Source of the DNA: a virus
Strand: one strand, 5' to 3'
Virus record (IMG/VR): IMGVR_UViG_3300045243_000070
Span: 1-64,000 of that record
DNA length: 64,000 bases
Shown here: piece after piece, positions 1 to 64,000 of the stretch
Numbering within the stretch: the stretch's first letter is position 1
Layout of the letters: every line of letters begins with the position of its first letter
Program-made: the position numbers and the translations under genes
Notes under the pieces: model-generated
The model's database searches: none
Seen by the model: the letters and a program-made list of their open reading frames with translations, nothing else
What the model was told of the DNA's origin: nothing

Positions 1-298
1 TGTCGATGCGGGGGGCTGAGGACATGGAATTGTCCACCGGGGCCGTCACGACTAAGGTCTCGCCGAGAATGGTCTCGAAAGCCTTGCGAAGGGCTTCGCC
101 CTTGCTCGTCTGTCCGGGTTGCCAGTCACGGGGAAAGGTCTTCAGAACGGTAAGCAACGCTTCCGCTTTCTTGGACACTTTCGGGGCCGGAGCCTGTTTC
201 ACTTTCTTCGGGGCGACAACATCAGGTGTCACCTTGAGAATTTCTTTCCTCAACTCAACCTTATCATTCGCATTCATCTTCACGTTCCTTGTAAACAT
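1..298 (-). CDS. Hypothetical early protein, runs off window; paralog of 419..940
   Basis: ATG at 298 with AGGAGG RBS; MFTRNVKMNANDKVELRKEILKVT aligns with MFKRDVMMTDAEKAEMKAEIVKVT; absent from ORF track. Confidence 0.85.
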   Translation of the reverse strand, partial: MFTRNVKMNANDKVELRKEILKVTPDVVAPKKVKQAPAPKVSKKAEALLTVLKTFPRDWQPGQTSKGEALRKAFETILGETLVVTAPVDNSMSSAPRID

Positions 299-334
299 AC
301 TGCCTCCTGTTTTGTTTTGGTACTACTTGCCTAC

Positions 335-363
335 ATGTTAACAGATTGATTGTGATTTGTCAA
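335..363 (-). promoter_or_regulatory. sigma70-type early promoter
   Basis: TTGACA-17-TAACAT with TG extension. Confidence 0.85.
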
Positions 364-366
364 GAG

Positions 367-404
367 AAAAAACTTGGGGCCGTCATCTTGACAGAACGGC
401 CCCA
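367..404 (-). terminator. Intrinsic terminator after 419..940
   Basis: GGGGCCGT/ACGGCCCC stem then T-run on minus strand. Confidence 0.8.
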
Positions 405-418
405 GATTTCGTTTGGCC

Positions 419-940
419 TTAGCCTTGCTGTCCGAAGGTTTTAAGGATGGTTTGGGCATCGAGTTTCTTCTGAAGGGTGTTCAAGAAGTGGTCGATTTCC
501 GAATCCATCGCCATCCTGCAATCAGCAGGGTGCATGTGCTTACCGTTCTGACCGTTCTCGTTCAAGCAATAGTCGCTGTAGTCGGTCATGACTAAGACAA
601 CCTTGCCCAGAGGATAACCGTGGTCGGTACTGTCCTCTTCGGGAACAATGGCGGTAAGCCGTTTCATGTCGTCCAGCTTGATACGGGGAAGGTCGGTCAT
701 GTGGGCAGAGACTGACAGCTTCTCGCCTAACATGGCTTCCGCTAACTCCCGCAGGTATTTCCGGCGGTCAGTGCTGAAGTCGACCTTTCCGTTTTCCAAA
801 ACTTTCAAGGTCGCCACAGCCTTAGGTGACAAAGTCACTTTCTTGGCTTTAGTGGGCGGGTTAACCGCCGTCACCTTGACAATTTCGGCCTTCATTTCCG
901 CTTTTTCAGCGTCCGTCATCATCACGTCTCTTTTAAACAT
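419..940 (-). CDS. Hypothetical early protein
   Basis: 173 aa, GGAGG RBS, own promoter and terminator. Confidence 0.85.
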   Translation of the reverse strand: MFKRDVMMTDAEKAEMKAEIVKVTAVNPPTKAKKVTLSPKAVATLKVLENGKVDFSTDRRKYLRELAEAMLGEKLSVSAHMTDLPRIKLDDMKRLTAIVPEEDSTDHGYPLGKVVLVMTDYSDYCLNENGQNGKHMHPADCRMAMDSEIDHFLNTLQKKLDAQTILKTFGQQG

Positions 941-984
941 GCTACGCCTCCCTGAAAAAATTTACTGCCCTCAACTGTGACTAC

Positions 985-1013
985 ATTGTACCAGACGTTC
1001 GTCTAATTGTCAA
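985..1013 (-). promoter_or_regulatory. sigma70-type early promoter
   Basis: TTGACA-17-TACAAT, TG extension. Confidence 0.88.
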
Positions 1014-1135
1014 GCACAAAGATAAAAAATTCCACATACCAATACTGTCAAACCTAAAGCACAAAGCCCTCCCAATATAACACTGCCCCAGCTTTCTTCT
1101 TTCGGCAGGAATTGTCCTAAGTAGAAGTGGCTCAT
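1010..1135 (-). CDS. 41-aa membrane peptide
   Basis: MSHFYLGQFLPKEESWGSVILGGLCALGLTVLVCGIFYLCA; ATGA overlap with upstream ORF. Confidence 0.65.
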   Translation of the reverse strand: MSHFYLGQFLPKEESWGSVILGGLCALGLTVLVCGIFYLCA

Positions 1136-1311
1136 ATCTTCCTCAGTTCCTCAGGTTTGCAGTTCTCGTAAGTCACCGGGTTAGGCTCTTTGACGCTAGG
1201 TTTCGGCCCAACAAAGGCGACTTTAATCACATCCTTAGCTACAGCGTGAACAGTCCCAGCCATGTGCTTTTTAATATGCTCTACGTTGTCTCCAACTGTA
1301 AATTGTTCCAC
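1132..1311 (-). CDS. 59-aa SH3/KOW-like hypothetical protein
   Basis: GTG start, EQFTVGDNVEH pattern, fills operon gap. Confidence 0.6.
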   Translation of the reverse strand: MEQFTVGDNVEHIKKHMAGTVHAVAKDVIKVAFVGPKPSVKEPNPVTYENCKPEELRKI

Positions 1312-1315
1312 GTAA

Positions 1316-1531
1316 TTAATCCTTATAGTACTTTTTTACTGTCTTATTTTTATCAAAGAGGTCATTCTGGAGACCTTCAAACACTCTTTGATTTTTAGGG
1401 TTCTCAGACAACACCCAATTTAGGTAATTAATATTTCCTGCGAGTCTCCTCGCAGTTGAACGGTTATGCGTAGATTCTAAACACCTAGTAAGTTCCTCAA
1501 TTTTATTTATGATTTGTTGTTTTGTTTTCAT
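1316..1531 (-). CDS. Hypothetical protein
   Basis: 71 aa, coupled to upstream ORF. Confidence 0.7.
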   Translation of the reverse strand: MKTKQQIINKIEELTRCLESTHNRSTARRLAGNINYLNWVLSENPKNQRVFEGLQNDLFDKNKTVKKYYKD

Positions 1532-1851
1532 TTCGCAGGTACTTTGAATTCCTCGCCGTAAGCCCGACCCACCCCAGTGTATTTCATGTTACTATAGGCC
1601 ATCTCTGCGTCATACACCAACCTGCGTAAGGCGTACCGGGTCAATCGACCATTCTTGATAAAGTTCTCCCGCACCCAAGGCGTATCATAGATAAGGGTGA
1701 AGGTATTGCGGGGGTCGGTAATCAGCATCACGGCTTTTTTCTTGTCGATTTTGACCAGCTCGTAGGTAACCTTTTCATACTTCTCGGTAAACCCAATTTG
1801 TTCCTTGGTTACTACCTTGACGTGGTCTCCCAAATATCCGTTCTTTCTCAT
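1528..1851 (-). CDS. Hypothetical protein
   Basis: 107 aa, AGGGGG RBS, first gene after promoter. Confidence 0.8.
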   Translation of the reverse strand: MRKNGYLGDHVKVVTKEQIGFTEKYEKVTYELVKIDKKKAVMLITDPRNTFTLIYDTPWVRENFIKNGRLTRYALRRLVYDAEMAYSNMKYTGVGRAYGEEFKVPAK

Positions 1852-1889
1852 GTCCTGCCCCCTTTGTTGTTAATCTCTACTGTGACTAC

Positions 1890-1918
1890 ATTGTACCAGA
1901 GTCACAGTAGATTGTCAA
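1890..1918 (-). promoter_or_regulatory. sigma70-type early promoter with -10 box inside a 12-bp inverted repeat
   Basis: TTGACA-17-TACAAT; TCTACTGTGACT (1876-1887) / AGTCACAGTAGA (1900-1911). Confidence 0.88.
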
Positions 1919-1927
1919 GAGAAATCT

Positions 1928-3304
1928 TTAGGCCCTTTTAGCTAGAATCTTCAGAGCCTGTTCGTATTCCTCTTTGCCAAACCTGTTGTCCGCAACTGAA
2001 GGTATCCAGTGTTTGCTCATCTCAGGGTCAGTGATAGGGTCGTCATCGAGGATAACATAGCTCTCGATTTTTTCACCTTTCCACTGCTCCAACCAAGCTT
2101 TTATTTCACGTTGACGTGGCTTCCAGCTCCAATTAGCTGGGTCTGGTTTTTTCAACCCGAATTTTTTCTTGAACCAATCTATTGGCGAGATTGTTTCTTT
2201 CGGTAGGCTGGTTGGGGTTATCCCCGCCTCACCACCCAAAGAACAGTCTAACGGGAGACCAATATATCTGGCGCACGATTCCCAGCCAGCATATCGGCGT
2301 GTGGTTGAGTAGACAATCTTTGCTCCCGTCTCTTCAACCAAAGCTTTGAGATATTTGACGCAATCGGGGTTTGCTTCGTCTTTATAAAAGACTGGCTCAG
2401 GAAATGTCTGGCGCTTGCGATGTTCATCCCATTTGTTGGTTTGCTTGTTCTGGCGCATAGTTTCAATACCGGGAAGGGAAGGCGTGTACTCCTCACCAGC
2501 ACGAACAAAGGGCGTGTACTTAACCCCTTGGCTATTGAACCCTTCGATATCTAATCCATCGTGGTCAAAGCCATAACGATTGTACCCGTTCCTGTCGAAA
2601 CCTCTTTTGTCATACCCATCTTTTTTAAATCCGTCCTTGTCATAACCCTCGCTGTCGTATCCGTCTTTGGCGAATCCGTCTCTATCGAATTCCCATTTGT
2701 CGTAACCTTCTTTGTCGTAGCCGTTCTTATCATAACCCTCGGCATCGTATTCAAAAAGTTCTGGTCTTTCTTTTTTAAGTTCTGAGACTTCAACGTAGCC
2801 GGGAAATTCTTCTTCCCTCAGAGCGGATTTTTCAATCCAATTTTCTGGCTCGGCACAAGGGTCACCAATTCTGCGCCCCTTGCTCTCCTCAACGATAGCC
2901 TTTCTCTCTTCGATAGCCTCTTGTTCCATCTGGGCATGCATTTCTTTTTCCGCAAGCCAAGCCTCTGAGCTTTGTGGTTCTTTAGACATGTTCAAAAGCA
3001 TTTGTTCTTGCGCTTTCCAAGCCTGTTCGTCAAAGTCATCACCAGCACCCGCACCAAAAGCCCCGTCCTCTGGCCCACGGCTATCAACCATAAGGCCAAG
3101 AGGATGTTCGTTGTGAGATTTTTCTTCTTCCTCTATTTCCCTAAATAGTTCTTCATAATCTTTTTCGGTCATGACGTTTTTAGGCTTCGCCGGATAGAAG
3201 TCATGGCTTACGTCAGCACCTACACCAACTCCACCGTTGTATCGGAAAGGGGTGTCAATTGTACCGTTGAAGTCTAAGAAGATTATCTTTAGTCCTTTTT
3301 TCAT
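1928..3304 (-). CDS. HAD_SAK_2-like (Swiss Army Knife RNA-repair HAD) protein with large acidic and GYD-repeat insertion
   Basis: IIFLDFNGT, GAKIVYSTTRR, REIKAWL and YVILDDD motifs; second Asp of DxD replaced by Asn. Confidence 0.8.
   Translation of the reverse strand: MKKGLKIIFLDFNGTIDTPFRYNGGVGVGADVSHDFYPAKPKNVMTEKDYEELFREIEEEEKSHNEHPLGLMVDSRGPEDGAFGAGAGDDFDEQAWKAQEQMLLNMSKEPQSSEAWLAEKEMHAQMEQEAIEERKAIVEESKGRRIGDPCAEPENWIEKSALREEEFPGYVEVSELKKERPELFEYDAEGYDKNGYDKEGYDKWEFDRDGFAKDGYDSEGYDKDGFKKDGYDKRGFDRNGYNRYGFDHDGLDIEGFNSQGVKYTPFVRAGEEYTPSLPGIETMRQNKQTNKWDEHRKRQTFPEPVFYKDEANPDCVKYLKALVEETGAKIVYSTTRRYAGWESCARYIGLPLDCSLGGEAGITPTSLPKETISPIDWFKKKFGLKKPDPANWSWKPRQREIKAWLEQWKGEKIESYVILDDDPITDPEMSKHWIPSVADNRFGKEEYEQALKILAKRA
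2525..2749 (-). repeat. 15 tandem [YF]-D-x-x-G pentapeptide repeats
   Basis: YDAEG YDKNG YDKEG ... FNSQG in translation. Confidence 0.9.
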
Positions 3305-4059
3305 ACCGCCACCCTCACTTTCGCATCGCCCATTTTGGTAACTTGAACCTGAAGCCTCTTAATGCTCTTAGCCTTTTGCATCATGGCTTTAGCCTTGACG
3401 GTCTTAAGGCGTAACTTAACGGCCTCGATAACATCTGTGTGAGGGACGTGCTCAAGCATGTACTTAAGCACCTTGCGGGTTACGTTGTTATTGTTAATGA
3501 TCTGGTGATAGTGGTGGTGGTCTGTGTATTCGTCCATGAATTTGACAGCACCTTTCAGCGCTATCAACATGGTTTCTTCGTTGCACAAATCACTGCGAAG
3601 AATTTCACCGATTGTGGAGCCCGTGAATCCATTCTCAACCCCGATTTTCATCTGATCTCTCAGGGTGAATGTTTGACCACGGTAATTGCGGTAAGGGTTG
3701 CACTTCAGCTGAGCCTCGACCTTTTCAAAGCGGTTAGCAAGTCGAGTCATCATGGGGATAAACTCAGGGGTAGCCTCACGGAGATTTCCTGCGTGAGCAA
3801 ACATCATGTCCATTTTGCCATCCAAGATAGTCTTGCGGATAACATCAGGCATGTTCACAAAGCCTTCAAGGTGTTCCCTGTGGTCAGTTTTGAAGACGTG
3901 GATAATCCCGTAGTGACCAACCATGTTGTTCCAGTCGATTGCGTTTCGACCTTCCCCTCGCTGGTCATACCAAGCGATAATGTCCTCATCCGTGAGAAAG
4001 ATAAAACCCTCATCCGGTTTCCCCTTATTGACATGGAACCAACTCGCCATTTCAGCCAT
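3301..4059 (-). CDS. Unknown protein, paralog of 6026..6844, coupled to HAD-like gene
   Basis: Shared SWF, VGHxG, DGKMDMxFAHAGNLxEATPEFIP and HHHYH motifs; ATGA overlap. Confidence 0.88.
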   Translation of the reverse strand: MAEMASWFHVNKGKPDEGFIFLTDEDIIAWYDQRGEGRNAIDWNNMVGHYGIIHVFKTDHREHLEGFVNMPDVIRKTILDGKMDMMFAHAGNLREATPEFIPMMTRLANRFEKVEAQLKCNPYRNYRGQTFTLRDQMKIGVENGFTGSTIGEILRSDLCNEETMLIALKGAVKFMDEYTDHHHYHQIINNNNVTRKVLKYMLEHVPHTDVIEAVKLRLKTVKAKAMMQKAKSIKRLQVQVTKMGDAKVRVAV

Positions 4060-4101
4060 CGTCTACCCCCTGACCTCTTTATTAATTTCCACTACTCAAC
4101 C

Positions 4102-4130
4102 ATTGTATCAAACTTCCAGCAGATTGTCAA
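4102..4130 (-). promoter_or_regulatory. sigma70-type early promoter
   Basis: TTGACA-17-TACAAT. Confidence 0.88.
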
Positions 4131-4133
4131 CAG

Positions 4134-4460
4134 TTATTTTTTATTTTTAACTTCTTCTTGCTTTACCCGAATCTCTACAGTATAGGAGTCACCGTTGAAA
4201 TAAAGTGGGTATTCTCCCAGCAGTTCCTCGGATGGGTCAGTAGTGGCAACTTCAAAGTCACCGTTGTACAGGGCACTTCCAACATACGGCCTGTCACCAT
4301 TGCACACCATAACATCTGCCTCGATACCGCCTCCAAAATCTACTTGAAACAACTTAAGGATTTCATCACGGCCTAAGTCTTCAACGGGCTTTCCTTTATC
4401 CAGAAATTTCTGAACATCAGCGTATTCTTCTCGGCTGATATCGATAGTCCGTTTTTGCAT
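4134..4460 (-). CDS. Acidic hypothetical protein
   Basis: 108 aa, Asp/Glu rich, GAGG RBS. Confidence 0.75.
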   Translation of the reverse strand: MQKRTIDISREEYADVQKFLDKGKPVEDLGRDEILKLFQVDFGGGIEADVMVCNGDRPYVGSALYNGDFEVATTDPSEELLGEYPLYFNGDSYTVEIRVKQEEVKNKK

Positions 4461-4496
4461 TTAAAGGCCTCTCAGTTCAAAGATTTTTAAACTCAG

Positions 4497-4664
4497 CTAG
4501 ATGTGTCCGTCTTTTTTATCTCTATCGGCATGGTGTGACCAGTGTTTTTTGATGAAAGGCCACAACAAAGCACCGATGATTAAATCGAATACAACCATCA
4601 GAAATATTTCAAACATCCAATGTGCTGGGCTTCTCATCAAATCCCAGAAGGTTTCGTGTCCCAT
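4497..4664 (-). CDS. 55-aa membrane protein
   Basis: MGHETFWDLMRSPAHWMFEIFLMVVFDLIIGALLWPFIKKHW..., fills operon gap. Confidence 0.65.
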   Translation of the reverse strand: MGHETFWDLMRSPAHWMFEIFLMVVFDLIIGALLWPFIKKHWSHHADRDKKDGHI

Positions 4665-4665
4665 C

Positions 4666-4974
4666 TTAGTTTCCGGTAGGGACAGGGCCTACTTTAAAAG
4701 CTGGTGGAGTATTAGACGGTTGACAGCCGGGGCAAGTGTTTTCTTGGGTATCGTCTTCGTCAGTATCTTCCTCGAAGTCGAAACCTAAGGCCTCTAACAG
4801 CCCCTTATAATCGTCATCGGTTAGGTCGATACAAGAGTCTTCTTTCCAGTAGTCGAAGATACATCCGGCTAAGTCCCCGATATCTGGAATGACCCCGCAC
4901 CGCTCAAAATAATTCTGGGCATCCTTGCGGTATTTTTCAACGACTTTCGTAAAGACATTTGTTTTTTGAGCCAT
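4666..4974 (-). CDS. Acidic hypothetical protein
   Basis: 102 aa, DFEEDTDEDD tract, CPGC. Confidence 0.8.
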   Translation of the reverse strand: MAQKTNVFTKVVEKYRKDAQNYFERCGVIPDIGDLAGCIFDYWKEDSCIDLTDDDYKGLLEALGFDFEEDTDEDDTQENTCPGCQPSNTPPAFKVGPVPTGN

Positions 4975-5008
4975 TGTGTGCCCCCTCGTTATTTCCTACA
5001 TTGAAATC

Positions 5009-5037
5009 ATTGTACCAGAAACTCAATCGATTGTCAA
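5009..5037 (-). promoter_or_regulatory. sigma70-type early promoter
   Basis: TTGACA-17-TACAAT. Confidence 0.88.
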
Positions 5038-5045
5038 GGCTTAAC

Positions 5046-6029
5046 TTATCCCTTGGACAATATTTTCAGGGCCTCGGTATATTCAGCTTTCTGAAAACCA
5101 TTCTTAGCGATAGACGAAACCCAGTGAAGTTTCATTTGATTATCCGTGATAGGGTCATCATCAAGGATAACATAGTTCAGAATCTTCACGCCAGACCATT
5201 GCAGAAACCAGCGCTTAATTTCCTGCTGGCGTTCTTTCCAAGCCATCGTCCCGTCAGTGTAAATAAGTTTCGTCTGTCCTTCACTTCTACCTCCAAACAA
5301 ACTGACTGGAACCTCAGGAGTCACGCCGAATTTACCACCTAAGGAGTACCGCTTTGGTAAGCCTAAGTAATTGGCGCACGATTCCCACCCACCAGACCTA
5401 CGTGTTGAGGAGTAAACAATCTTAGCCCCGGTCTTATCTAAAAGCTGTTTAAGAAATTTTACAGAGTTCTTATCCGGCCCATAGTTAATGGCAGTGTACT
5501 TGTACCCCTTCCCAATGTAACTGTCCCTGTAATAATCATCCTCGTAGTAATCGTGACCACGGAAAATGTTCGTGTCTTGCTCAACATCTTTCCACGTGTT
5601 AGTCCTGTCATCGTAGTATCGTACTTTGGAAGATACCTTGGCCTCAGCCCCTCCGTACTTGTGACCGTAAGGGTCTTGCCAATCCTCATTAACACGAGTC
5701 ACCGGAGCAACATAAAAGTCTTTTCCTACGTGCTCATAAAAATTATTAGGGTCGTTGCTCGGTTTCTTCGCAGTCCAGTTTTTGGTAAACCTCTGGAACA
5801 GCGAAGGCTTAACGGCCTTCTTTGCTTCCTTGGCCTGACGAACAAGTTCTCTCGCTCTTTCTATCGGCTTGATTTTCGGCGCAACCTTTACTGGTGCGGG
5901 TTTTACCTTGACCTTAGCGGGTTTGCCGTATGTCTCGACCTTCGTGTCCTTCCAGCTGGAACCGATAGGCTCATCCATTGTTCCAGTGAAGTCAACGAAG
6001 ACTATTTTCAGTGGTTTGTTCATGTTCAC
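5046..6029 (-). CDS. HAD_SAK_2-like protein with Lys/Pro/Tyr-rich insertion; paralog of 1928..3304
   Basis: IVFVDFTGT, GAKIVYSSTRR and YVILDDDPITD motifs. Confidence 0.8.
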   Translation of the reverse strand: MNMNKPLKIVFVDFTGTMDEPIGSSWKDTKVETYGKPAKVKVKPAPVKVAPKIKPIERARELVRQAKEAKKAVKPSLFQRFTKNWTAKKPSNDPNNFYEHVGKDFYVAPVTRVNEDWQDPYGHKYGGAEAKVSSKVRYYDDRTNTWKDVEQDTNIFRGHDYYEDDYYRDSYIGKGYKYTAINYGPDKNSVKFLKQLLDKTGAKIVYSSTRRSGGWESCANYLGLPKRYSLGGKFGVTPEVPVSLFGGRSEGQTKLIYTDGTMAWKERQQEIKRWFLQWSGVKILNYVILDDDPITDNQMKLHWVSSIAKNGFQKAEYTEALKILSKG

Positions 6030-6844
6030 GCCGTCACTCGGATTTTAGCTTTTCCTCTTTTGATTATTTTTATCTTCATTTTCTTAACCCGCTCGATTTT
6101 CAGCTGAATTTTCTTAGCCTTGTCAGCCTCGATCTTTGCCTGCTCCATACGCAATTCTTTTGTGCTCGGTTGGGAGGGTAATTTCACCTGTACGAACCCC
6201 GTAAGCCGTTTTACGGCATTCTCTTGAACATCTGCGAAGGGTATGTTCTTTAGAATGTATTGCAAAATGTTTTTGGTGACAAAGCGATTGTTGATAATGT
6301 CGTGGTAGTGGTGATGGTTGGAATGTGAATCCATTAAATCCCTCGCACCAAGTAAGGCCACCATCATTGCCTCTTCCGTGCATCCTTCCTCACGTAAAAG
6401 GTTTCCAATTGAGGAGCCTTTGAAACCTCGCTTCACTCCGATTTTCATCTGGTCGAGGTTGCTGATAATCTTATCTTGGAAGTCCACGTAAGGGTTATCG
6501 GCAAGCTGAGCCTTGACGTTTCTGAACCTTGAGGCAAGGCGTTTCATTGTGGGGATGAATTCGGGAGTAGCTTCGTGTAGATTCCCGGCATGGGCGAACA
6601 ACATGTCCATCTTACCGTCAAAGATTTGTTTCTTAATGACGGGGGGCATTCCAACAAAACCCTCGTGGTGAGTCTGGTTCCGGTCTGGTATGTGGAAGAC
6701 CCTCATCAGTCCACCGTGGCCTACGAAGTCATTCCAGTTGATATTTTGACCACCCATCTCGTTCTCGTGATAGGCGATAACATCGTCATCCGTTAAGAAT
6801 ATGTATCCGTCAACTGTTCTGAACCAGCTTGCCATTTCTGACAT
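6026..6844 (-). CDS. Unknown protein, paralog of 3301..4059
   Basis: Extensive identity; ATGA overlap with HAD-like gene. Confidence 0.88.
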   Translation of the reverse strand: MSEMASWFRTVDGYIFLTDDDVIAYHENEMGGQNINWNDFVGHGGLMRVFHIPDRNQTHHEGFVGMPPVIKKQIFDGKMDMLFAHAGNLHEATPEFIPTMKRLASRFRNVKAQLADNPYVDFQDKIISNLDQMKIGVKRGFKGSSIGNLLREEGCTEEAMMVALLGARDLMDSHSNHHHYHDIINNRFVTKNILQYILKNIPFADVQENAVKRLTGFVQVKLPSQPSTKELRMEQAKIEADKAKKIQLKIERVKKMKIKIIKRGKAKIRVTA

Positions 6845-6890
6845 GTGCTACCCCCTAAGGTTTTTTTGTACTTCCCTCTACTGTGAAAAC

Positions 6891-6919
6891 ATTGTACCAG
6901 AAGACTGCTCGATTGTCAA
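6891..6919 (-). promoter_or_regulatory. sigma70-type early promoter
   Basis: TTGACA-17-TACAAT. Confidence 0.88.
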
Positions 6920-7068
6920 GAGAAAAAATTAATCATTTCCGTGGATGAAATTGTACCAGCGTATTTGAAGCATTTGTTTGTTGACATTAACAGTCACCTT
7001 ACATAGCCAAAATAACACTACAAAGGCCTGTTTAGTCTGTGATATTGACCAGAGCTTCATGTAACCTC

Positions 7069-7347
7069 CTAGATTGTAATTTCATGCAAAGAATCGGCCT
7101 CTATGTGTAAATTTGGAACCAGTGGCGTTATCCCATCTTTTAAAGCGCAGTAATAACCACGCCCATTTTGAGAAGGTCGTGAATCATGTTGTCTATCGTC
7201 CGAAACACTTTTAATATAAGCGTACATATTCCCAGTATATTCACCAAAATCTTCAAAAGCCATTTGTGGTGTAACATAACAATGAAACATATATTCTTGC
7301 CCACCGTATAATACAAGCTGACCGGGTTTAAATTTTGTCTCACTCAT
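7069..7347 (-). CDS. Hypothetical protein, paralog of 7344..7577
   Basis: Shared FKxG, YxFxCY and RPSQN motifs. Confidence 0.75.
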   Translation of the reverse strand: MSETKFKPGQLVLYGGQEYMFHCYVTPQMAFEDFGEYTGNMYAYIKSVSDDRQHDSRPSQNGRGYYCALKDGITPLVPNLHIEADSLHEITI

Positions 7348-7577
7348 GGGCTCACCATATCCAGTTCATCAAATCTCACCCAGTACAGGGGCTTATTGTT
7401 TTGTGAAGGCCTCGCACAAAAATCGGTAGGGGCATTTGTAGGTGAGTCAACATAATACCCTTTCCACTCAGTACCAAGTCCATCAATAACGCCCATTTCT
7501 TTTGTTGTATAGCAATAGAAAATATATGTTCTTCCCCTATGCGTTACCTTGTTTCCCATTTTAAAAAAGGTACTCAT
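7344..7577 (-). CDS. Hypothetical protein, paralog of 7069..7347
   Basis: Shared FKxG, YxFxCY and RPSQN motifs. Confidence 0.75.
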   Translation of the reverse strand: MSTFFKMGNKVTHRGRTYIFYCYTTKEMGVIDGLGTEWKGYYVDSPTNAPTDFCARPSQNNKPLYWVRFDELDMVSP

Positions 7578-7744
7578 GGATTTTTCCTTAATCCGTCAAG
7601 AAATATATTCGCATTACGCTCATTGGTGAAATAGGCAACAATGGTTCCCTTGGTGGCAGTGGGAGAATAAAACGCAACTACTTTCCAAGGCATAGGGTCG
7701 CCAGCCTCGTATTTAACTTCGTGCCTGATGTACATTAATCCCCC

Positions 7745-8356
7745 TTAAGGTAGGCCACAACCAAAGCATGAGCTGTTGCTCGTAATCCCCGCTAAGATTC
7801 CAGACGATGAGTAAATGGTTCCAGAAATACTGTAGCCGGGAGCAATATACATGGGAGCCCAGCCAATAAGGACATAAGACCCGCTGATGTAAGCCCTCAC
7901 GTAAACAAAGTAGTTCCCAGCGCTAGGAATTGTGATAGTGTCCGACCCACCAGACCCTGACGCAATCGGCCCGATACCAACATCCTGATACACGTTTCCA
8001 GTATCGGGGTAAGGGTATAAAGCTATTTGGTAATTGGCTGTTGTCGCACCGCCATTTGTCAGGTTAAAAGACACGGGAGGATTAACACCGCTTGAAATTG
8101 TGTGTGTACCTACCGGGTAGGCAATCGTTGACGTAGATGTTGGGGTAGGTGTGTTTGTTTTTGTTGGCGTACTCGTTACCGTTTTGGTAGCGGTATTGGT
8201 AGGTGTTGCCGTATTAACAGCCGTGTAAGTGAATGTCGGGGTATCAGTTACACTTGGAATTGAGGGGGATGTTGGGGGCATTGTTCCGCATGCAATGGGT
8301 AACATACTACCAAGGATTAACAGCACCAACCCAATTAAAGATTTGTTTTTCATCAC
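7745..8356 (-). CDS. Lipoprotein with Thr/Pro-rich linker and beta-rich C-terminal domain
   Basis: Signal peptide with lipobox PIAC; TPT repeats; AGGAGG RBS. Confidence 0.8.
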   Translation of the reverse strand: MMKNKSLIGLVLLILGSMLPIACGTMPPTSPSIPSVTDTPTFTYTAVNTATPTNTATKTVTSTPTKTNTPTPTSTSTIAYPVGTHTISSGVNPPVSFNLTNGGATTANYQIALYPYPDTGNVYQDVGIGPIASGSGGSDTITIPSAGNYFVYVRAYISGSYVLIGWAPMYIAPGYSISGTIYSSSGILAGITSNSSCFGCGLP

Positions 8357-8381
8357 GCCCTCCTGAATTTATCTATACCCT

Positions 8382-8410
8382 ACTGTACCATACCCCCAAG
8401 GAATTGTCAA
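8382..8410 (-). promoter_or_regulatory. sigma70-type early promoter
   Basis: TTGACA-17-TACAGT. Confidence 0.85.
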
Positions 8411-8823
8411 GAGAATAATTTTAAATTTAAATCGTGTTTAGAAAATGTCCTACCATTTTTTGAAAATGCATAAACATTTTGTAGAGCTCCCGCAATCCTT
8501 TTTACACCTCCGTGGTTATCTGAAACAATCTCTACGCAATCTGGAGCATATTCTGGATGATTTTCAATAAAACAAGCTACCCCATAGCCCGAATATTCGA
8601 TCATTGGAGGGGTTTCGTAGTTATCCAAAGCCCCCGCTATAGACGCAATCAAAGGGTCTATAAAGCCATTTTCAATACCCATATCATGGTCAAGATATAG
8701 AATATCAAAAGGCCCCATACCTATAAGCGCTTTAATCCCATCATCAGGTCTGCGACAAATAACATCAGCACGTATATCCCGCATGTCGTCAATAAGTAAA
8801 TACTTAGGAAGTGTCTTTATCAC
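8407..8823 (-). CDS. Cyclic-phosphate-processing receiver-domain (cREC) protein
   Basis: LLIDDMR, LYLDHDMG, SGYGVACFI and IVSDN motifs; probable GTG start at 8823. Confidence 0.75.
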   Translation of the reverse strand: MIKTLPKYLLIDDMRDIRADVICRRPDDGIKALIGMGPFDILYLDHDMGIENGFIDPLIASIAGALDNYETPPMIEYSGYGVACFIENHPEYAPDCVEIVSDNHGGVKRIAGALQNVYAFSKNGRTFSKHDLNLKLFS

Positions 8824-8825
8824 TA

Positions 8826-10227
8826 TCAAGCCTTTTCTTTGGTCATGTAATTTGGGCATTCAAGCTGTGCCAAACTCAAAGCCCGGTCAAAGTCCAGCTT
8901 ATGGCGCATAGGCAAGCGCTTAAACCTCTGCCATGCCTTATCACTGCCTCCGCATACTTTAAAGCCGTGGTCGTCCATTGCTTTCTTCCACGCCCTGTAG
9001 TGGTCAAGCATGTTCTCTGTGATGCTCTCAAGCGTGTTCTTGAACGTGAATTTTAATAGGTCTTCCGTGGTCTTGTCAAGCTTAATCTTCTCAACACGCT
9101 CGGCCTTAGTTTGCATGCGCTTGGTCAATGTCATGATGTTCTGGACTAAGTAAAGACCAGCCGATGCCTCGGTAGTAAACCCACCCATGATGCTCTTACC
9201 GTCATATTGAATTTCCCAACACGGCTCAGAAAATTTGATTGTAAAATGCTCGTCTATTTTTATCATGATGCCCCCTTAATTATTCTCAATAGATGTCCAC
9301 ACATTAATTTATCGTGTTTAAAAGCTCTGACCAAAGGCCAATAAAAACCGGGGTATTGATTGCCCGATGCTTGATATATTACTTGACCAATACACCCACA
9401 TGATTTCCATGTGCCACACTTTTTTTCGTTGTCGTATTCTCCCCCATAACAAAATTCTACAAAATCACCCTCTTTAATGGCAGTCCCACTCACGTCAAAG
9501 ATTCCTATTTCAATGCCTTTGAATTTTGAAATTATTTCATCGAGCGTCATTTTAATCGTCCCCATGTGTGAAATTGTAAAACTTTATTTGAAGCATTTGG
9601 ATGTGCTGGCGAATAATCACCCTTCCCAAAATCCAAAATATTTTAATCACCTGTTTTGTTTGTGCTACCGTCCAGAGTTTCATACCTTCTTTCCCCGCTT
9701 GAATTTTTCGTTCAAGGCCGAACAAAGCCACCTGTATTCCCTGATGCATTCCTTCCGGCCCCGCTCACCAAAAATTTGCATGTTCATTCCAATAATGCTA
9801 TCCCCATCTTTTGGTTTTATGCTCAGCCACACTTGCCCCGTTTTCCAAGGCTCATCACGTCTTTGCTTTTGGTCTTTACTCGGTGTCCAGTCCTCAATAA
9901 CTACACGGAAAGGCCCGTCAAATGGGCACTTCATGCTTTCACCTCGATGCTCGGACAGCCATAGGAATGCCCATGCTCAATGGGGTCAAGCGCACACAAA
10001 CATTTTGGTTCTTGCTCCTTGACCTCGATGCTCGGCTGTGGTGTTGGGATGAAATGCTTGAGGGTTTTGTTGATGCTCATATCCTTCAATGTTACTTCCT
10101 TATTGCCGGGGTATGTGATGCCCTCAATGACGCTCGTGCTGTAGTGCTCAAAACAGCGCTCAGCAATGCCTCTGTCATTCAATGGGAAGTCTCCCATGCC
10201 TTCGACTATGACGTTGAACCGTGCCAT
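8826..10227 (-). other. Coupled operon of small hypothetical CDS (8826..9266, 9263..9565 YopX-C-like, 9680..9934, 9931..10227)
   Basis: Overlapping stop/start junctions; 9931 ORF starts at ATG 10227 after AGGGGG. Confidence 0.7.
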
Positions 10228-10259
10228 GCTTCCCCCTTTCGATGCTCGATGCTTGAACC

Positions 10260-10288
10260 ATACTACCATGCCTTGACGGAATTGTCAA
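10260..10288 (-). promoter_or_regulatory. sigma70-type early promoter
   Basis: TTGACA-17-TAGTAT. Confidence 0.85.
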
Positions 10289-10608
10289 GCAAAAACTTTC
10301 TCGTCCGCTGAAATAACAATACCCATTCGGGTTAATCTAGTGCTCTCCTCCTCGTTGTAAAGCTTTTCCATCTCTAACCTCGTTAAAAATTCCATGCTCT
10401 TGACCTCAACATACCCCTCAACGAAACCATGCTCATTCATGAAGTCATAGAGATATTCTTTTTCGGTGTACCCAAGGCCCAACTCTTTTTCTACTCGTTG
10501 GTAAATGCACCTATGGATTTCTTCCCCGAATTGTCGAGGGTAAACTACTCCGCTATTCAAGTCTTTCACTGCTGGAATGTACCGCTTACCTTTCACTTTG
10601 ATGCCCAT
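10285..10608 (-). CDS. Hypothetical protein, paralog of 13409..13786
   Basis: Shared YIPAVK..SG.VY and EG[YF]V...TR motifs. Confidence 0.8.
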   Translation of the reverse strand: MGIKVKGKRYIPAVKDLNSGVVYPRQFGEEIHRCIYQRVEKELGLGYTEKEYLYDFMNEHGFVEGYVEVKSMEFLTRLEMEKLYNEEESTRLTRMGIVISADEKVFA

Positions 10609-10667
10609 ATGATTCCCCCTTAGATTAAAAATCGTTCAAGCAATGCCCCAAAGAATGCAATTTCAGC

Positions 10668-10871
10668 CTATACTAGAAACCGCTCTTTCCAGTCCCCGTC
10701 AATGAATTCGTGCACAACCCGCTCTTGAACGTCTAAAATTTGTTTGTATTCATTGCTATAGGAAAACGCTTGTTTCTTTGCCAGCTCAAGGCTATCGCAT
10801 TGGAACCTTAAATCATTCAAGCCCCCTTCAGGATAATAATCCCCGAAAACAAACACTAAAAATCTTGGCAT
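10668..10871 (-). CDS. Hypothetical protein (YYPxGG motif)
   Basis: 67 aa, GAGGGGG RBS. Confidence 0.75.
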   Translation of the reverse strand: MPRFLVFVFGDYYPEGGLNDLRFQCDSLELAKKQAFSYSNEYKQILDVQERVVHEFIDGDWKERFLV

Positions 10872-10919
10872 ACCCTACCCCCTCAGCTTAAATTTAAAAT
10901 CGTTCAAGCAAACACCCTC

Positions 10920-11123
10920 TTAATCAAATAATCGACCTATGGGCACTCTTATCACGGCTTGAGGCACAAAGGCTATAGGCTCGTCTATCCCTTCAAGCTT
11001 GACAGGCAAAGCCCCTCTTTCAAACATGCCGTACACTTCACGAGGGTTTAAAACTATTCCCTCCTTACCCTTAAACTCCCCTACCATAACCCGCACCTTG
11101 TGGCCTATGGTCAAAATTTCCAT
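10920..11123 (-). CDS. KOW/SH3-like small protein
   Basis: GHKVRVMVGEFKGKEGIV. Confidence 0.7.
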   Translation of the reverse strand: MEILTIGHKVRVMVGEFKGKEGIVLNPREVYGMFERGALPVKLEGIDEPIAFVPQAVIRVPIGRLFD

Positions 11124-11214
11124 CCCTTGCCCCCTAGCTTCGATGATTTTACTACCCCGGCCCTGCTACCCTTGGGTAAATAATCGGCCCAAGGATAGCC
11201 CTTTAAATGCAAAA

Positions 11215-11934
11215 CTAGGCCGTTTGGCGTACCACAAAACCGCTATCATCGTATCGTGCTTTTCCTTTAGCGTACAAGGCCACAATTGCCCCCTGATACC
11301 CTTCGAGGAAACGCATATCTGTTTTGTCCCCGTCAATGACTGGACGGCCTAAAAACTCTTTGGGGTAGTCTTTACCACCAAAAACTACTGCAACATTAAT
11401 CCCATTTTCAAGCGCAAGCTTTACCTCGTTTTCATTCTTTTCAGAACGGGAAAATGTCACATGGTAATTTTTAATATTGTTTTTGGCATTCAAGGCCTTT
11501 TTAATGTCTTTGGTATAATCGTAAAATTGCACGTTAGGAAATTGCTCAAAAACATTTTTCCCGTCATAAGGCTTGAAGTTTTCCCACCTTATGTCACTAG
11601 TGCCATTTAAGCGGACAAAAGCCCTTTTGCCTTCTTTGGTGGCCTTGCGCTCTAAAGCCTCAATTTCCTTTTTCATGGTTTCAAAAAAGAGGGGTTTATT
11701 CTCAAAAAAGAAATTGGTTTTTCTTAAACGGCCTTTAATCACTGGAGCCATAACACCCCGCCCCGCTGAAAATAGGCACGTCTTAACGCAACCATTGGAA
11801 GCAAAAGGGCAAACGTTACCGTGCCCTCCTGCCTTGTGAGGGGTCAAATAAAGAATTGACCCCGTCCAGTCTACTGTTTCAGACTTTTTTGTCTTATTAT
11901 TCTTAACCGCTTGCGAAAGAACCGTGTTTGTCAT
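11215..11934 (-). CDS. Phage Gp88-like (radical-SAM-related) protein
   Basis: CPFASNGCVKTC cysteine motif, RLNGTSDI, FYDYTK. Confidence 0.8.
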   Translation of the reverse strand: MTNTVLSQAVKNNKTKKSETVDWTGSILYLTPHKAGGHGNVCPFASNGCVKTCLFSAGRGVMAPVIKGRLRKTNFFFENKPLFFETMKKEIEALERKATKEGKRAFVRLNGTSDIRWENFKPYDGKNVFEQFPNVQFYDYTKDIKKALNAKNNIKNYHVTFSRSEKNENEVKLALENGINVAVVFGGKDYPKEFLGRPVIDGDKTDMRFLEGYQGAIVALYAKGKARYDDSGFVVRQTA

Positions 11935-11966
11935 ATCAAGCCCCCTTGATGTTTAACTACTCTTGA

Positions 11967-12068
11967 ATATTAACAGACAGTCAAGGAATAGTCAATAGGA
12001 AAATAATTTATTTTACGTGATAAAATAAACCAACCTATTAGAATACCATACTTTCCCGGTTTTGTCAA
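11967..12068 (-). promoter_or_regulatory. Two tandem sigma70-type promoters
   Basis: TTGACT-17-TAATAT (11967-11995) and TTGACA-17-TATTCT (12040-12068). Confidence 0.8.
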
Positions 12069-12082
12069 GCGTTAAATAAAAT

Positions 12083-12116
12083 AAAAAAGCCGTACCTTGG
12101 GGGCAAGGCACGGCTT
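12083..12116 (-). terminator. Intrinsic terminator
   Basis: AAGCCGT..CCTTG/CAAGG..ACGGCTT stem plus T-run. Confidence 0.75.
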
Positions 12117-12144
12117 AACCTGCTGAAAAAGAGAAGTTAGAGAA

Positions 12145-12504
12145 TCAAATAAACGGTTTCCAGCCGTCCTCCTTAGCCAGTTTTCCAATTATGGCGTTAT
12201 AGACTTGCGCCTTGCTGGAATAATACTCGTAATTTTCTTCCCCCGGCCTAAAATTCTCCCATTGGTTAATGGGGGCAAGCCTAAGAATTTCCTCTTTTAA
12301 GCCCCCGCCCTCGTAATAATCAATAAAGCCCTGAAGATTATAATGGGCAATAAAACCACTAGCGAGGGAAAGGAAATTGTACCCTGTTTTATTAAGCTGG
12401 TTAATGTCCTTGCAAGCCTTAACCACGTTGTTAACAATCAAGGCCTGCTTTTGCTTACTTAACGGCTCAATGCCTTTTCTCTTCACTTCGTTTAAAGCTT
12501 CCAT
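12145..12504 (-). CDS. Hypothetical early protein
   Basis: 119 aa, AAGGGGG RBS, SGFIAHYN motif. Confidence 0.8.
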   Translation of the reverse strand: MEALNEVKRKGIEPLSKQKQALIVNNVVKACKDINQLNKTGYNFLSLASGFIAHYNLQGFIDYYEGGGLKEEILRLAPINQWENFRPGEENYEYYSSKAQVYNAIIGKLAKEDGWKPFI

Positions 12505-12541
12505 GCTCTGCCCCCTTGATGCTTATATGCTCAACGGATTA

Positions 12542-12635
12542 ATGCTACCATGCCTCTATGGTATTGTCAAGTATAAAAATATGGTGCTTGAATGAATTAA
12601 CCCCTCAGTATACCAAAAAAGTTTTTACTTGTCAA
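12542..12635 (-). promoter_or_regulatory. Two tandem sigma70-type promoters
   Basis: TTGACA-17-TAGCAT (12542-12570) and TTGACA-17-TATACT (12607-12635). Confidence 0.82.
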
Positions 12636-12643
12636 GTAAAAAA

Positions 12644-12868
12644 TTAAGGTAGGGGAAAGAAACCAATTGCCTTTAAAAGCAATTTAATATTATAAAGGGC
12701 TTGCTCTTGCGTGAAACCTATTTCACTGACACCTTGCCCCGGCACGTCAAGCAAAAAGGGCATATCATCATTGAAAGGCTGGTAAACAATTGACCCTTGA
12801 TAGGCATTAAAGCCCAAAGACCCTTGAATATAATTTGTTAGTGAACCGTTGACATAATAGTTTTCCAT
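12644..12868 (-). CDS. Hypothetical protein
   Basis: 74-aa ORF on the coding strand. Confidence 0.6.
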   Translation of the reverse strand: MENYYVNGSLTNYIQGSLGFNAYQGSIVYQPFNDDMPFLLDVPGQGVSEIGFTQEQALYNIKLLLKAIGFFPLP

Positions 12869-12930
12869 GCCTTAGGCTAAAATTTAATTGTTTTGGCAGG
12901 GGTAGGATAGCGGACTGGTTAAAATGACAC

Positions 12931-12967
12931 AAAAAAAGCCCCTTAGAATGTAAATCCAAGGGGCTTT
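12931..12967 (-). terminator. Intrinsic terminator
   Basis: AAAGCCCCTT/AAGGGGCTTT stem plus T-run. Confidence 0.78.
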
Positions 12968-12985
12968 AAACGGCCTTTAATGCTT

Positions 12986-13276
12986 TTACTTCTTAGCCTT
13001 GACCGTTACCTTATTGAAAAGCGCAACATTAATATAAGGGTCAAGCTTTTCACCAAAAACGGGTTTCAATGTTTCCAGTGAAACCGTTTCCCGTCTTTGG
13101 GGTTGAACCATGACGAGGAATGACCCCGTATTGATTTCAGTTTTCCCCATGCTTTCAAAGAAGTCTTTCAATTCACCCTCTTCTTTTTCAAGCAAAGACT
13201 TTTGGTCTTTGATTAACTTAAGCCTTTTGGCCTTTTCGTTAATCGTCTCAATTTCTTTTCGTGCTTTTGTCGGCAT
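12986..13276 (-). CDS. Small coiled-coil plus beta protein (distant Gam/Gp157-like fold possible)
   Basis: 96 aa, AAAGGGGG RBS; family guess weak. Confidence 0.7.
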   Translation of the reverse strand: MPTKARKEIETINEKAKRLKLIKDQKSLLEKEEGELKDFFESMGKTEINTGSFLVMVQPQRRETVSLETLKPVFGEKLDPYINVALFNKVTVKAKK

Positions 13277-13296
13277 AATGCCCCCTTTAAAATTTT

Positions 13297-13371
13297 AGCG
13301 GAAAAAGAGTCTTTAAGGTTATTTTGCCTTAACACTAACTAGCGCTTTTACCCTCTTGCGCTTTCCCCGCT
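13297..13371 (-). promoter_or_regulatory. Structured 5' leader
   Basis: 11-bp closing stem AGCGGGGAAAG/CTTTTTCCGCT enclosing two hairpins, between promoter and RBS. Confidence 0.55.
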
Positions 13372-13378
13372 TTAAAAT

Positions 13379-13407
13379 ATACTACCAAAAAATCCCTTCC
13401 CTGTCAA
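13379..13407 (-). promoter_or_regulatory. sigma70-type early promoter
   Basis: TTGACA-17-TAGTAT. Confidence 0.85.
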
Positions 13408-13408
13408 G

Positions 13409-13786
13409 TTAAAAATTATCTGGACATAACCCCTTTCTTTGTAAAGTAAATGTTTCGCCTAAATGATAACCCCCATGATATTCGACCCCTTTTTGTTTTA
13501 AATGCTTGTCAAGCGCTTTCCTTGTGAAATAGTCCCCGGTATTTAGAGAAACAAAACCCTCAATTAGTTTGCATTCTTCACTGTCATAATCCCTTTCATT
13601 GTAAGGGATTTTAAAGATATCCGCAACCCTGATAAAAACATCATGGTGCGTTCTGTCTTCAGGCAAAGCCATGTAAACTTTACCGCTTTCCTTATGCTTG
13701 ACGGCTGGAATATACCCCTCTTTAATTCTTTGCTTGACTAAAATAGCCTCTAAGCTTTCAAACCTTCTTAATTTTAATATTGTCAT
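13409..13786 (-). CDS. Hypothetical protein, paralog of 10285..10608
   Basis: Shared YIPAVK and EGFV motifs. Confidence 0.8.
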   Translation of the reverse strand: MTILKLRRFESLEAILVKQRIKEGYIPAVKHKESGKVYMALPEDRTHHDVFIRVADIFKIPYNERDYDSEECKLIEGFVSLNTGDYFTRKALDKHLKQKGVEYHGGYHLGETFTLQRKGLCPDNF

Positions 13787-13796
13787 TTAATGCCCC

Positions 13797-14027
13797 TTAT
13801 CTTACATCAAAAACAATGGCTTTACTTACTGGGTTTTGGTATGGCTTGCCATTGTAAGCGTATTCAACCGGGTTTCCGTGCTTGTCCGTTTCCATAATTT
13901 CGGGTTTTTCTGCGTTTCTGTTTTGGCTTCCCCCCTCATCAGCGTCATGCCACATGATAAGCACTTCCATATCATCAGAAACCCCGTCAAGGTTATTAAT
14001 CATTTTTTTAAAATCGCCTAGTTTCAT
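13797..14027 (-). CDS. Hypothetical protein
   Basis: 76 aa, AAGGGGG RBS. Confidence 0.75.
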   Translation of the reverse strand: MKLGDFKKMINNLDGVSDDMEVLIMWHDADEGGSQNRNAEKPEIMETDKHGNPVEYAYNGKPYQNPVSKAIVFDVR

Positions 14028-14090
14028 CTTATGCCCCCTTGAATTAAAAATCGTTCAACTAACAGCCCTTTAAATGTAATTTCGACCCTT

Positions 14091-15323
14091 TTAAGCTTTG
14101 ACCCCCTCAACGAATTGCGCCCTTGTGATAACCGTTTCCTTGACCCCTTTAAATTCATTATGAGCCTTAACAGTAGCCTTGACAATTAAGCCGTCAACGT
14201 CCTGCGCTCCTTCGTTAAATCCAAAACCAAAAGACGTTGAAAACCATGAAAGAGAATTGCCCTTTTCATCTTTAAATTTTAATAATGCGCTCTTGCCATA
14301 ATCGCCTTCGATGAAACGGACATATACGAGTTTAGCCTTGACATTTACAAGCTTGTCCTTAATGCCCCCTAAAAATTCGCTAGTGATGGAAGGCTTTTCA
14401 ATCTTAACAAAATCAGGGGTTAAATTATTAGCTTTCATGTAAGCCCAAACACTGGAAACGACAAGCCCCATATAACGGCTTTCAACGGCTTGACCCTTTA
14501 ACAGTGTTTTAATGTTTTGCTCATATTCCCCGGTAGGGTTAATGCTTGCGCCCCATGAAATGACGTTTAAAGCGGTTTCCCTGTCTTGCCCGTTTGGTGT
14601 GATAACCTTGTCCTCTATTTTCCGGTAGTCTTCACCCTTTAGGCCCCGGTAATTCACTTGCTCCCAAACTAGGCCCCCCGTTGAGGGTAGGCCGTTCTCA
14701 TCGCTTTTCGCCTTGCTCCTGTAAAATCCGCTCTTGCGAATAACAGCGCTAGAAAGGGACAGTATGTCAAGCAATGAGGGCAAACAATGCGCCCCATGAC
14801 TGGAAGAATCCCCGCCCCCTATGTTTCCCCCTGCGGTTTCTAAAAATTCGGCAATTTGAGCAAGAAATTCGGGGTTATGGTTAAAGCCCATAAAATCTTT
14901 TAAACAGCTTGAACCTACTTGGATGATAGCCCCTATTTCATCCTTTAATAAAAACGTGCTATTTCTAACCCGGTTAATTTTGCAATGGTCACATAAGCAA
15001 AGCCTAGTCAACCAATCGGCAGGGACAGGGTTGTCCATGTCAAAACGCCTTATGATGTTTCCCCCTTCCCTATGGTCAAGGCTTGCGACAAAGGAATAAC
15101 CATTAATAAAAGGGGCTTTCCCGTCAATGGAACCACAAACAACGTTTAAAACCTTTTCAATGCTTGACCCGTCCGGCAATTGCTCAAAGAAGGTTAGAAC
15201 GTCCCGCCCCGTTTCAATCAAGGTAATTTCTGGACAACCTATTTTAACCGCTTTCCTGTTAAGCTTTTCGACTTGCTTTTTAAAATCATCCCATTTATAA
15301 ACAGGGATTTTAAAGTCTTTCAT
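14091..15323 (-). CDS. 410-aa early protein with Zn-binding motif and probable C-terminal OB fold
   Basis: CDHC...R...QVGSSCLKDF; C-terminal VKATVKAHNEFKGVKETVITRA. Confidence 0.8.
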   Translation of the reverse strand: MKDFKIPVYKWDDFKKQVEKLNRKAVKIGCPEITLIETGRDVLTFFEQLPDGSSIEKVLNVVCGSIDGKAPFINGYSFVASLDHREGGNIIRRFDMDNPVPADWLTRLCLCDHCKINRVRNSTFLLKDEIGAIIQVGSSCLKDFMGFNHNPEFLAQIAEFLETAGGNIGGGDSSSHGAHCLPSLLDILSLSSAVIRKSGFYRSKAKSDENGLPSTGGLVWEQVNYRGLKGEDYRKIEDKVITPNGQDRETALNVISWGASINPTGEYEQNIKTLLKGQAVESRYMGLVVSSVWAYMKANNLTPDFVKIEKPSITSEFLGGIKDKLVNVKAKLVYVRFIEGDYGKSALLKFKDEKGNSLSWFSTSFGFGFNEGAQDVDGLIVKATVKAHNEFKGVKETVITRAQFVEGVKA

Positions 15324-15357
15324 GTCTTGCCCCCTAGCTGGTTTTCACTACTCTTTT

Positions 15358-15386
15358 ATAATAGCAAAAAAGGGGGATAGTGTCAA
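15358..15386 (-). promoter_or_regulatory. sigma70-type early promoter
   Basis: TTGACA-17-TATTAT. Confidence 0.85.
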
Positions 15387-15725
15387 TGCTTGCCCCTAGT
15401 ATTTAACGGCTTAATGCTTTTAGGTAGTTTATAACCATTTTGTAGGAATCTACATTATTGTAGAATGCCTTCCATAACGAAAAAAATTTCCCCTAGTGTA
15501 ATTTTGACCCTTAAAAACAGTCTAGATAAGCGCCCCCTAAAAACCCGCCAAACTTTGGGAGCATAGAAAACCGTTTGGCCTATTTTTACATTCTATAGGC
15601 CTTTAATTGAAAGATTTTTTATCATAGGGCAATCTTATAAAAAACTTTTTATCTTTTAGTTAAGGCCCTGTTATGTGTAAGAAATAACAACCCCGGCCCT
15701 CTCAAAATTTTTTATAAAAACTTTC

Positions 15726-15754
15726 ATCATATCATAAAAAATCTTTTTTGTCAA
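15726..15754 (-). promoter_or_regulatory. sigma70-type promoter with no adjacent ORF
   Basis: TTGACA-17-TATGAT. Confidence 0.7.
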
Positions 15755-16063
15755 GTAAAATAAATTTCACGACAAAAAAACTTTGCATTTAAACTCGATT
15801 TGAGCCCATGATTTTTTATAAAAAGGTTTTTTGTTAGCCTGCAATAAAAGGCCCTTTTACACTGCCCCGTTTTTGCATTCTTTGGGGCTTTTTCTGCACG
15901 GTTTTTTCTTTCGCATAAGGGCAATATGCGCCCACCCCCTGCCGTGGTACGCTCTGAGGGGCAGGGTAGGGACAAGTAAAAGAGGTTAAAAGAGTCTAAA
16001 AAGCGAATCTAGGGGGATAAATAGGGGCTTGTGGGACAGTAAAGGCATGAAAAAAGGGGAAAT

Positions 16064-16099
16064 AAAAAAGCCCCTACCTTTGGGGAAAGGAGGGGCTTT
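16064..16099 (-). terminator. Intrinsic terminator (possibly bidirectional)
   Basis: AAAGCCCCT..CCTTT/AAAGG..AGGGGCTTT. Confidence 0.78.
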
Positions 16100-16122
16100 A
16101 ACTACTTGAAAGGGGTTTTTGT

Positions 16123-16578
16123 TTAAGCGTTAACCTCTTCCACGTTCAAAGCTTCTTTCAAGGCCTTGACCCCTTCTTGAAAATACTTAATCATATCGAG
16201 CCGATTGTTTTGAGCGCTTGAACCGTTGCGCCCCTTTGCCATTTCATCGAAAAGAGTTTTGATTCTCGTTTCCATGTATTCAATGGCTCCCAAAGAGTTT
16301 TGAAGGCCTTGGGGGGCTTCTACGTCAAAATCAATTGTTATTTCCAAGGCTTCAAGCAAGCGCCTAACTTTGCTTTGATGTCTTTGGGTTGACGTTGAAT
16401 AGCGGTAAGAATTGAAAAACACTTTCCCGCCTATAACCTTGACGAATTCCCACCAATTGTAGGAAAGAGCGGTTTTTGTTTCAGGGTTAAATGTTACGTT
16501 AACCCCTTTGTAAATCCCCGCCCTTTTCATAAACTTCAAAGCGGTTTTTTCCTTCACTACTTCAAGAATTTGATTCAT
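16123..16578 (-). CDS. Hypothetical early protein
   Basis: ATG 16578 with AAGGGGG RBS; YSTSTQRHQSKV motif. Confidence 0.8.
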   Translation of the reverse strand: MNQILEVVKEKTALKFMKRAGIYKGVNVTFNPETKTALSYNWWEFVKVIGGKVFFNSYRYSTSTQRHQSKVRRLLEALEITIDFDVEAPQGLQNSLGAIEYMETRIKTLFDEMAKGRNGSSAQNNRLDMIKYFQEGVKALKEALNVEEVNA

Positions 16579-16718
16579 TTTCTGCCCCCTTAAATTTATT
16601 TTCTTCCACCAAAAAAACCCTCTCAAAAAACTCTACGTCTATATCTGATATCATGCCCCCTTCTTTAGCGCTTGTCAAGCGTTCTTCATTTAATTTTTTT
16701 AGTCTTTCCCGTACCATG

Positions 16719-16958
16719 TTAAACCCCCTTAGCTTGTTTTAATAGTTTACGATGTCCACCCTCAATTTTCAAGCGCTTTAATACTTCCCCATAGGGATGA
16801 GCCCCGCAAGTAGTCCAATCAATTTCAGCATTGCAAGCCCACAAAATTTCAGGCTCAATAAGGATAACGGAAATTACCCCTTCATTTTTTACGATAATTA
16901 GCCCCTGCCCGTCACTATCTTTCCAGAATGAGATTGTTATACCTTCTTTGGCTTGCAT
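16719..16958 (-). CDS. Hypothetical protein
   Basis: 79 aa, GAGGGGG RBS. Confidence 0.7.
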   Translation of the reverse strand: MQAKEGITISFWKDSDGQGLIIVKNEGVISVILIEPEILWACNAEIDWTTCGAHPYGEVLKRLKIEGGHRKLLKQAKGV

Positions 16959-16972
16959 GTCTTGCCCCCTCG

Positions 16973-17003
16973 AAAAAATGCCCCCTAGCGTTAACTAGGG
17001 GGA
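16973..17003 (-). terminator. Intrinsic terminator
   Basis: CCCCCTAG/CTAGGGGG stem plus T-run. Confidence 0.72.
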
Positions 17004-17016
17004 TTAAACCGTGCCT

Positions 17017-17271
17017 TTAGTAGTCCTCTAAGCTGTCTAGCTTGTCATCCTGAAGGCTTTCAATATAGCTTTCCCTCTCGTTTTCAATGTCTTCAGACAA
17101 TAAAACCTCATCCATCTCTTCTGATAACCGCTCGTTTTCTTTTTCCTCCTGCAAGCATTCGGCGCAAAGAATCGAACCGTCAAGGGCTAACTTTCCTTCA
17201 CCCTCTTTCAATTCGATAAAACAATCTCCGCATTCTAACAGCGGGTTTTTCTCTTTAACTTGGTTTGACAT
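17017..17271 (-). CDS. Very acidic Zn-finger protein
   Basis: CGDC..CAEC then Glu/Asp-rich tail. Confidence 0.8.
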   Translation of the reverse strand: MSNQVKEKNPLLECGDCFIELKEGEGKLALDGSILCAECLQEEKENERLSEEMDEVLLSEDIENERESYIESLQDDKLDSLEDY

Positions 17272-17304
17272 ATCACACCCCCAAAAGTTTTTAACTACAC
17301 TGAT

Positions 17305-17332
17305 ATATTATCAATTAGAAAAAGATTGTCAA
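17305..17332 (-). promoter_or_regulatory. sigma70-type early promoter
   Basis: TTGACA-16-TAATAT. Confidence 0.78.
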
Positions 17333-17495
17333 GCGTTTAAAAACATTTATTTAATTTATTTTAGAGGTAGGCTGGAAGGGGTAGCCTTTGAGCATTTACA
17401 CGTTTTAAAAGGGGTCAATTTTGCATTCTTTGGGGGTTTATTTCGCCCCTGTAGACTCCACACATAGGGCCAATAAAGGCCTCGTAAAGAGGATT

Positions 17496-17532
17496 AAAAA
17501 AAAGGCCCATTCTGTGTAAGAATGAGCCTTTT
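17496..17532 (-). terminator. Intrinsic terminator
   Basis: AAAGGCCCATTCT/AGAATGAGCCTTT stem flanked by A/T runs. Confidence 0.78.
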
Positions 17533-17546
17533 AAATCGACTAGGTT

Positions 17547-18416
17547 TTAAACTGGTACGGCTCCCCCTTCTGGAACAGGGGTTTTTATTTCCCCTGCCGA
17601 TTGTAACAGCATGTTAACCGCTTTTTGGGCTTGTGAGCAAGCCTTGTAAAGCGTGTCCTCCTTTTCCTTCATCCCTTTGCACCATGACGTTATATAGGCC
17701 GTGTGTTGCGTGTCATAGTGAAAGCCCACATAAGCGGACAGGAAAGCCCCTCCCATTTCCGCAACTAATTCTTCAAAAGGCCTTTCCGCTTTATAATCAG
17801 TAAAGCTAGGACGGTTTAAACGCTCTTTCGCCCCTGTCCAGTGAATCAATTCATGAAAAACTGTTGAATAATAACCTTCATCAGTTTTCCACAACGATTT
17901 TTTTGGCACTTCAATGTGAGAGGCATCATTTTTACAAAAAGCAGGGGTTTGTGTAGTTGCGCCATTTTCGATGATCTTAGCCCCTGATAAGAGGATAATT
18001 TTATCCCCTAACACGTTTGGTTTTAATTCCCTTTTGACAATTTCATGGGGTTTCAAACCGTCTACTTGGTCAAGGGAGAAAACTACCGAAGTTTTCATGA
18101 GGGGAAATTTTTCCTTTTTCCCGTCTTTCATTCTTTCCAACATTTGGAAATAAGAAACACAAAAACCCTTAGCCCCCTTTTTAACCTGCCCCCCTGCCTC
18201 GGTTGCTTGTTTGTAGGTTACGAATTGCCCTGTAGTTAATCCGCTACCCTGCAAACCATAAGCAAGGCCTATCACGTTCATTCCCTGATAAGGCCTTTTG
18301 CTTTTCCAATTCATAACCTGCTGGTAAAACCAAGGCATTTCCCAAGGCAAAGACCCTTTTTCCATGTCTTTTAAAACCTTGTCCGCTAATTCCTGCATTT
18401 TCGGTGTTAATCTCAT
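17547..18416 (-). CDS. ardC: ArdC-like antirestriction protein (ssDNA-binding plus zincin-like domain)
   Basis: PWEMPW, RPYQGMN, TYKQA..AGGQVKKG, HELIHWTG and EELVAEMG motifs. Confidence 0.9.
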   Translation of the reverse strand: MRLTPKMQELADKVLKDMEKGSLPWEMPWFYQQVMNWKSKRPYQGMNVIGLAYGLQGSGLTTGQFVTYKQATEAGGQVKKGAKGFCVSYFQMLERMKDGKKEKFPLMKTSVVFSLDQVDGLKPHEIVKRELKPNVLGDKIILLSGAKIIENGATTQTPAFCKNDASHIEVPKKSLWKTDEGYYSTVFHELIHWTGAKERLNRPSFTDYKAERPFEELVAEMGGAFLSAYVGFHYDTQHTAYITSWCKGMKEKEDTLYKACSQAQKAVNMLLQSAGEIKTPVPEGGAVPV

Positions 18417-18428
18417 AACCTGCCCCCT

Positions 18429-18497
18429 TTAAAATTTTTCAAAAGCTAACAGCCCAACACCAAACAACAAAACCACTATAACAAAAACAATTTCCAC
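18429..18497 (-). CDS. 22-aa hydrophobic micropeptide
   Basis: GTG start, AAGGGGG RBS, MEIVFVIVVLLFGVGLLAFEKF. Confidence 0.65.
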   Translation of the reverse strand: MEIVFVIVVLLFGVGLLAFEKF

Positions 18498-18498
18498 G

Positions 18499-18672
18499 TC
18501 AAGCCCCCTTTTCTAATTGTTTAATAATACCGTTTTCAACGGCTTTCACTACCCTTTCACCTATGACACGTCTTTCGGCTTGAAAGGCTCGTAAAACCTC
18601 AATAGGTAAAGGGCTCTTTTCATTCTTGACCCTTTTGACTCTCATTTTTAACAGCTCTTGAAATACGCTCAT
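18499..18672 (-). CDS. 57-aa basic protein
   Basis: ATG with AAGGGGG RBS directly after promoter. Confidence 0.7.
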   Translation of the reverse strand: MSVFQELLKMRVKRVKNEKSPLPIEVLRAFQAERRVIGERVVKAVENGIIKQLEKGA

Positions 18673-18706
18673 AAAGCCCCCTTCAAAACTTATTCCCTAC
18701 ACTTCA

Positions 18707-18734
18707 ATTTTATCAAGCCCTAAAAGATTGTCAA
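18707..18734 (-). promoter_or_regulatory. sigma70-type early promoter of ardC operon
   Basis: TTGACA-16-TAAAAT. Confidence 0.78.
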
Positions 18735-19299
18735 CAAAAAAATTAAATTATTTTAGGGCTTTAAATATAGGCCTTTTAAAATATAAGGGTTTTTAGCCTA
18801 TTTCCCCCATTCTTGCATTTAAAGGCCTATTCCTTGAACGATTATTTATTTAAGCCCCTATCGTATTAAGGCTTAGAGTTTTAAACATACTATTTTTCAA
18901 TTTCAGACTAAAAACTTTTGATTAAATTTTTTAGCTTGACAATTTCAAAAAACTCTGAAGGGCTTTTTACCTCTATCCTACAATTTTGTCTGATTCTACA
19001 AAACTGTAGACTATTCGGCGGATGACCTGCTTTTGCATTCTTTGGGCCTTTCCTTTGATCGAACACCTTTCCCTTATCATCTATCGTTAGTCCTCATTGT
19101 CACTTAAATTAGCCCCTATTATATGCAAACATTTTAGGTGCCTTAAAACGCCATATATTGCAAAAAATAAAACAAAATAATTCGCTCAATTATCTTTTGT
19201 ATGCCATTGACAGGCCCTAATTTTGATTCTAAGGCCCTTTACTTGAACGATTATTTTTATAGGCTATTAAAACAAGCAAGCCCAAACCCCTATAAAAAC

Positions 19300-19335
19300 A
19301 AAAAGCCCCATACTACCCGAGGGGTAGCAGGGGCT
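19300..19335 (-). terminator. Intrinsic terminator
   Basis: AGCCCC..CTACCC/GGGTAG..GGGGCT plus T-run. Confidence 0.7.
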
Positions 19336-19363
19336 AGGCCTATACTAGGGGTAGTGTAGGGTT

Positions 19364-19564
19364 TTAGGAGTATTTAACGTTAATCATCATATTATGGAAA
19401 CCCAGCAAAGCCCTTTTAAAATTGTCATAAAGATAGGACTGCTCAATTTCCCCCTTCCGGTTGACTACTTCAACCCAATATCCCCTAGTCCTGTCAGGGT
19501 TGAGAATTTTAGTATAGGTAATAGCCTTATTCCTGATAACCGCCTCCCTATAGGCTAGGACCAT
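19364..19564 (-). CDS. Hypothetical protein
   Basis: 66 aa. Confidence 0.7.
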   Translation of the reverse strand: MVLAYREAVIRNKAITYTKILNPDRTRGYWVEVVNRKGEIEQSYLYDNFKRALLGFHNMMINVKYS

Positions 19565-19565
19565 A

Positions 19566-19640
19566 TCACACCACCATCAAGAGAACGATATACAACCCGG
19601 CCACTACAAACCCCGCCTTGACTCCTAGTGATACCCTCAT
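19566..19640 (-). CDS. 24-aa hydrophobic micropeptide
   Basis: ATG, AAGGGGG RBS, MRVSLGVKAGFVVAGLYIVLLMVV. Confidence 0.65.
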   Translation of the reverse strand: MRVSLGVKAGFVVAGLYIVLLMVV

Positions 19641-19678
19641 GTGCATCCCCCTTGGTGTGTCTTACTGCCTACATAGAG

Positions 19679-19771
19679 ATAATAACATAAGGGTTTTTAT
19701 TGTCAACAATAAAAATAAAATAAATTAATAAATATTTATATAGTTGACAATTCTAGGGGATATGGTAGTAT
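19679..19771. promoter_or_regulatory. Divergent sigma70-type promoter pair across an AT-rich spacer
   Basis: Minus TTGACA-16-TATTAT (19679-19706); plus TTGACA-16-TAGTAT (19744-19771). Confidence 0.75.
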
Positions 19772-20014
19772 ATGGGCAGGGGGAAACTATGCGATTATAA
19801 AGGGAATATTAAACATCTACAATTTTGTAGAACTATACCAAAATGTTTGGGTCCCATCGGTCCTAGACAAGGTGGAGCACGAAGCCTTCGAGGAGGTGCG
19901 GAATCTTATGGATGTTATAAGAATGATGAAGAGAAGGAAAGCACAGAAAAAGGAGTCCCTTTTGGGTCCTACTTCTGGGGCTCCCTTAAAATTTTAAAAA
20001 TGCATCATATTTTC

Positions 20015-20043
20015 TTGACATAGGGACTCCAGCGTGGTATACT
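20015..20043 (+). promoter_or_regulatory. sigma70-type promoter of HNH-AP2 gene
   Basis: TTGACA-17-TATACT, TG extension. Confidence 0.85.
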
Positions 20044-20070
20044 TACAGTAATACTTACCGAGGAGTTTGT

Positions 20071-20535
20071 ATGAGAGAGATAAAGCTGACCCAGGGAGAA
20101 GTGGCCCTGATTGATGATATTGATTTTGAATTAGTCAGTGGATATAAGTGGCACTGTTATAAAGGGGCCTACACAAAATATGCAATTTCTGGGTGTAGAA
20201 AAAATAAAGTTTATATGCACAGGTTAGTGGCAGGCGCTACTGACCCTAAAACAGACGTTGACCATAAAAATTCGGACGGCTTGTGCAATTTAAGGTCTAA
20301 TCTAAGAATAATTACTCATCAACAAAATACATTTAATAAAAGGCTGTCTAAGTCAAATACTTCGGGATTTAAGGGGGTGTGTTTTGATAAGGAGAAAGGA
20401 AAGTGGAAATCTAAAATTAAATTGAATGGAGTAGACATTCATATTGGTTATTTTAAAGATAAAGAGGATGCTGCAAAAGCCTACGATTTAAAAGCGAAAG
20501 AATTGTTCGGGGAGTTTGCAAGAACTAATTTTTAA
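20071..20535 (+). CDS. HNH-AP2 homing endonuclease
   Basis: MHRLV..VDHKN..NLRSNLR plus NTSGFKGV..AAKAYD AP2 domain. Confidence 0.92.
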   Translation: MREIKLTQGEVALIDDIDFELVSGYKWHCYKGAYTKYAISGCRKNKVYMHRLVAGATDPKTDVDHKNSDGLCNLRSNLRIITHQQNTFNKRLSKSNTSGFKGVCFDKEKGKWKSKIKLNGVDIHIGYFKDKEDAAKAYDLKAKELFGEFARTNF

Positions 20536-20671
20536 GCTATTCTCCTGGCTTACAATTATCTAGGAATTTACCTAGAACGTAACCCATATCGTCAGGTATA
20601 TATTCCGCCGAGGAACTGTCCGATAAATCCGTGCTGTCGACTAACCCATAGGGTTCGTTTAAGGAGTTGTC

Positions 20672-21163
20672 TTGAAATATATTATTACTTCCAACGGGGA
20701 TCGGGTCCTTGTCAGCGACCGGGACTACCCCAAGGTTGTCAATCTCTGCTGGTCCACACTCAAGTCCAAGAACCATGGCCTTAAATACGCTAGGCGTACA
20801 TTCCCCGGTGGACGCCACGTCTTCATGCACCGGTTTATACTCAACGTCGGTCCTGGGGTAACCATTGATCATAGAAACCGAAATGGTATTGATAATCGTC
20901 GCTCCAATCTGCGTCGGTGTAGCCACTCTCAAAACCTCTTTAATTCAAAATTAAGAACCAATAATAAATCCGGGTTCAAGGGGGTCTCCTGGAACAAATT
21001 CCATAAAGCCTGGATGGTTAAAATCCGCTTTGAAAATAACCACATACATCTAGGCTATTTTCACAATAAAATCAAGGGTGCCATTGAATATGACCGTAAT
21101 GCCAAAAGGCTTTTCGGTAAATTCGCACGGCTTAACTTTCCTCGGCGCAAGACCCCTCAATAA
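20672..21163 (+). CDS. HNH-AP2 homing endonuclease
   Basis: TTG start with AAGGAG; MHRFI..IDHRNRNGIDNRRSNLR plus AP2 domain. Confidence 0.9.
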   Translation: MKYIITSNGDRVLVSDRDYPKVVNLCWSTLKSKNHGLKYARRTFPGGRHVFMHRFILNVGPGVTIDHRNRNGIDNRRSNLRRCSHSQNLFNSKLRTNNKSGFKGVSWNKFHKAWMVKIRFENNHIHLGYFHNKIKGAIEYDRNAKRLFGKFARLNFPRRKTPQ

Positions 21164-22939
21164 ACGCCATTTACAGCACTCATGTTTATTGTCACCGATC
21201 TTATACTATAAAGAATTTCTACCTCACCTTTGTCGTTATAAAAGACGTCATTAATTTTAAAATAACTTATTCTGTCTTGTTTCCTAAGGTTGTATAGGTA
21301 ATTTTCATATATAGCCCAGTGATAATCGAGTTCGGAATATAATTCGGCGTTCAAGGTGTTCCTTTTCCACAATTCCAGCATTTCTTATGTTTACCCTTAT
21401 TTTTATAGTGACAGCCCCAGCACATCCAACCCGCACCCAAGAATATCTTGGCTAATATTCCGGCATTACGGCTTATAAGCTTTTGTTTTTTAGTGGCTTG
21501 CCTTATTCCCACTTAAGTGGTCCTCTTTTCTTGCAGGAATTTATAATATTCTGCCCTCTCAACTGCTTGTTCCGCTAAGCCCCCCAAATCAATACAGCAG
21601 GCAGCTAATTTTGAAGCTAAGGCCCACTCTTTTTTACCGGCTGTTTCCCTAAGAAAGTCCCAAGATAGCCCATAGGACGCAATTATCTTATCCTCGGGGC
21701 CGTTGGGGTATTTAAGGGCCATTAATCGCTTTTCAAGTTCGTTGTCGTCTGAAGGTTCGGCGGTCAAGATGGCCTCTTTTTTTCGAATATTCCCATCCCA
21801 TCAATTCGGGCTTTTAATTCTTCGTTTGTTTCCCCAGGGAGGCGGGTAATGTCGAACACCTCAGCGCCAGGACGGTCAAATAAATACCATTCCAATAATT
21901 TCTGGTCTTCAGCGTTCACTGAATTCCCTCTTTCGTGGTTCCCATAAGCTCCAAAATGGGTTCGGGCAATAATAGCCGGGTCCAAGGGGAGCGTATTCCA
22001 GGTATTTCGAGTGCAGGTGGCTGGATTTAACCAGCTTGCAGACCCGGCAAGTTAAAGAGCGTTTTCTTTTAATAATTTTCGGCTTCAAGAGAGCCTCTTT
22101 TCCGTGAATATTCCACCCGTCAGGCTGTCTTCCTGAATTGTTCCCCGGCAAAACCAGGAAACTCCATTTTTATTAAGTGGATTTCCAATTAATAAATGAT
22201 TTCTTTTTAATCTCCCGCAAAGGGCGCAGGTAAAATCCCTGGTTAAGCTCTCATTCAGGGCATTTAATAAATAATCTGCCTGAAATACCGATAAATGGCC
22301 CACAATAAAATTCCCAGAGTCAGCTACAACCCAGGCTGTCTTGCTCCTGCACTTGCCGGGGGCGTATTTTCTCCCGCTCTTTTTATGTCTGGCCTCACGA
22401 ACAGCCATTTCAGCTGGCGTAAGGGGAATAAAATGCTCGTCACTCCGGTATTTCCTGAACGGAGGCTTGAATAATGGGTTAAATGGCACTCAATTCCCTT
22501 TTATTTATTTTTTGGAGCTGGGCTTTCAAGGTGGCCTCAAAATATGCCTTGGTTATTCCCACCCATTCTTTTTCGCTGCCCTCAGACCTATTTAATTGGT
22601 CTATCCCAAAAGAGGAATTGAAGGTGATGCTGAAATAATCCTGGGCCGGGGTTATGTCACCTTCCTGTTTTTGGAATATGGTGCATTCCAAGACGCCTTC
22701 ACATCTGGCCCCGGTGATGTGGACCCAGCGCCTGCCCTGGGAGTCCCGATAATACTTCCCAAGGTAGCTTTTTTCGAGAACCTTCTTGGCCTGGACATCG
22801 GCAATATTGCAGAACTTGTACATTTCACTGTAAAGCTTCTGGTTGGACTTGTAGTCCTTCAGGTATTTCTTCCGAATAGCCTTATATTTCGTGGCATCTT
22901 CCGGTGATAGGTATTTTAAAGGCACTTTGTCAATTTGCA
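21157..22939 (-). other. Run of small hypothetical CDS (21157..21381, 21513..21767, 21764.., 21909.., 22085..22489, 22479..~22940)
   Basis: Tightly packed minus-strand ORFs; starts uncertain. Confidence 0.6.
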
Positions 22940-23418
22940 TTGCTTTCCTTCTTTCTGCCCATTTCGTTTTTAAGCCCGATCTCTGTACGGTAGAAGCTAC
23001 GAGCCATTTGACCCACAATCGCCCACGTAGGACGAACCTTGTCCCTAAATTCGGCCTGTAGGGTACGTTCTGTCCACAGTCCAATAGGCCCTTGAGTCAC
23101 TTCGATCAATCCACACAGGTGTGGTATCTCCTCAGGCTTAATAATGCCTTTTGGGGCCACAAACCAGAACTGGTTACTTATTGCCATCGCCATGCGCCTC
23201 TTAAGTGGCTTTTTCAGCTCTGAAAGCCAGTCCGCTCTGGACACCTTCACCTCGTAAGAGTGGGCAATCAGGCCATCAGCTGTAGAACAACTCAAAGCCC
23301 ACAGGTCAATCTTTCTACCCTCACCCTTATACCCTACACTTCTCATTTCAGTAACGCAAGCCCAGTGAGATGCTGGGTGAAGTGATTTCAAAGCTCTGAT
23401 TATTTCTTGAGAAGTCAC
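22930..23418 (-). CDS. MmcB-like PD-(D/E)XK nuclease
   Basis: IDLWAL..YEVKVSRADWLSE..FWFVAP..GLI. Confidence 0.75.
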   Translation of the reverse strand: MTSQEIIRALKSLHPASHWACVTEMRSVGYKGEGRKIDLWALSCSTADGLIAHSYEVKVSRADWLSELKKPLKRRMAMAISNQFWFVAPKGIIKPEEIPHLCGLIEVTQGPIGLWTERTLQAEFRDKVRPTWAIVGQMARSFYRTEIGLKNEMGRKKESNAN

Positions 23419-23432
23419 TCTTGCTGGTTCCT

Positions 23433-24327
23433 TTAAAATCTAGCGGTTACGGATAATTTCTTCCCATCAAATTCTGGGAACAACACATCTAGTCCGAGAC
23501 ACACGGATAAAGAGCATCCGGCGCTCAGAGCGAACCTGCCGAGATTAGGTGGGCCATCTAGCCAAGTGAACATTTCAGGTAAACATCCACCAGCCACGAT
23601 TACGATTCTCATAGCGTCTGGCTTTATAGCGTTTTCGTTTAAGGTTCCATTGGATTTACCATCCCTATAAACTATGAGATAAGCTCCATAGCCTACAAGA
23701 GAAAACCCAGTGGCTGCTTTAAGACTCATTGGGATTTCATCGGCCTTTAAATAGGTAGGGGACAGAAGTAGGATTAAAGCCAGCAGAACCTTTTTAATCA
23801 TTTTGATTCCTCAGTGGCCCAGATGAGATAGAACCAATCCTCATCACCCATGACAATTTTTATGTCTTTGGCGCTACACGAGATTTCATTTAACCTTGAC
23901 ACAAGGGAAGCTTGCGTCAAAAACTTTTCGGAATGCCAGACGAGGCATAGTGCCAACATGTAAATTGAGACCCATTTCTTCATTTTGATTTCCTCTTTCT
24001 TTTTTTATCTAAAGGTTTCCAAGCATCACTGTGAACCAATCTCGACCCTGGAAAATACAGCGGTAATTTTCCATAAGCCTTTTCGTACCTATACTGAAAA
24101 GCTTTTAGCAGAAGCCACACATCGTGTGTAACCTTTTTATTCTCAGCGAACTGAGATTGGTGATACATCGCACACATGGTTGCGAAAGCGTCACAAATAA
24201 CTTTTTGTTGGTCAATCTTCATAAGGTTCCTCTCCACACTTACTACACATCGCATACCAATCTCCAGGGCCAGCGGGAGTATCCGGTTCTTTTTTAGATA
24301 TAATCTTCCCACCACATCCTTTGACAC
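23433..24327 (-). other. Three small CDS, two with signal or membrane segments (23433..23801, 23798..23983, 23980..24327)
   Basis: Overlapping ORFs, hydrophobic N-termini in the first two. Confidence 0.65.
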
Positions 24328-24589
24328 TACATATTATAATGTTAGGGCTGATAGTATTTAACCTAACCTCAGATATTTTTTTGCCCTTGAACCCACTCTT
24401 AGCCTGTCTACAATCTTCCCCTTTATCACAAATACAGTAATTATCTTTTGATAATTTTATAAACTCAACTTTCATAAACCCATCCTCACATTTTTCACAG
24501 TCCGTTGGGTAATAGAAGTCATAGCTGTCATCGTCATCCCAATAATCTTCGCTCCGAAAATCATCGGACTCTCTATACCCATCACCCAT
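24212..24589 (-). CDS. Zn-finger protein with shared SKDNYC module
   Basis: CEKCEDGFMKVEFIKLSKDNYCIC. Confidence 0.75.
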   Translation of the reverse strand: MGDGYRESDDFRSEDYWDDDDSYDFYYPTDCEKCEDGFMKVEFIKLSKDNYCICDKGEDCRQAKSGFKGKKISEVRLNTISPNIIICSVKGCGGKIISKKEPDTPAGPGDWYAMCSKCGEEPYED

Positions 24590-24923
24590 TCAACTTCTCC
24601 TTGAGCCTGTCTCGAAGCTTATTTCCTTCCAAGCAAGTACAGTAATTATCCTTCGATTCTTTCAAAAAGTCAAGCTTTAAAATGCCCTCACTACACTTTA
24701 CGCAAATCCCCCCAAGTCTGGCAGATAATGAATCTATGATAAAGGCTGAATGGAAAGGTTCCAACATCGTTTCCATCATTCTACGTTGAATTTCATCCCT
24801 ATGTCTTGAAAACCTGTAGTATATACTTTCTTTTCCTTCCTGAGCTGCCCAGTCAATTTTTGGAAGTTCCCAATCAACAATCCTTTGATTTGCTAAGTCG
24901 GCCCAATCGCCTTTCATACTCAT
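24582..24923 (-). CDS. Zn-finger protein with shared SKDNYC module
   Basis: CVKCSEGILKLDFLKESKDNYCTC. Confidence 0.8.
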   Translation of the reverse strand: MSMKGDWADLANQRIVDWELPKIDWAAQEGKESIYYRFSRHRDEIQRRMMETMLEPFHSAFIIDSLSARLGGICVKCSEGILKLDFLKESKDNYCTCLEGNKLRDRLKEKLNG

Positions 24924-25564
24924 TTAGAGCCAACTTTCTGCTGTTTTCTCAGCTTTTTACCTTCATCACATTTGCAGTAGTTGTCTTTTGATTCATTAAT
25001 ATATTCCATCTTCAATAAGCCCTCACTACACTTTGTGCAAGGGCCTGGGTCTGAGTATCTTGAACCAAACCCGTTGAAATCATCTACCGTCCCATAACTC
25101 ATAGGTCTCCCGTACATGACGCTGAGGTCATACTGCCCCCTAGCTATGTATTGGTTAAATTGGGAAGAAAATAACATTGTCGGCCCATGTGTAAACTCAT
25201 ATCGTGTTCCTGGGTGTGAGCATATTACGGAGCCTACGTGTCTAAATGATTGGACCGTACTACCACAAACATGGCAGAGAGATTGAACAATGTCCATTGA
25301 GTCTGGGTCTGTAGTTTTTTCTACTAAAAATTTTACATTTAGTGGTTTTTGGTATGGGGAGGAGAAGCCTTGCAAAAAATCAATACACTCACGCATTCCC
25401 CTCGTTGTTCCAGCTGCAGTGTAGATGAAAAAAGTAGTTGAGTTAGATAAGCCCAATAATCCGTTTGGATTATCTACAAAATGAATGTCGGTAGGATTAA
25501 ATCTGTACATCTTACAGACTTGAAAGAAGACATCCATGTTGGGACATATTAAAATTTGTGTCAT
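24920..25564 (-). CDS. Zn-finger protein with shared SKDNYC module
   Basis: CTKCSEGLLKMEYINESKDNYCKC. Confidence 0.8.
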   Translation of the reverse strand: MTQILICPNMDVFFQVCKMYRFNPTDIHFVDNPNGLLGLSNSTTFFIYTAAGTTRGMRECIDFLQGFSSPYQKPLNVKFLVEKTTDPDSMDIVQSLCHVCGSTVQSFRHVGSVICSHPGTRYEFTHGPTMLFSSQFNQYIARGQYDLSVMYGRPMSYGTVDDFNGFGSRYSDPGPCTKCSEGLLKMEYINESKDNYCKCDEGKKLRKQQKVGSK

Positions 25565-26112
25565 TGTTTAAATCCTCTAAAAGTCAGACTTATTCTTTCT
25601 CCACATAAAAAGCTTGCTTTCGGAATCCTATGAAGGTGGGTTTCTTGCATTCCCGCACCCATTAATAACAAGCTTCCAGACTCTAATTTCTGTTTTTCGA
25701 TTTTGGTTTTGTCATCGTTAGGACAAAACCATATTTCCCGCTCAGTGCCGAGGCTGATAACAGCTATAGGCTTATTGTCGTCTATTTCAGGTGAATCGTC
25801 CGCATGCCAACCTAGTTGGTCACGATTGTTCAGGTATAGATTTAAGAAGCAAATGTCAAAATGAACTCTCACGGAGTTAAAAAGCTCACCGAATATGAAA
25901 TCAATTGACGGAATTGAAATGGATGGCATGTAAGTACGTATTCCAACACCTTTACCATAAGTATATGGGAAGTTTCCAGCTCGATTGATGTAATACTCTG
26001 AACGAGGAGTGAACTCGTGTCTTTTCCATTGAAGATTAATTCTCAAATCTTCAAATAACCCAGTTGGGTCTTGTATAAATTTAGACGTGTATTTTACGGG
26101 TGCGTTTACCAT
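25561..26112 (-). CDS. AlkB-family 2OG-Fe(II) dioxygenase
   Basis: LNLY..GWHADD..ISLG..HRIPK..RISLTFR; probable ATG at 26112. Confidence 0.9.
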   Translation of the reverse strand: MVNAPVKYTSKFIQDPTGLFEDLRINLQWKRHEFTPRSEYYINRAGNFPYTYGKGVGIRTYMPSISIPSIDFIFGELFNSVRVHFDICFLNLYLNNRDQLGWHADDSPEIDDNKPIAVISLGTEREIWFCPNDDKTKIEKQKLESGSLLLMGAGMQETHLHRIPKASFLCGERISLTFRGFKQ

Positions 26113-29100
26113 TTTTCTTAACTCTTTTTCTGTTATACTTCCCAATCATTTTTCTAACCCAATTCTCTGAAACACCTTTAGGTATTTCTATCCGAATCAT
26201 TTTTTCAGTAGGTGTTATATCCACGGCGCACTTTAGAGTCAATATACCTGTCTTCTTATTCTCCACAGCTTCCGCACCTTTGACATCTACCTTAAAACCA
26301 TGTCTAAGGAACCAAGCATAGTCTTTGGAGTTTTTAGCTTTCTCATAGTCAGACTCCAGATAAGCTTTCATCATTTTATGTTCATCTCCCTAAGTCTGGA
26401 CGCACAATTGTGGGTATCTCCAAAAGCCCAATCAAATAAACGACCTAGCCATCCGATGTCAGCGTTACACCTCTGGCAGTGGTGGCTCGGATATTTTGGT
26501 AGATCAAATCCTAGCTTTAAATAACACGGAGTGCAATACGTGTTCATTGGGGATGTTGGTCTTCCACACTTAATACATTCTTGTCTCATACTGCCCTCAT
26601 GTACTGTACCATCTGTGGGTCCTCTTTAGACTCAATACCAGAACCTTTACACTCATCGCATACTTCTTCTCTGTCGCAGTTCTTACCACATGCCGTATCT
26701 GTGCAGTCGGGGGCATGGACTTTAATCTTTTTCGACCCCTTACATCTGGAGCAATAAACTTGGTACGAACCCATACCCCAAGTTGCGTACATTTGGTATG
26801 TTGTAGATGACGATGCCGTACCAGATGTTGTTCCCAAAAATGTTGACATATTTTCCTCTAAAAAAGAAACTTTGGTTCAGTCATAACGGGGGTGTACTCC
26901 GCTTCACGGTATCTTGCAGCCCTAAGAGTGATTCTCCCGGTTGAAAGTAGTTCCTCGCAACTGTGGCAAAGTAGATGACCAAAATCAGTCATCGAAACAG
27001 CCTTATTAAAACACGCATGCCCAACCGGGGTTTCACCAATATACCTATTTTGGTCAATGAGCCCATCGCATCTGCACATTTGGTTTACTGGGAATATTTT
27101 TAGCTTCATTAAACCTCGATTGTTTCAAAATACTTTCTATCGTCTTCGTCCCATTCATTTCTGTAGATTACTTCTGCTTCCTCGCTTCCAGCCAAGTAAG
27201 CTCTTTTAAAACACTTATGGTGATAGTAAGCATCCCACTCAAAACTGAAAGACCACTTATCGTGATCCCCGTCTTGGTGGCAAAACCAACACCCTCCTTG
27301 GCTTGGGAAAGATTTAGCCATTACTAAGCCTTTTTCTTGCTTGGTGGGACTAAGTAGAACACGTTATTGTGGTCCCTCATGTGAGTTTCCACAATCTCCT
27401 TAGTATCTTCCATCGTTGGTTGGGCGATACCAAAATTTTGTTTACAAACCGTGCAGCTGAGTAGTGTGTAATCTCCTTTTGGATTTACCTTATCTTCCAT
27501 TTTATACCCACTTAACTTTTATTTTAAAGCCTTTTGCCTTTTCAATCAACTTGGTCAGAGCGTTTGGCGATGGGGCTATTACTTCTTTCTCCTCATCAAA
27601 CGTAGTAGTCGGCCCACCATTCTCTTTGTACTTGGCTACCAGGAGGGTGATAGACTCCTGCATTCTTTTTTCCGTGAACCCAAGGTCACACATCTTTCTG
27701 ACAACCATCCCATAAGAGAAGCACACATCATTTGGAGAATCCAAATTTTGAAGCATAAGGTAAATAGCTTTTAGGTTGTCTATCTTTTTGAACTGCTCTT
27801 CGTTCATTTGTAAACCACCTTGATTTTAAGCTTCTTTAGGAAGTTGGAAATCTTCGATGTTTTTGGTTGAGTATCTTCTTTACCATCTTCGGTTATTTTT
27901 TCATCTCCAGTAATTCCCCAAGCCTTAATAAGGTCTTTACTATTTGATATTCTTTCGGCTTCTCGTAACTTATCTCTCAGGGATTTAAATTTTTCCCAAA
28001 TAGCTTTTTTCTCAACATCTGTGAAACAATGAGACTTGGGCCACGTGTCTATGTATTTCTCACCATTGGCTATCCACAACTCCTGACCGCTTTTAATGTG
28101 TTTTATAGTATGCTCGTCTAATCTCCACTTTGACGTGTCGTTTAATTCCGACAGTATGAACTTAGCTAACATTTTGTCTCCTCATATACTCAGAAAATTC
28201 TTTATCGGTCATGACAACCCAGTTTAAAATTTCTAGGTGAGCCATCAACAAGAATTTTATTTGATCTGAGCTCACTGTTTTTAATTGAGCTTCGTTTCTA
28301 CGAATCATTTCCCTTATTTCAAGTTCGCTTTTCATCTCTTGGAACCTTTACCTCGACCTTGCACTTTGCTATGCCCAAGGCTATGTCCCTTAAAGTTTCG
28401 ACAGCGTATTCCCAATTTGGGACAGCGCCTCTGTGTTCACATAAAACCATACACAGACCAGCCAGCTTTCCAGCGGTCTCCATGTTTCGTCCTTCAATCT
28501 CTTTTTTACTAATTTTAGTTTTCATCTTCTTTCATTTCCACACTATATCCAACCAAGTTTTGTTTTTCATATGTGTAAACACTTTCACCAATAGTGATTA
28601 TTAGCTCCGACTCAGTGTCTACGAGTGTGTATTTCCTGAATTGAGTAGCGTCCAAGCCGGAAGCGTGAACAGTTAGGACTTTGGAGTATGTTTTCGGTGT
28701 TTCGGTAGGTGTGGGCTCAGGTGTAGCTTCTGGCTCTTGGGGTTGCGACTTTGGAAGTGCTTGCTCCTGAGAATTGCCGTCATCGTCATGATACTTGTGG
28801 TGATTCTCATTGTTGCCACATCCCTGCGACACTATTCCTATAAGCATCAGCAAACAAACGAGCATTACATTCTTTTTCATGAGTCTCCCTTTTATGTCCA
28901 AATCCACAAATACAGCACCTAATCATCCCTCCGGTATCGTATTTGTGGTAACTGAAACTACCTTCTTGTCCACAACCAAAACAATGATCGAAAAACAATT
29001 TTCCATACATTGGGCCACATTCAACGCAAGTTTCCCAAGGAGTAACACAATGGTAGCACTCTAGCTGTCCAAAACAATCCCTAGTAACTCTCATAGAACA

Positions 29101-30152
29101 TCCTCTTTAATTTCGTCCCAAAAAAGACCTATCCCTAGAAATACTCCGAGCAATACACAGAACCAAACGGACAAAGCGTTGTTGGTCCCATAGTCTCTAT
29201 CCAATGAAGACAGCATACCATCAACCACCCCCAATGTCAAGGAGAAAAACAATAAAATAAACACACGAAATTGATACCAGCCCCGGTCTGAAAAAGAAGG
29301 GTTTCTTCTAGGCATTTTGACCCTCTAGTTTAGGCGATTCAATAAGTCTTTGGATATCATCATCCAGGTCTTGAACCCGAATGATGACTCCACAAGACTC
29401 ACCCTTTTCATTATGTGTTTGTAATACTCCTACCCTGTCATTTGCGTCCATAACCCCTCATTTACATAAATCGTTATACTTCCACTCGTACTCTTTCAGT
29501 CTCTTTATCTCTTCCCTTAACTTTTCTATGTCATCGACCTCTTGAACCGGAGGAGGTTCAACCTCTTCATCACAATCAGAACATACCCATCCGATATCTA
29601 CCCACTTATCACTGTCTTTTACAAACTCGTGGAATCTGGCTTGGTGTGAACACTTTTCTTCGGGAAGCACAAGCCTATGGTCACCACCAATGGCGTGATT
29701 TTTATGATTGTAAGGTTCGTGGCAAAAATCACAAATAATTATTTTTTCAGAACTCATCGTTTTGAAACTCTCTGTCTATTAAAAATAACCGCCATCATGT
29801 GACGCAGCTCTTTTACTGGTGAGGATTTCTTATCTTTTTGAACTCTCTCTGCTGTCCAGTACTTATCATTTTCGTGTCTCCCATACCAAGGAACGGCATG
29901 TTCGTGGTAACACTCCATGAGCCCGCCAAATTCAAAACACTCCCCATCTTGAAACTCATCTCTAATCCAAACACAGGCTTCTTTACATATAGCGTGTTGC
30001 TTATAACTGGAGAACTCTCCGTCCCAAACCCCAGAACACACAACGTACTTTTCACCGGGGTTAATTACAACCCCACACTCACAACATCTATGTGATTTCC
30101 TGGCGGTTGGGGTATCCATTTTATATATTTCTGGTACGGAGCAATCAGTCAT
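26081..30152 (-). other. Run of about 14 small hypothetical CDS, many with CxxC motifs
   Basis: Coupled minus-strand ORFs from 26081..26374 to 29754..30152. Confidence 0.7.
28515..28880 (-). CDS. Lipoprotein with Pro/Glu/Thr linker
   Basis: MKKNVMLVCLLMLIGIVSQGC lipobox. Confidence 0.7.
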   Translation of the reverse strand: MKKNVMLVCLLMLIGIVSQGCGNNENHHKYHDDDGNSQEQALPKSQPQEPEATPEPTPTETPKTYSKVLTVHASGLDATQFRKYTLVDTESELIITIGESVYTYEKQNLVGYSVEMKEDEN

Positions 30153-30155
30153 TTC

Positions 30156-30653
30156 TTACCTCACACTGAATAAACAAGCATCGGCATCTTCGGGGAATGG
30201 GAACCCAAGACTGGCACAACCCATCCACCCCTTACGTATTTTTCTAGCCAAATCCCAGCTGAGCTTTCTAGCATGACCGTTACTCAGGTCTCTACGATTC
30301 CACATCAACATTTTCGCAGAGTCGAAAGTCTTCACATCAGCCAGACTTGCTGGTTCCACGATGACATTATCGTAGGGGGCCATTCGACCAACGCAAAGAA
30401 CGTAGTCGGCCCCAGCTTTGAACGAAGCTTCAACACTTTCGTTAGTCCTGTGGATACCCTTAGCCATGATTATTTTGTCGGTCATACCTCTAGCCATGCG
30501 AAGGGTTTCCAACGACCCTCCCCACGGCTCTTCGGTATGAATCGAAATCCAATCACCCTGTTCGATGGCTTTCTTAATGAGCTCTTCCATCGGGAGCCAA
30601 GATATGACACCCTCCCACGGGGATTTCTTTTTCGCTTCAGCTATGCGTATCAT
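30156..30653 (-). CDS. Truncated indole-3-glycerol-phosphate synthase (TrpC)-like barrel
   Basis: IAEAKKKSP, ISIHTEEPWGGS and WNRRDL resemble IGPS motifs; only 165 aa. Confidence 0.65.
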   Translation of the reverse strand: MIRIAEAKKKSPWEGVISWLPMEELIKKAIEQGDWISIHTEEPWGGSLETLRMARGMTDKIIMAKGIHRTNESVEASFKAGADYVLCVGRMAPYDNVIVEPASLADVKTFDSAKMLMWNRRDLSNGHARKLSWDLARKIRKGWMGCASLGFPFPEDADACLFSVR

Positions 30654-31090
30654 TAGTCGATACTGTAAATTGATTCGAGTGCATGACCATACTTTGTGGT
30701 CAAACGAATTCGGTCAGCTTGGGTAAGTAATCCCATACGGTCTGGGGATAGGTTATCAAAGATATCGTGAATCTTGACTTCTCTGGCATCGTGGTTACGC
30801 TTCACTCTGCCGTAATACTGGTCTCTTGATTCGTCTTTCTTATAGGTCATCGCCTCTACGCCTTCGACCACACGCTCTGGAAATCCAGCACTTCTAAGAT
30901 TATCGATAGTAACTGAGGTGTCTTCCACAACGTCATGGAGTACAGCGATAGCCATAAGATAGGGGTCTTTGAAGGTAGCCATTACACGCAAGGGGTGAAG
31001 GATGTAGGGCATGCCAGACTTGTCCATCTGTCCCTGATGGGCCTGTACAGAAACTTCAACCGCTTTACCTACCATTTCCCATTGGTTCAT
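30653..31090 (-). CDS. Small alarmone hydrolase (Mesh1/SpoT-type HD domain)
   Basis: AHQGQMDKSGMPYILHP..LHDVVEDT..VKIHDIFDN; ATG at 31090. Confidence 0.85.
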   Translation of the reverse strand: MNQWEMVGKAVEVSVQAHQGQMDKSGMPYILHPLRVMATFKDPYLMAIAVLHDVVEDTSVTIDNLRSAGFPERVVEGVEAMTYKKDESRDQYYGRVKRNHDAREVKIHDIFDNLSPDRMGLLTQADRIRLTTKYGHALESIYSID

Positions 31091-32738
31091 TGTTCGTTCT
31101 CCAGTCTTCGTCTTTCTAGCTCTACGAGTGTTTCGGCTATTTCCTCGACCGACCCGTTCTTTACGACAGCCTCTCCATTCACTTTGATGTGAGAAAAGTC
31201 CGTCTCTTTCAACCCGCATTTCTTAACCACTAGCGGTGTCACTATCACATTGTACCCAGAAGTGATGTACTTGTCAACAAGTTCTTTTACATTATCTGGA
31301 GGTATCTCGATTTTAATAAGAATTATATCCCCTTCAGGTTTTACGTCTGGGTCCTCAAAAAACACCATTATTAGGTTATGAGCCTCGGATAGCGCTATAT
31401 TCAACAACATTGGTAGTCTCCTTGGCTAGATGTTCAGATAATACCCAATACTCTTTGCAATCACACCATTCCATCTTCCCAGTTTCTTTGTTAGGCCTTC
31501 TCCACATACACTGCCCAACTTTCCCACCATACACGTGAGGCCCTCTTCGATGACCGCACTCGCACCTGGGCCACGGAGGATTATGGACGTTATTTATACC
31601 CACCATTACTTATTGTCCTTTTTATATCCCCAAATAAGTCTTTGTAGGTTAGTCGGTTCGTTACTATCAACTAACTTACAAAAACTTACCCAAACAAAAA
31701 TACCGAATAAAAAATAATTAACGTGGTCCCAACATAAAAATAAGGCTAAGGACATTAAAGCGATAGCTTGAGCTATATTAAACTTTTTGGTGAACTTATA
31801 CGGTTTTCCCACTTAAGCCCCCAGTAACTGTTCGAGAAGGATTGTGTAGGTGTACCCACACTCATCGCACTCATAAACTATCGAATCTATAGTTTTTTCT
31901 TTGAATACCATCAAAACCTTGTTGCAGTAACACTTCTCATACAAATCTTCGAGAGACCTCATCTATATTTCCCCTTTCCCGCTAGGTCGTTTTGAGTGTT
32001 TCTGTCGTCCCCTCACCGAGGAGATGAATTTCTTTATAACTGTCCAACACAGTAGGCATGTCAGCATTAATACCTCAACCCTTTAGAGCGTCTAGACAAC
32101 CTTTTATTTGAGCCTTTGTAAGCTTAGTCTTGTTGATGTAGGCCATCTCCATTACAGGTAAGCCCTTCATTCGACCCGTCTCATGGATTCCAATTATTTC
32201 ACCTGTCATGATGTTGCAGTTTGAGCCAACATCCCGAATACCGCCTACCCTACAGCCCAATGATTTTTTTCCAATGGGTGTCGACCAGACGCATTTACTG
32301 CAATTGGTCGGCCCCTTCTTAGCTTGCTCTAGAACGCTTTTCATATCTTTCACAGTGTACCATACCCTTAACCATTTGTCAACTCTTTTTATTCAGTATC
32401 CCCGTCAGTTTCTTAATGTTCCCGTACTTCATAATAAGCTTAGGCCGAACCCCTTGGATAGGACCATACTTGATAATAGCTTCAATTTCTGGGCTTAATT
32501 TTACTGGTTCGGGTTCAACTTTTACCTCTTCCAATACTACTTCCTCTGGGGCCTTAGGCTTTTTATTAGCTATCCGTTTCAGCCTTTCTCTTCTTTTCTT
32601 ATCTTCCACCCTTCTTTGCTCTAATGAGACCACTCTTTGGCATTCCCTACAGTGAGTTGGGATTGACATCGCAAAGTTGTAGTACTCAAATTCGTTTCCA
32701 CAGCCATCGCACGTTTTCTTTTCCATGTTGTCGTACAT
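31087..32738 (-). other. Small hypothetical CDS (31087..31410, 31376..31606, 31606..31812, 32075..32344, 32379..32738)
   Basis: Packed minus-strand ORFs. Confidence 0.65.
32354..32382 (-). promoter_or_regulatory. sigma70-type promoter
   Basis: TTGACA-17-TACACT. Confidence 0.78.
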
Positions 32739-32770
32739 TAACTACTCTTTTCAATACCTTAATTTAACCC

Positions 32771-33658
32771 TTAAAAATTATCAACCTTTAGGTAGTCGTG
32801 GAACTCTTCTTCTTTATGGTATGCCCTAATCTTATCGTAGGCCTCAAGTTTCCAATTATGGACGGTCTGGACACTGACACCGTATTTTTTTGCAAGGGCA
32901 CGACCACTATAAGCCACTCCGTCTTTAAGGCCGAAAAGACTTGCCAGTACCGTCCCGTAATGTGATTTTTCCAAAATCTTTCTGACCTTTGTTTTGAGTT
33001 TCTTCTCACCATCAGAATTTTCAATCTCACGTAATGGGGACTCAGTACAAAGACCATGATCGTATCTCGGAAAAGACTCTCCGCTACCATCAACATTAGC
33101 GATGGTAATATCGCAATACATAGTGTTTGTTTTTAAGAGGATTGATTCGAGAGGGTGACCTTTGTACTTTTTACCAAACATTTTATGAATATCCTGTTCG
33201 GTCAGTCTTCCCTTTTCGTTCTCAATACTTTTCAACTTGTTTTTAAAGCTGTTTGCGACTCCAGATAGGTTTGCCGGAGTTCTAATAAGAGTCGAGTTAC
33301 TGTTTAGGGCATATATAATCTGTCTCTTAATCCAGAAATAGGCGTAAGTGCTGAACCGGATTTTTCTTTTGTATCTCCATTTGGTGGCAGCTTTCATAAG
33401 ACCGACATTACCATCTGAGATTAAGTCTTCGTAACTAATCCCCTTATTTTGATACTTACTAGCCACATGTACGACCAGTCCGAGGTTTGCGGTAACCAAA
33501 TCTTCTATAGCCTTTTTATCTCCTCTCTCTATTTTTTTACCTAGAGATTTCTCTTCTTCGTGGCTAATTCGACTGAACCTAGAAATATCCCGTAGATATA
33601 GCTTTATATTTGATATTTTATATTTGACATGTGGTTCATTGCTTGAAATATCGTTCAT
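32771..33658 (-). CDS. Phage RNA polymerase sigma70-family factor
   Basis: YLRDI (region 1.2), ANLGLVVHVASKY, DLISDGNVGLMKA, RFSTYAYFWIK, C-terminal HTH. Confidence 0.92.
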   Translation of the reverse strand: MNDISSNEPHVKYKISNIKLYLRDISRFSRISHEEEKSLGKKIERGDKKAIEDLVTANLGLVVHVASKYQNKGISYEDLISDGNVGLMKAATKWRYKRKIRFSTYAYFWIKRQIIYALNSNSTLIRTPANLSGVANSFKNKLKSIENEKGRLTEQDIHKMFGKKYKGHPLESILLKTNTMYCDITIANVDGSGESFPRYDHGLCTESPLREIENSDGEKKLKTKVRKILEKSHYGTVLASLFGLKDGVAYSGRALAKKYGVSVQTVHNWKLEAYDKIRAYHKEEEFHDYLKVDNF

Positions 33659-33698
33659 GTAATTCCTTTTGTTTAATTTGGTGGTTCATCATAAGCCT

Positions 33699-34466
33699 TT
33701 AATCTAGTTTTCCTTTAGCTAAATCAATTACGAAATTCAATGTCATTAATGTATTTTTGCACTCTAAAGCATCTTCAAAATTTTCTCTCCCGGCATACTC
33801 TTCCATGCACTTTTGAGTAACCTTTATTTCTTGTTCAAGCTCCTCTATTAGCTTCTTCGTAGGCTTAAGCTTAGGTGTTTTCATTTATTTCAACCCCATC
33901 CGGCCCACACGTCACAGCGTATACAGAAGCTGGGCCTTCATAGTCGTTCCACTTGGTTGGGCCACTATCCCCCACAGTTATGTCGAAAGCGTGTTCCATG
34001 TCATCTTGATGGTCAAACAGGAAGAATCCGAAACCATTAATGAAGATTGTTTCATTCTCTGGGTATCGAAGATATGGCGCTGCTTGGTGATATTCGGCGA
34101 TTGAGTTTGGGAACTCCCCAGACTTGTGGCCTAAGGAGACGTACATCCCGAACTTACCGAGCTTCTTACAAAGAGCACAGAGGCTTTGAGCCCCACCCGT
34201 ATCCAAAATAGCATAAACTTCTGAGATTGGAACTGATTTAGCATCGTTCATTTTATTTCCACCTTACTTTGAGTTTCAATCCAGACGTGAGCCCCACACT
34301 TTAATGGGGAACAAGGCTGATATACAATTTTGCTCGGCCCTAACATCTTAACCTCATTAGCGTAAGTGTTACTTTTGTAGGTCTTCACAGTTATGACTGG
34401 TAGAGAAGACCCAGTTTTTCTGTTTTTCTTTATGTTATGCTGATTGACGTGGATGATGGTTTTCAT
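33699..34466 (-). other. Three small hypothetical CDS (33699..33884, 33871..34251, 34248..34466)
   Basis: Coupled ORFs. Confidence 0.7.
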
Positions 34467-34739
34467 ATGTCATCAGCTCTTTGTTGGTGACAATCATCAC
34501 ATAAATTCATTGGGATGTCCTCCCCATTGATTTCAAGAGCGAAAGGACAACATGTGTATTTTACTGTTTCATTCTTCTCACCGCAGTCATCACATGTCAA
34601 TAGATTGGGATTTCCAACTTCTTCTGTCATTCTTCACCTTTTTCTTTTTATTTGGCACGACCTTGGGGCTGGGATTGAACCCCCAGACAACACGTCTCTT
34701 TTTAGGTTTTCCCAGCCTTATCTTTTCGGTCTTCAACTT

Positions 34740-35849
34740 TTATTCCTTGTAGTGCTCCAAGAACTTGTTGGATACAACCTTGAAGGACACACGGCCCTTC
34801 ATGTAGTCGCTGTATTTCTCCACGAGCGGACGGAACACAATCCCCTCTCTTGGAGTTCCGTTGGCATAGGAGCCATCAGCCATAGCCAGCATTTCATCAA
34901 ACTTGCGTCCAGTGAAGTCGAAATTGGAGTCAATAATCTCGACAGTCTGTAACCCCAATTCTTTGGTGAAGGAAATGAACTCATCAAAGTTAAGATGTCT
35001 GCGTTCAGAGATGTTGAACACATTGAACACAAAGAAGTCAACCTCCTTCAAGCCCATCTTGTTGCCTTGGATGCCAGGACCGCAGATTTCACCTTGGACG
35101 GCGTAATTTCCTTTGGCCTTAAGCTTATCAAGGATGTTGTATTTCTGTTCCATTTGGAAGTACACGTTTGGCTTATCCCCCTCAATTGGAGCCTTGAGAG
35201 ACAGTTTGCGTGAGCAGACGTGTTGTTCACCATCCGTCAGTCCATCCGGCAAGAAGTTGATGTAGGTTGCTGAGGTTCCATCCATCTTGACGGAAGCGTA
35301 ACCCTTGACCCCATTAAGCTCTTCCAGAATTCGTGAGCAGTTTTGAAGACGTTCTTCGTCCGTAACTGACACGTATTTGGTGGGGAAGTTACCCTTAATC
35401 TTTCCATGTAGGTTGGCGGGAATAGGTTTCTCATACTTGGTAACACCAATGAGGGTGGTGATGTCATCACCGACCAGCATTCCTGCGAACCCAACGGTTC
35501 CAGTCGATAAACCTTCAATCCCAGGTTCTTTTTTTAAATCTGTCAGCTGGATGATAAGCCCCTGAGAGAGTTGTTTCTTCAGGCGAATGGTGCGGACACG
35601 GAAGTGACTCTTCCGTAAAAATTCGGACCACGGGGCTTCTGGAACTACAGTATCAATGGCAATAAAACATACTAGGTCTCCAACCTTATGCAATTCTTTC
35701 TGAACAACCACCTGCCATTCATTGTCTTCCATTTTAGCCAGTTCTATCTTATCAGCATCGGGTATTGGGCTAAGGGATTTAATTTTTTGAATAGTGGCTA
35801 AATTTTTAACCACCTCTACTGTTTCTACAGTCTCTGAAACTTCACTCAT
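34740..35849 (-). CDS. RNA ligase, DRB0094/Rnl5-type (N-terminal OB plus Rnl2-like NTase)
   Basis: IPDADKIE, LSQGL, KMDGTS, QGEICGPGIQGN, REGIV and SFKVVSN motifs. Confidence 0.9.
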   Translation of the reverse strand: MSEVSETVETVEVVKNLATIQKIKSLSPIPDADKIELAKMEDNEWQVVVQKELHKVGDLVCFIAIDTVVPEAPWSEFLRKSHFRVRTIRLKKQLSQGLIIQLTDLKKEPGIEGLSTGTVGFAGMLVGDDITTLIGVTKYEKPIPANLHGKIKGNFPTKYVSVTDEERLQNCSRILEELNGVKGYASVKMDGTSATYINFLPDGLTDGEQHVCSRKLSLKAPIEGDKPNVYFQMEQKYNILDKLKAKGNYAVQGEICGPGIQGNKMGLKEVDFFVFNVFNISERRHLNFDEFISFTKELGLQTVEIIDSNFDFTGRKFDEMLAMADGSYANGTPREGIVFRPLVEKYSDYMKGRVSFKVVSNKFLEHYKE

Positions 35850-36226
35850 TGTAAATACTCCTTTGCTTTTTGTAATAATTCAACGCTATCTCTAAATAAA
35901 CCTAATCCAGAATTACACCGATGGCATAAAATTCCACGAATATTCCCAGTCTTGTGGTCGTGGTCTATACAAGCTCTACCTTCAGTACCTTTTCCACGAA
36001 CCTCTCTTTTTAATGGGTAGCCACATATCCCGCATCTCCCACGAAAAGCTTGATATAAGGCCTCAAAATATTCCTCATCTATTCCATACTTTTTTAAATA
36101 ACCCCATTGTTTTTTATACTCACTTAAAGTTCCAGTTCGTATCATCCTACTTAAACAATGACATTTTCGACACCTTTTCCCCCATGTCATCGTGGAGCAA
36201 CCAAGGCATTTTTTCTTCTTACTCAA
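35846..36226 (-). CDS. Endonuclease VII-family homing endonuclease
   Basis: CGIC..IDHDHKTGNIRGILCHRCNSGLG. Confidence 0.88.
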   Translation of the reverse strand: MSKKKKCLGCSTMTWGKRCRKCHCLSRMIRTGTLSEYKKQWGYLKKYGIDEEYFEALYQAFRGRCGICGYPLKREVRGKGTEGRACIDHDHKTGNIRGILCHRCNSGLGLFRDSVELLQKAKEYLQ

Positions 36227-37101
36227 ATAAATGTTCCATCTCCAACGTCAATGACGTTTATTTTTTCCGTTCTGAGCATTTCAATAACACTCACCCGGTC
36301 ATCAAACCAAAATTTAATCTTGCTCTTATCCAAAAGCCTATCAATGAACTGCTTCTTCACGACAGTGTCTGGACGAGTGTCTTTAGACGGCCTCATGATG
36401 AACCTGTCTGGCTCGATATTATACTTATAAAGCCACTCTTCACGAACTTGACGATAATCCTCAGAGCACCCAGATACAATAATCAAGTCCAGCCCATTCG
36501 CTTGGTGACGAAGAACCGTTTCAATAATGTCAAGACGTGGTGCATCGTTAATGCTTTGACGAGAGAACTCGTCCCAATCCGGTTTCTTTCCAGTAGACTT
36601 ATCGACCAGATAACGTCTTTTACTGACATCACACAGAGTCCCATCAAGATCACTGACTACACAATTGTTGGTAGACCTCAATATGTTATACCTGAAAGCT
36701 GTGTTTAATATAGTGTCTTTACCAACAAAGCGTTTTCCAGAAAACTGTCTATCTAAATCCCTCTCAATACACTCTCTAACCGGGGTGTCTACTTTGACTT
36801 CCTCAAAGTCGGCATTGTACCTCTCAGCCAACACCTTGTAGGCGGTAGCATTTGACGGAGCTAAGTTCATATTATCAATGACCACGTTGTGGCCCTGGCT
36901 CAAGAGGTGTTCAACCATGAACTCATTGGCGAGGTGAATCATCTTCTCGTGTCTTGGGTCAAAATTCTCAAAATACATCATCTTGCGTAGACTGTCTTTG
37001 TTCACGCAAAACGTGTTTCGGTTTTCCTTCACGATCTTTTGAGCAATTGTGGACTTACCACTGCCTTGAAGACCTTGGAGCATCCAAATTTTTAATTTCA
37101 T
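36223..37101 (-). CDS. pseT: Polynucleotide 5'-kinase/3'-phosphatase
   Basis: GLQGSGKST P-loop; DLDGT HAD motif; FDDR. Confidence 0.92.
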   Translation of the reverse strand: MKLKIWMLQGLQGSGKSTIAQKIVKENRNTFCVNKDSLRKMMYFENFDPRHEKMIHLANEFMVEHLLSQGHNVVIDNMNLAPSNATAYKVLAERYNADFEEVKVDTPVRECIERDLDRQFSGKRFVGKDTILNTAFRYNILRSTNNCVVSDLDGTLCDVSKRRYLVDKSTGKKPDWDEFSRQSINDAPRLDIIETVLRHQANGLDLIIVSGCSEDYRQVREEWLYKYNIEPDRFIMRPSKDTRPDTVVKKQFIDRLLDKSKIKFWFDDRVSVIEMLRTEKINVIDVGDGTFI

Positions 37102-37241
37102 TTCTTCCTACCGATTTATTATAGACAACAAATAGCTAAAAATATCAACCAACCCCAGCCTTCCTTACCATACCACGCCAGAAAAATAGCTCCGGCAGTC
37201 GCCAATAGTGCAATCCACCAAGACCCTTTCATGAGTCCTCC

Positions 37242-38396
37242 TTAAGTATTTTTGCTCACCTTATGAATCATTTCCAGAAGAGAGTCATCCCGAAGCCCCA
37301 TCAAATACTCTTTCAAACTGTACAGACAGGTCTTGTTATCATAAAGAGCGAAGAGAGTGTTTGGAAAGGACTTTTTGTAAGCTTCGATAGCAAAAGCCTT
37401 CCGGTTAATTTTTACTTCCCAAGTCTGGTTATCTGCTGGCATTTCTCTCCAGTCCGCACGAATAGTATCCTCTACTTTTTGTAATCCGTCAAGTAGTTTC
37501 TGAATATGGGCTGTGTATTCTGGGAAATAGGCCAAAGTATCGTCCACTTTCCCCAACTTAATCACCTCTAAGAAGCCTTTCTCTGAAACAGAGGAAACCA
37601 TTTTAGACAAGGCTAGGTACGCAGGGTTCTTGCACTTGACACGCAAGTGGGAACCGTTGTTTTGTTCCTTTACAATCACATAACCCTCAAACGTAGGGTC
37701 TTTGGAGCTCATATCCTCAATCTCGGTCCATTCAGATACTGGAAATGTTTTGACCAAATCACACTTAAAAACATCTGCCATAGTTTGAAGCTCGTGTCTT
37801 GTTACTTCGCACAGGTTTTCGTTGCTACGAATAGTTAGAAGAGTTATTTTTGTTTCTTTGTATGGAGTAACTATTCTATTTTCTGGGCTAGTGAGCTCAA
37901 AAACATAGGTGCATCTTGGATTAAGTAATTTGTTTTCTATCAAATACTCTAACTTTGTCCCATTATCAACACCATCCATAAAAAGTTCCGCAAAGCTCTT
38001 AGAGGAACAGTTATTAACAGGCCCCTCGGCATAAATCATGTTTCTAGTGCTGAAATGCCACGAATTGGCAATACGGTCAAACCACATATTGACCATTGTT
38101 CCATCAAGTTTCTCTAAAACCAAACAACCGCTCAGGTCTTCTGGAAGTTTGTCGGCCCCGCCCTCCCCTAAGTTGAAGAAACGTGAGAACCCATAAGAAG
38201 CAATATCATAATTGTCTTTGTACAGAATAAGACCACGGCACTCCCTAACAATGGGGTCACCTTTGAACTTATAGCTGTCAATCATATCGTATGAAAATAT
38301 GAACTTGCCACCCAGCTCTTTGAAATTGATTCCAAGAGGGGCGCAAATTTCTTCGGGTGTCTTTCCAGACCGTAGAGCTTCTTGTATTTTTAACAT
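37242..38396 (-). CDS. T4 Rnl1-like RNA ligase
   Basis: RECRGLI, RFFN, EKLDGT, FELTSPENRIV, EGYVI and RVKCK motifs. Confidence 0.9.
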   Translation of the reverse strand: MLKIQEALRSGKTPEEICAPLGINFKELGGKFIFSYDMIDSYKFKGDPIVRECRGLILYKDNYDIASYGFSRFFNLGEGGADKLPEDLSGCLVLEKLDGTMVNMWFDRIANSWHFSTRNMIYAEGPVNNCSSKSFAELFMDGVDNGTKLEYLIENKLLNPRCTYVFELTSPENRIVTPYKETKITLLTIRSNENLCEVTRHELQTMADVFKCDLVKTFPVSEWTEIEDMSSKDPTFEGYVIVKEQNNGSHLRVKCKNPAYLALSKMVSSVSEKGFLEVIKLGKVDDTLAYFPEYTAHIQKLLDGLQKVEDTIRADWREMPADNQTWEVKINRKAFAIEAYKKSFPNTLFALYDNKTCLYSLKEYLMGLRDDSLLEMIHKVSKNT

Positions 38397-38401
38397 GTTA
38401 T

Positions 38402-38430
38402 ATCCTACCACAAGATAGCTACGGTGTCAA
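38402..38430 (-). promoter_or_regulatory. sigma70-type promoter giving a leaderless Rnl1 mRNA
   Basis: TTGACA-17-TAGGAT, 5-nt gap before ATG 38396. Confidence 0.75.
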
Positions 38431-39563
38431 GCATTTTCTTTTCTAAGGTCTGTGCTAGAAACATGCTCGTATTTTCGTGGTTCCAGAACCCACTCCCCAG
38501 GCAAGACCGTATCTCCTGTACCCCACAGACCTAAGGCCTTGCCGTTACTTCTTGGGAAGATGTAAAAATAGTTTCTGTTACCAGTGAACATCGAGCAAAC
38601 ATACTCAATGGACCCAGCATACTTAGGGTTCAGGATTCTCTCGTAGGTGTCATAACCAATGATGAACTTTGCATCATGAAACAGTCTGGACTTCTCTACG
38701 AATGTCGGTGCATTGGTTATCAGCATAGGCATGCCATTTTGAACCAGTCTGTCTCTAATTGAGATAAAGTCAACCGCAGGCTTGTCAACGTTGGCAATAC
38801 TTATTTCTTGAATAACTTTGCAACCCCTACGAGCAACTATTTCCATCATCTCACGATGTCCGCTATGCGTGGGATTAAAGCTTCCTGGGAATATGGCTGT
38901 ACGGCTGTCCACGTAGTTTGAGAGGTCGAGGGTATCGGTTCCGACAAAACCTTGAAACTTTATTTCCCCACTTAAGATTTTACCAAGCTTCTCGTTCTCG
39001 AACCAATCGTATTCTATGGACTGCATTACAGGCGTATCCAACCTAACCTGTAATTCAAGGTCGTGACCATTGGCGAGTTCGTTTAGAATAAGATTAGTAG
39101 CTATCTCTTCTTCCCAAATTCTAACAACCTCTGCGTTTTGATCTTTCGTACCTTTAATCTTAAAACTCATGGTGTGGGTCATATTTTTAGTCTGAAGAGC
39201 GACATAGATAGCATGCTCACGTCCCTCACGCTCAGAAGGTACACGTTGTAGGCTTGCTGTACAGGCCACACCTATGACCTCATAGTCCCCATCACGAAGC
39301 TGGAGGGCTTTTTGATAAGCCACCATAGCTAATGACCGAGCCACTTCACCGCTCACCATCTTTTCGGGAACTTTTCCCAAAAGAGTGGAGGTTTCTTTAG
39401 TGCTGTATGGGACGTACCCAGCCAGCAAAGTATTGGACCCATTACCACGGTTGAGGAGAGCCTGGAAAACTCCAGACCCTCCACCAGTCGTGATTATGAC
39501 GGCCTTATGAGTAGCTAACCCATTAAGTGTGTCGACTACTTCTTCCTGAGTCCTGATACCCAT
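38427..39563 (-). CDS. CinA/PncC-like domain fused to NMN/NaMN adenylyltransferase
   Basis: TTGGG..VPYS..VSGEVARSLA N-domain; FPGSFNPTHSGH (HxGH) and SSTDLR C-domain. Confidence 0.85.
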   Translation of the reverse strand: MGIRTQEEVVDTLNGLATHKAVIITTGGGSGVFQALLNRGNGSNTLLAGYVPYSTKETSTLLGKVPEKMVSGEVARSLAMVAYQKALQLRDGDYEVIGVACTASLQRVPSEREGREHAIYVALQTKNMTHTMSFKIKGTKDQNAEVVRIWEEEIATNLILNELANGHDLELQVRLDTPVMQSIEYDWFENEKLGKILSGEIKFQGFVGTDTLDLSNYVDSRTAIFPGSFNPTHSGHREMMEIVARRGCKVIQEISIANVDKPAVDFISIRDRLVQNGMPMLITNAPTFVEKSRLFHDAKFIIGYDTYERILNPKYAGSIEYVCSMFTGNRNYFYIFPRSNGKALGLWGTGDTVLPGEWVLEPRKYEHVSSTDLRKENA

Positions 39564-41077
39564 TAGAGACCTTTCTTAGTGACCAACCCGGCGATTTTGT
39601 GATACATCTGAGTCGAAATAGCGTCCCCATGAGCCGGGACAATAGTCATTAAGGTATTGATACGGGCTTTGAGTTCATCAAATGTAAGCCATTTGATATC
39701 CACGGGGCCTTTATCATAAACAACCTGCAACATGTTCTTATCGACTTCTGTTTCCGCAGGATAAACCTTAAGGCTCAAAGTGTCCTTATCGGCTGCGACT
39801 TTCATAATGCCGGGGAGCGAATACTTCCCCTTGTCGTCCGAAGGGCGCTTCATGATGTCAAGAGTCGCTCCAGTATTGTAGGTAATGTGGCTCAGCTTAG
39901 TAGCCATCGAGAGAGTATCCCGGTTTAGTTTCTGAAGCAACCCGGCTCCCATTCCGAAAGCGATATTCTCGGCGCTGAAGCCAGCCTTCTCAGCAGCGTC
40001 CAAGATTTTACCAATCTCGGTGATGGTGATTCCATCACCCTGAATGACCGCAGCGTTGTTGATAACTTTGTATCCCTTTTTATTGAGGACGGTTCCAAAA
40101 GCTTTCTCAGCAGCGTGTAGGCCTTGAAGAACACATTCCACGGGGTCGCCCGAATCTGGTCGAAGAACCCACAGGCCGAACTTCCCAGCAAACTTCTGGG
40201 CCACGGCTGGAACAATCTTATCCAAAAAGTTGGTGTAGTTGTAGCTATCACCAACGGTGGCGAAGATTCCAAGCTTATTGACCAGTTCGTTTTGTCCAAA
40301 CATCTGCATCATGCGTTCCACAGCTTCTTGTTCTGTGGCATAGCTTGTCATGACCGAGTGCTCAGTAGCTGGGATGCTGGTAGCTACGGGACGGCCCTCG
40401 TTCAGGTGGAACTGGGCGTAGTAAGCAGCCGACATAGTGTCCGACCCGCCGAAGTTAAGTAGGTGAGCAACACCGCCGATTACCGCTTGCTCTTGCGAGG
40501 TGCATCCACGATACCCAAAGTCGTGGAGACGGCTGTCGAGCTTCCAGAAGCTCTCAGGGTCAACCGTTTTTTGAAAAAATCCCTCGATGAGGGTTCTGGC
40601 GTGACGGCTGAGGGTAGCCACTGTCGTGGGATACCAAATCATCGTCAGCAAGGTCTCAAGATAGGTGCAAAGATGGGCGTAGGGGGCTTCCGCAGTGATT
40701 TGATAGATAGGAGTATGTGGGTAGATAACCGAACCCTCTTCGAGAGCTTCCACTTTGATTGGGAAGTAACCGTTGTTTTCTTTTATGAATTTCAAGAACA
40801 GGTTTTTGGGGAAGGGATATGGAGTGAAAGCAGCATTGTGGGTTTGGAAGAACTTGTCGGCTTCCTCGACTTCTTCCACAGTCCACTTATGATTCAAAAC
40901 GTTTTCAACGATGTAGCGGATTCCAAAAAACACGATGCGGTCATCGTCAATGCCGGGATAAGCTTTTCGTAGCTCCCCGTAGGCCACCATCTTTTCTGCA
41001 TTCGGGTACATCATGTAATGACCTGCCTTGTAGCTATCCGTCCGAACCGGGAATGGAATATCGTTGATGCTTTTCAT
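39563..41077 (-). CDS. nadV: Nicotinamide phosphoribosyltransferase (NAMPT)
   Basis: TDSYKAGH, LHDFGYRG, PATEHS, RPDSGDP, IQGDG, FGMGAGLLQK. Confidence 0.93.
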   Translation of the reverse strand: MKSINDIPFPVRTDSYKAGHYMMYPNAEKMVAYGELRKAYPGIDDDRIVFFGIRYIVENVLNHKWTVEEVEEADKFFQTHNAAFTPYPFPKNLFLKFIKENNGYFPIKVEALEEGSVIYPHTPIYQITAEAPYAHLCTYLETLLTMIWYPTTVATLSRHARTLIEGFFQKTVDPESFWKLDSRLHDFGYRGCTSQEQAVIGGVAHLLNFGGSDTMSAAYYAQFHLNEGRPVATSIPATEHSVMTSYATEQEAVERMMQMFGQNELVNKLGIFATVGDSYNYTNFLDKIVPAVAQKFAGKFGLWVLRPDSGDPVECVLQGLHAAEKAFGTVLNKKGYKVINNAAVIQGDGITITEIGKILDAAEKAGFSAENIAFGMGAGLLQKLNRDTLSMATKLSHITYNTGATLDIMKRPSDDKGKYSLPGIMKVAADKDTLSLKVYPAETEVDKNMLQVVYDKGPVDIKWLTFDELKARINTLMTIVPAHGDAISTQMYHKIAGLVTKKGL

Positions 41078-41090
41078 CTTACTTCTCCTT

Positions 41091-41582
41091 TTATTTGTTT
41101 AGAAGCTCAACACAATTTAAAATAATCTGATTGTGGTCATCGTGAATCTCTTCTTTTGTGAAGTTCCAGACATCATCTACCTTCACCCAAAAAGCCCTCG
41201 TTGCATCGTCCCCGCCGTTTAACTCAAACATGTTATCAACTACGAAAACATGGGCAGTGGTTATCTTCCTATTCCCAACCGTTGTTCTGGATGGGTCATC
41301 AAAGTGAAGATACCCAATATACTTTGATGAAGTAACAGATAGGGATTTTCTCAATGAAACCCCAGCCTCTTCCTCCAACTCCCTATGAGCTGCCATGAGT
41401 GACGTTTCATCGTACTCGACAAACCCGCCGGGCAAAGCGTACTTCTTGTTATCCCCTCTTTCAATCATTGCGACCACAAGCCCGTGTGTTGGGTCTTTGC
41501 AGAAAACCACAGCATCTGCACAGACCATAATGACAGGGTACTTCTCACCGGGCTTGAACTCGTAGGTTATTAAATCTTTCAT
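41091..41582 (-). CDS. Nudix hydrolase, ADP-ribose pyrophosphatase-like
   Basis: ALPGGFVEYDETSLMAAHRELEEEAG, GGDDA, DHNQI. Confidence 0.88.
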   Translation of the reverse strand: MKDLITYEFKPGEKYPVIMVCADAVVFCKDPTHGLVVAMIERGDNKKYALPGGFVEYDETSLMAAHRELEEEAGVSLRKSLSVTSSKYIGYLHFDDPSRTTVGNRKITTAHVFVVDNMFELNGGDDATRAFWVKVDDVWNFTKEEIHDDHNQIILNCVELLNK

Positions 41583-41848
41583 GGTTTTCCCTGTAAGTAT
41601 TTCAGTCGCTCAATGGCTTTGGAACGACTCTTAAAGTACATCAAATCAGTGTCTTTGTCAACGATATTCTTTAAAACCTTAATCTGTTCCTTTTTTGGAA
41701 GAGAATAAGCCCAGCGGTGTAAGGTCTCGAAGACTGCCCGATTAATAAACTCATTTCGGGAAATACCATATTGTTTAGACTTCCGGTTCAATTTCTTAAT
41801 GTCCTTATCACTTAATGTCAGGGAAATTCTTTCGCTTCGCTTGCTCAT
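41579..41848 (-). CDS. Ribbon-helix-helix (CopG-like) DNA-binding protein
   Basis: RISLTLS..L...GISRNEFINRAV. Confidence 0.75.
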   Translation of the reverse strand: MSKRSERISLTLSDKDIKKLNRKSKQYGISRNEFINRAVFETLHRWAYSLPKKEQIKVLKNIVDKDTDLMYFKSRSKAIERLKYLQGKP

Positions 41849-42135
41849 TTATCTAACTTCCCTTTCTTCTTTGCATACCTCATGAATTTGACAACCTTTT
41901 TCTTTTTAGCGTCAATAAGACGGTCATTTACTACAATCATCGGTAATACGCCTTCGTCTTGAAGCATTTCAACTACGGCGAAAAGGTCGTTAAGCTCAAG
42001 AACTATCTTCTCTCTTACGGAAGGCATGCGCTTATATCGGTCTTCGATACCAAAGCTCAGGGCCTTGTGGCACTCTTTTGATACTTCTACACATTCTTCA
42101 GAAAGACGTAAAATGAGATGGTCTTGTTTGTTCAT
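41845..42135 (-). CDS. MazG-like nucleotide pyrophosphohydrolase
   Basis: EECVEV..K...FG..ELNDL. Confidence 0.7.
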   Translation of the reverse strand: MNKQDHLILRLSEECVEVSKECHKALSFGIEDRYKRMPSVREKIVLELNDLFAVVEMLQDEGVLPMIVVNDRLIDAKKKKVVKFMRYAKKKGKLDK

Positions 42136-42704
42136 AATCTATTTAACCACAATTTGTTAAAAATATCAAGATATTCTTTTTCAGCTTCTTCTGGGCTCAA
42201 TGGATTCACCGTTAGAAGTTCCCAATCAAGGTCGTAATCTTTGTCCTCCATGATAGAGCTGGATTTGGGCCAGTAGTTGGGGTATCTTGGCCCCATCAAG
42301 GCTTTGCTTTCGATATCCAGAGCAAGCCTATCATAGAACTTGACCTCTTCAAAATTCGGGATGTTAAGCCCAAACCTCAAAATTATGGTCTTCTCCATCC
42401 TGTCTTCCAGTACGTGGTAGTCTGGAAGAAGTGCCTTGAGAGGAGAAACAACGTCACTTAAATAAGCCTCACTAGCGTCATGAAGGAGACCTACCAACTT
42501 CAAAGGCCCGTCTTCTTGAATAAGCTTGCTAACGAGACTGCAGTGCTGGGCTACCGAATAAAACTTACGGCAAGCCCCGGTGAAACGACATATGTTAGAT
42601 AGCTGGTGAGCAATATCCGGCAGAAGAATATCTTCAACCGCTGGATTTTCTAAATCTAACAATATTCCAGAATAAGTCTGTATGCTTGTCTTTTCATTTT
42701 TCAA
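42132..42704 (-). CDS. HD-domain deoxynucleotidase (YfbR/YfdR-like)
   Basis: DIAHQLSNICRFTG, YSVAQHC, LLHDASEAY; the track's TTG start at 42740 is the -35 box, so the start is likely 42704. Confidence 0.85.
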   Translation of the reverse strand: MKNEKTSIQTYSGILLDLENPAVEDILLPDIAHQLSNICRFTGACRKFYSVAQHCSLVSKLIQEDGPLKLVGLLHDASEAYLSDVVSPLKALLPDYHVLEDRMEKTIILRFGLNIPNFEEVKFYDRLALDIESKALMGPRYPNYWPKSSSIMEDKDYDLDWELLTVNPLSPEEAEKEYLDIFNKLWLNRL

Positions 42705-42711
42705 TTGATAT

Positions 42712-42740
42712 ATCCTATCACACTTAAGACTTAATGTCAA
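42712..42740 (-). promoter_or_regulatory. sigma70-type promoter
   Basis: TTGACA-17-TAGGAT. Confidence 0.75.
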
Positions 42741-43257
42741 CCTTTTTCTTCATTTGTTCAAAGGCCATGTCTAGCCATTTTTTGCATCTAGGGCATAAAT
42801 CGGTAAAATTCATGCAGTAATCTTGAGCAAGACCATCCAAGGGTTCAGTAACTATTTGATATCCACCTTTGTCCAACACCCTATTACAATTGTCGCAAAT
42901 TCTAACCTTGCTCAACCTTTGATACTCAAAAACATGGTGTTCTTTACGAAGCCTTTGGGCACATCGCCGTTAAACATCTTGGCATCGCATGTGACCTCAT
43001 AATAAGGCTTGTCGTGCCACATTGGTTCATCTTTCCAAGTAATCTTTGGGTACTGGGGCCAAGGCCAAACGTAGGGTTTTTCATACCAGTCGTGCTCGTG
43101 TATGATTTTGGTCTCCTTGATGACCTCTTTACCAAAGATTCCTTCGAGAGCATCTTTCAGCTTCTTGGCCTCTTCGATGGTGAGGACAATCTCCCTTTCA
43201 CCTATTTTTACCACCACATTCTTTATGACCACTTCTTGGGCCACCACTTCGTTCTTT

Positions 43258-43623
43258 TTAGTCACGGCTTTTCTCCTTTTCCAGTAAAACTGGGTTTTGC
43301 CACTTATTTCCAACTACTTCACAGTCTCTAAAAAATTCAGAGGGCCACTCAATGTATGGCAGTATCCTTCCATGCCTTTCAACATAAAAGGATGGTGCAT
43401 CATAAGAAACTAGCCCAGTATTGTCACGCTCTCCACACCCAGGACCTTTAATAATGTCATCCTCATAGATTCTTTTTCCGTTTTTATCTTTAAGCCCAGT
43501 ATATTGCATTATATTTTTACCAAAATTTGAACTTGAGCCGTCATCGCTCATAGTTATCTCATAGGATGGGTAAAACATGGTTTTGTTTGTATCATCCCAA
43601 ACTCTAAACCTTATCTCTCTCAT
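43258..43623 (-). CDS. YopX-family protein
   Basis: MREIRFRVWD..MQYTGLKDKNGKRIYEDDI..EVVGN. Confidence 0.88.
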   Translation of the reverse strand: MREIRFRVWDDTNKTMFYPSYEITMSDDGSSSNFGKNIMQYTGLKDKNGKRIYEDDIIKGPGCGERDNTGLVSYDAPSFYVERHGRILPYIEWPSEFFRDCEVVGNKWQNPVLLEKEKSRD

Positions 43624-43892
43624 GCAAGCCTTCCGGTGTTGCTCTTTTGTTTAAGACTATCAACCCTTGTTTTTTCTTTTTCCAAGTTCATAATGAGTCT
43701 TTTCAAATACCACTCTGCCTTTTTAAAGTCTTGGAGTTCGTCATCTTTCTTCCCCGCACGGGACAAATATTTGATGACATTGCCTTGAAGATAACCTTTC
43801 AACCCTTCTGGGGTTAACTTCGCCTCCATAAAGTCAATAACTTCGATTCCACCACTCTTATAGTGGTCTGGGTGGTTAACTAAATCTTTCAT
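43620..43892 (-). CDS. DUF3310 (SaV-like) protein
   Basis: VNHPDHY..GIEVID..GNVIKYLSRAGKK..DFKKAEWYL. Confidence 0.88.
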   Translation of the reverse strand: MKDLVNHPDHYKSGGIEVIDFMEAKLTPEGLKGYLQGNVIKYLSRAGKKDDELQDFKKAEWYLKRLIMNLEKEKTRVDSLKQKSNTGRLA

Positions 43893-44691
43893 GGCAATTA
43901 TTCCTTTTCTACGTCTCTTATAAAAATTATTTTTTCTACTGAGGACTTCCAATTACGTTTAAACTCGTCTAACTGTTCTTGAGTTAGACCCTTTTTCATA
44001 ACCAGAACAGCAGGTTCATTATCATCTTCAAAACAATAACAAATATCTCCAAGTGGATTTTCAGCCAAACACTCGACACAACCGGAACCGTTACTTCCCT
44101 TTGAGAAGTGGTAGTCCTTTTCGTGGTGACAGAACCCACACTTCATATTGAATCAACTTTTTTCTCCGGCTTCTGTATGTACCACGAATGACCGCCGTAC
44201 CCGCTGAAGTAGATTCGACCATCAACGTGCCCGTGATTTCCACTAACTCCTCCATACTTAACATCAAACCCGCAGGAATACTCTTCGCCGATTACTTCAA
44301 AAAACGCCGAATCTTTTCCATTTTCTCGAAGGACTATATCTGTAATCTTGTTTTCTGGGCACTCATCAAGACCCATAGCTCGGTCCATTGAATCCCCGTG
44401 ATCTTTTAGTATTCCACCAATCCACGCTTCTTTACCTTCAACGAACTGGCTCCAAAGTGGGTAAGCCCTACCATTTACTGTTATCAAAAAACACCTCAGT
44501 TATTTATTTTGCTTCCCTTAATTTTCATAAGGTGCTCAGTCAGATGGTCGTTCTCTTCTTTTGAAAACTCGGAGTTTTCCACCTCTTGAAAAACAACTCC
44601 GTGAACGGCTGACATATGCTCCAACACATCAATTTCCTCTAAGAGTTCTTTGCACAGATTGCACTGGTGAGTAGCTTCCATAGGTTCTCCT

Positions 44692-45327
44692 CTATATTTC
44701 AAAGGTAACTGCCGGATTAACTGGTTTGTAGCGAACATCACAACTTGAGGCATTTAAAAACGTAGTGGTTTTTGAGTCATTAAACCATCCAAACTCCATC
44801 CGTCCATAACCTTCGTGTATGTGACCAAATACATTAAACCTTGGTTTAGCCTTAAGGCAACGGTTGAATAGTGACTCACTACCAACATACCCGTCTCTTT
44901 CTACTTTGTCAAGCACTTTTTTTGGCGGACCGTGGGTAATCAGCATATCCAAGTCTTCTGGTATCTTAGAAAATACCTCTACAAGGTCGTGGTCTGGCTT
45001 CATAAAGGCCCAACGTCCATATTCGGGAACCCAAGGGGAGCCATAAAATCTCTTTCCATCTATTTCAATAAACTCGTCTATAAGCAGAGTTGCATGGGTA
45101 AGTTCTTGTTTGCACATCTGGGGAAGTTCTTCACAAATGAAGTCATGGTTGCCTGGGACAAGCAGGATTTTTTTTGCCGGGAGGGTTCCAAGCCATATGT
45201 TGAATTTCATTAGCTCAACTAATGAGCCACCCATAGAAAAATCTCCGCAATGCAAAAGTACGTCACATTCTGGTATATGCAAACTTTCATGTTTATTGTG
45301 CGTGTCACTAATTGCGACAATCCTCAA
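44692..45327 (-). CDS. Calcineurin-like metallophosphoesterase
   Basis: SDTH, GDFS, GNHD, THGPP, GHIHE. Confidence 0.9.
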   Translation of the reverse strand: MRIVAISDTHNKHESLHIPECDVLLHCGDFSMGGSLVELMKFNIWLGTLPAKKILLVPGNHDFICEELPQMCKQELTHATLLIDEFIEIDGKRFYGSPWVPEYGRWAFMKPDHDLVEVFSKIPEDLDMLITHGPPKKVLDKVERDGYVGSESLFNRCLKAKPRFNVFGHIHEGYGRMEFGWFNDSKTTTFLNASSCDVRYKPVNPAVTFEI

Positions 45328-45866
45328 AGTCCGCTCCTATGCCTTACCAGCCTGTCTAGGTAGGCCATAAATTCTTGATATGTTTTATCCAACTTTGCAG
45401 AATTACAGAATCTACAGCAACTAACACAATTTCCTCTTACATATCCCTTAGAACTATCAACCCTATCAATACCATTATATTTAATCTCAACTCTTCTTTT
45501 TTCTGGTCCATAAGTATTGTCTGGCTCACACCCACAATAGTGACAGTTACCTTTTATTAGAGCCACAGTCTCATCTATTGCTAACGAGAAACTCTTTCCC
45601 CTAAGTTTGGCTTGGGCCTTTATGTTACCTGCCTTGGCTCTAAATGAAGCCAATTCTGGGGGATATTTTTTGTTTCCATGACCCCACGTAAAATTTAAAC
45701 ACCCGCAAGACTTTACAAGACCTCTAAGCAGATGAGAAGTCGTAACGTCTCTATTCATTCCGCAAACACACAGACACTTCCAAACAACACCTATTTTATC
45801 TCTTTTCTTTTTCATTACCAATAAACTACCAAATTTTAAACCTTCAAGTTTTGGGGAAACGCTCAT
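45324..45866 (-). CDS. HNH endonuclease
   Basis: WKCLCVCG..SCGC N-domain; CHYCG..GIDRVDS..NCVSCCRFCNSAK. Confidence 0.85.
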   Translation of the reverse strand: MSVSPKLEGLKFGSLLVMKKKRDKIGVVWKCLCVCGMNRDVTTSHLLRGLVKSCGCLNFTWGHGNKKYPPELASFRAKAGNIKAQAKLRGKSFSLAIDETVALIKGNCHYCGCEPDNTYGPEKRRVEIKYNGIDRVDSSKGYVRGNCVSCCRFCNSAKLDKTYQEFMAYLDRLVRHRSGL

Positions 45867-46033
45867 TTTTGTTTCTTTTTGGTATCAATCTTTTGGTTAA
45901 GCTTTGCGCCCTCTTTACGAGCCAATAAAGTTGCTTGTTCTTCCGTTATCAGCCCCTGATTAATTGCTTCAACCAGTAGGTCAACGGTTACGTTTATCTT
46001 TCTAATTTTTTTATTTAATATTTCTTTTTTCAT
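45863..46033 (-). CDS. 56-aa basic hypothetical protein
   Basis: ATG 46033; TGA overlaps HNH ATG. Confidence 0.6.
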   Translation of the reverse strand: MKKEILNKKIRKINVTVDLLVEAINQGLITEEQATLLARKEGAKLNQKIDTKKKQK

Positions 46034-46051
46034 TTTAAATTTCTTTCTATA

Positions 46052-46226
46052 ATGTTTTACGTCTAAACACCAAGTAAGAGTCCATCGGTTTGCACACCTA
46101 GACCAGGAGGTCCGACCCTCTTAAGTTCCCATAAACTGGACTTAGGCCCAGTCAGCGTCAGGTCTTGCAAGTTTCCCTCCGCTTTATGAGTCACCTACTT
46201 ACATACAGTGCTTAGACATCAAACAT
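46052..46226 (-). ncRNA. Unassigned multi-branched structured RNA (element C)
   Basis: About 20-bp closing helix with G-U pairs plus several internal helices; no ORF. Confidence 0.7.
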
Positions 46227-46228
46227 CT

Positions 46229-46402
46229 TAAGTCACCCAAAACTGGGGTGGGGCTACTGTAGTGCGTTGCCGGGTCTCATGAAAACCCAACCGTGGGACT
46301 CGAACCCACATCTCCAGCCTTTGTGCTGGTGTCCTACCATTAGACGAGAAATGCACTATGAGGCTGCTCCCGCTTTGACCAACCCCATTTTCCGGTGACT
46401 TA
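46229..46402 (-). ncRNA. Structured RNA with tRNA D/anticodon/T arms on a long non-tRNA stem (element B)
   Basis: GTCTAATGGTAGGAC D arm, CCAGC-ACAAAG-GCTGG arm, GTGGG-TTCGAGT-CCCAC T arm; no acceptor stem; outer stem TAAGTCACC/GGTGACTTA. Confidence 0.78.
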
Positions 46403-46413
46403 CTTATGGACAC

Positions 46414-46442
46414 AGTGTACTACAAAACAAACAACTTGTCAA
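46414..46442 (-). promoter_or_regulatory. sigma70-type promoter for elements B and C
   Basis: TTGACA-17-TACACT; +1 a few nt before the outer stem. Confidence 0.82.
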
Positions 46443-46454
46443 GTAAAAAAAGAA

Positions 46455-46546
46455 ACCTGGGGTGGGGATTGCAACCCACTAGTGGAGGGCTATCCCCCAC
46501 ACCTAACAACTGAACGCCCATGTGTGTCTTACCACACCGCCCAGGC
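46455..46546 (-). ncRNA. Non-canonical tRNA-like RNA with long variable arm (element A)
   Basis: Acceptor GCCTGGG/CCCAGGT, D arm GTGT/ACAC, variable hairpin, T stem GTGGG/CCCAC; aberrant anticodon arm and T loop. Confidence 0.72.
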
Positions 46547-46567
46547 TTTCCCTACTAAGGAAATACA

Positions 46568-46596
46568 ACTATACTCCAAAACATTCTTTTTGTCAA
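46568..46596 (-). promoter_or_regulatory. sigma70-type promoter for element A
   Basis: TTGACA-17-TATAGT. Confidence 0.8.
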
Positions 46597-46618
46597 TACA
46601 AAAAACAGACAAAATCCC

Positions 46619-46629
46619 TAAATTTTAGC
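46619..46629 (+). promoter_or_regulatory. Putative late promoter motif
   Basis: TAAATTTTAGC upstream of protease. Confidence 0.6.
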
Positions 46630-46661
46630 CTTTAAGAGGCTCAATTATCAAGGAGACCGTC

Positions 46662-47480
46662 TTGCCCAACCCAGAAACAAAAGAAGAATTTGAAAAGTTC
46701 GTAGATAGCAATCCCAATAAGGCCTGGAAATTTTACCTACCTTTTGGTGATGAGTATATTGAAAAATCTCTTACGTCAGAAAAACAAGACACTGACGAAA
46801 AGAGTTGGAAGATCGGTGGGATTGCTTCAAGCAACGAAGAAGATTTGGAAGCTGAAATTGTTGTTCCAGAAGGAATTGATGTCAGCTATTTTTTGAAGTG
46901 GGGTTGGTTCAACTCCGAACACAAAAAAGGCGCTGCATATAAAGTTGGGATTCCAACCAAAGCGATGTGTACGAGAAAAGGTCTTGAAGTTGAAGGATAT
47001 CTTTTAAAAGATATGCCCGAAGCGCAGGGCATTTATACCTTAATGAAGACGTTGAGAAAGGGAGATCACAGACGCTCAGTTGGTTTTTCCATCGAAGGAA
47101 AAACTGTCCTTCAACAAGGAAAAAGAATTCTTAAAAGCTTCCTCATCGACATTGCCATTACAGCCAACCCAGTCAACCCTACAACCTATGCCGACCTTGT
47201 GAAATCACTTAAAACATGCTCTACAGATAACTCACTGGAATCCATGTCTTACCTCTCTACCGATAAGGCTTTAGAGGCTGGATATGCTGTAGATGGTCAA
47301 ACCGGAGGGGACGCTTTGAGGACTCAAGACCTCGAAAGAAAGCTTAAAATCCTCACAAATAAGAGCTTTTCACCGGAAGATGCCTTGGAATACGTGAAGC
47401 TTAAGGCCGGGGTTACTGACGATGTAGCCAAGAAGATTCTAAAATATTCAGACCTTCTTAAGAAGCTGAAGGGTCAATAA
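46662..47480 (+). CDS. Prohead protease
   Basis: IGGIAS..DLEAE, NSEH, GFSIEG, AITANPVN; TTG start with AAGGAG. Confidence 0.9.
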   Translation: MPNPETKEEFEKFVDSNPNKAWKFYLPFGDEYIEKSLTSEKQDTDEKSWKIGGIASSNEEDLEAEIVVPEGIDVSYFLKWGWFNSEHKKGAAYKVGIPTKAMCTRKGLEVEGYLLKDMPEAQGIYTLMKTLRKGDHRRSVGFSIEGKTVLQQGKRILKSFLIDIAITANPVNPTTYADLVKSLKTCSTDNSLESMSYLSTDKALEAGYAVDGQTGGDALRTQDLERKLKILTNKSFSPEDALEYVKLKAGVTDDVAKKILKYSDLLKKLKGQ

Positions 47481-47485
47481 CTTTT

Positions 47486-47510
47486 GCAAAGATTGTTAAA
47501 TTTTAGCTAT
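47486..47510 (+). promoter_or_regulatory. Putative late promoter motif
   Basis: GCAAAGATTGTTAAATTTTAGCTAT, identical copy at 59155. Confidence 0.75.
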
Positions 47511-47593
47511 TAGTGTTGAATAAATAAGTTTTGAAGAGCAATAAAGATTTACCGAAATTTAATTTTCGGAAAACCCGCAAGGAGCCGCAAAAA

Positions 47594-49102
47594 ATGTCAG
47601 ACCTCAAGAAAGTAATCAACGCTGCAGATTTGGACGCAGCTTTGCAGAACATCGAGAAATCTTTCTCGGAAACAAAAGTCACTCTTGAAAAGAGTGTCGA
47701 CAAACGTGCGATGGGCGGGGACCAAAAGGTCGAAACTGGAAACGAAGTTATTTCCGCTCCAGGCGATGACCGTACTGGACTTCCTAAGGTCGGAGCTGGA
47801 ACTCGTGAAGTTAGCAAACTCCAAGGTAACTGGGCAGAACGCTATCCGATGGATGCAGCTGCTCCCGGCGCTCTCGAAGCAGCCGTTGCCGATTCAGCAA
47901 AAGCACCTACTCGTGACAAAGAGCCTGTGAACAAGTCAGTTGAGCAATCAGCTGAACCAGGAAGCATGTCAAAGGCAGCTGATGCCGATCAATCTTCTGA
48001 ATCTTCAAAAATCGTGAAGGCTGCTGATGCTTCTTCATCTTACTCTTCAATGAGCAAAGCTGCTGATGCTTCAGACTCTTCATCTTCAAAATCTTCAAAG
48101 AAAAATCCTTTCGCCAAAGCAGTGGTTCCTGCAGAGAAGCCAGCTTCTGAAACAGCAGCCTCTGGAGCCCCACAGCTTAAGAAATCAATGAAGCTTATCG
48201 CCAGCGCCAAAAAGCACTTGGCAAAAGCCTACGAAGGTGGGTCTGACTCAGAGTTGGATATCGCTGGTGACCGTTTGGTCGAAGCGAAGACAACTATCAA
48301 CAAAGCCATCACAAGCGGTGAAGCTGTTCCTGCCGAGTTGGTCAAGAGCTTGAACAAAGCCTCCAAGTATTTTGGAAAAGCTTTGGCCTCCTTCGAGAAC
48401 GACAAAATCGAAGAGCATGTCAAGTCAGTTGAAAAAGCTGACAAGCACATGGCAAAAGCTTTGAACGCTTTCGACTTCAAATCAACTTCAGCTGCTCCGA
48501 TTGAGAAATCAGTCGCTGCTCCCGAAAAGAACGAAATCAAATTCAACCACAAAGACGGAAAAGTGGTTGCGGAAATGACAGAAGAACAGTACAAACAAGT
48601 TCAAAAAGCTTTGAACGAGAAAGGTATCTACAAATCATTCTTGGACACTCTTCCAAAAGAAGACAAAGCCACGATTGATGCGATGCCAGTCTTGAAGAGC
48701 TTGGTCGATGGGTTGAAAGATTCTCAGAACGCCCTTCGTGACAACTTGGTTGCCACTGCCCAAAAAGACAACGACTTCAAAAAAAGCGTAACTGAGGCTT
48801 TGAATCTCTTGGCGAAAGCCAGCAAGCAAAACACTGCGGAAGTGGAAAAGCTGAAAAGCGAACCCCAAGTCCGTAAGTCAATCTTGACAGAGGTTAAGTC
48901 ACCTCTCGAAGAGGTCAAAAAGCCCTCAATCGATGTCGCTCAGATGACAGAGATTCTCGAAAAGGGAATCCGAAAAGGAATCTGCAGCAACATGACACTC
49001 TTGGCCTGGGACGTTGACAAGGACATGATTGGCAAGGGACTTTTGGATGCCAAAGACGAGCTGAAGTATGTGAACCTATGTGAAAAGATTCAAAGAAGTT
49101 AA
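47594..49102 (+). CDS. Head scaffolding-like protein
   Basis: Between protease and capsid; helical, many KS/KA motifs, 3x KAADA repeat; ATG with AAGGAG. Confidence 0.75.
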   Translation: MSDLKKVINAADLDAALQNIEKSFSETKVTLEKSVDKRAMGGDQKVETGNEVISAPGDDRTGLPKVGAGTREVSKLQGNWAERYPMDAAAPGALEAAVADSAKAPTRDKEPVNKSVEQSAEPGSMSKAADADQSSESSKIVKAADASSSYSSMSKAADASDSSSSKSSKKNPFAKAVVPAEKPASETAASGAPQLKKSMKLIASAKKHLAKAYEGGSDSELDIAGDRLVEAKTTINKAITSGEAVPAELVKSLNKASKYFGKALASFENDKIEEHVKSVEKADKHMAKALNAFDFKSTSAAPIEKSVAAPEKNEIKFNHKDGKVVAEMTEEQYKQVQKALNEKGIYKSFLDTLPKEDKATIDAMPVLKSLVDGLKDSQNALRDNLVATAQKDNDFKKSVTEALNLLAKASKQNTAEVEKLKSEPQVRKSILTEVKSPLEEVKKPSIDVAQMTEILEKGIRKGICSNMTLLAWDVDKDMIGKGLLDAKDELKYVNLCEKIQRS

Positions 49103-49174
49103 GCCGTAATAAGAAAGCAGAAACAAGCAGCAAAGGCTTCGATAACCAAGCAGCCTAATTTAAGGAGGATGTAA

Positions 49175-50602
49175 ATGTCAGCAATCAATTCGATGTTCAA
49201 AGGGATGGAAGAGGGTTTCGGTAACTCCTCAGCTTCCCACCTGGACGACCTTCGCAAAGCTTTGTCAGCTGGTTATCAAGTCAGCTCACAAACTGGCGGT
49301 GGCGCTCTCAGGGTTCAGAGCTTGGAATCAAGCCTGAAAGTTTTGACCAACACGGAGAAAAACTACGTGTTTTGGCAAGATGTTGAGAAGAAAGCTGCGT
49401 ACTCAACAGTTGAAGAGTACAACACTTTGACTCAATATGGTCCTGACACCGGAGGATTTAACTTTGAAGGTGTGTTGCCAGAACAAGACGACACTTCCTA
49501 CACACGTAACGTTGCTTTGACCAAGTTCCTTGGTACGACACGTAGCGTGTCTCACCCATTGACGCTGGTTCGTCCAGCTCACGGTGAAGTTATCGCTCTT
49601 GAAAACAAGAACGGTATCCTCTGGATTCTCCGCAGATTAGAATCAGCCTTCTTCTACGGCAATTCCACCTTGATGTTCGGTGGCGCAGAAGGTGCGGAAT
49701 TCAACGGTATGTCACAGCAAATCGCTTCAACCAACGTCATCGACTGCTTGGGTAACCCCTTGTCAGAAGAGTTGATTGAAGAAGGTGCAAACCTTGTTTC
49801 CGTCAACTTCGGAACTCCTACTCACCTGTTCTTGGCTAAACGTGCGATGGCTGACTTCGGTAAAACCGTGTTCAGCAAAGAGCGCTTCATGCCACAGCAA
49901 ACAACTGTCAATGCTAATGGGGAAGTTGGGTATTTCATCCAATCCATTAACACTCAGTCAGGTATCATCGGTCTCCGTCCAGACGTGTTCATCACGAACA
50001 CTCCTGTTGCGAACTTGTCAGCTGCGTTGTCACCCAACGCTCCTGCAGCTCCTTCAGCAGTCACCTCCGTGAAGGCTGCAACTGGTCTCGGAAACTTCTT
50101 CAAAGACGGCGCAGGGGTTTACTCCTACGGCGCTGCTCTTGGCAACAACTACGGGGAATCCACTGTGGTCGCTGCTTCCGCAACCGTCACCCTCTCAGCT
50201 GCTGAATTGACAGACTCTGTCAACGTCACTGTGACCAACGCTGCCTCAATCGGCGCTGTTCTTCCTCAGTACATCAGCATCTATCGTTCACAGCCAAACG
50301 GTTCAGTTCTTTACCGTATCGCCAGAACGCCTGTCACAACCCAAACCGCTTCAGTCGCTAACACCGCCTGGGTCGATGTGGACACTGTGATGGCTAACAC
50401 TTCGGAAGCTTATCTTGGTGAGATGTCAGACCAAGTCATCGCTTTCAAGCAACTGGCCCCGCTGTTGAAAATGGACTTGGCTGTGGTCGGTCCTGCCTTC
50501 CGCTGGATGATCTTGTTGTACGGTGTCTTGGTGCTTTATGCTCCTGCCAAGTGGTGCAAATATATTAATGTTGGCTCCAGCTCAGCAATCGCTCAAATCT
50601 AA
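49175..50602 (+). CDS. Major capsid protein (SPO1/Twort-like)
   Basis: GGGALRVQSLE, STVEEY, FFYGN and LLYGVLVLYAP motifs; AAGGAGG RBS; biased codons. Confidence 0.93.
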   Translation: MSAINSMFKGMEEGFGNSSASHLDDLRKALSAGYQVSSQTGGGALRVQSLESSLKVLTNTEKNYVFWQDVEKKAAYSTVEEYNTLTQYGPDTGGFNFEGVLPEQDDTSYTRNVALTKFLGTTRSVSHPLTLVRPAHGEVIALENKNGILWILRRLESAFFYGNSTLMFGGAEGAEFNGMSQQIASTNVIDCLGNPLSEELIEEGANLVSVNFGTPTHLFLAKRAMADFGKTVFSKERFMPQQTTVNANGEVGYFIQSINTQSGIIGLRPDVFITNTPVANLSAALSPNAPAAPSAVTSVKAATGLGNFFKDGAGVYSYGAALGNNYGESTVVAASATVTLSAAELTDSVNVTVTNAASIGAVLPQYISIYRSQPNGSVLYRIARTPVTTQTASVANTAWVDVDTVMANTSEAYLGEMSDQVIAFKQLAPLLKMDLAVVGPAFRWMILLYGVLVLYAPAKWCKYINVGSSSAIAQI

Positions 50603-50624
50603 CCGATAAGAGCTTATTAACCCT

Positions 50625-50660
50625 AAGCCGTCTTGAGAGAAATCTCTTGACGGCTTTTTT
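50625..50660 (+). terminator. Intrinsic terminator after capsid gene
   Basis: AAGCCGTC..GAGA/TCTC..GACGGCTT plus T-run. Confidence 0.85.
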
Positions 50661-50675
50661 ATTTTAAGGTATAAT
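50647..50675 (+). promoter_or_regulatory. sigma70-type promoter embedded in terminator, leaderless HNH mRNA
   Basis: TTGACG-17-TATAAT, 6-nt gap before ATG 50682. Confidence 0.72.
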
Positions 50676-50681
50676 TTAAGC

Positions 50682-51179
50682 ATGACCAAAGTTTGCCATC
50701 GGTGTAAAATTGAAAAAGACGAGACAGAATTCCATATCCGAAAGGAAAGGAAGTCTGGTAGATTTGGAACCTGCAAGAAATGTAGAAATAGAGCCTATTG
50801 GTTGGCGGTAAAAAATAACCCGGAAAGAAAAAGAAAAGCTAATAAGTATTCAAACGATTGGGGTAGAAAAAATCCAAAGAGAGTTAATGAATGTTCTAAG
50901 CGATGGAATCATGCTAACCCAGACAAAGTGAATGCAGGATGTTCAAACTACAGAGCTAGAAAATTACAAGCAACCCCGCCCTGGTTAACTCAAGCTATGA
51001 AGACTGACATTCAATTCTTTTATACAATTAGAGAGCAGATGAAGAACCCATCCGCTTGGCACATAGACCATGTCGTGCCGTTAATGGGGGAAACAGCTCG
51101 TGGTTTGCACGTTCCCTGGAACCTTCAACTTCTTCCAGCCCCAGAGAACATGTCAAAACACAATAAACTTACTGCCTAG
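50682..51179 (+). CDS. HNH homing endonuclease
   Basis: Zn finger; WHIDHVVPL..GLHVPWNLQLL..NMSKHNK. Confidence 0.9.
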   Translation: MTKVCHRCKIEKDETEFHIRKERKSGRFGTCKKCRNRAYWLAVKNNPERKRKANKYSNDWGRKNPKRVNECSKRWNHANPDKVNAGCSNYRARKLQATPPWLTQAMKTDIQFFYTIREQMKNPSAWHIDHVVPLMGETARGLHVPWNLQLLPAPENMSKHNKLTA

Positions 51180-54100
51180 TCTGCTTACCGTGGAAATAAC
51201 CTTCCTTCTTATGCTCTAATTCCACTTTTAGAGTCTCAACTTGAACCTTTTTCATCTCAAGGTCCATCTTTAAGCACTCGACACTAACCTTTTTAATCTC
51301 TGTTGAAGCATCAACTTCTCTGGTAAGGGCCTTAGTTCTTTCAATATCGGCCTTTGCCTGTTCATCTAACAGTTCATCTGATACCATAACTACCTCCTAA
51401 ATTTGTTTCCCGCTTTAAAGGCGGGTTCAACGTTTTCAGGTAGTCTATAACAGCTATTTTTTATCGTGGGTTATTGAGTAGTAAAACATATAAGACACAA
51501 TTGACAAGAGAGCAAACGCCCATATACCATAGCTGATATCTTGATAAGTACTAATCCATCTAATGGCTCCGAAAACCCATCCAGTCAATCCAGCAAAAAC
51601 AAACCAAATAAACACTTTGTTCATTAACTTCTCCTTTTACTTTAATGATATAATTACTTCAGCATACGCCCCAAGCCTCTGCTACAAAGCAAGCTCAAAT
51701 CGGGGCGTTTTTATTTTACGCTTCTTGATAGCCTTTTCAGCCTTATCCGAAATCTTTGAGGCTCCGTTACACGAACCGCAACCACACTCAGATATGAACC
51801 AACCACAATCCATACAATGCTTTTCATACCCAGTACAGTAGTCCGTACCGCAATAGAGAAAAGCAAGGTAATTTGGGTAGAAATCATGCACCCAGTTATG
51901 GCAAGGTGTTTCTTTTAAGGGCACTCTTCATCCTCTGGTTCATAGATGTCGCACTTACATCCTTTGACCCTACAACCATTGGACCCAGGGTACTTCTTTG
52001 TAGGGCCGTGCTCCTCTTCTGTGTGAAGGCAAACAATGCGGGCCATTAGTCGAACAAAGACCCAATTACAGCGCCTTCAATGGCCCCTTCAATTCCACCT
52101 TCCAAACCCCCAATAACCCCACCAATAATGGCTCCGGTGTGGTCATCGTCTTCGTCATCATCGTCCCGGCGCTTTTTCTCTTCTGGCTCTTCGTAGTTGT
52201 TTATCGACATACTAATTCTCCTTTTTATTCTTTTCTTCATCGGCAACCCGTGCTTCCCAAATCTTCTCTAAAAACTTTGCAATTTTTAAAGTAGCTTCAT
52301 CATCAGTGCCCATAAGAAACCCTTGAGGCAGGACTACAGGCATATAATCGTAGGGATTTAAACCACTACCTATATACTTAGCTTCTATCAATTTTAATCG
52401 TTCTTCAGCATTAAGCTCAGTCATATTTACCCTCGTAAGCTATAGGGCTCAACTGCTTTACTACGTCTTCTGCCGAAATAGGAGCGTATTTTGCCTTATA
52501 CTGGGAGGCATCTACCCCTACATCCATAGACCTATCGTACCCCGGTAAGTTCCCGTGAGAGTGTCCATATAAGTGGTAAACCCCATGAAATTTGGAAGGC
52601 CAAACCCTGTGGGCATAATGACTCAGGAAGAAATGATCTCCATTAAAGGAAAGCATATTCACATCCTGTATGGAAGCCCATTTTAGCTTCTGAATCTTAT
52701 TGTTTTGGTCGTGGTTTCCTTTGATAAGGTGTTTGTCTCCATTGAGTCTGTCAAACACTGCTTTAGCGTCTTCAAGAGATTTTGTGAACCCGAAGTCTCC
52801 CAAGTGCCATACGGAATCTTTCGGCGTAACCACTTTATTCCAATTCTCGATTAGAAGCTCATCCATTCCAGGCCCAAGTATAGGTCTGTTCAGGAAGTCT
52901 TTGTAGTGGTAAAAATGGGTGTCTGAAATAAAGAAAATCACTTTTTTGTTTTTGATCTTTCCGCTAAATTAGTAACCATGTCGTGCACCTCATCTATGCA
53001 GTGTGAGCATCCTTCAAAACTTACTGTTTTTGACTTACCACCAAATCTAGGTTCCAACTTAAAATCTACCGACCCAACGAAGTCATTCTTTAAAAGCTTT
53101 GCTCCGCAAAAATCACAGTAGACTAGTTTCATTGCAAGGTTCACCTTTCTCGATTTTTATAATCTCCTGGTCGATGTCGCAATAAGCATCACAAATACCA
53201 CACTGATACTGGTCATCCTCATGATCGTCATGAACTCCGCAGCTTTTTACTTTGGCAGCCAATCTGATTTTTAGTTCTTTCCATCGCTCCCCATCTTCGT
53301 TTTTCTGGCCCACAAGAACCGCAAGGTTAAACCTGAAGCACATAGCATCGGCTTCATCTGCAGATAGCCCATACTTAATAATACCGTCTGGGCACATTAC
53401 GTGATTACCTTCCATAATGGATTTAATAGACCCACTCGGTTTTAAGTGGTCAACCGTGTTTGGTTTATACGGTCCTTTTTCATTAATGAGTCTTACAAAC
53501 TCCCTATAAGTCTCAAGAGTTCCGGTTTGGTTTTTATTGTAGTAAAGGTCCATTATTTATGCCCTTCAATTGCTCTTAGGGCTTTTTCTCTCGACATCGC
53601 AGCTCTCGTTGCTGGATTATACTTCAATTCGTCACCAGACAACCACTTGTCAATTCCCAACTGCATTACAGCATCGAACTCACATTGAAGTTCGTGGTAG
53701 GCCTTTCGTATCCCATCGAGTTCGGCTGTCTCTGTTCCGATACCACCACAGATGCACTCACGACCACTTTCGAGGGGGCGACCAAGACAGACTCCGCACA
53801 TCTTGTTTGAATAGGATGTTGGGGGGCCTGGGCATCCCATATTTGGGCAATAAAATTCCAGTTCCCGTGTGTACTCGCCATTGGTATATAGGACGGCTCG
53901 TTCATCCATAGTCGTGCCACAAAATCTGCACTTGAAGTTTTCCATGAAGGAATCGGTTCCTACTCCAGGCAATCCTTTTTTGAAGTCTTCGTTTTTCATA
54001 GTCCTCGTCTCTTCTTTTCTTCCATCCAAGATACCCTGTCTTGGTAGACCCTGACTCCACATTTCTTGCATACCCCAGTTACCAACATCGAATCTTTCCC

Positions 54101-54205
54101 GCCAACCATTTTATCGACATAGTGTTTGCAGTCTTTGGTCAGTTTGTACCTTATTTTTTGGGGAATGGTGTACCTGGAAGCCTGTTCTTTTTTACGGTTA
54201 AGCAT
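51169..54205 (-). other. Antisense island of about 11 small CDS within the head module
   Basis: Coupled minus-strand ORFs between capsid and neck genes. Confidence 0.75.
52417..52941 (-). CDS. Calcineurin-like metallophosphoesterase
   Basis: SDTHFYH, HLGDFG, KGNHD, YGHSH, DVGVD. Confidence 0.9.
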   Translation of the reverse strand: MIFFISDTHFYHYKDFLNRPILGPGMDELLIENWNKVVTPKDSVWHLGDFGFTKSLEDAKAVFDRLNGDKHLIKGNHDQNNKIQKLKWASIQDVNMLSFNGDHFFLSHYAHRVWPSKFHGVYHLYGHSHGNLPGYDRSMDVGVDASQYKAKYAPISAEDVVKQLSPIAYEGKYD

Positions 54206-54280
54206 TCAATCTCCTCTTATTTAGCATGTCGTGTTTATACCTTATTTCTTGGACAAAGTCAACCTCTTTTTCGTAAAAAA

Positions 54281-54296
54281 GTTAAATTTTAGCTAT
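54281..54296 (+). promoter_or_regulatory. Putative late promoter motif
   Basis: GTTAAATTTTAGCTAT upstream of neck gene. Confidence 0.72.
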
Positions 54297-54348
54297 ATTA
54301 TAGGGATAACAATCTACAAAAATCACCTATTAGAAAGAGAGATTTAAG

Positions 54349-55173
54349 ATGCCTCCATTGGTTCCTTCCCCTGGAATTCCACAGCTTCCATTAATTCCGA
54401 CTGAAAAAGTCGCTCCAATTCCCAATGTCCAAAACTCTTCAATCATGACAGCTGCGGATTTGAAGAATCGATTCTTATATGGGATTAAGCTTACTCCACC
54501 AAACGGTGGGCCTCCCATGTCTGATGATGCTATTCAGTATCATATTGACGCAGCTACCTCAGCCGTAGAGAATTATCTTCAAATTGACATTCGCCCACGA
54601 TACTATCAGCAAGAACGTGCTGACTACATGCGCTCAGATTACACCAACTGGGGATATTTCAGATTGAAGCATGGCCCAATTCTTCAGTTCTATGAATTCT
54701 TAGTTATCTACCCAGATACGGGGTCTGTTGTAGCGCTACCACTTCAATGGCTTCAAACAGATGCTGTTGGTCAGTCAAACGTTGTTAACATTATCCCAGG
54801 TGTTGGTTCAATGGGTAGCTTTGTGATTGGGTACGGTAACAGCATCCTCCCTCTAGTCTTCTCAACAGCTGACTTTCTACCAGACCTATTTAAAATTTCT
54901 TATAAAGCTGGGTTCCCCGCCAATAAAGTCCCAGAAGCTTTCACCAGTGTTATTGGGAAGAAGGCCGTTATTGATATTCTTATCCAAGTCTCGAACAGCT
55001 ACCTTCAAGCTGGAGCTATTGAGCAACAAATAGGTGTTGATGGGAACTTTGAAAGGGTTACAACCATCCCGTTCATTTATGAAAAGCAAATCGAGCTTTA
55101 TCGTAAACAATATGCCGAAGAAATAAGTCAATTAAGAAGTATGTACCAAGGAATAAAAATGGTGGTGGCATAA
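54349..55173 (+). CDS. Head-tail adaptor / neck protein
   Basis: Position after capsid; LKNRFLYGI, ISYKAGF and GVDG motifs. Confidence 0.75.
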   Translation: MPPLVPSPGIPQLPLIPTEKVAPIPNVQNSSIMTAADLKNRFLYGIKLTPPNGGPPMSDDAIQYHIDAATSAVENYLQIDIRPRYYQQERADYMRSDYTNWGYFRLKHGPILQFYEFLVIYPDTGSVVALPLQWLQTDAVGQSNVVNIIPGVGSMGSFVIGYGNSILPLVFSTADFLPDLFKISYKAGFPANKVPEAFTSVIGKKAVIDILIQVSNSYLQAGAIEQQIGVDGNFERVTTIPFIYEKQIELYRKQYAEEISQLRSMYQGIKMVVA

Positions 55174-55707
55174 GTGGAAGCAACCGCCATAAAAAATTGT
55201 TCCGCTTGTGGGCTCGATAAACCCATAAATGATTTCAGAACGATAAATTCTTTAACTAGAGATAGAAAGTATCTTTCCTCAAAATGTCGGGGCTGTGAAA
55301 CAGAATACACTGCTAATTGGAAATCAAAAAATACAAAAAAACACCTAAATCAACTTTTCCGTTACAGACAAAAAAACTCTGAAACCTTCAAACTAGGTAT
55401 GAGTAGGTGGTACTATTCTAAGGCCGAAAGATTAAATTCTGAAAAAATAAAATCGATTAAAAAAATAGGGTGTATTTGCCCAGGTTGTGGATTTGACTAC
55501 TCTTCTTGCCCGGACAGGGCTTTAATGCTCATATTTGAAAAATCCCATGTTCACAGTTCTACTTGTTCTCTGAGAAAACAAAAGAAAAACAATAGATTTA
55601 ATATAGTAGATGACTTTTTTTGGTCTTGTCAGTACTGCAACAACGGTGTTCAGAGAAATAAGTGTGGTTCGTGGGAATCACCGAATAATTTCAAATCAAT
55701 CTGTTAA
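55174..55707 (+). CDS. Zn-finger, HNH-like endonuclease (divergent)
   Basis: CSAC..CRGC N-domain; CPGC..SHVH..CQYCN; AT-rich insertion. Confidence 0.6.
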   Translation: MEATAIKNCSACGLDKPINDFRTINSLTRDRKYLSSKCRGCETEYTANWKSKNTKKHLNQLFRYRQKNSETFKLGMSRWYYSKAERLNSEKIKSIKKIGCICPGCGFDYSSCPDRALMLIFEKSHVHSSTCSLRKQKKNNRFNIVDDFFWSCQYCNNGVQRNKCGSWESPNNFKSIC

Positions 55708-55718
55708 GGTCGTTTTAA

Positions 55719-56678
55719 ATGCCTATCGCTCCAAGCCCAATCTATGTCTCTTTTAGTACAAACACGCTCGGACAAATGGTTGTTACTTGGTTTGCTGCTC
55801 CTGGGGCAGTAAGCTACAATGTCTACAGACGCTCAGACGTTTCTGACGGATTTGGAGCCCCTCTAAACTCATCTCCAGTGGTCAGCACATCTTTTATTGA
55901 TACAACGTTTGTTTCTGGTTCCGTTGTCTATTACACTATTACATCTGTAAATTCTTTTGGTGAATCTCTACCCTCACAGGCTCTTCAAGTCAATGACTTT
56001 TCTGGTCCGGTCCTTCCAAGGGTCGACTTCCATCAAACAAAGTTCAGTAGGTTTATTGAAGAAAAAGGATACCGTGTTCGCAGAGAATCTGCTCTGGCAT
56101 GCCCTTGTAATAAGGCTTCACAAAAAACAACGGATGCTTCTGACTTAAACTGTAGGTTATGTAAAGACAAGCACTATATCTATTTTCCCGCCGGGGAAAT
56201 GATAGCTCTGATTACAAACATGACTCAGGAGAATACTCTCGAACAGTCCGGTCAGTGGTTGGCTGGTATGTACAAGATAACTACTAAACCTACAGATCAG
56301 CTGGGGCTTTACGACAGACTTATTTTTATTGACGACAGTGTAAGCTTTACCGAAGCTCTTGTCAGGTCATCAACAAGCGACACGGATGAGCTTAGGTTCC
56401 CTGCGATAACTTTTGACCTCCCTATTGAAGACATAAATGGGGTTACTTACCTTTTGGAGACCGACTTCAGCTTGGACTCGGACGGAAATATTGTTTGGGG
56501 GTTGTCAAGTAAACAACCATCGCCTGGAACTTATTTTGGGGTTCGATATCAAACGCTCAGAAGAATCTTAGTCGTTGACTTCCCACACGTTACAAGGTCT
56601 TCTCCTATCGGAAACCCTCCCGTTCATCAACCAATGAGTTTGGCGGCTGTAGGCAAGCTCGAATTCTTCATGGAGTAG
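55719..56678 (+). CDS. Neck/head-completion protein with N-terminal FN3-like domain
   Basis: VTW..GAVSYNVYR..YYTITSVNSFGES; CPC..CRLC. Confidence 0.7.
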   Translation: MPIAPSPIYVSFSTNTLGQMVVTWFAAPGAVSYNVYRRSDVSDGFGAPLNSSPVVSTSFIDTTFVSGSVVYYTITSVNSFGESLPSQALQVNDFSGPVLPRVDFHQTKFSRFIEEKGYRVRRESALACPCNKASQKTTDASDLNCRLCKDKHYIYFPAGEMIALITNMTQENTLEQSGQWLAGMYKITTKPTDQLGLYDRLIFIDDSVSFTEALVRSSTSDTDELRFPAITFDLPIEDINGVTYLLETDFSLDSDGNIVWGLSSKQPSPGTYFGVRYQTLRRILVVDFPHVTRSSPIGNPPVHQPMSLAAVGKLEFFME

Positions 56679-56682
56679 TAAA

Positions 56683-57309
56683 ATGTTAGATTTTCAAGCG
56701 GACATTTCGGGTTCGGGAGACCTCTGGGGAGGAGCTCTCGAAAACTATATTACTGAATCTATGGATGCAATTGCGGAAGCAGCCAGAGATGAATGGGTTC
56801 GTCTTGCCCAAGAATCTGATTTAACTGTAACCAAAGATGCTTACATCGAAGGTATCGGTGAAATCCAAGCGCCTTCGGAAACCGAAAGAAAAATAGAGTT
56901 GGAAGGTTGGCTTCCAAACGCTCTTGAAACAGGGATTGGTTCATTCGATATGAAGCCTGGACTTTTAAAGGGTAGAGACCACGTAGCTATTCCTATGAAA
57001 TATGGAGCCCCAGGTTCTACGAACAGTACTCCCCTTACTTCCCAAACATTTAACCGTGCCAAGAATTTAAAAAAAGGTGAGAGATTCAGCACGAAGATGG
57101 GACGTTCAAAGTACGAGGGTCTTAAGAGAGACAGTCAAACTAAAGATAGGGATTCGTTTGTTAAATTCAGAACGGTGTCTGTTAACTCACCCTCAAGCTC
57201 TTGGGTACACCCAGGGCTCACACCTCTGTTACTTGCGGAGCAGGTTCAATCTTTTATTGAGCAGAATATGCCTAACATCTTAGCTAAATTTAACCCAGAC
57301 CAAGGATAA
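56683..57309 (+). CDS. Neck/tail-completion protein
   Basis: FDMKPGLL, IPM, FRTVSVNSPSSSWVHPG. Confidence 0.7.
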   Translation: MLDFQADISGSGDLWGGALENYITESMDAIAEAARDEWVRLAQESDLTVTKDAYIEGIGEIQAPSETERKIELEGWLPNALETGIGSFDMKPGLLKGRDHVAIPMKYGAPGSTNSTPLTSQTFNRAKNLKKGERFSTKMGRSKYEGLKRDSQTKDRDSFVKFRTVSVNSPSSSWVHPGLTPLLLAEQVQSFIEQNMPNILAKFNPDQG

Positions 57310-57313
57310 TATT

Positions 57314-57973
57314 ATGCCAGTCAGTTCCCCAGAAGTTACAATCGAAAATATCATACAAAATGGGTTTGCTGACATTGTGGCAAATGCTTCTACATACATT
57401 CCACTTATTTTGGCTAACTTCCCAACTGACTATCGCACAGACGCTATAGCCTACTTAACTGGACCTAATTTTAAAATAAATACTTTTTTTGGGTACGCCT
57501 ACGACACGTCAGAAATGCCAGTGTTTAATATAGTCTTGTCGAGCGAATCCGAGGGAACCGGAGCAAGCCGTCAAATGTATCTTGGAGACATCGTGGAAGC
57601 TGCTGACGACAATCCTAACACTCAAGACTACGAACAATTTGGAAGCATGTGGTCAGCATCTATCTCCGTTATTGTTCGTTGCCAAAAAGCCAGACAAACG
57701 ATAATTCTTTATGCTTTAACTAAGTGGTTGATGTTAAAAAATCGTGTCGCTTTAGAAACCGCTGGAATCATGGCTACAAAATTCAGTGGTAGCGACCTTG
57801 TTTATGACAAAACAAAAGAACCCACTTTTACTTTTGCAAGAACGTGGAAGATGGATTGTCTGGTATTTAATACCTACGACTTGGATATTACTTCTGACCC
57901 AACACTTCTAACCGTTGTCTCTGCATTTAATTCGGAGGTCAGAGGTCTTCCTCAGGAACAAGAAGAGTCTTAA
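57314..57973 (+). CDS. Tail terminator-like protein
   Basis: Position before sheath; size. Confidence 0.6.
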   Translation: MPVSSPEVTIENIIQNGFADIVANASTYIPLILANFPTDYRTDAIAYLTGPNFKINTFFGYAYDTSEMPVFNIVLSSESEGTGASRQMYLGDIVEAADDNPNTQDYEQFGSMWSASISVIVRCQKARQTIILYALTKWLMLKNRVALETAGIMATKFSGSDLVYDKTKEPTFTFARTWKMDCLVFNTYDLDITSDPTLLTVVSAFNSEVRGLPQEQEES

Positions 57974-58689
57974 TCCCAGTGAGCTTTTCTTGCACGGAGC
58001 AAGAACTCATTGAGTTTGTCTGGGTCGTTAGTATGGTTTGGATTGGTTTCGTAAGCCTTAACCAATTCACCTTCAAGATGCTGAGCCCAATCAATAACCA
58101 TACCCTTACTGTATTCTCCTGACTTAAGAGCCCTTAACGCCTTAGCATAGTTAAACTCTTCATCATAATGAATATTAAGATTAGAGTCTAAATAATCGGG
58201 CATTATTTCAAACTGTTTTTGAACATTTATTGTTAAAGAATCATGTTTCAAAAGCTCAATTCCAAGTAACAATACACGAATATAAGCCACCGCATACTTC
58301 CAGGGTCGGTTGTCTTTATCTTCAAGAAACTTTTTTCGTTGGTTAATGGAGTACCCACGGAAAGCTTCAAGAACTCCCTTAGATGTCCACATGTATGGAA
58401 ATAATGATTTAAGCTCTTCACCCCAAGGAGTGGATTCCATAACTGGGCCGTGTAGGACTTCTAAAACCGTTGCATTTGATTTTAAGGCCATGAACAAGAA
58501 TTTGTTCAACTCATAGGCAGTGTCATCCGTGTCCCCCTCATTCCAAGAGACTTGATCGGCTTTGCCACCAAGCTTTAAGATTTCGGACGTGGGGGCAATA
58601 AATACTCCACGGTAATCATAGTCGCTTGTAGGAGTTTCCAGCCCGTGTGCTCTACTTCCAACTAGGGTCTTTAAAATCATTTTGTTCAT
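57970..58689 (-). CDS. Pol-beta-family nucleotidyltransferase (RlaP/YcgL-like)
   Basis: GSRAHG..SDYDYRGVF, ELNKF..N..LEVL. Confidence 0.85.
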   Translation of the reverse strand: MNKMILKTLVGSRAHGLETPTSDYDYRGVFIAPTSEILKLGGKADQVSWNEGDTDDTAYELNKFLFMALKSNATVLEVLHGPVMESTPWGEELKSLFPYMWTSKGVLEAFRGYSINQRKKFLEDKDNRPWKYAVAYIRVLLLGIELLKHDSLTINVQKQFEIMPDYLDSNLNIHYDEEFNYAKALRALKSGEYSKGMVIDWAQHLEGELVKAYETNPNHTNDPDKLNEFLLRARKAHWD

Positions 58690-59133
58690 GTATGTCCGTC
58701 CTTGTTAAATTCGACCTCTGAGATTATTAATACTTGAACTAAATCACCGTCTGAGTTATATTGCATAGGAAAAACGGAAACTATTTTTTCCCCGTTTTCA
58801 TATAGCCCAGTAATCGCCTCCTCTACTTGAGCCATCGTAACGTGGTATATTCCAGGTTTTTTGTTTACATAGTTATACTGAAGACTTTTACTCATCGTAA
58901 TCCTCACTTTTTACTGCCCACACTCTCCCATATAATGGGATTGAGCTTTGGCAGGTAATTGCTGCATGGCACTCATCACAGTGTCCCTGTTTTCCGCTTA
59001 GGTCGGCAGCAATTCCTGTCGGAACATGGCTTTCCTCATAAGTTAACAATATGCTTTTTCCAGCCTTGGACTGGAATTCGGTTAATTTACCGCATTTTGG
59101 GCAAGTCACCATTACGCTGTCAAACATCCCCAT
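58686..59133 (-). other. Two small antisense CDS (58686..58907, 58888..59133 Zn ribbon)
   Basis: Coupled ORFs; MGMFD..CPKCG..FQSK. Confidence 0.7.
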
Positions 59134-59154
59134 TCATAAACTCCTTTAATTTAA

Positions 59155-59179
59155 GCAAAGATTGTTAAATTTTAGCTAT
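59155..59179 (+). promoter_or_regulatory. Putative late promoter motif
   Basis: GCAAAGATTGTTAAATTTTAGCTAT. Confidence 0.75.
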
Positions 59180-59195
59180 ATGTTGAGGTACAAAC

Positions 59196-59417
59196 ATGGC
59201 TAAATTGTCTCGATCAGATTCTACTCCAAAACCCACTAAGAATCAAGGAAAATTTTTGGTTAAAGCTTCGGTCTATGCCCGTCTAAAGAGCCTGACCGCC
59301 TTTGACACTCTTATTTTCCAACGCATGGCTGACAATAAGTACCCTGGAGCTTTGAAATCACTGGAAGATTGGGATGCTTTCAGAGCTGAATACCAAAATA
59401 GCGGTTCAACGAAATAA
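59196..59417 (+). CDS. Small protein preceding sheath
   Basis: 73 aa, GAGG RBS. Confidence 0.75.
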   Translation: MAKLSRSDSTPKPTKNQGKFLVKASVYARLKSLTAFDTLIFQRMADNKYPGALKSLEDWDAFRAEYQNSGSTK

Positions 59418-59443
59418 CAGTTTAAGATTATACAGGAGATAAC

Positions 59444-61300
59444 ATGGCACTTCAAGCATTTTTCAATGGAAAGGTTTATACCCAACCAAGTTCAGCCACT
59501 GAAATTAATTCCAGTGCGCTAAACCCACTTCAGCTTGGTTATTCGGGAATCGCTGCTGTTATCGGTTCTTGCGTCAGCGGTGAACCTTTTATCCCTCAAT
59601 TATTTACTTCCCCAGGTCAGTTAAAAGCTGCTCTCGGCTCAGGCCCAGCTTATGATGCTGCTCGTGTTTGCTTCACTCCAACAACTCAAATTGTTGAAGG
59701 TAACTCAGTTCGCCCTCAAATCGTGTATGTGGTTCGTGCGGACAATGCCACACAATCTTCATATACAGCTGCTGACTCAAATTCAGCTGACACTATCGTT
59801 TTTACTTCTACGGACTTTGGAGCTCAAACAAATTCAATCAGCGTTCAAGTTACTGGTGGCTCATTTCCAGTTCTAACCGACCCGGTTGTTGCTCCAACTG
59901 GTATTAATCCAGTCACGGTTGTTATTCAAAACAGCTACAATGATTCACTTGAAACGTATTCCAATATTGGACTTGGGGTATTGTTTGGCATCCAATATAC
60001 TGGGACAGGCACACCAGCGACAATGTCAATTAGCGCTACTAGCTTAACAACTACCATCACTGGTGGGCCTGGAAGCGAAGAGCTTACTGTTCCTTTCGCC
60101 ACCTACGGAACTGTTCAGCAAGTGGTTGATTATATCAACTCTCTTGGACTTCCTTACGATATCACAAACGTTGCTCCAAATGCTTCGACTTTCAACGCCG
60201 TTGATTTGGACCACTTCACAAACTTTGACGTGTTAACAGACGCTGTTGGAGTCTATGCTGTTACTACAGCTATCTTGTCCACTATCAACCCAGTTTCTGG
60301 AAACGTTCAAGTATCTTTAAGCTCCACAACAACTCAACGTCCACCAGCTAACATTTCAACTCCAGTCAATCTTTCTGGTGGAAGCACTACGAACCAATCC
60401 TCTTTCAACAACATTCAAGCAGCCTTGAGTGCGTTGACTTTAACAAGAATTAACTTTTTGTGCGGGTCTATGGATGCTGACCCTACCTTAACGTCAGTCG
60501 ATGCCGGAAGCTTGTTCGCAGCCTTCGTTCAAAACATGCAAGGAAAGAATGAGTGCAGAGCTCATCTTGGGCTAAGCGCAAACATTACCTTGGCTGTTGC
60601 CAAGGCTTATGCTGCTCAATTGAACTCACAGATGACAAACCTTTGGTTCCAAGGGCCTATCATGCCCAACGATCAGGGAGTTACAACCACGTATTCTCCT
60701 TGGATGCAAGCTGCTATGGCGACTGGAATGCAAGCCGGAATGCCAATTGGCTCTTCCTTCGTTCAAAAGTCATTCAACGTTCTTGGATACTCTTACAACA
60801 CTTCAACTGATGGTTTTGACATCATTAACAATGCTGATGCCATCATCTTGGACAGATTGTCTTTGGTTCGCTTCAACGGAGCCACATCAACCTGGAATTG
60901 TGTTCGTGCTCTTTCTTCTTACGTCAGCGACTCCAACTCCTTCAACATCGAACCTGGACTTCAATCAGCCGTAAACTATGCCGTGTACAACATCCGTCAG
61001 GACGTTGAACAAAAATTCCTTGGGGCAAGAACATTGTTCACAGAGGCTGGTTCGACTGCCGATTCTATCCAAAGAGAAGTTGTTGCTTATGGAGCGTTGC
61101 TGGAAGCAGCTAACGTTATCACAAAAGCAACGGTTCTTGTCAATAACCAAAAACAAACACTGCCTGCGTTGGTTATCGACAGCATAACAATTACGGACGA
61201 CACAGCCCGTCTTCGTTATGGTATTAGACCAATCGGTTCCTTGAACTTTATCTTCCACACAGTTTCATTAAACGCTAATTCACAAGTTGCCACAGCTTAA
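59444..61300 (+). CDS. Tail sheath protein
   Basis: 618 aa, directly before tube gene; sheath-like N- and C-termini (IRPIGSLNFI). Confidence 0.9.
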   Translation: MALQAFFNGKVYTQPSSATEINSSALNPLQLGYSGIAAVIGSCVSGEPFIPQLFTSPGQLKAALGSGPAYDAARVCFTPTTQIVEGNSVRPQIVYVVRADNATQSSYTAADSNSADTIVFTSTDFGAQTNSISVQVTGGSFPVLTDPVVAPTGINPVTVVIQNSYNDSLETYSNIGLGVLFGIQYTGTGTPATMSISATSLTTTITGGPGSEELTVPFATYGTVQQVVDYINSLGLPYDITNVAPNASTFNAVDLDHFTNFDVLTDAVGVYAVTTAILSTINPVSGNVQVSLSSTTTQRPPANISTPVNLSGGSTTNQSSFNNIQAALSALTLTRINFLCGSMDADPTLTSVDAGSLFAAFVQNMQGKNECRAHLGLSANITLAVAKAYAAQLNSQMTNLWFQGPIMPNDQGVTTTYSPWMQAAMATGMQAGMPIGSSFVQKSFNVLGYSYNTSTDGFDIINNADAIILDRLSLVRFNGATSTWNCVRALSSYVSDSNSFNIEPGLQSAVNYAVYNIRQDVEQKFLGARTLFTEAGSTADSIQREVVAYGALLEAANVITKATVLVNNQKQTLPALVIDSITITDDTARLRYGIRPIGSLNFIFHTVSLNANSQVATA

Positions 61301-61318
61301 TTCAAATAGGAGTCTAAG

Positions 61319-61765
61319 ATGCCAAATCTAGTATATACAGGCGCAAGAGCCATCTTCAAACTGAAGGGCGAAAAAGTCGCCGTTGCTACGGGCGTTGATG
61401 TTGGTTCAAACATCGCTTACGACCCTGTCCGCACTCTCGATTTGCTAGAAGTGTACGAATTCGCTGAAGCTCAGTACAATGCTACTTTGTCCTGTACTAC
61501 GGTGAAAGTTATTGGCTCTTCCCCCACCCAATTGGGATTCTTCCCTAAGATCGACCTCATGTCAATCCTGCTTCAGCCCGAACTCGTGGCTGAACTCTAT
61601 GACAACGTTACTGGTCAGTTGGTTTGCGTTGCCGAAGGCGTTAAGCCCGAAAACAACACATTCAACGTGACTGCTGGCGCTGTCGTTGCTAACAACCTAA
61701 CCTTCGTTTGTAAGCGTGTCAAGGATGTTTCGGAAAGTAATCCTTCCGTTGGTCCGACTCAATAA
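61319..61765 (+). CDS. Tail tube protein
   Basis: 148 aa after sheath; VYTGAR start. Confidence 0.85.
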   Translation: MPNLVYTGARAIFKLKGEKVAVATGVDVGSNIAYDPVRTLDLLEVYEFAEAQYNATLSCTTVKVIGSSPTQLGFFPKIDLMSILLQPELVAELYDNVTGQLVCVAEGVKPENNTFNVTAGAVVANNLTFVCKRVKDVSESNPSVGPTQ

Positions 61766-61777
61766 TAGGCGGTTTGA

Positions 61778-62377
61778 GTGGAAACTAAGGTCTGTACTGG
61801 ATGCCACATCTCAAAAGACACAGGCTCTTTTTACAGAAACAAAGCTCGTTATGACGGCCTCAACAATTACTGCAAAACTTGTGATTCTTCCAGAATTAAT
61901 AAATTAAGGTCTAAAAATCCAGATAGGTTCAGCGAGGTTGGAAATAAGTCTTATCAAAAACATAAAAACTCTGTACTTAAGAAACAGAAGACTTACAGAG
62001 AGGAAAATGTTGAAAAAATAAGACTGAAGAATTCAAGATACTGGGTTGAAGACAAAGAAAGAATTTCAAAAAGAAACAAAGCCTGGAAGAAATCAAATCC
62101 AGACAAACTTACGGCTATGGCAGCTAAAAGAAGAGCTGCAGAATTGAGAGCCACACCGCCCTGGTTAACCCAAGAAATGAAGACGGATATCAACTTCTTC
62201 TATACAATCCGCTCATCAATGAAAAATCCCTCAGACTGGCATATCGACCACATAACCCCATTGCAAGGTAAGTTTGTAAGCGGGTTGCACATACCTTCAA
62301 ACCTACAGCTCCTCCCAAAGACAGATAACCTGTCCAAGACAAACAAGTTCACGCCGTTATCAATAAATTTTAAGTAA
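61778..62377 (+). CDS. HNH homing endonuclease, paralog of 50682..51179
   Basis: ATPPWLTQxMKTDIxFFYTIR..WHIDH..GLH..NLQLLP shared. Confidence 0.9.
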   Translation: METKVCTGCHISKDTGSFYRNKARYDGLNNYCKTCDSSRINKLRSKNPDRFSEVGNKSYQKHKNSVLKKQKTYREENVEKIRLKNSRYWVEDKERISKRNKAWKKSNPDKLTAMAAKRRAAELRATPPWLTQEMKTDINFFYTIRSSMKNPSDWHIDHITPLQGKFVSGLHIPSNLQLLPKTDNLSKTNKFTPLSINFK

Positions 62378-62389
62378 AGGAAGTTTATC

Positions 62390-62854
62390 ATGGATGAGAA
62401 AGAAATACTTTCCCCCACAAATACTGACACGCCATCTCCTACGAATGCGGAGCTTACCAACGTTCCAACGCCGAAGCCAGAGGAAGTCAAGAAATCTCCA
62501 GAACAACTTGTAAAAGAGTCTATTAAGGATTACGCATTCTTGTCATTCACCAATGGCGTATTAAAAGTAGAACACGCAGAGATGAAGTCATTCTTGACAC
62601 CCGTTCTCCTGAAGACTGGTAGTATAGTCAAAAGAGGGACTATACTTGCTAATCTAAATGGTGGGGCTGCCAACATTGACCAGCAAACCCAAGGCTTGAA
62701 TAGTAGTATTGCTACTGTTTTAGTTGGATTTGCTGAACCGCTGAAGGTCAATCTATTGGAAGTAGAGGATACCGATTTAATTATGGGTCTCTACGTTACA
62801 GTAGTAGCCTACAACGCCTTTTTTCGTAAAACCCCTCTCGGATTCGTACTCTAA
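62390..62854 (+). CDS. Tail assembly chaperone (G-like)
   Basis: Between tube and tape measure; FFR near C-terminus. Confidence 0.75.
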   Translation: MDEKEILSPTNTDTPSPTNAELTNVPTPKPEEVKKSPEQLVKESIKDYAFLSFTNGVLKVEHAEMKSFLTPVLLKTGSIVKRGTILANLNGGAANIDQQTQGLNSSIATVLVGFAEPLKVNLLEVEDTDLIMGLYVTVVAYNAFFRKTPLGFVL

Positions 62855-63290
62855 GGCCAAAGAAGAACTCCACTCTATAAATTTTTGGTTCAGAAAGAAA
62901 TATAATTTAGCTCCAACAGACCCTAGATACTTGGAAATGACTCAGGAAGACATCCACACAGAATATTTTATGTATATTCTAGAGGAGAATCCTGGGTTCA
63001 AGCTAGAGGACTTGGATAGAACTTCTACTTCTGATGAAGAGTGGATGAAGGACCAACAAAGAGAGCATACCAACGAAGTTCTAAAGAAAGCTTTTGAAGG
63101 GAAATTAGACGAGCTTAAAAAAGCAGCCGAAGAACTTGGGAAGATAAAACCTTCTGGGTTGAGTCCTCTTGAAGCTGCAAGGAATAAAGTTAAAGTCTCT
63201 TTAAAGTCAAAATTTAATAAACAAATTAATCTCCCAGCTTCGTTAGGTGGGGATGATGAATTTGAAGAAATAATTAGAGAGACGAACTAA
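62808..63290 (+). CDS. Tail assembly chaperone extension (T-like), +1 frame
   Basis: Open from 62808 in +1 frame; FWFRKKYNLAPTDPRY lies upstream of any start codon. Confidence 0.72.
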   Translation, partial: PTTPFFVKPLSDSYSKAKEELHSINFWFRKKYNLAPTDPRYLEMTQEDIHTEYFMYILEENPGFKLEDLDRTSTSDEEWMKDQQREHTNEVLKKAFEGKLDELKKAAEELGKIKPSGLSPLEAARNKVKVSLKSKFNKQINLPASLGGDDEFEEIIRETN

Positions 63291-63323
63291 AATTAGTCTC
63301 TCTTTTTATTTACGGAGTTTTAG

Positions 63324-64000
63324 ATGCCAGATTTAAATTTAAATATTCATACACTTGGTTCAAAAGAAGCCATCAAGAGTGTCAAAGACATTAATAGTGT
63401 CATAAAAGACATGTCCAAACTGGCTAAGAACTCTGCGTTTGGTGATATGAATGCTAAGCAGGTTGGTAAGGCAGATAAGCTCCTTAAACAATTTAACACT
63501 ACTCAGATGCAGACCATAAAGCTTGCCAAAGAGTATGGGGCTCAGGTTAATGTTCTGAATAAAGCTCTTCAGCAAACCGAAGCCATCTACGGGAAGAGTA
63601 AACAAGGTAGAGAACAATTAAAGTCACTCACATCGATGAGAGACGAAGCTAGGCTTAATGCTCGTAGACTACAAGGCTCTGTTAACCGTGGGCGTGGAAT
63701 TGCTGGGGAGATTGCTGAATCGAGAGGTTCTTCAAATCCATCAGAAGGCCCTGGATTATTCGGCGGGGTTGCTAAAGGAGCGGGGCTTGGAGTCCTATCG
63801 ATGGGGGCAATTGGGTTCGTCATTGGAAAAGCTATTATGGCGGGTGTTCAACAATCCAATAAAAACCTTGCCTCCATTACTCAAATTGCAGGTTCCTCAA
63901 GAGGGGGCACTTCGGGACTTTTAAATGAGATAGCTACGTCTTTTGGCCCAGGTTCTATAACTGCCGAAGCTGCGTCTATGGGGTTTGGAAGTAAACAAAA
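63324..64000 (+). CDS. Tape measure protein, N-terminal part
   Basis: ATG 63324 with GGAG RBS, open to window end; helical then Gly/Ala-rich. Confidence 0.8.
   Translation, partial: MPDLNLNIHTLGSKEAIKSVKDINSVIKDMSKLAKNSAFGDMNAKQVGKADKLLKQFNTTQMQTIKLAKEYGAQVNVLNKALQQTEAIYGKSKQGREQLKSLTSMRDEARLNARRLQGSVNRGRGIAGEIAESRGSSNPSEGPGLFGGVAKGAGLGVLSMGAIGFVIGKAIMAGVQQSNKNLASITQIAGSSRGGTSGLLNEIATSFGPGSITAEAASMGFGSKQ

Follow-up and report, generated by a model that had tools for sequence, protein, structure and literature searches.

The virus record IMGVR_UViG_3300045243_000070 of IMG/VR (72,981 bp, 42% complete; also labelled G000) very probably carries a real, conserved module of structured non-coding RNAs that is tRNA-derived and is not a set of tRNAs. 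The module lies on the minus strand at positions 46051-46596 of the window, the 64,000-nt stretch of this record that was analysed, and comprises three structured RNAs, termed A, B and C, together with two near-consensus sigma-70/sigmaA promoters (Table 1). Judged from their sequences, the three RNAs appear clearly derived from tRNA genes and related to each other. The trio has a clear anatomy, including a tRNA body that is disabled for translation, and is found in a phage rich in RNA-repair genes. Because a related phage retains the same trio, the RNAs are probably functional, most likely as protein-binding tRNA look-alikes.

Table 1. Features of the RNA module and the genes downstream of it (window coordinates)
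Feature	Position	Strand	Evidence or remark
Promoter P1, TTGACA-17-TATAGT	46568..46596	-	11/12 consensus positions; predicted start ~46561
Element A, cloverleaf-like four-way junction	46447..46561	-	Fold, covariance model R3
U-rich tract UUUCUUUUUUU	46445..46455	-	Directly 3' of the A closing helix; read from sequence
Promoter P2, TTGACA-17-TACACT	46414..46442	-	10/12 consensus positions; predicted start ~46407
Element B, 174-nt RNA	46229..46402	-	Fold, inverted repeat I1
tRNA body within B	46293..46347	-	Rfam RF00005, 33.3 bits (gathering 29), model positions 10-63
Extra 10-bp hairpin of B, GUUGGGUUUU-CAU-GAGACCCGGC	46269..46291	-	Directly 3' of the B T arm; folds
Element C, 177-nt RNA, branched interior	46051..46227	-	Fold
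First downstream ORF, 56 aa, no family	45863..46033	-	Same predicted transcript as B and C
HNH / endonuclease VII-like homing endonuclease gene	45324..45866	-	PHROG 1035, E 2e-15; PHROG 3118 (HNH), E 4e-12
Small Cys/His protein	44496..44753	-	BLASTP vs G001 L054:17905-18120, 33% identity, E 1e-9

Promoters, coding content and neighbouring genes

A sequence-only reading of this DNA had described promoter-driven, non-coding, minus-strand structured RNAs, and the description is borne out by the match of both promoters to consensus, by the lack of a supported ORF and by the folds. Only short ORFs (33-77 aa) overlap the RNA stretch, and none of the six tested matched a PHROG family at E<=1. ARAGORN found no tRNA or tmRNA gene in the 64-kb window. 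Among the 17 non-coding gaps of the record, the RNA stretch has the most extreme fold z-scores, calculated from only 25 shuffles per window.

The promoters had also been regarded as dedicated to the RNAs. Both exist, but their type is the general early one of this phage; a scan of the 72,981-bp record returned 37 promoters of the P1/P2 type on the minus strand and five on the plus strand. P1 and P2 thus belong to a genome-wide set, which makes them real-looking early promoters of a type that is not peculiar to A, B and C. The blocks around them form a direct repeat, D1, of 39 nt with 72% identity. The end of B (46229) and the start of C (46227) are spaced by 1-2 nt, and no terminator was found between C and the first downstream ORF. 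We infer that A, B and C, which open the early/middle gene block of the minus strand, are transcribed early by the host RNA polymerase. The stretch is present in two soil-metagenome DNA runs, one of which may be its source, with no RNA run among the listed holders; the contigs of the two runs are identical, and so there is no variation to read from them.

A homing endonuclease gene follows the first downstream ORF. The T4 tRNA cluster also contains a homing endonuclease gene, segB, according to the part of PMC2330249 that deals with the cluster. The small Cys/His protein encoded further downstream matched no Pfam or PHROG family; its homologue in the nearest relative, an IMG/VR contig referred to here as G001, is encoded directly after an RNA trio. 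The RNA-repair genes of the phage sit in the same gene block as the RNA module. Besides Rnl1, Pnkp and an Rnl2-like ligase, the phage encodes an AlkB-like oxygenase, a Nudix hydrolase and two HAD proteins of the SAK type. This is an unusually heavy investment in RNA damage and repair conflict. The major capsid protein shares 45% identity with those of Bacillus SPO1-like phages.

Structure of the three RNAs

The terminal helix of B (arms 46382-46402 and 46229-46249) comprises 19 bp, in blocks of 9, 4 and 6 pairs interrupted by two 1x1 mismatches, next to which is an inner 6-bp helix, UAGUGC/GCACUA. The minus-strand fold has a predicted energy of -71.7 kcal/mol (z -4.43, 0/200 shuffles). The plus strand folds at -65.9 kcal/mol (z -3.8), an asymmetry smaller than that of C, and the match of B to the tRNA model is on the minus strand only.

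The tRNA body begins with U8-C9, a D arm (GUCU-AAUGGUA-GGAC) and A26, continues through a 5-bp stem, CCAGC/GCUGG, with the 6-nt loop ACAAAG and a variable segment AGAU, and ends in the T arm GUGGG-UUCGAGU-CCCAC. Read from the sequence, the positions that form tertiary pairs in tRNA are present (U8, A14, A15/U48, G18, G19, U54, U55, C56 and A58). B has the D, anticodon-like and T arms of RF00005 with their conserved loop nucleotides; it lacks both the 7-nt anticodon loop and an acceptor stem of 7 bp whose 3' end is free. The flanks of the body pair at only 3/7 acceptor positions, so that no acceptor stem forms, and CCA is not encoded. The extra hairpin of B occupies the place where an acceptor stem would stack, but it is closed by a loop; it may stand in for the acceptor stem. 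With a 6-nt decoding loop, and with the acceptor end replaced by a closed hairpin, charging and decoding are impossible. ARAGORN called neither A nor B as a tRNA. The view of B as a tRNA mimic unable to work as a tRNA is therefore upheld by the score against RF00005, by the missing acceptor and by ARAGORN. With model R1, the body is closest to tRNA-Gln, the G001 genes tRNA-Gln(ttg) and tRNA-Gln(ctg) scoring 20.9 and 17.1 bits, and phage tRNA-Gln sequences are 77-80% identical to it.

The intact core of B could be taken to mean that A or B is an unusual but working tRNA, charged after trimming or splicing of the extra helices, for example for recoding. Odd tRNA-like genes do occur in phage arrays, such as one in G001 (L001 2172-2278) with an encoded CCA end. 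The acceptor pairing of B, its lack of CCA, a 6-nt loop without U33-type context and the rejection by ARAGORN of A, B and the B-like RNA of G001 described below leave this reading with scarcely any probability.

The terminal helix of C (46206-46227 / 46051-46072) is a G-U-rich duplex of 21 bp. At -66.0 kcal/mol (z -5.23, 0/200 shuffles) on the minus strand and -41.3 kcal/mol (z -2.0) on the plus strand, C is clearly a minus-strand RNA. It had no match to the Rfam tRNA model at E<=10, and the model built on it, R2, gave no significant match, the best scores being 9.1, 8.4 and 7.7 bits. Within its interior, positions 46119-46139 are 81% identical to the 3' end of B (repeat D2).

Element A is shorter, at about 105-115 nt. 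Nine pairs, extendable by G-U pairs, form its closing helix (46540-46548 / 46453-46461), which encloses a D-like hairpin, a weak hairpin whose loop, UUCAGU, has 6 nt, a variable arm of 9 bp and a T-like arm, GUGGG-UUGCAAUC-CCCAC; a mini-hairpin lies on the 5' side of this fold. The predicted fold (-45.6 kcal/mol, z -2.15) is equalled by 5/200 shuffles and is, by itself, weak and not beyond chance, and the two strands fold about equally. Even at E<=10, the Rfam tRNA model did not match A in a search of 751 nt. The earlier count of two tRNA mimics therefore holds for B and, by the tRNA model, fails for A, which is a conserved cloverleaf-like four-way junction. The 3' closing strands of A and B are 93% identical over 15 nt (repeat D3; one of 300 shuffles was as good). 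With a promoter block, T arm and 3' closing strand in common, A and B are, on sequence grounds, paralogues. The U-rich tract 3' of A may end the A transcript; it was not called by a consensus terminator scan and is missing from the G001 copies of A.

Conservation in a related phage

Covariance model R3, built on A, detected two copies in G001, A2 (35.3 bits, E 4e-7) and A1 (20.9 bits, E 0.005). In an alignment of A, A1 and A2, fitted to the model's own structure and made up of three sequences of which two are paralogues within one genome, standard pairs occupy 77/77 pair cells and both sides have changed in 15 of the 32 pairs. This result was reached by 0/500 shuffles, and slid controls gave at most 3. 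Covariation, which the sequence-only reading had named as a check, is accordingly present for A.

A2 is the first member of a trio at L054 17285-17900 of G001, in which the promoter TTGACA-17-TACAAT is followed by A2, X (z -4.5) and Y (z -3.2). The tRNA body of Y (Rfam tRNA, 18.8 bits, positions 8-63), like that of B, lacks an acceptor; Y also has a 6-nt loop (AUGGUA) and a long terminal helix, and its 3' junction, AGUAGCCCC, is identical to that of B; ARAGORN made no call for Y. The predicted terminal helices of A1, A2, X and Y measure 16-23 bp. Aligned with each other, C and X have 39 predicted pairs in common, 14 of them changed on both sides; since the structure was predicted on the same two-sequence alignment in which the pairs were then counted, pairing is 100% by construction and the test is weaker than that for A. 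For B and Y, MAFFT with RNAalifold gave only 18 common pairs, one of which is changed on both sides. The body of B is of a Gln-like and that of Y of a Gly-like type, and because they resemble different tRNAs, B and Y may be independent captures rather than orthologues.

G001 has an array of 18 tRNAs between a protease gene and the RNA trio, with A1 directly upstream of the array and the trio 2 kb downstream. BLAST and nhmmer could not align the RNA regions of the window and G001, so structure is what has been kept; MAFFT, run globally on the window region and the G001 sequence that lies upstream of the tRNA array, was uninformative. The flanks are conserved, in the form of the small Cys/His protein (E 1e-9) and a sigma factor. 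It also counts against a conserved module that the order is A-B-C in the window and A2-X-Y in G001, and that the family extends, within the searches made, to two phage contigs.

These searches covered several collections. A blastn search with a 701-nt region found no match in 50,697 phage records, and nhmmer with A, B and C against 11 loci returned only a tRNA-Gln fragment. A protease-based search of JGI metagenomes gave 475 pattern matches and no relatives, and a pattern for the spacing of the B core had no match in IMG/VR. Nine IMG/VR loci fitted a pattern for tRNA-Gln-like bodies one base short, none of them B-like; six are ordinary tRNA-Met genes, and each of the other three is a single pseudo-tRNA that combines a 6-nt loop with a normal acceptor. 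A pattern joining a promoter to the A motif matched 25 loci, 24 of them by chance and mostly in coding sequence, the other being G001. Patterns for the T-arm motif gave chance matches only, two in IMG/VR and 12 in JGI metagenomes, with the A motif upstream of none. A genome search with models R1-R3 overlooked the copies in G001, which makes its blanks for G002, G003 and G005 weak; cmsearch with default filters subsequently recovered these copies, and over the 354,941 bases of G001-G005 it found A-type matches in G001 only. The expanded tRNA-like RNA of phage KKP_3916 gave no match to model R3.

At E<=10, Rfam placed A, B and C in no family beyond the partial tRNA match in B, which, with the absence of ARAGORN genes, is the outcome that the sequence-only reading had expected. 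Matches to CRISPR-DR8 (15.6 bits) and KRAS_3UTR were insignificant. Readings as GOLLD, ROOL, 6S, T-box, retron, CRISPR-repeat or tmRNA were dropped because no such family appeared at this threshold. For tmRNA, standard or permuted, ARAGORN likewise reported none; the permuted tmRNA that follows the tRNA array of Erythrobacter phage XM05 was, in contrast, recovered at 99.9 bits.

The presence of 18 tRNAs in G001 and none in this record would also suit the decay of a tRNA array, with the RNAs as eroded pseudo-tRNAs and their helices as leftovers or chance products. The Gln-like core of B, the duplicated fragments that connect A, B and C, and the single pseudo-tRNAs with 6-nt loops found elsewhere (in KKP_3916 and at 3/9 of the IMG/VR pattern matches) fit such an origin. 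Debris would, however, be expected neither to hold every stem of A through 15 double changes nor to keep a perfect tRNA core, nor would it acquire terminal helices of 19-21 bp (z -4.4 and -5.2); moreover, a promoter-driven trio and its flanks have been kept where the phage DNA can no longer be aligned. For A this reading is already largely refuted, and overall it is improbable. As A retains all 77 pair cells with 15 double changes and the trio recurs in G001, a conserved module is favoured over tRNA debris.

The position of the A-type elements bears on a further possibility, that the structures are cis-acting 5' leader or processing modules of early operons (RNase III/RNase P-type sites, exonuclease stabilisers or antitermination-type RNA) which would decide what becomes of the mRNA or tRNA transcript downstream. 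In 3/3 cases an A-type element comes first after a strong promoter: P1 and A in the window, and in G001 the promoter, A1 and the tRNA array, as well as the promoter, A2, X, Y and genes. P2 is followed by B, C and the first ORF, and no terminator separates C from that ORF. Substrates of RNase III have about 20 bp or more of near-continuous duplex on either side of the released RNA; the predicted terminal helices of B (19 bp) and C (21 bp), which may be such substrates, are of about that size, and early RNA of the SPO1-like phage SP82 is reportedly processed by RNase III, as cited in B. subtilis papers, which was counted in favour of this possibility. Against it, a processing site needs neither a complete tRNA core with its tertiary-pair positions nor a branched 177-nt fold, and A, followed by the U-rich tract and then by P2, looks like a separate short transcript. 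A purely cis-acting role is thus rather unlikely, if the strongest of the alternatives. It is compatible with stable RNAs, as excision could yield them; if these are processing modules only, they provide an example of tRNA genes recycled into regulatory RNA structure.

Known RNAs and possible roles

According to the sections of PMC4201824 on their architecture, bacterial Y RNAs have a long 5'/3' stem and a tRNA-like module, with a stated size of 80-130 nt; Yrn1 of D. radiodurans has, between D and T, an 'anticodon' stem of 5 bp that carries a 6-nt loop, and YrlA genes lie at most 4 kb from Ro on the same strand (PMC4201824). Thermus phage phiLo is described, in the portion of PMC12135203 concerned, as having a phage Ro60 with two upstream Y-like RNAs, and the relevant part of PMC7824862 gives some jumbo phages with RNA-repair genes a TROVE protein and a tRNA-like partner.

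The end-formed long stem and tRNA-like head of YrlA, Yrn1/Yrn2 and phiLo Yrl1/2 are found in B, as a 19-bp helix and a tRNA body, and B follows Yrn1 in the order of D, 5-bp stem with 6-nt loop, and T. Also alike, as far as these partial sources go, are the tandem arrangement and co-transcription of several distinct RNAs close to tRNA genes, and a genetic link to RNA repair. Unlike Y RNAs, B and C are 174-177 nt long, and B retains D, anticodon-like and T arms plus a closed acceptor-like hairpin. TROVE (PF05731) is absent from G000 and from 5/5 records of relatives, which are fragments 24-87% complete, while controls matched. No RtcB or A511 gp57-like gene was found in G000, and the A511 gp57 homologue is also absent from G001. 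Regular expressions for the bacterial (GNCGAAN0-1G) and metazoan (GGUCCGA) Ro-contact motifs, which in Y RNAs lie in the 5' strand, had no match in A, B or C. With neither a Ro60 gene nor a Ro motif found, the module cannot be filed as Y RNA.

A, B and C might still be true Y RNAs of a Ro60 (TROVE) protein encoded by the host or in the missing 58% of the phage genome, with which they would assemble into a Ro-Y RNA-exonuclease complex like those of Deinococcus, Salmonella and phiLo. The architecture fits (a stem with a tRNA-like module, tandem RNAs, a 6-nt loop like that of Yrn1), the record is only 42% complete, and precedents exist, within the parts of the sources cited, in phiLo (PMC12135203), in jumbo phages (PMC7824862) and in the Rsr-like protein of the CKA15/A511 phages considered below. 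The absence of TROVE from the records searched, of the A511 gp57 homologue from G000 and G001 and of Ro-contact motifs, together with the greater length of B and C, nevertheless makes it unlikely; nor is there a Ro gene across the 45 kb downstream on the same strand, where YrlA genes lie within 4 kb of theirs.

The module had been called an undescribed system. As a family it is new and lies outside Rfam; as a kind the term is too strong, since T4 rnaC/rnaD and the RNAs of CKA15 are already on record. The T4 tRNA region contains two extra stable RNAs, species 1 (rnaC) and species 2 (rnaD), which, to our knowledge, are still of unknown function. These non-tRNA RNAs, of 139 and 119 nt, lie at the distal end of a tRNA cluster with a homing endonuclease gene, and rnaC has a canonical T arm and paired ends (fold z -4.57). 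In contrast to the present RNAs, they lack 19-21-bp terminal helices and D or 6-nt-loop arms and follow tRNAs rather than a promoter, and the Rfam match of rnaC is only a weak, tRNA-Sec-like one of 17.5 bits. The module may belong to this kind of RNA; it has tRNA-derived parts, and a tRNA array adjoins it in G001 and not in the window.

Listeria phage CKA15 (Herelleviridae, P100-like), as presented in the sections of PMC12282133 on these transcripts, makes three very abundant, unannotated early RNAs near its tRNA genes, with TTGAC..TATAMT early promoters and no canonical terminators; a gene downstream of the tRNA region has been proposed to encode an Rsr-like protein. The counterpart of this protein in A511 is annotated 'RNA-binding protein'. 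A511 uses the same promoter hexamers as P1/P2 and has a zinc-finger protein and RNA-repair genes downstream of its tRNA region, and the gaps of that region are predicted to form long-terminal-helix folds (z -4.5, -3.3 and -7.5), a likeness of fold and layout. By its major capsid protein, the CKA15/A511 lineage is distantly the same as that of this phage. It differs in carrying the Ro-like 'RNA-binding protein', none of which was found in G000 or G001. Phage pseudo-tRNAs with 6-nt loops, such as a tRNA-Gln-like gene in Alicyclobacillus phage KKP_3916 (L016 1494-1563), share the loop, but they have a normal 7-bp acceptor stem and no terminal helix, whereas B and Y are without an acceptor end. 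By analogy, the closest parallels appear to be the T4 species 1 and 2 RNAs and the abundant early RNAs of CKA15.

The favoured explanation is that three stable non-coding RNAs would descend from tRNA genes that stood in the tRNA region of a phage, and would have lost tRNA function. Their long terminal helices (9 pairs in A, 19-21 in B and C) could be RNase III-type excision sites, stabilising stems or protein-binding stems. B keeps an intact tRNA elbow and core, with D arm, T arm and tertiary-pair positions, and the tRNA-shaped heads might bind a protein that recognises the shape of tRNA. The RNAs would then act like bacterial Y RNAs, as decoys or scaffolds, in a conflict over RNA damage and repair. 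The sequence-only reading had suggested as possible roles that they might be decoys for tRNA-targeting defences or scaffolds for RNA repair. The decoy or scaffold mechanism specifically is tentative; for module and mechanism combined, a compromise judgement stops a little short of an even chance. Should the RNAs prove to be tRNA mimics that act independently of Ro and bind a protein of the host or of a defence, they would form a new class of RNA-based phage counter-measure and make the old question of the role of such RNAs testable. A defined, structure-conserved family is now available for the extra RNAs of phage tRNA regions.

A long shot is that B-type RNAs are 'anti-tRNAs', tRNA bodies with a codon-like loop that would pair, loop to loop in a kissing complex, with the anticodon loop of tRNA-Gln or tRNA-Lys, whether from the host or the phage. 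Beside the Rnl1 and Pnkp repair pair of the phage, such pairing could shield these tRNAs from PrrC-, RloC- or PARIS-type anticodon nucleases, or the RNAs could titrate the nucleases; all of this beyond the complementarity of the loop is speculation. The reverse complement of the loop itself, ACAAAG, reads exactly CUUUGU, which is an anticodon loop of the tRNA-Gln(UUG) type shortened by one base, so that the arm resembles an inverted tRNA-Gln anticodon arm; the loop ACAAAG also contains the Lys codons AAA and AAG.

RNA trio at the gene-orientation switch

The window covers the first 64 kb of record G000 (72,981 bp, 42% complete by CheckV), which belongs to a distant Herelleviridae-like myovirus. 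This placement is based on its major capsid protein, which matches 779 phage records, mostly Staphylococcus, Bacillus, Enterococcus and Listeria phages, with a best identity of 45% to Bacillus SPO1-like phages. A soil origin is indicated by the presence of the stretch in two soil-metagenome runs. Genes in 1-46,033 are on the minus strand, and the RNA cluster lies at the switch in orientation before the prohead protease and capsid genes. The trio consists of structured RNAs, A, B and C, which descend from tRNA genes and are driven by promoters.

The sequence-only reading had proposed structured non-coding RNAs without a credible ORF here, and this is borne out. The ORFs overlapping the stretch are all of 33-77 aa, with PHROG matches for 0/6 tested at E<=1, and this gap has the most extreme fold z-scores among 17 non-coding gaps of G000 (25 shuffles each, hence rough). 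Elsewhere in the window, non-coding stretches at 11935-12114 and 19137-19316 (minus) are likewise more stable than their shuffled versions (z about -3.9; 25 shuffles each), and a 1.35-kb gap (18417-19771) carries several promoter-like sites on both strands. No terminator was found after C by terminator scan or in the sequence; the 56-aa ORF that follows is succeeded by an HNH homing-endonuclease gene and then a metallophosphoesterase gene.

Both predicted consensus promoters, P1 and P2, are present. Across G000 the minus strand has 37 sites of this type and the plus strand 5, in keeping with gene orientation; they are the general early promoters of the phage. No intergenic site of the minus block lies further upstream than P1 and P2, except for a third, 10/12 match at 46651..46622.

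B folds at -71.7 kcal/mol (z -4.43; 0/200 shuffles as good), with a predicted 19-bp terminal helix; beyond it, internal loops and a 6-bp helix connect to a tRNA body. This body scores 33.3 bits against the Rfam tRNA model (gathering score 29), a partial match, as expected, confined to model positions 10-63. Its sequence can be read as U8, D arm GUCU-AAUGGUA-GGAC, A26, an anticodon-like stem CCAGC/GCUGG with the 6-nt loop ACAAAG, variable region AGAU and T arm GUGGG-UUCGAGU-CCCAC. The core and elbow positions of tRNA are all kept (U8-A14, A15-U48, G18/G19 with U55/C56, U54-A58). An acceptor stem cannot form, as only 3/7 positions pair between the seven-base flanks, and in the predicted fold a 10-bp hairpin 3' of the T arm occupies its stacking site. 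ARAGORN makes no call in the 64-kb window, which agrees with the view that none of the elements is a working tRNA. By blastn against the phage collection only the core of B matches, with 77-80% identity to tRNA-Gln genes; a covariance model of B (R1) finds as its best matches in the nearest relative, G001, tRNA-Gln(ttg) (20.9 bits) and tRNA-Gln(ctg) (17.1 bits).

C has a predicted 21-bp terminal helix and branched interior. Its fold is much stronger on the minus strand (-66.0 kcal/mol, z -5.23) than on the plus (-41.3 kcal/mol, z -2.0), marking it as a G-U-rich minus-strand RNA. A folds weakly alone (-45.6 kcal/mol, z -2.15) and much the same on either strand. A is a predicted four-way junction of a 9-bp closing helix, D-like hairpin, 9-bp variable arm and T-like arm with an 8-nt loop, and also holds a weak hairpin (4 bp, 6-nt loop UUCAGU); its 3' end, UUUCUUUUUUU, is immediately upstream of P2. 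The tRNA model gives no match to A, so that of the two supposed tRNA mimics only B stands. A and B are paralogous units, having in common a promoter block (39 nt, 72% identical), a T arm (15 nt, 80%) and the 3' closing strand CCCCACCCCAG(G)UUU (15 nt, 93%; local score reached by 1/300 shuffles). The interior of C at 46119-46139 is 81% identical to the B 3' end.

Coordinates of the RNA elements, promoters and associated genes
Feature	Location	Strand	Basis or remarks
P1	46596..46568	minus	promoter scan; TTGACA-17-TATAGT
A	46447-46561	minus	predicted fold
P2	46442..46414	minus	promoter scan; TTGACA-17-TACACT
B	46229-46402	minus	fold and Rfam tRNA match
C	46051-46227	minus	fold; begins 1-2 nt after B
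56-aa ORF	45863-46033	minus	next after C
Prohead protease	46662-47480	plus	then capsid genes, also plus
Sigma-70 family factor (regions 1.2 and 2)	32771-33658		homologue L054 19085-19984, 1.2 kb downstream of G001 trio
NAMPT-family, cytidylyltransferase-like, Nudix genes	38427-41582		
G001 trio	L054 17285-17900		promoter TTGACA-17-TACAAT, A2, X, Y, then small Cys/His ORF
A2	L054 17340-17515		cmsearch, A model: 35.3 bits, E 4e-7
A1	L054 11696-11858		cmsearch, A model: 20.9 bits, E 0.005
A511 unannotated gaps	L086 26143-26801, 26877-27213, 28524-29143, 31497-32165		sigmaA-type promoters, long-terminal-helix folds

A second trio in the nearest relative

In G001 (IMGVR_UViG_3300037067_024941) the protease is 73% and the capsid protein 82% identical to those of G000, and 18 tRNA genes lie upstream of the protease gene on the same strand; the window has none. 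Sequence searches of phage records and relatives found no homologues of A, B or C, and a genome search with single-sequence models of B, C and A (R1-R3) missed the G001 copies that cmsearch recovered. A larger piece of G001 (L054) was retrieved through a promoter-plus-motif pattern and then searched with the A model, giving two A-type copies, A1 and A2. A1 heads the 18-tRNA array, directly 3' of a promoter.

The covariation proposed as a check is found in the A type. In an alignment of A, A1 and A2 (three sequences, two from one genome, fitted to the model), standard pairs occupy 77/77 pair cells and 15/32 pairs have changed on both sides. Shuffled controls reach any of five measures in 0/500 cases, and sliding partners by 1-3 columns leaves <=3 double-changed pairs. 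Also conserved are the single-stranded 5' junction GGGCGG(U/C)GUGG, the 6-nt loop UUCAG(U/A) and the T-like loop UU(G/A)CAA(U/G)C.

A2 (z -2.8) is followed by X (about 200 nt, z -4.5) and Y (153 nt, z -3.2), both with a long terminal helix. The tRNA body of Y comprises D arm GCUC-AACUGGUA-GAGC, stem CCCGG/CCGGG with the 6-nt loop AUGGUA, and T arm CUGGG-UUCGAUC-CCCGG. It scores 18.8 bits against the Rfam tRNA model over positions 8-63, the acceptor again missing, and ARAGORN makes no call on it. B and Y are ruled out as tRNAs, lacking an acceptor end and having a loop of only 6 nt.

Beyond A the covariation is weaker. MAFFT alignment of C and X shows conserved ends, and RNAalifold gives 39 shared pairs, 14 double-changed (<=4 in slid controls), although this two-sequence alignment also served to predict the structure. 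B and Y align poorly over their length (18 shared pairs, one double change) and have the 3' junction AGUAGCCCC in common. Their bodies resemble different tRNAs, the 5' flank of Y looking like tRNA-Gly of G001, and may have been captured independently into one shared frame.

Orthology of the two loci is supported by their flanks: a small Cys/His protein lies downstream of both trios (33% identity, E 1e-9), and both blocks contain a phage sigma factor. The layout of the trio has persisted in a second phage with locally unalignable DNA, and compensatory changes are seen at least in the A type, which makes decayed tRNA remnants unlikely as the whole story. Pattern scans of IMG/VR and JGI metagenomes found no more members, and cmsearch no A-type copies in the other relatives G002-G005. 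Two gaps of the G001 array hold further unusual RNAs (minus): a 107-nt tRNA-like fold (L001 2172-2278) with a GGCGGUG/CACCGCC acceptor and encoded ACCA end, not called by ARAGORN, and a 196-nt RNA (L001 253-447) between tRNA-Val and tRNA-Ile with a closing helix of about 17 bp (-78 kcal/mol).

Likeness to Y RNAs and possible function

By analogy, the nearest functional model for A, B and C would be the bacterial Y RNA. Passages of PMC4201824 describe Y RNAs as having a long 5'/3' stem and a tRNA-like module, and as tandem RNAs co-transcribed with tRNAs; Yrn1 of D. radiodurans has a 5-bp 'anticodon' stem and 6-nt loop. The long stem, tRNA-like module and tandem arrangement recur here, as do the stem and loop of Yrn1 in B. 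However, B and C exceed the 80-130 nt given for Y RNAs in those passages. TROVE is absent from G000 and 5/5 relatives' records, all fragments, while control genomes matched; RtcB is absent from G000, neither G000 nor G001 has a homologue of the Ro-like 'RNA-binding protein' of Listeria phage A511, and A, B and C lack Ro-contact motifs. On these grounds the Y RNA label is withheld. As the records are fragments, a distant Ro gene beyond them is possible. The trio represents a new family, conserved in structure, of a kind already known: stable RNAs of tRNA origin in phage tRNA regions, and tRNA mimics resembling Y RNAs.

The earlier interpretation stands in part: the non-coding RNAs are real and B mimics a tRNA, whereas by the tRNA model A does not; decoys or inhibitors for tRNA-targeting defences, or scaffolds for RNA repair, are candidate functions. 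A, B, C and their relatives would be stable RNAs whose tRNA-shaped head is bound by a tRNA-binding protein, while the long terminal helix may act as a protein platform, stabiliser or RNase III excision site. The gene context fits an RNA-damage conflict. Rnl1, Pnkp, an Rnl2-like ligase with a PHA02142 OB domain, a Nudix hydrolase and a NAMPT-family (NAPRTase/NAMPT_N) enzyme are encoded on the minus strand, as are the RNAs; the cytidylyltransferase-like protein adjoining the latter enzyme is likely an NMNAT. Two HAD_SAK_2 'Swiss army knife' RNA-repair proteins, an AlkB-like 2OG-Fe(II) oxygenase and an ArdC-like protein share this strand. The RNA-repair set (two HAD_SAK_2, AlkB-like, Rnl2-like, Pnkp, Rnl1; 1928-3304, 5046-6029, 25561-26145, 34740-38411) is unusually rich. 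At 17547-18416 an ArdC-like anti-restriction N-terminal domain is fused to a zincin metallopeptidase (MPTase-PolyVal).

Parallels in other phages

In the T4 annotation, rnaC (species 1) and rnaD (species 2) come immediately after the tRNA genes, with the homing endonuclease segB within the cluster; the ends of rnaC pair with each other, and it carries a canonical T arm (z -4.57). For Listeria phage CKA15 (P100-like Herelleviridae), passages of PMC12282133 describe three very highly transcribed unannotated regions adjoining tRNA genes, with TTGAC..TATAMT promoters and without canonical terminators, and propose Y RNAs with an Rsr-like protein, CKA15_055. The minus strand of A511 (L086) carries, in order, a tRNA array, zinc-finger protein, 'RNA-binding protein', RtcB-type ligase, RNA ligase and phosphoesterases. 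Two promoters of A511 have the exact P1 and P2 hexamers. Long-terminal-helix folds are predicted in its gaps at 28951-29108 (z -4.5), 28683-28862 (z -3.3) and 31811-32022 (z -7.5), and these RNAs are probably counterparts of the abundant early RNAs of the related CKA15. The A511 and CKA15 RNAs are taken as parallels to A, B and C rather than as homologues.

Unannotated tRNA-like genes also occur in a soil phage in culture, Alicyclobacillus phage KKP_3916 (OQ846916.1): a tRNA-Gln-like gene with a 6-nt anticodon loop (L016 1494-1563; 'tRNA-???' by ARAGORN), and a 123-nt expanded tRNA-like RNA closed by an 11-bp stem (L016 1719-1841; Rfam tRNA 28.2 bits, z -4.97). Erythrobacter phage XM05 (PV416404.1) carries an unannotated permuted (two-piece) tmRNA gene directly after its tRNA array (L017 1578-1982), scoring 99.9 bits against Rfam tmRNA_permuted and 85.2 bits against alpha_tmRNA.

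What the first reader, a model, noticed from the sequence alone, without database searches (positions are those of the whole stretch)
46052..46226. Element C: 175-nt multi-junction RNA of unknown family
Seen on the minus strand: closing helices AUGUUU/AAACAU and AUGUCUAAGCACUG/UGGUGUUUAGACGU; inner helices UAGGU/ACUUA, CUCAUAAA/UUUAUGGG, AGG-GAAA-CUU, CUGGGC-CUAA-GUCCAG, GGACC-UCCU-GGUCU and GGU-GUGCAA-ACC. I recognise no RNase P, tmRNA, SRP or 6S signature. It could also be a leader for the downstream operon.
Basis: partly seen in the sequence, partly recalled or inferred. Interest (0 to 1): 0.7.

Follow-up and report, generated by a model that had tools for sequence, protein, structure and literature searches.

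The report
Orphan structured RNA in phage leader
A 175-base stretch of a soil phage genome folds into an unusually stable, well-defined branched RNA next to transfer-RNA-like genes, but no relative of it was found, so it stays a plausible RNA element of unknown function.

Summary
Window 46052-46226 (minus strand) folds at -64.7 kcal/mol, and 0 of 200 and 0 of 500 dinucleotide shuffles fold as well (z -4.4 and -4.7). All 11 helices have mean pair probability 0.86-0.98, and the fold survives inside the full 431-nt leader. The plus strand reaches only -40.6.

No Rfam 15 family matches, even at E<=10.

The record is a 73-kb fragment of an SPO1-like (Herelleviridae-like) soil phage. Element C is the second stem-closed module of an early-type transcript: promoter-like site 46442-46414, tRNA-like Element B, then C, then ORF56, an HNH endonuclease and a phosphoesterase. 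Further downstream lie NAD-salvage and RNA-repair genes.

The one close relative (G001) conserves Elements A and B. At the matching spot it lacks C, ORF56, HNH and the phosphoesterase. Elsewhere in the same cluster it has a different ~200-nt stem-closed multi-junction module.

No homologue of C turned up by BLAST, word scans or a single-sequence covariance model, so there is no covariation evidence.

Best reading (0.4): a processed stable small RNA of a phage tRNA-like RNA cluster, comparable to T4 RNAC/RNAD. The main rival (0.3) is a cis-acting leader or processing domain. Interest is moderate.

The parts
46052..46226 (-). Element C, a 175-nt stem-closed multi-junction RNA domain. The fold may extend by one G-U pair to 46051-46227.
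46198..46226 (-). 5' strand of the terminal helix: 6 bp, a 1x1 mismatch, 14 bp, a small internal loop, then 5 bp, giving 25 pairs with the 3' strand.
   Evidence: pairs 1-6/170-175, 8-21/155-168 and 25-29/149-153, with mean probabilities 0.86, 0.95 and 0.93.
46052..46078 (-). 3' strand of the terminal helix.
46122..46197 (-). Arm I (element positions 30-105): two stacked helices that open into two hairpins. One hairpin carries a 12-nt loop; the other is an 8-bp hairpin with a CUAA loop.
   Evidence: helix probabilities 0.93-0.98.
46107..46120 (-). Arm II: a 4-bp hairpin with a 6-nt loop.
   Evidence: probability 0.90.
46079..46104 (-). Arm III: a 6+3-bp hairpin with a GUGCAA loop.
   Evidence: probabilities 0.87 and 0.95.
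46229..46402 (-). Element B, the upstream neighbour on the same predicted transcript. It is a stem-closed tRNA-like RNA whose core is at 46293-46345, with a D arm, an anticodon arm carrying a 6-nt loop, and a T arm. It has no standard acceptor stem.
   Evidence: tRNA model positions 10-63, 33.3 bits; no ARAGORN call; z -3.89; the listed matches under it are mostly tRNA-Gln, tRNA-Sec or tRNA-OTHER genes, or unannotated.
46414..46442 (-). Sigma-70-type promoter-like site (TTGACA, 17 nt, TACACT; 10 of 12). It is the only such site upstream of B and C.
45863..46033 (-). ORF56, starting 18 nt after Element C. It has a weak ribosome-binding site and no homologue, so it is doubtful.
45324..45866 (-). 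Free-standing HNH endonuclease gene.
44692..45327 (-). Metallophosphoesterase gene. It is the last gene of the segment that the relative G001 lacks at this position.

Best explanation
Element C is a real, autonomously folding RNA domain read from the minus strand. It has no promoter or terminator of its own. It is the second of two abutting stem-closed modules in a transcript that starts at the host-type promoter-like site 46442-46414. That transcript runs through the tRNA-like Element B, then C, then ORF56, the HNH endonuclease and the phosphoesterase. I infer that C is cut out of this precursor at or near its 25-pair terminal helix and accumulates as a stable small RNA. It would then be a lineage-specific member of the phage's cluster of tRNA-like and other structured RNAs, the same kind of product as T4 RNAC/RNAD or the highly expressed non-coding regions beside Kayvirus tRNA genes. 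The HNH homing-type endonuclease beside it would favour inheritance of this RNA segment, as SegB does for the T4 tRNA region (recalled). Shown here: the fold, its strand specificity, its independence of flanking sequence, its transcriptional context by sequence, and its absence from known families. Inferred: expression, processing, stability and any trans-acting role.
For: Fold quality. z is -4.41 and -4.74, with 0 of 200 and 0 of 500 shuffles as stable. All helices have probability 0.86-0.98. In the 431-nt leader, 63 of 64 pairs keep probability above 0.5. The two strands differ, at -64.7 against -40.6.

Non-coding setting. The 628-bp gap 46034-46661 holds no ORF longer than 77 aa. Two strong promoter-like sites lie on the minus strand.

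RNA-gene locus. Neighbours A and B are tRNA-like, and both are conserved in the relative G001 (local alignment against shuffles: z 4.3 and 3.9 for A, 5.9 for B). G001 carries 18 tRNA genes at the same genomic position.

Analogue not followed by an ORF. G001's second cluster holds a ~200-nt module X with a 21-pair terminal helix and four arms. X lies between A' and B', not before an ORF, so modules of this build occur as RNA-cluster members rather than mRNA leaders.

No regulatory coupling. The ribosome-binding region of ORF56 is unpaired in the full-leader fold.

Precedents. T4 RNAC and RNAD lie in the tRNA region together with the segB endonuclease gene, and their roles are unknown (PMC3014915 and PMC9697503, passages read). 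In Kayvirus, two non-coding regions beside tRNA genes take 10.6% of counts (PMC7698491, passages read).
Against: No homologue was found anywhere, so there is no covariation.

The closest relative lacks C at the syntenic site. C shows no sequence likeness to X, Y, A or B (z <= 1.4).

C has no T arm or other feature that known tRNA-processing enzymes would recognise.

There are no expression data. No RNA run is listed, and the two DNA runs are identical to the window.

About ten other windows of this same 64 kb, most of them probably coding, fold comparably well after correction for composition.
Confidence: 0.4

Rival explanations
1. C is a cis-acting leader domain of the ORF56/HNH/phosphoesterase segment. 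It would be a structural insulator or processing site, for example a double-strand-specific RNase cutting the 25-pair helix. This would separate the upstream tRNA-like RNA from the mRNA and set the stability, and so the expression level, of the endonuclease message.
For: C ends 18 nt before the ORF56 start. No promoter-like site lies between B and C and no terminator-like site follows C. C belongs to the ~1.5-kb block (C, ORF56, HNH, phosphoesterase) that G001 lacks between B' and the 85-aa ORF homologue, so it may travel with the endonuclease gene. A near-perfect helix of about two turns is the usual kind of RNase III substrate, and RNase III processing of early mRNA in the SPO1-like phage SP82 is on record (both recalled, not tested).
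Against: A processing hairpin does not need three further well-defined arms. The ribosome-binding site and start codon are not sequestered. ORF56 is doubtful. 20 loci holding relatives of the HNH or phosphoesterase genes show no C-like element.
Confidence: 0.3
2. C has no function as a structure. It is spacer or decayed sequence, for instance a remnant left by the insertion or by lost RNA genes, and it happens to fold well.
For: It is a single-genome orphan, absent from the nearest relative at this site. About 10 of 2554 background windows fold as well for their composition. Long G-U-tolerant helices are common by chance.
Against: 0 of 700 shuffles in total reach its energy. Only 4 of 500 are as well-defined. 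It sits exactly between an RNA module and the first ORF, abuts B with a 1-nt spacer, and its fold ignores the flanks. The strand asymmetry agrees with the direction of transcription.
Confidence: 0.2
3. C is a catalytic or ligand-sensing RNA of a new class. It could be a self-cleaving element that releases the endonuclease mRNA, or a riboswitch for the downstream operon.
For: It is a compact multi-junction fold with a 12-nt loop and several 4-6-nt loops left unpaired. It lies directly upstream of a homing-type endonuclease gene. NAD-salvage and RNA-repair genes follow on the same strand.
Against: No ribozyme or riboswitch model matches at E<=10. No expression platform is present: no terminator-like site and no occlusion of the ribosome-binding site. 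There is no conservation that would point to a core.
Confidence: 0.07

Closest known systems
Phage T4 RNAC and RNAD (species 1 and 2 RNAs)
   Same: They are small structured RNAs of 139 and 119 nt, encoded on the same strand as tRNA genes with a homing endonuclease gene (segB) inside the cluster. Their function is unknown (PMC3014915 and PMC9697503, passages read). RNAC folds with z -4.57, comparable to C.
   Different: There is no sequence or structure match. Model R1 scores at most 7.1 bits in the T4 region and 3.5 bits over rnaC. RNAC carries a T arm and C has none. C is followed by protein genes rather than ending a tRNA cluster.
Non-coding regions lncRNA1 and lncRNA2 of Kayvirus vB_SauM-515A1 (Herelleviridae)
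   Same: They come from the same virus family by capsid likeness. They are 525-570-bp non-coding stretches next to tRNA genes on the gene strand, one driven by an early promoter, and they are very highly expressed with unknown function (PMC7698491, passages read; loci).
   Different: R1 finds no match, best 9.3 bits. The two phosphatase-type genes downstream are not detectably related. No defined secondary structure is published in the passages I read.
Module X of relative phage G001 (L006 about 1408-1610, minus strand)
   Same: It sits in the same kind of RNA cluster, flanked by A- and B-family RNAs. It is ~200 nt, with a 21-pair bulged terminal helix closing a multi-helix junction, and its ensemble is well defined.
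   Different: It shows no sequence likeness (z 0.41) and no significant R1 match (at most 7.6 bits). It has four arms rather than three, and it lies before B' rather than after B.
Lariat-capping (GIR1) ribozyme upstream of intron homing-endonuclease genes (recalled)
   Same: It is a branched RNA of about 180 nt placed immediately upstream of a homing endonuclease ORF.
   Different: No Rfam ribozyme model matches C. GIR1 is known only from eukaryotic twin-ribozyme introns. No intron context is present here.

Membership tests
Any Rfam 15 family (4227 models) | Covariance-model score at or above the family's gathering score. | tested here: not met
   whole window: the only hit is the tRNA model at 46293-46345., at E<=10 over 45800-46800 and 44400-46300: nothing overlaps 46052-46226.
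tRNA-like RNAs (as neighbours A and B, and T4 RNAC) | A T arm and D arm recognised by the tRNA model. | tested here: not met
   the tRNA model matches only Element B. ARAGORN finds none in the window.
Group I intron (HNH genes are often intron-borne) | A conserved core detectable by the Rfam intron model, with a host gene split into flanking exons. | tested here: not met
   Searches give no intron match at E<=10 across 44400-46800. The 5' and 3' ends of C pair with each other in a 25-pair helix, unlike an intron core.
6S RNA | A long rod with a large central bubble, and a match to the 6S model. | tested here: not met
   No 6S match at E<=10. The interior is a three-arm junction with no bubble.
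Y RNA / YrlA | An adjacent Ro/Rsr (TROVE) gene, and a match to the YrlA model. | tested here: not met
   No TROVE match in the 72,981-bp record, with controls positive in 2 of 14 genomes. The record is only 42% complete. No YrlA match in C.
phi29-type packaging RNA | A match to the pRNA model, in a phi29-like podovirus with protein-primed DNA. | tested here: not met
   No match at E<=10. The capsid protein is closest to SPO1-like myoviruses.
Riboswitch or attenuator leader | An expression platform: an alternative terminator, or sequestration of the ribosome-binding site. | tested here: not met
   No terminator-like site lies between 46226 and 45866. The ORF56 ribosome-binding site and start are unpaired in the full-leader fold.
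Stable RNAs co-encoded with phage tRNA clusters (T4 RNAC/RNAD type) | Encoded within or beside a tRNA or tRNA-like gene cluster on the same strand. | tested here: met
   B abuts C. A and B are tRNA-like. An 18-tRNA array lies at the syntenic site of G001.
Stable RNAs co-encoded with phage tRNA clusters (T4 RNAC/RNAD type) | Accumulates as a discrete processed RNA during infection. | not testable with these tools
   No RNA run is listed for this DNA.

The most novel reading that the evidence does not exclude
C is the first member of a new class of phage RNA that travels with a free-standing HNH homing endonuclease inside a tRNA-like RNA cluster and acts on RNA. One form would be a self-processing element that frees the endonuclease/phosphoesterase message from the tRNA-like precursor, a bacterial-virus counterpart of the lariat-capping ribozyme. 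The other would be a decoy RNA working with the phage's RNA-repair and NAD-salvage genes against host RNA-targeting defences.
Probability: 0.07. Interest if true: 0.8.

Novelty: new variant of a known kind. Interest (0 to 1): 0.35.

Why it matters
Phage tRNA regions have been known for decades to hold extra stable RNAs of unknown role. T4 RNAC and RNAD are still unexplained, and Kayvirus non-coding regions take a tenth of phage reads. This soil phage lineage has a compact cluster of such RNAs at the head of an operon that carries NAD-salvage and tRNA-repair genes, which are typical counter-defence cargo. Element C is its best-folded non-tRNA-like member. If C is expressed and processed, it gives a small, clean model for what these companion RNAs do. 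If it is not, it shows that a z-score near -4.5 in one genome is not enough to call an RNA gene.

Tried and rejected
**Known families.** Rfam at gathering score and at E<=10 gave nothing on C. ARAGORN found no tRNA or tmRNA in the window.

**Sequence homologues**
- blastn against 50,697 phage records: no match with 2.2 kb.
- With the 628-bp gap at E<=5: 99 records. The 30 listed all fall in query 312-375, which is Element B. None of the listed rows touches C, and 69 rows were not listed.
- Local blastn against L002/L003 and then 13 loci found nothing in C.

**Exact-word scans**
- A 20-mer from C: 0 viral contigs.
- An 18-mer from C: 1 viral, 38 metagenome and 11 genome loci. Model R1 matched only the word itself or 30 nt or less around it, or unrelated short hairpins, with a best score of 13.5 bits. 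The one example I read lies in an open frame that I read as a membrane pyrophosphatase gene (recalled from its residues, not tested). I count these as chance.

**Single-sequence covariance model R1**
- 13 loci, 224,783 bases: only C itself.
- Whole records of five relatives: 0 of 5.
- 2 loci holding HNH relatives, plus SP-10: best 10.5 bits.
- 18 loci holding phosphoesterase relatives: 0 matches.
- 72 loci from an A-family motif scan: 1 GC-rich hairpin at E 0.37. Only G001 was a true A-family hit.
- G001's 7.7 kb without filters: best 11.8 bits, and that hit is the A-family element A', not a C relative.

**Relatives of the phage.** The protease alignment found none in metagenome contigs.

**Sequencing runs.** No RNA holder is listed. 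Two soil DNA runs hold the stretch. The second covers C with 0 differing letters, so there is no natural variation to test.

**Tetraloop-receptor lead.** C contains GAAA, CCUAAG and UAUGG, which recall the GAAA tetraloop and its 11-nt receptor (consensus recalled). The GAAA hairpin has probability 0.00, and the two receptor halves sit in a hairpin loop and a helix strand. I dropped the lead.

**B-C pairing.** A 15-bp pairing with 6 G-U is possible between B and C (46276-46290 with 46121-46135). It is one of four helices of that length on the minus strand, and two more are longer, so I treat it as chance.

**Other checks**
- The global alignment of the two phages' gaps was uninformative.
- The Kayvirus and window phosphatase genes are not detectably related, so no synteny claim is made.
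- The catalogue of 10,006 candidate viral RNAs (PMC10690425) could be read only as main-text passages. Its supplementary tables are closed, so I cannot say whether C is listed there.

Full report
**Observation**

As RNA it folds at -64.7 kcal/mol. Two hundred dinucleotide-preserving shuffles average -46.2 (sd 4.2), giving z -4.41, and none folds as well. My own repeat with 500 shuffles gave z -4.74, again with none as stable. The ensemble is tight: mean base-pair distance is 11.3 against 41.4+-14.9, and 4 of 500 shuffles are as low.

The fold has 64 pairs in 11 helices with mean pair probabilities of 0.86-0.98. A terminal helix of 6+14+5 pairs closes a three-arm junction, and the first arm branches again. 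AGG-GAAA-CUU (probability 0.00) and GGACC-UCCU-GGUCU (0.06) are not, and five helices were missed.

Eleven pairs are G-U, and the complementary strand folds at only -40.6. The structure therefore belongs to the minus-strand transcript.

Two cautions apply. After regressing energy on base composition over 2554 windows of 175 nt across both strands of the window, the exactly bounded element has residual z -2.99 and about ten arbitrary windows do better. Uninterrupted G-U-tolerant helices of 14 pairs spanning 100-260 nt are also not rare.

**Setting**

The window is part of a 72,981-bp virus record, estimated 42% complete. Its major capsid protein is closest, at 41-45% identity among the 25 listed of 779 matching records, to SPO1-like Bacillus myoviruses of the Herelleviridae.

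Element C lies in a 628-bp gap (46034-46661) between two blocks. The plus-strand head genes are a protease at 46662 and the capsid protein at 49175. The other block is a long minus-strand set of genes:
- ORF56, which is doubtful: it has no homologue in the phage records and a weak ribosome-binding site
- a free-standing HNH endonuclease and a metallophosphoesterase
- DUF3310 and YopX proteins
- NUDIX, nicotinamide phosphoribosyltransferase and a cytidylyltransferase-like protein
- a T4-type RNA ligase 1, polynucleotide kinase-phosphatase and a second RNA ligase
- a sigma-70-like factor

The minus strand of the gap carries promoter-like sites at 46596-46568 (11 of 12) and 46442-46414 (10 of 12), plus a third at 46651-46622 (10 of 12). 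No such site lies between 46414 and C, and no terminator-like site lies after C.

Downstream of the second site lies Element B (46229-46402). It is a stem-closed RNA whose core matches the tRNA model over positions 10-63, with a 6-nt anticodon loop and no standard acceptor stem. ARAGORN does not call it.

C begins one or two bases after B ends. In a fold of the whole 431-nt leader, B and C remain separate domains, 63 of C's 64 pairs keep probability above 0.5, and the ORF56 start region stays unpaired. By sequence, then, C is the second module of an early-type transcript that runs on into protein genes.

**Known families**

Rfam 15 gives nothing on C at gathering score or at E<=10. That excludes detectable membership of RNase P, tmRNA, SRP, 6S, group I introns, pRNA, YrlA, and the known riboswitches and self-cleaving ribozymes. 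No TROVE (Ro/Rsr) gene is present in the record.

**Search for relatives**

No relative of C was found.
- blastn against 50,697 phage records found nothing with 2.2 kb. With the gap alone, the listed matches covered only Element B's tRNA-like core.
- A 20-mer from C had no match in viral contigs. An 18-mer matched 1, 38 and 11 loci in the three collections. A covariance model built from C alone (R1) matched those loci only over the word itself or 30 nt or less around it, or over unrelated short hairpins. The one I read lies in an open frame that I read as a membrane pyrophosphatase gene, recalled from its residues and not tested.
- R1 also found nothing beyond noise in:
  - 13 loci of capsid and protease relatives
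  - five whole relative records
  - 2 loci holding HNH relatives plus SP-10
  - 18 loci holding phosphoesterase relatives
  - 72 loci from an A-family motif scan
- A single-sequence model is weak, and the big collections could only be scanned for exact words. This is absence of evidence within those limits.
- Two soil DNA runs hold the stretch. The second covers C without a single difference. There is no natural variation to test, and no RNA run is listed.

**The one close relative**

Record G001 (protease 73% and capsid 81% identical) is informative.

Directly upstream of its protease it has promoter-like sequences, an Element-A-like RNA, a further structured stretch and then 18 tRNA genes on the same strand.

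Beyond the array it has a second cluster:
- a consensus-like promoter
- A' (L006 1613-1805)
- a ~200-nt module X
- B' (tRNA model positions 8-63, again with a 6-nt anticodon loop)
- about 35 bases later, the homologue of window ORF 44496-44753

Local alignment against 300 shuffles shows that A matches A' (z 4.3) and A'' (z 3.9), and that B matches B' (z 5.9). C matches none of X, Y, A', A'', B', A or B (z <= 1.4).

At the syntenic position G001 therefore lacks the block C-ORF56-HNH-phosphoesterase, about 1.5 kb. C is either cargo that arrived or stayed with the homing-type endonuclease, or it was lost in G001.

X has a well-defined 21-pair terminal helix closing four arms. It shows that stem-closed multi-junction modules of this size are regular members of these clusters, and in X's case the module is not placed in front of an ORF.

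**Precedents**

T4 encodes RNAC (139 nt) and RNAD (119 nt) at the end of its tRNA cluster, with the segB homing endonuclease gene inside it. Their roles are unknown (PMC3014915 and PMC9697503, passages read). RNAC folds with z -4.57 and has a T arm. R1 does not match either.

In the Herelleviridae phage vB_SauM-515A1, two non-coding regions beside tRNA genes take 10.6% of normalised counts, function unknown (PMC7698491, passages read). R1 does not match them.

**Mechanism**

My best reading (0.4) is that C is released from the B-C precursor and persists as a stable small RNA of this cluster. Its terminal helix would serve as the processing and protective handle. The neighbouring HNH enzyme would bias inheritance of the segment, as SegB does in T4 (recalled). 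The fold, the strand, the modularity and the context are shown. Expression, processing and any trans role are inferred.

The main rival (0.3) is a purely cis role, as an insulator or double-strand RNase site setting the fate of the endonuclease message. The three extra arms and the free ribosome-binding site speak somewhat against it.

A functionless fold (0.2) cannot be excluded for a single-genome orphan.

A new ribozyme or riboswitch (0.07) has no positive evidence.

**Verdict**

Without a homologue or expression data, the element is a good candidate rather than an established RNA gene. It is best filed as a new variant of the loosely defined kind 'extra structured RNAs of phage tRNA clusters'. 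Interest is moderate, at 0.35.

Noticed in passing
window 46229-46402 (-); L006 about 1255-1409 (-): Element B and its counterpart B' in the relative phage both have a tRNA-like core with D, anticodon and T arms. Both have a 6-nt rather than 7-nt anticodon loop and no standard acceptor stem, and ARAGORN calls neither. The odd loop is kept in both phages, which suggests a tRNA mimic or decoy rather than a dead tRNA.
   Followed up: partly
window about 46442-46556 (-); L002 about 3625-3800 (-); L006 1613-1805 (-): There is an 'A family' of stem-closed RNAs that share a 5' GGGCGG(U/C)GUGGU motif. Two of them also share a 3' CCCC(A/G)CCCCA motif. Each follows a consensus-like promoter. The window copy ends in a U run and contains a T-arm-like hairpin. 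No Rfam match was found, and only these two phages turned up among 73 motif hits in IMG/VR.
   Followed up: partly
L002 171-3474 (-) = L006 3822-7125: The relative phage G001 has 18 tRNA genes, plus one more seen only by the tRNA model at 1365-1436, exactly where the window has only Elements A-C. Several gaps of 200-500 nt in that array were not examined.
   Followed up: no
window 34740-41582 (-): This block carries NUDIX, nicotinamide phosphoribosyltransferase, a cytidylyltransferase-like protein, T4-type RNA ligase 1, polynucleotide kinase-phosphatase and a second RNA ligase. It looks like an NAD-salvage plus tRNA-repair (counter-defence) block on the same strand as the RNA cluster.
   Followed up: partly
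window 17547-18416 (-) and 25561-26145 (-): An ArdC-N plus zincin metallopeptidase protein and a 2OG-Fe(II) oxygenase (AlkB-like) add further likely anti-restriction or repair cargo.
   Followed up: no
window 61076-61250, 12926-13100, 19176-19450, 17426-17650 (all -): These 175-nt windows fold more stably for their composition than Element C's exact window (residual z -3.8 to -3.0). I did not check whether they are coding or RNA elements.
   Followed up: no
L002 3475-3619 (-): A structured stretch Y lies between the A-like RNA and the first tRNA of G001 (z -3.96). It contains a CUGAUGAG word, but I saw no complete hammerhead core and it has no Rfam match.
   Followed up: partly
L145, L146 (IMG/VR contigs of 395 kb and 149 kb): The closest relatives of the window's metallophosphoesterase (45% identity) also sit among tRNA genes (tRNA-Asp and tRNA-Leu within 3 kb).
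   Followed up: no
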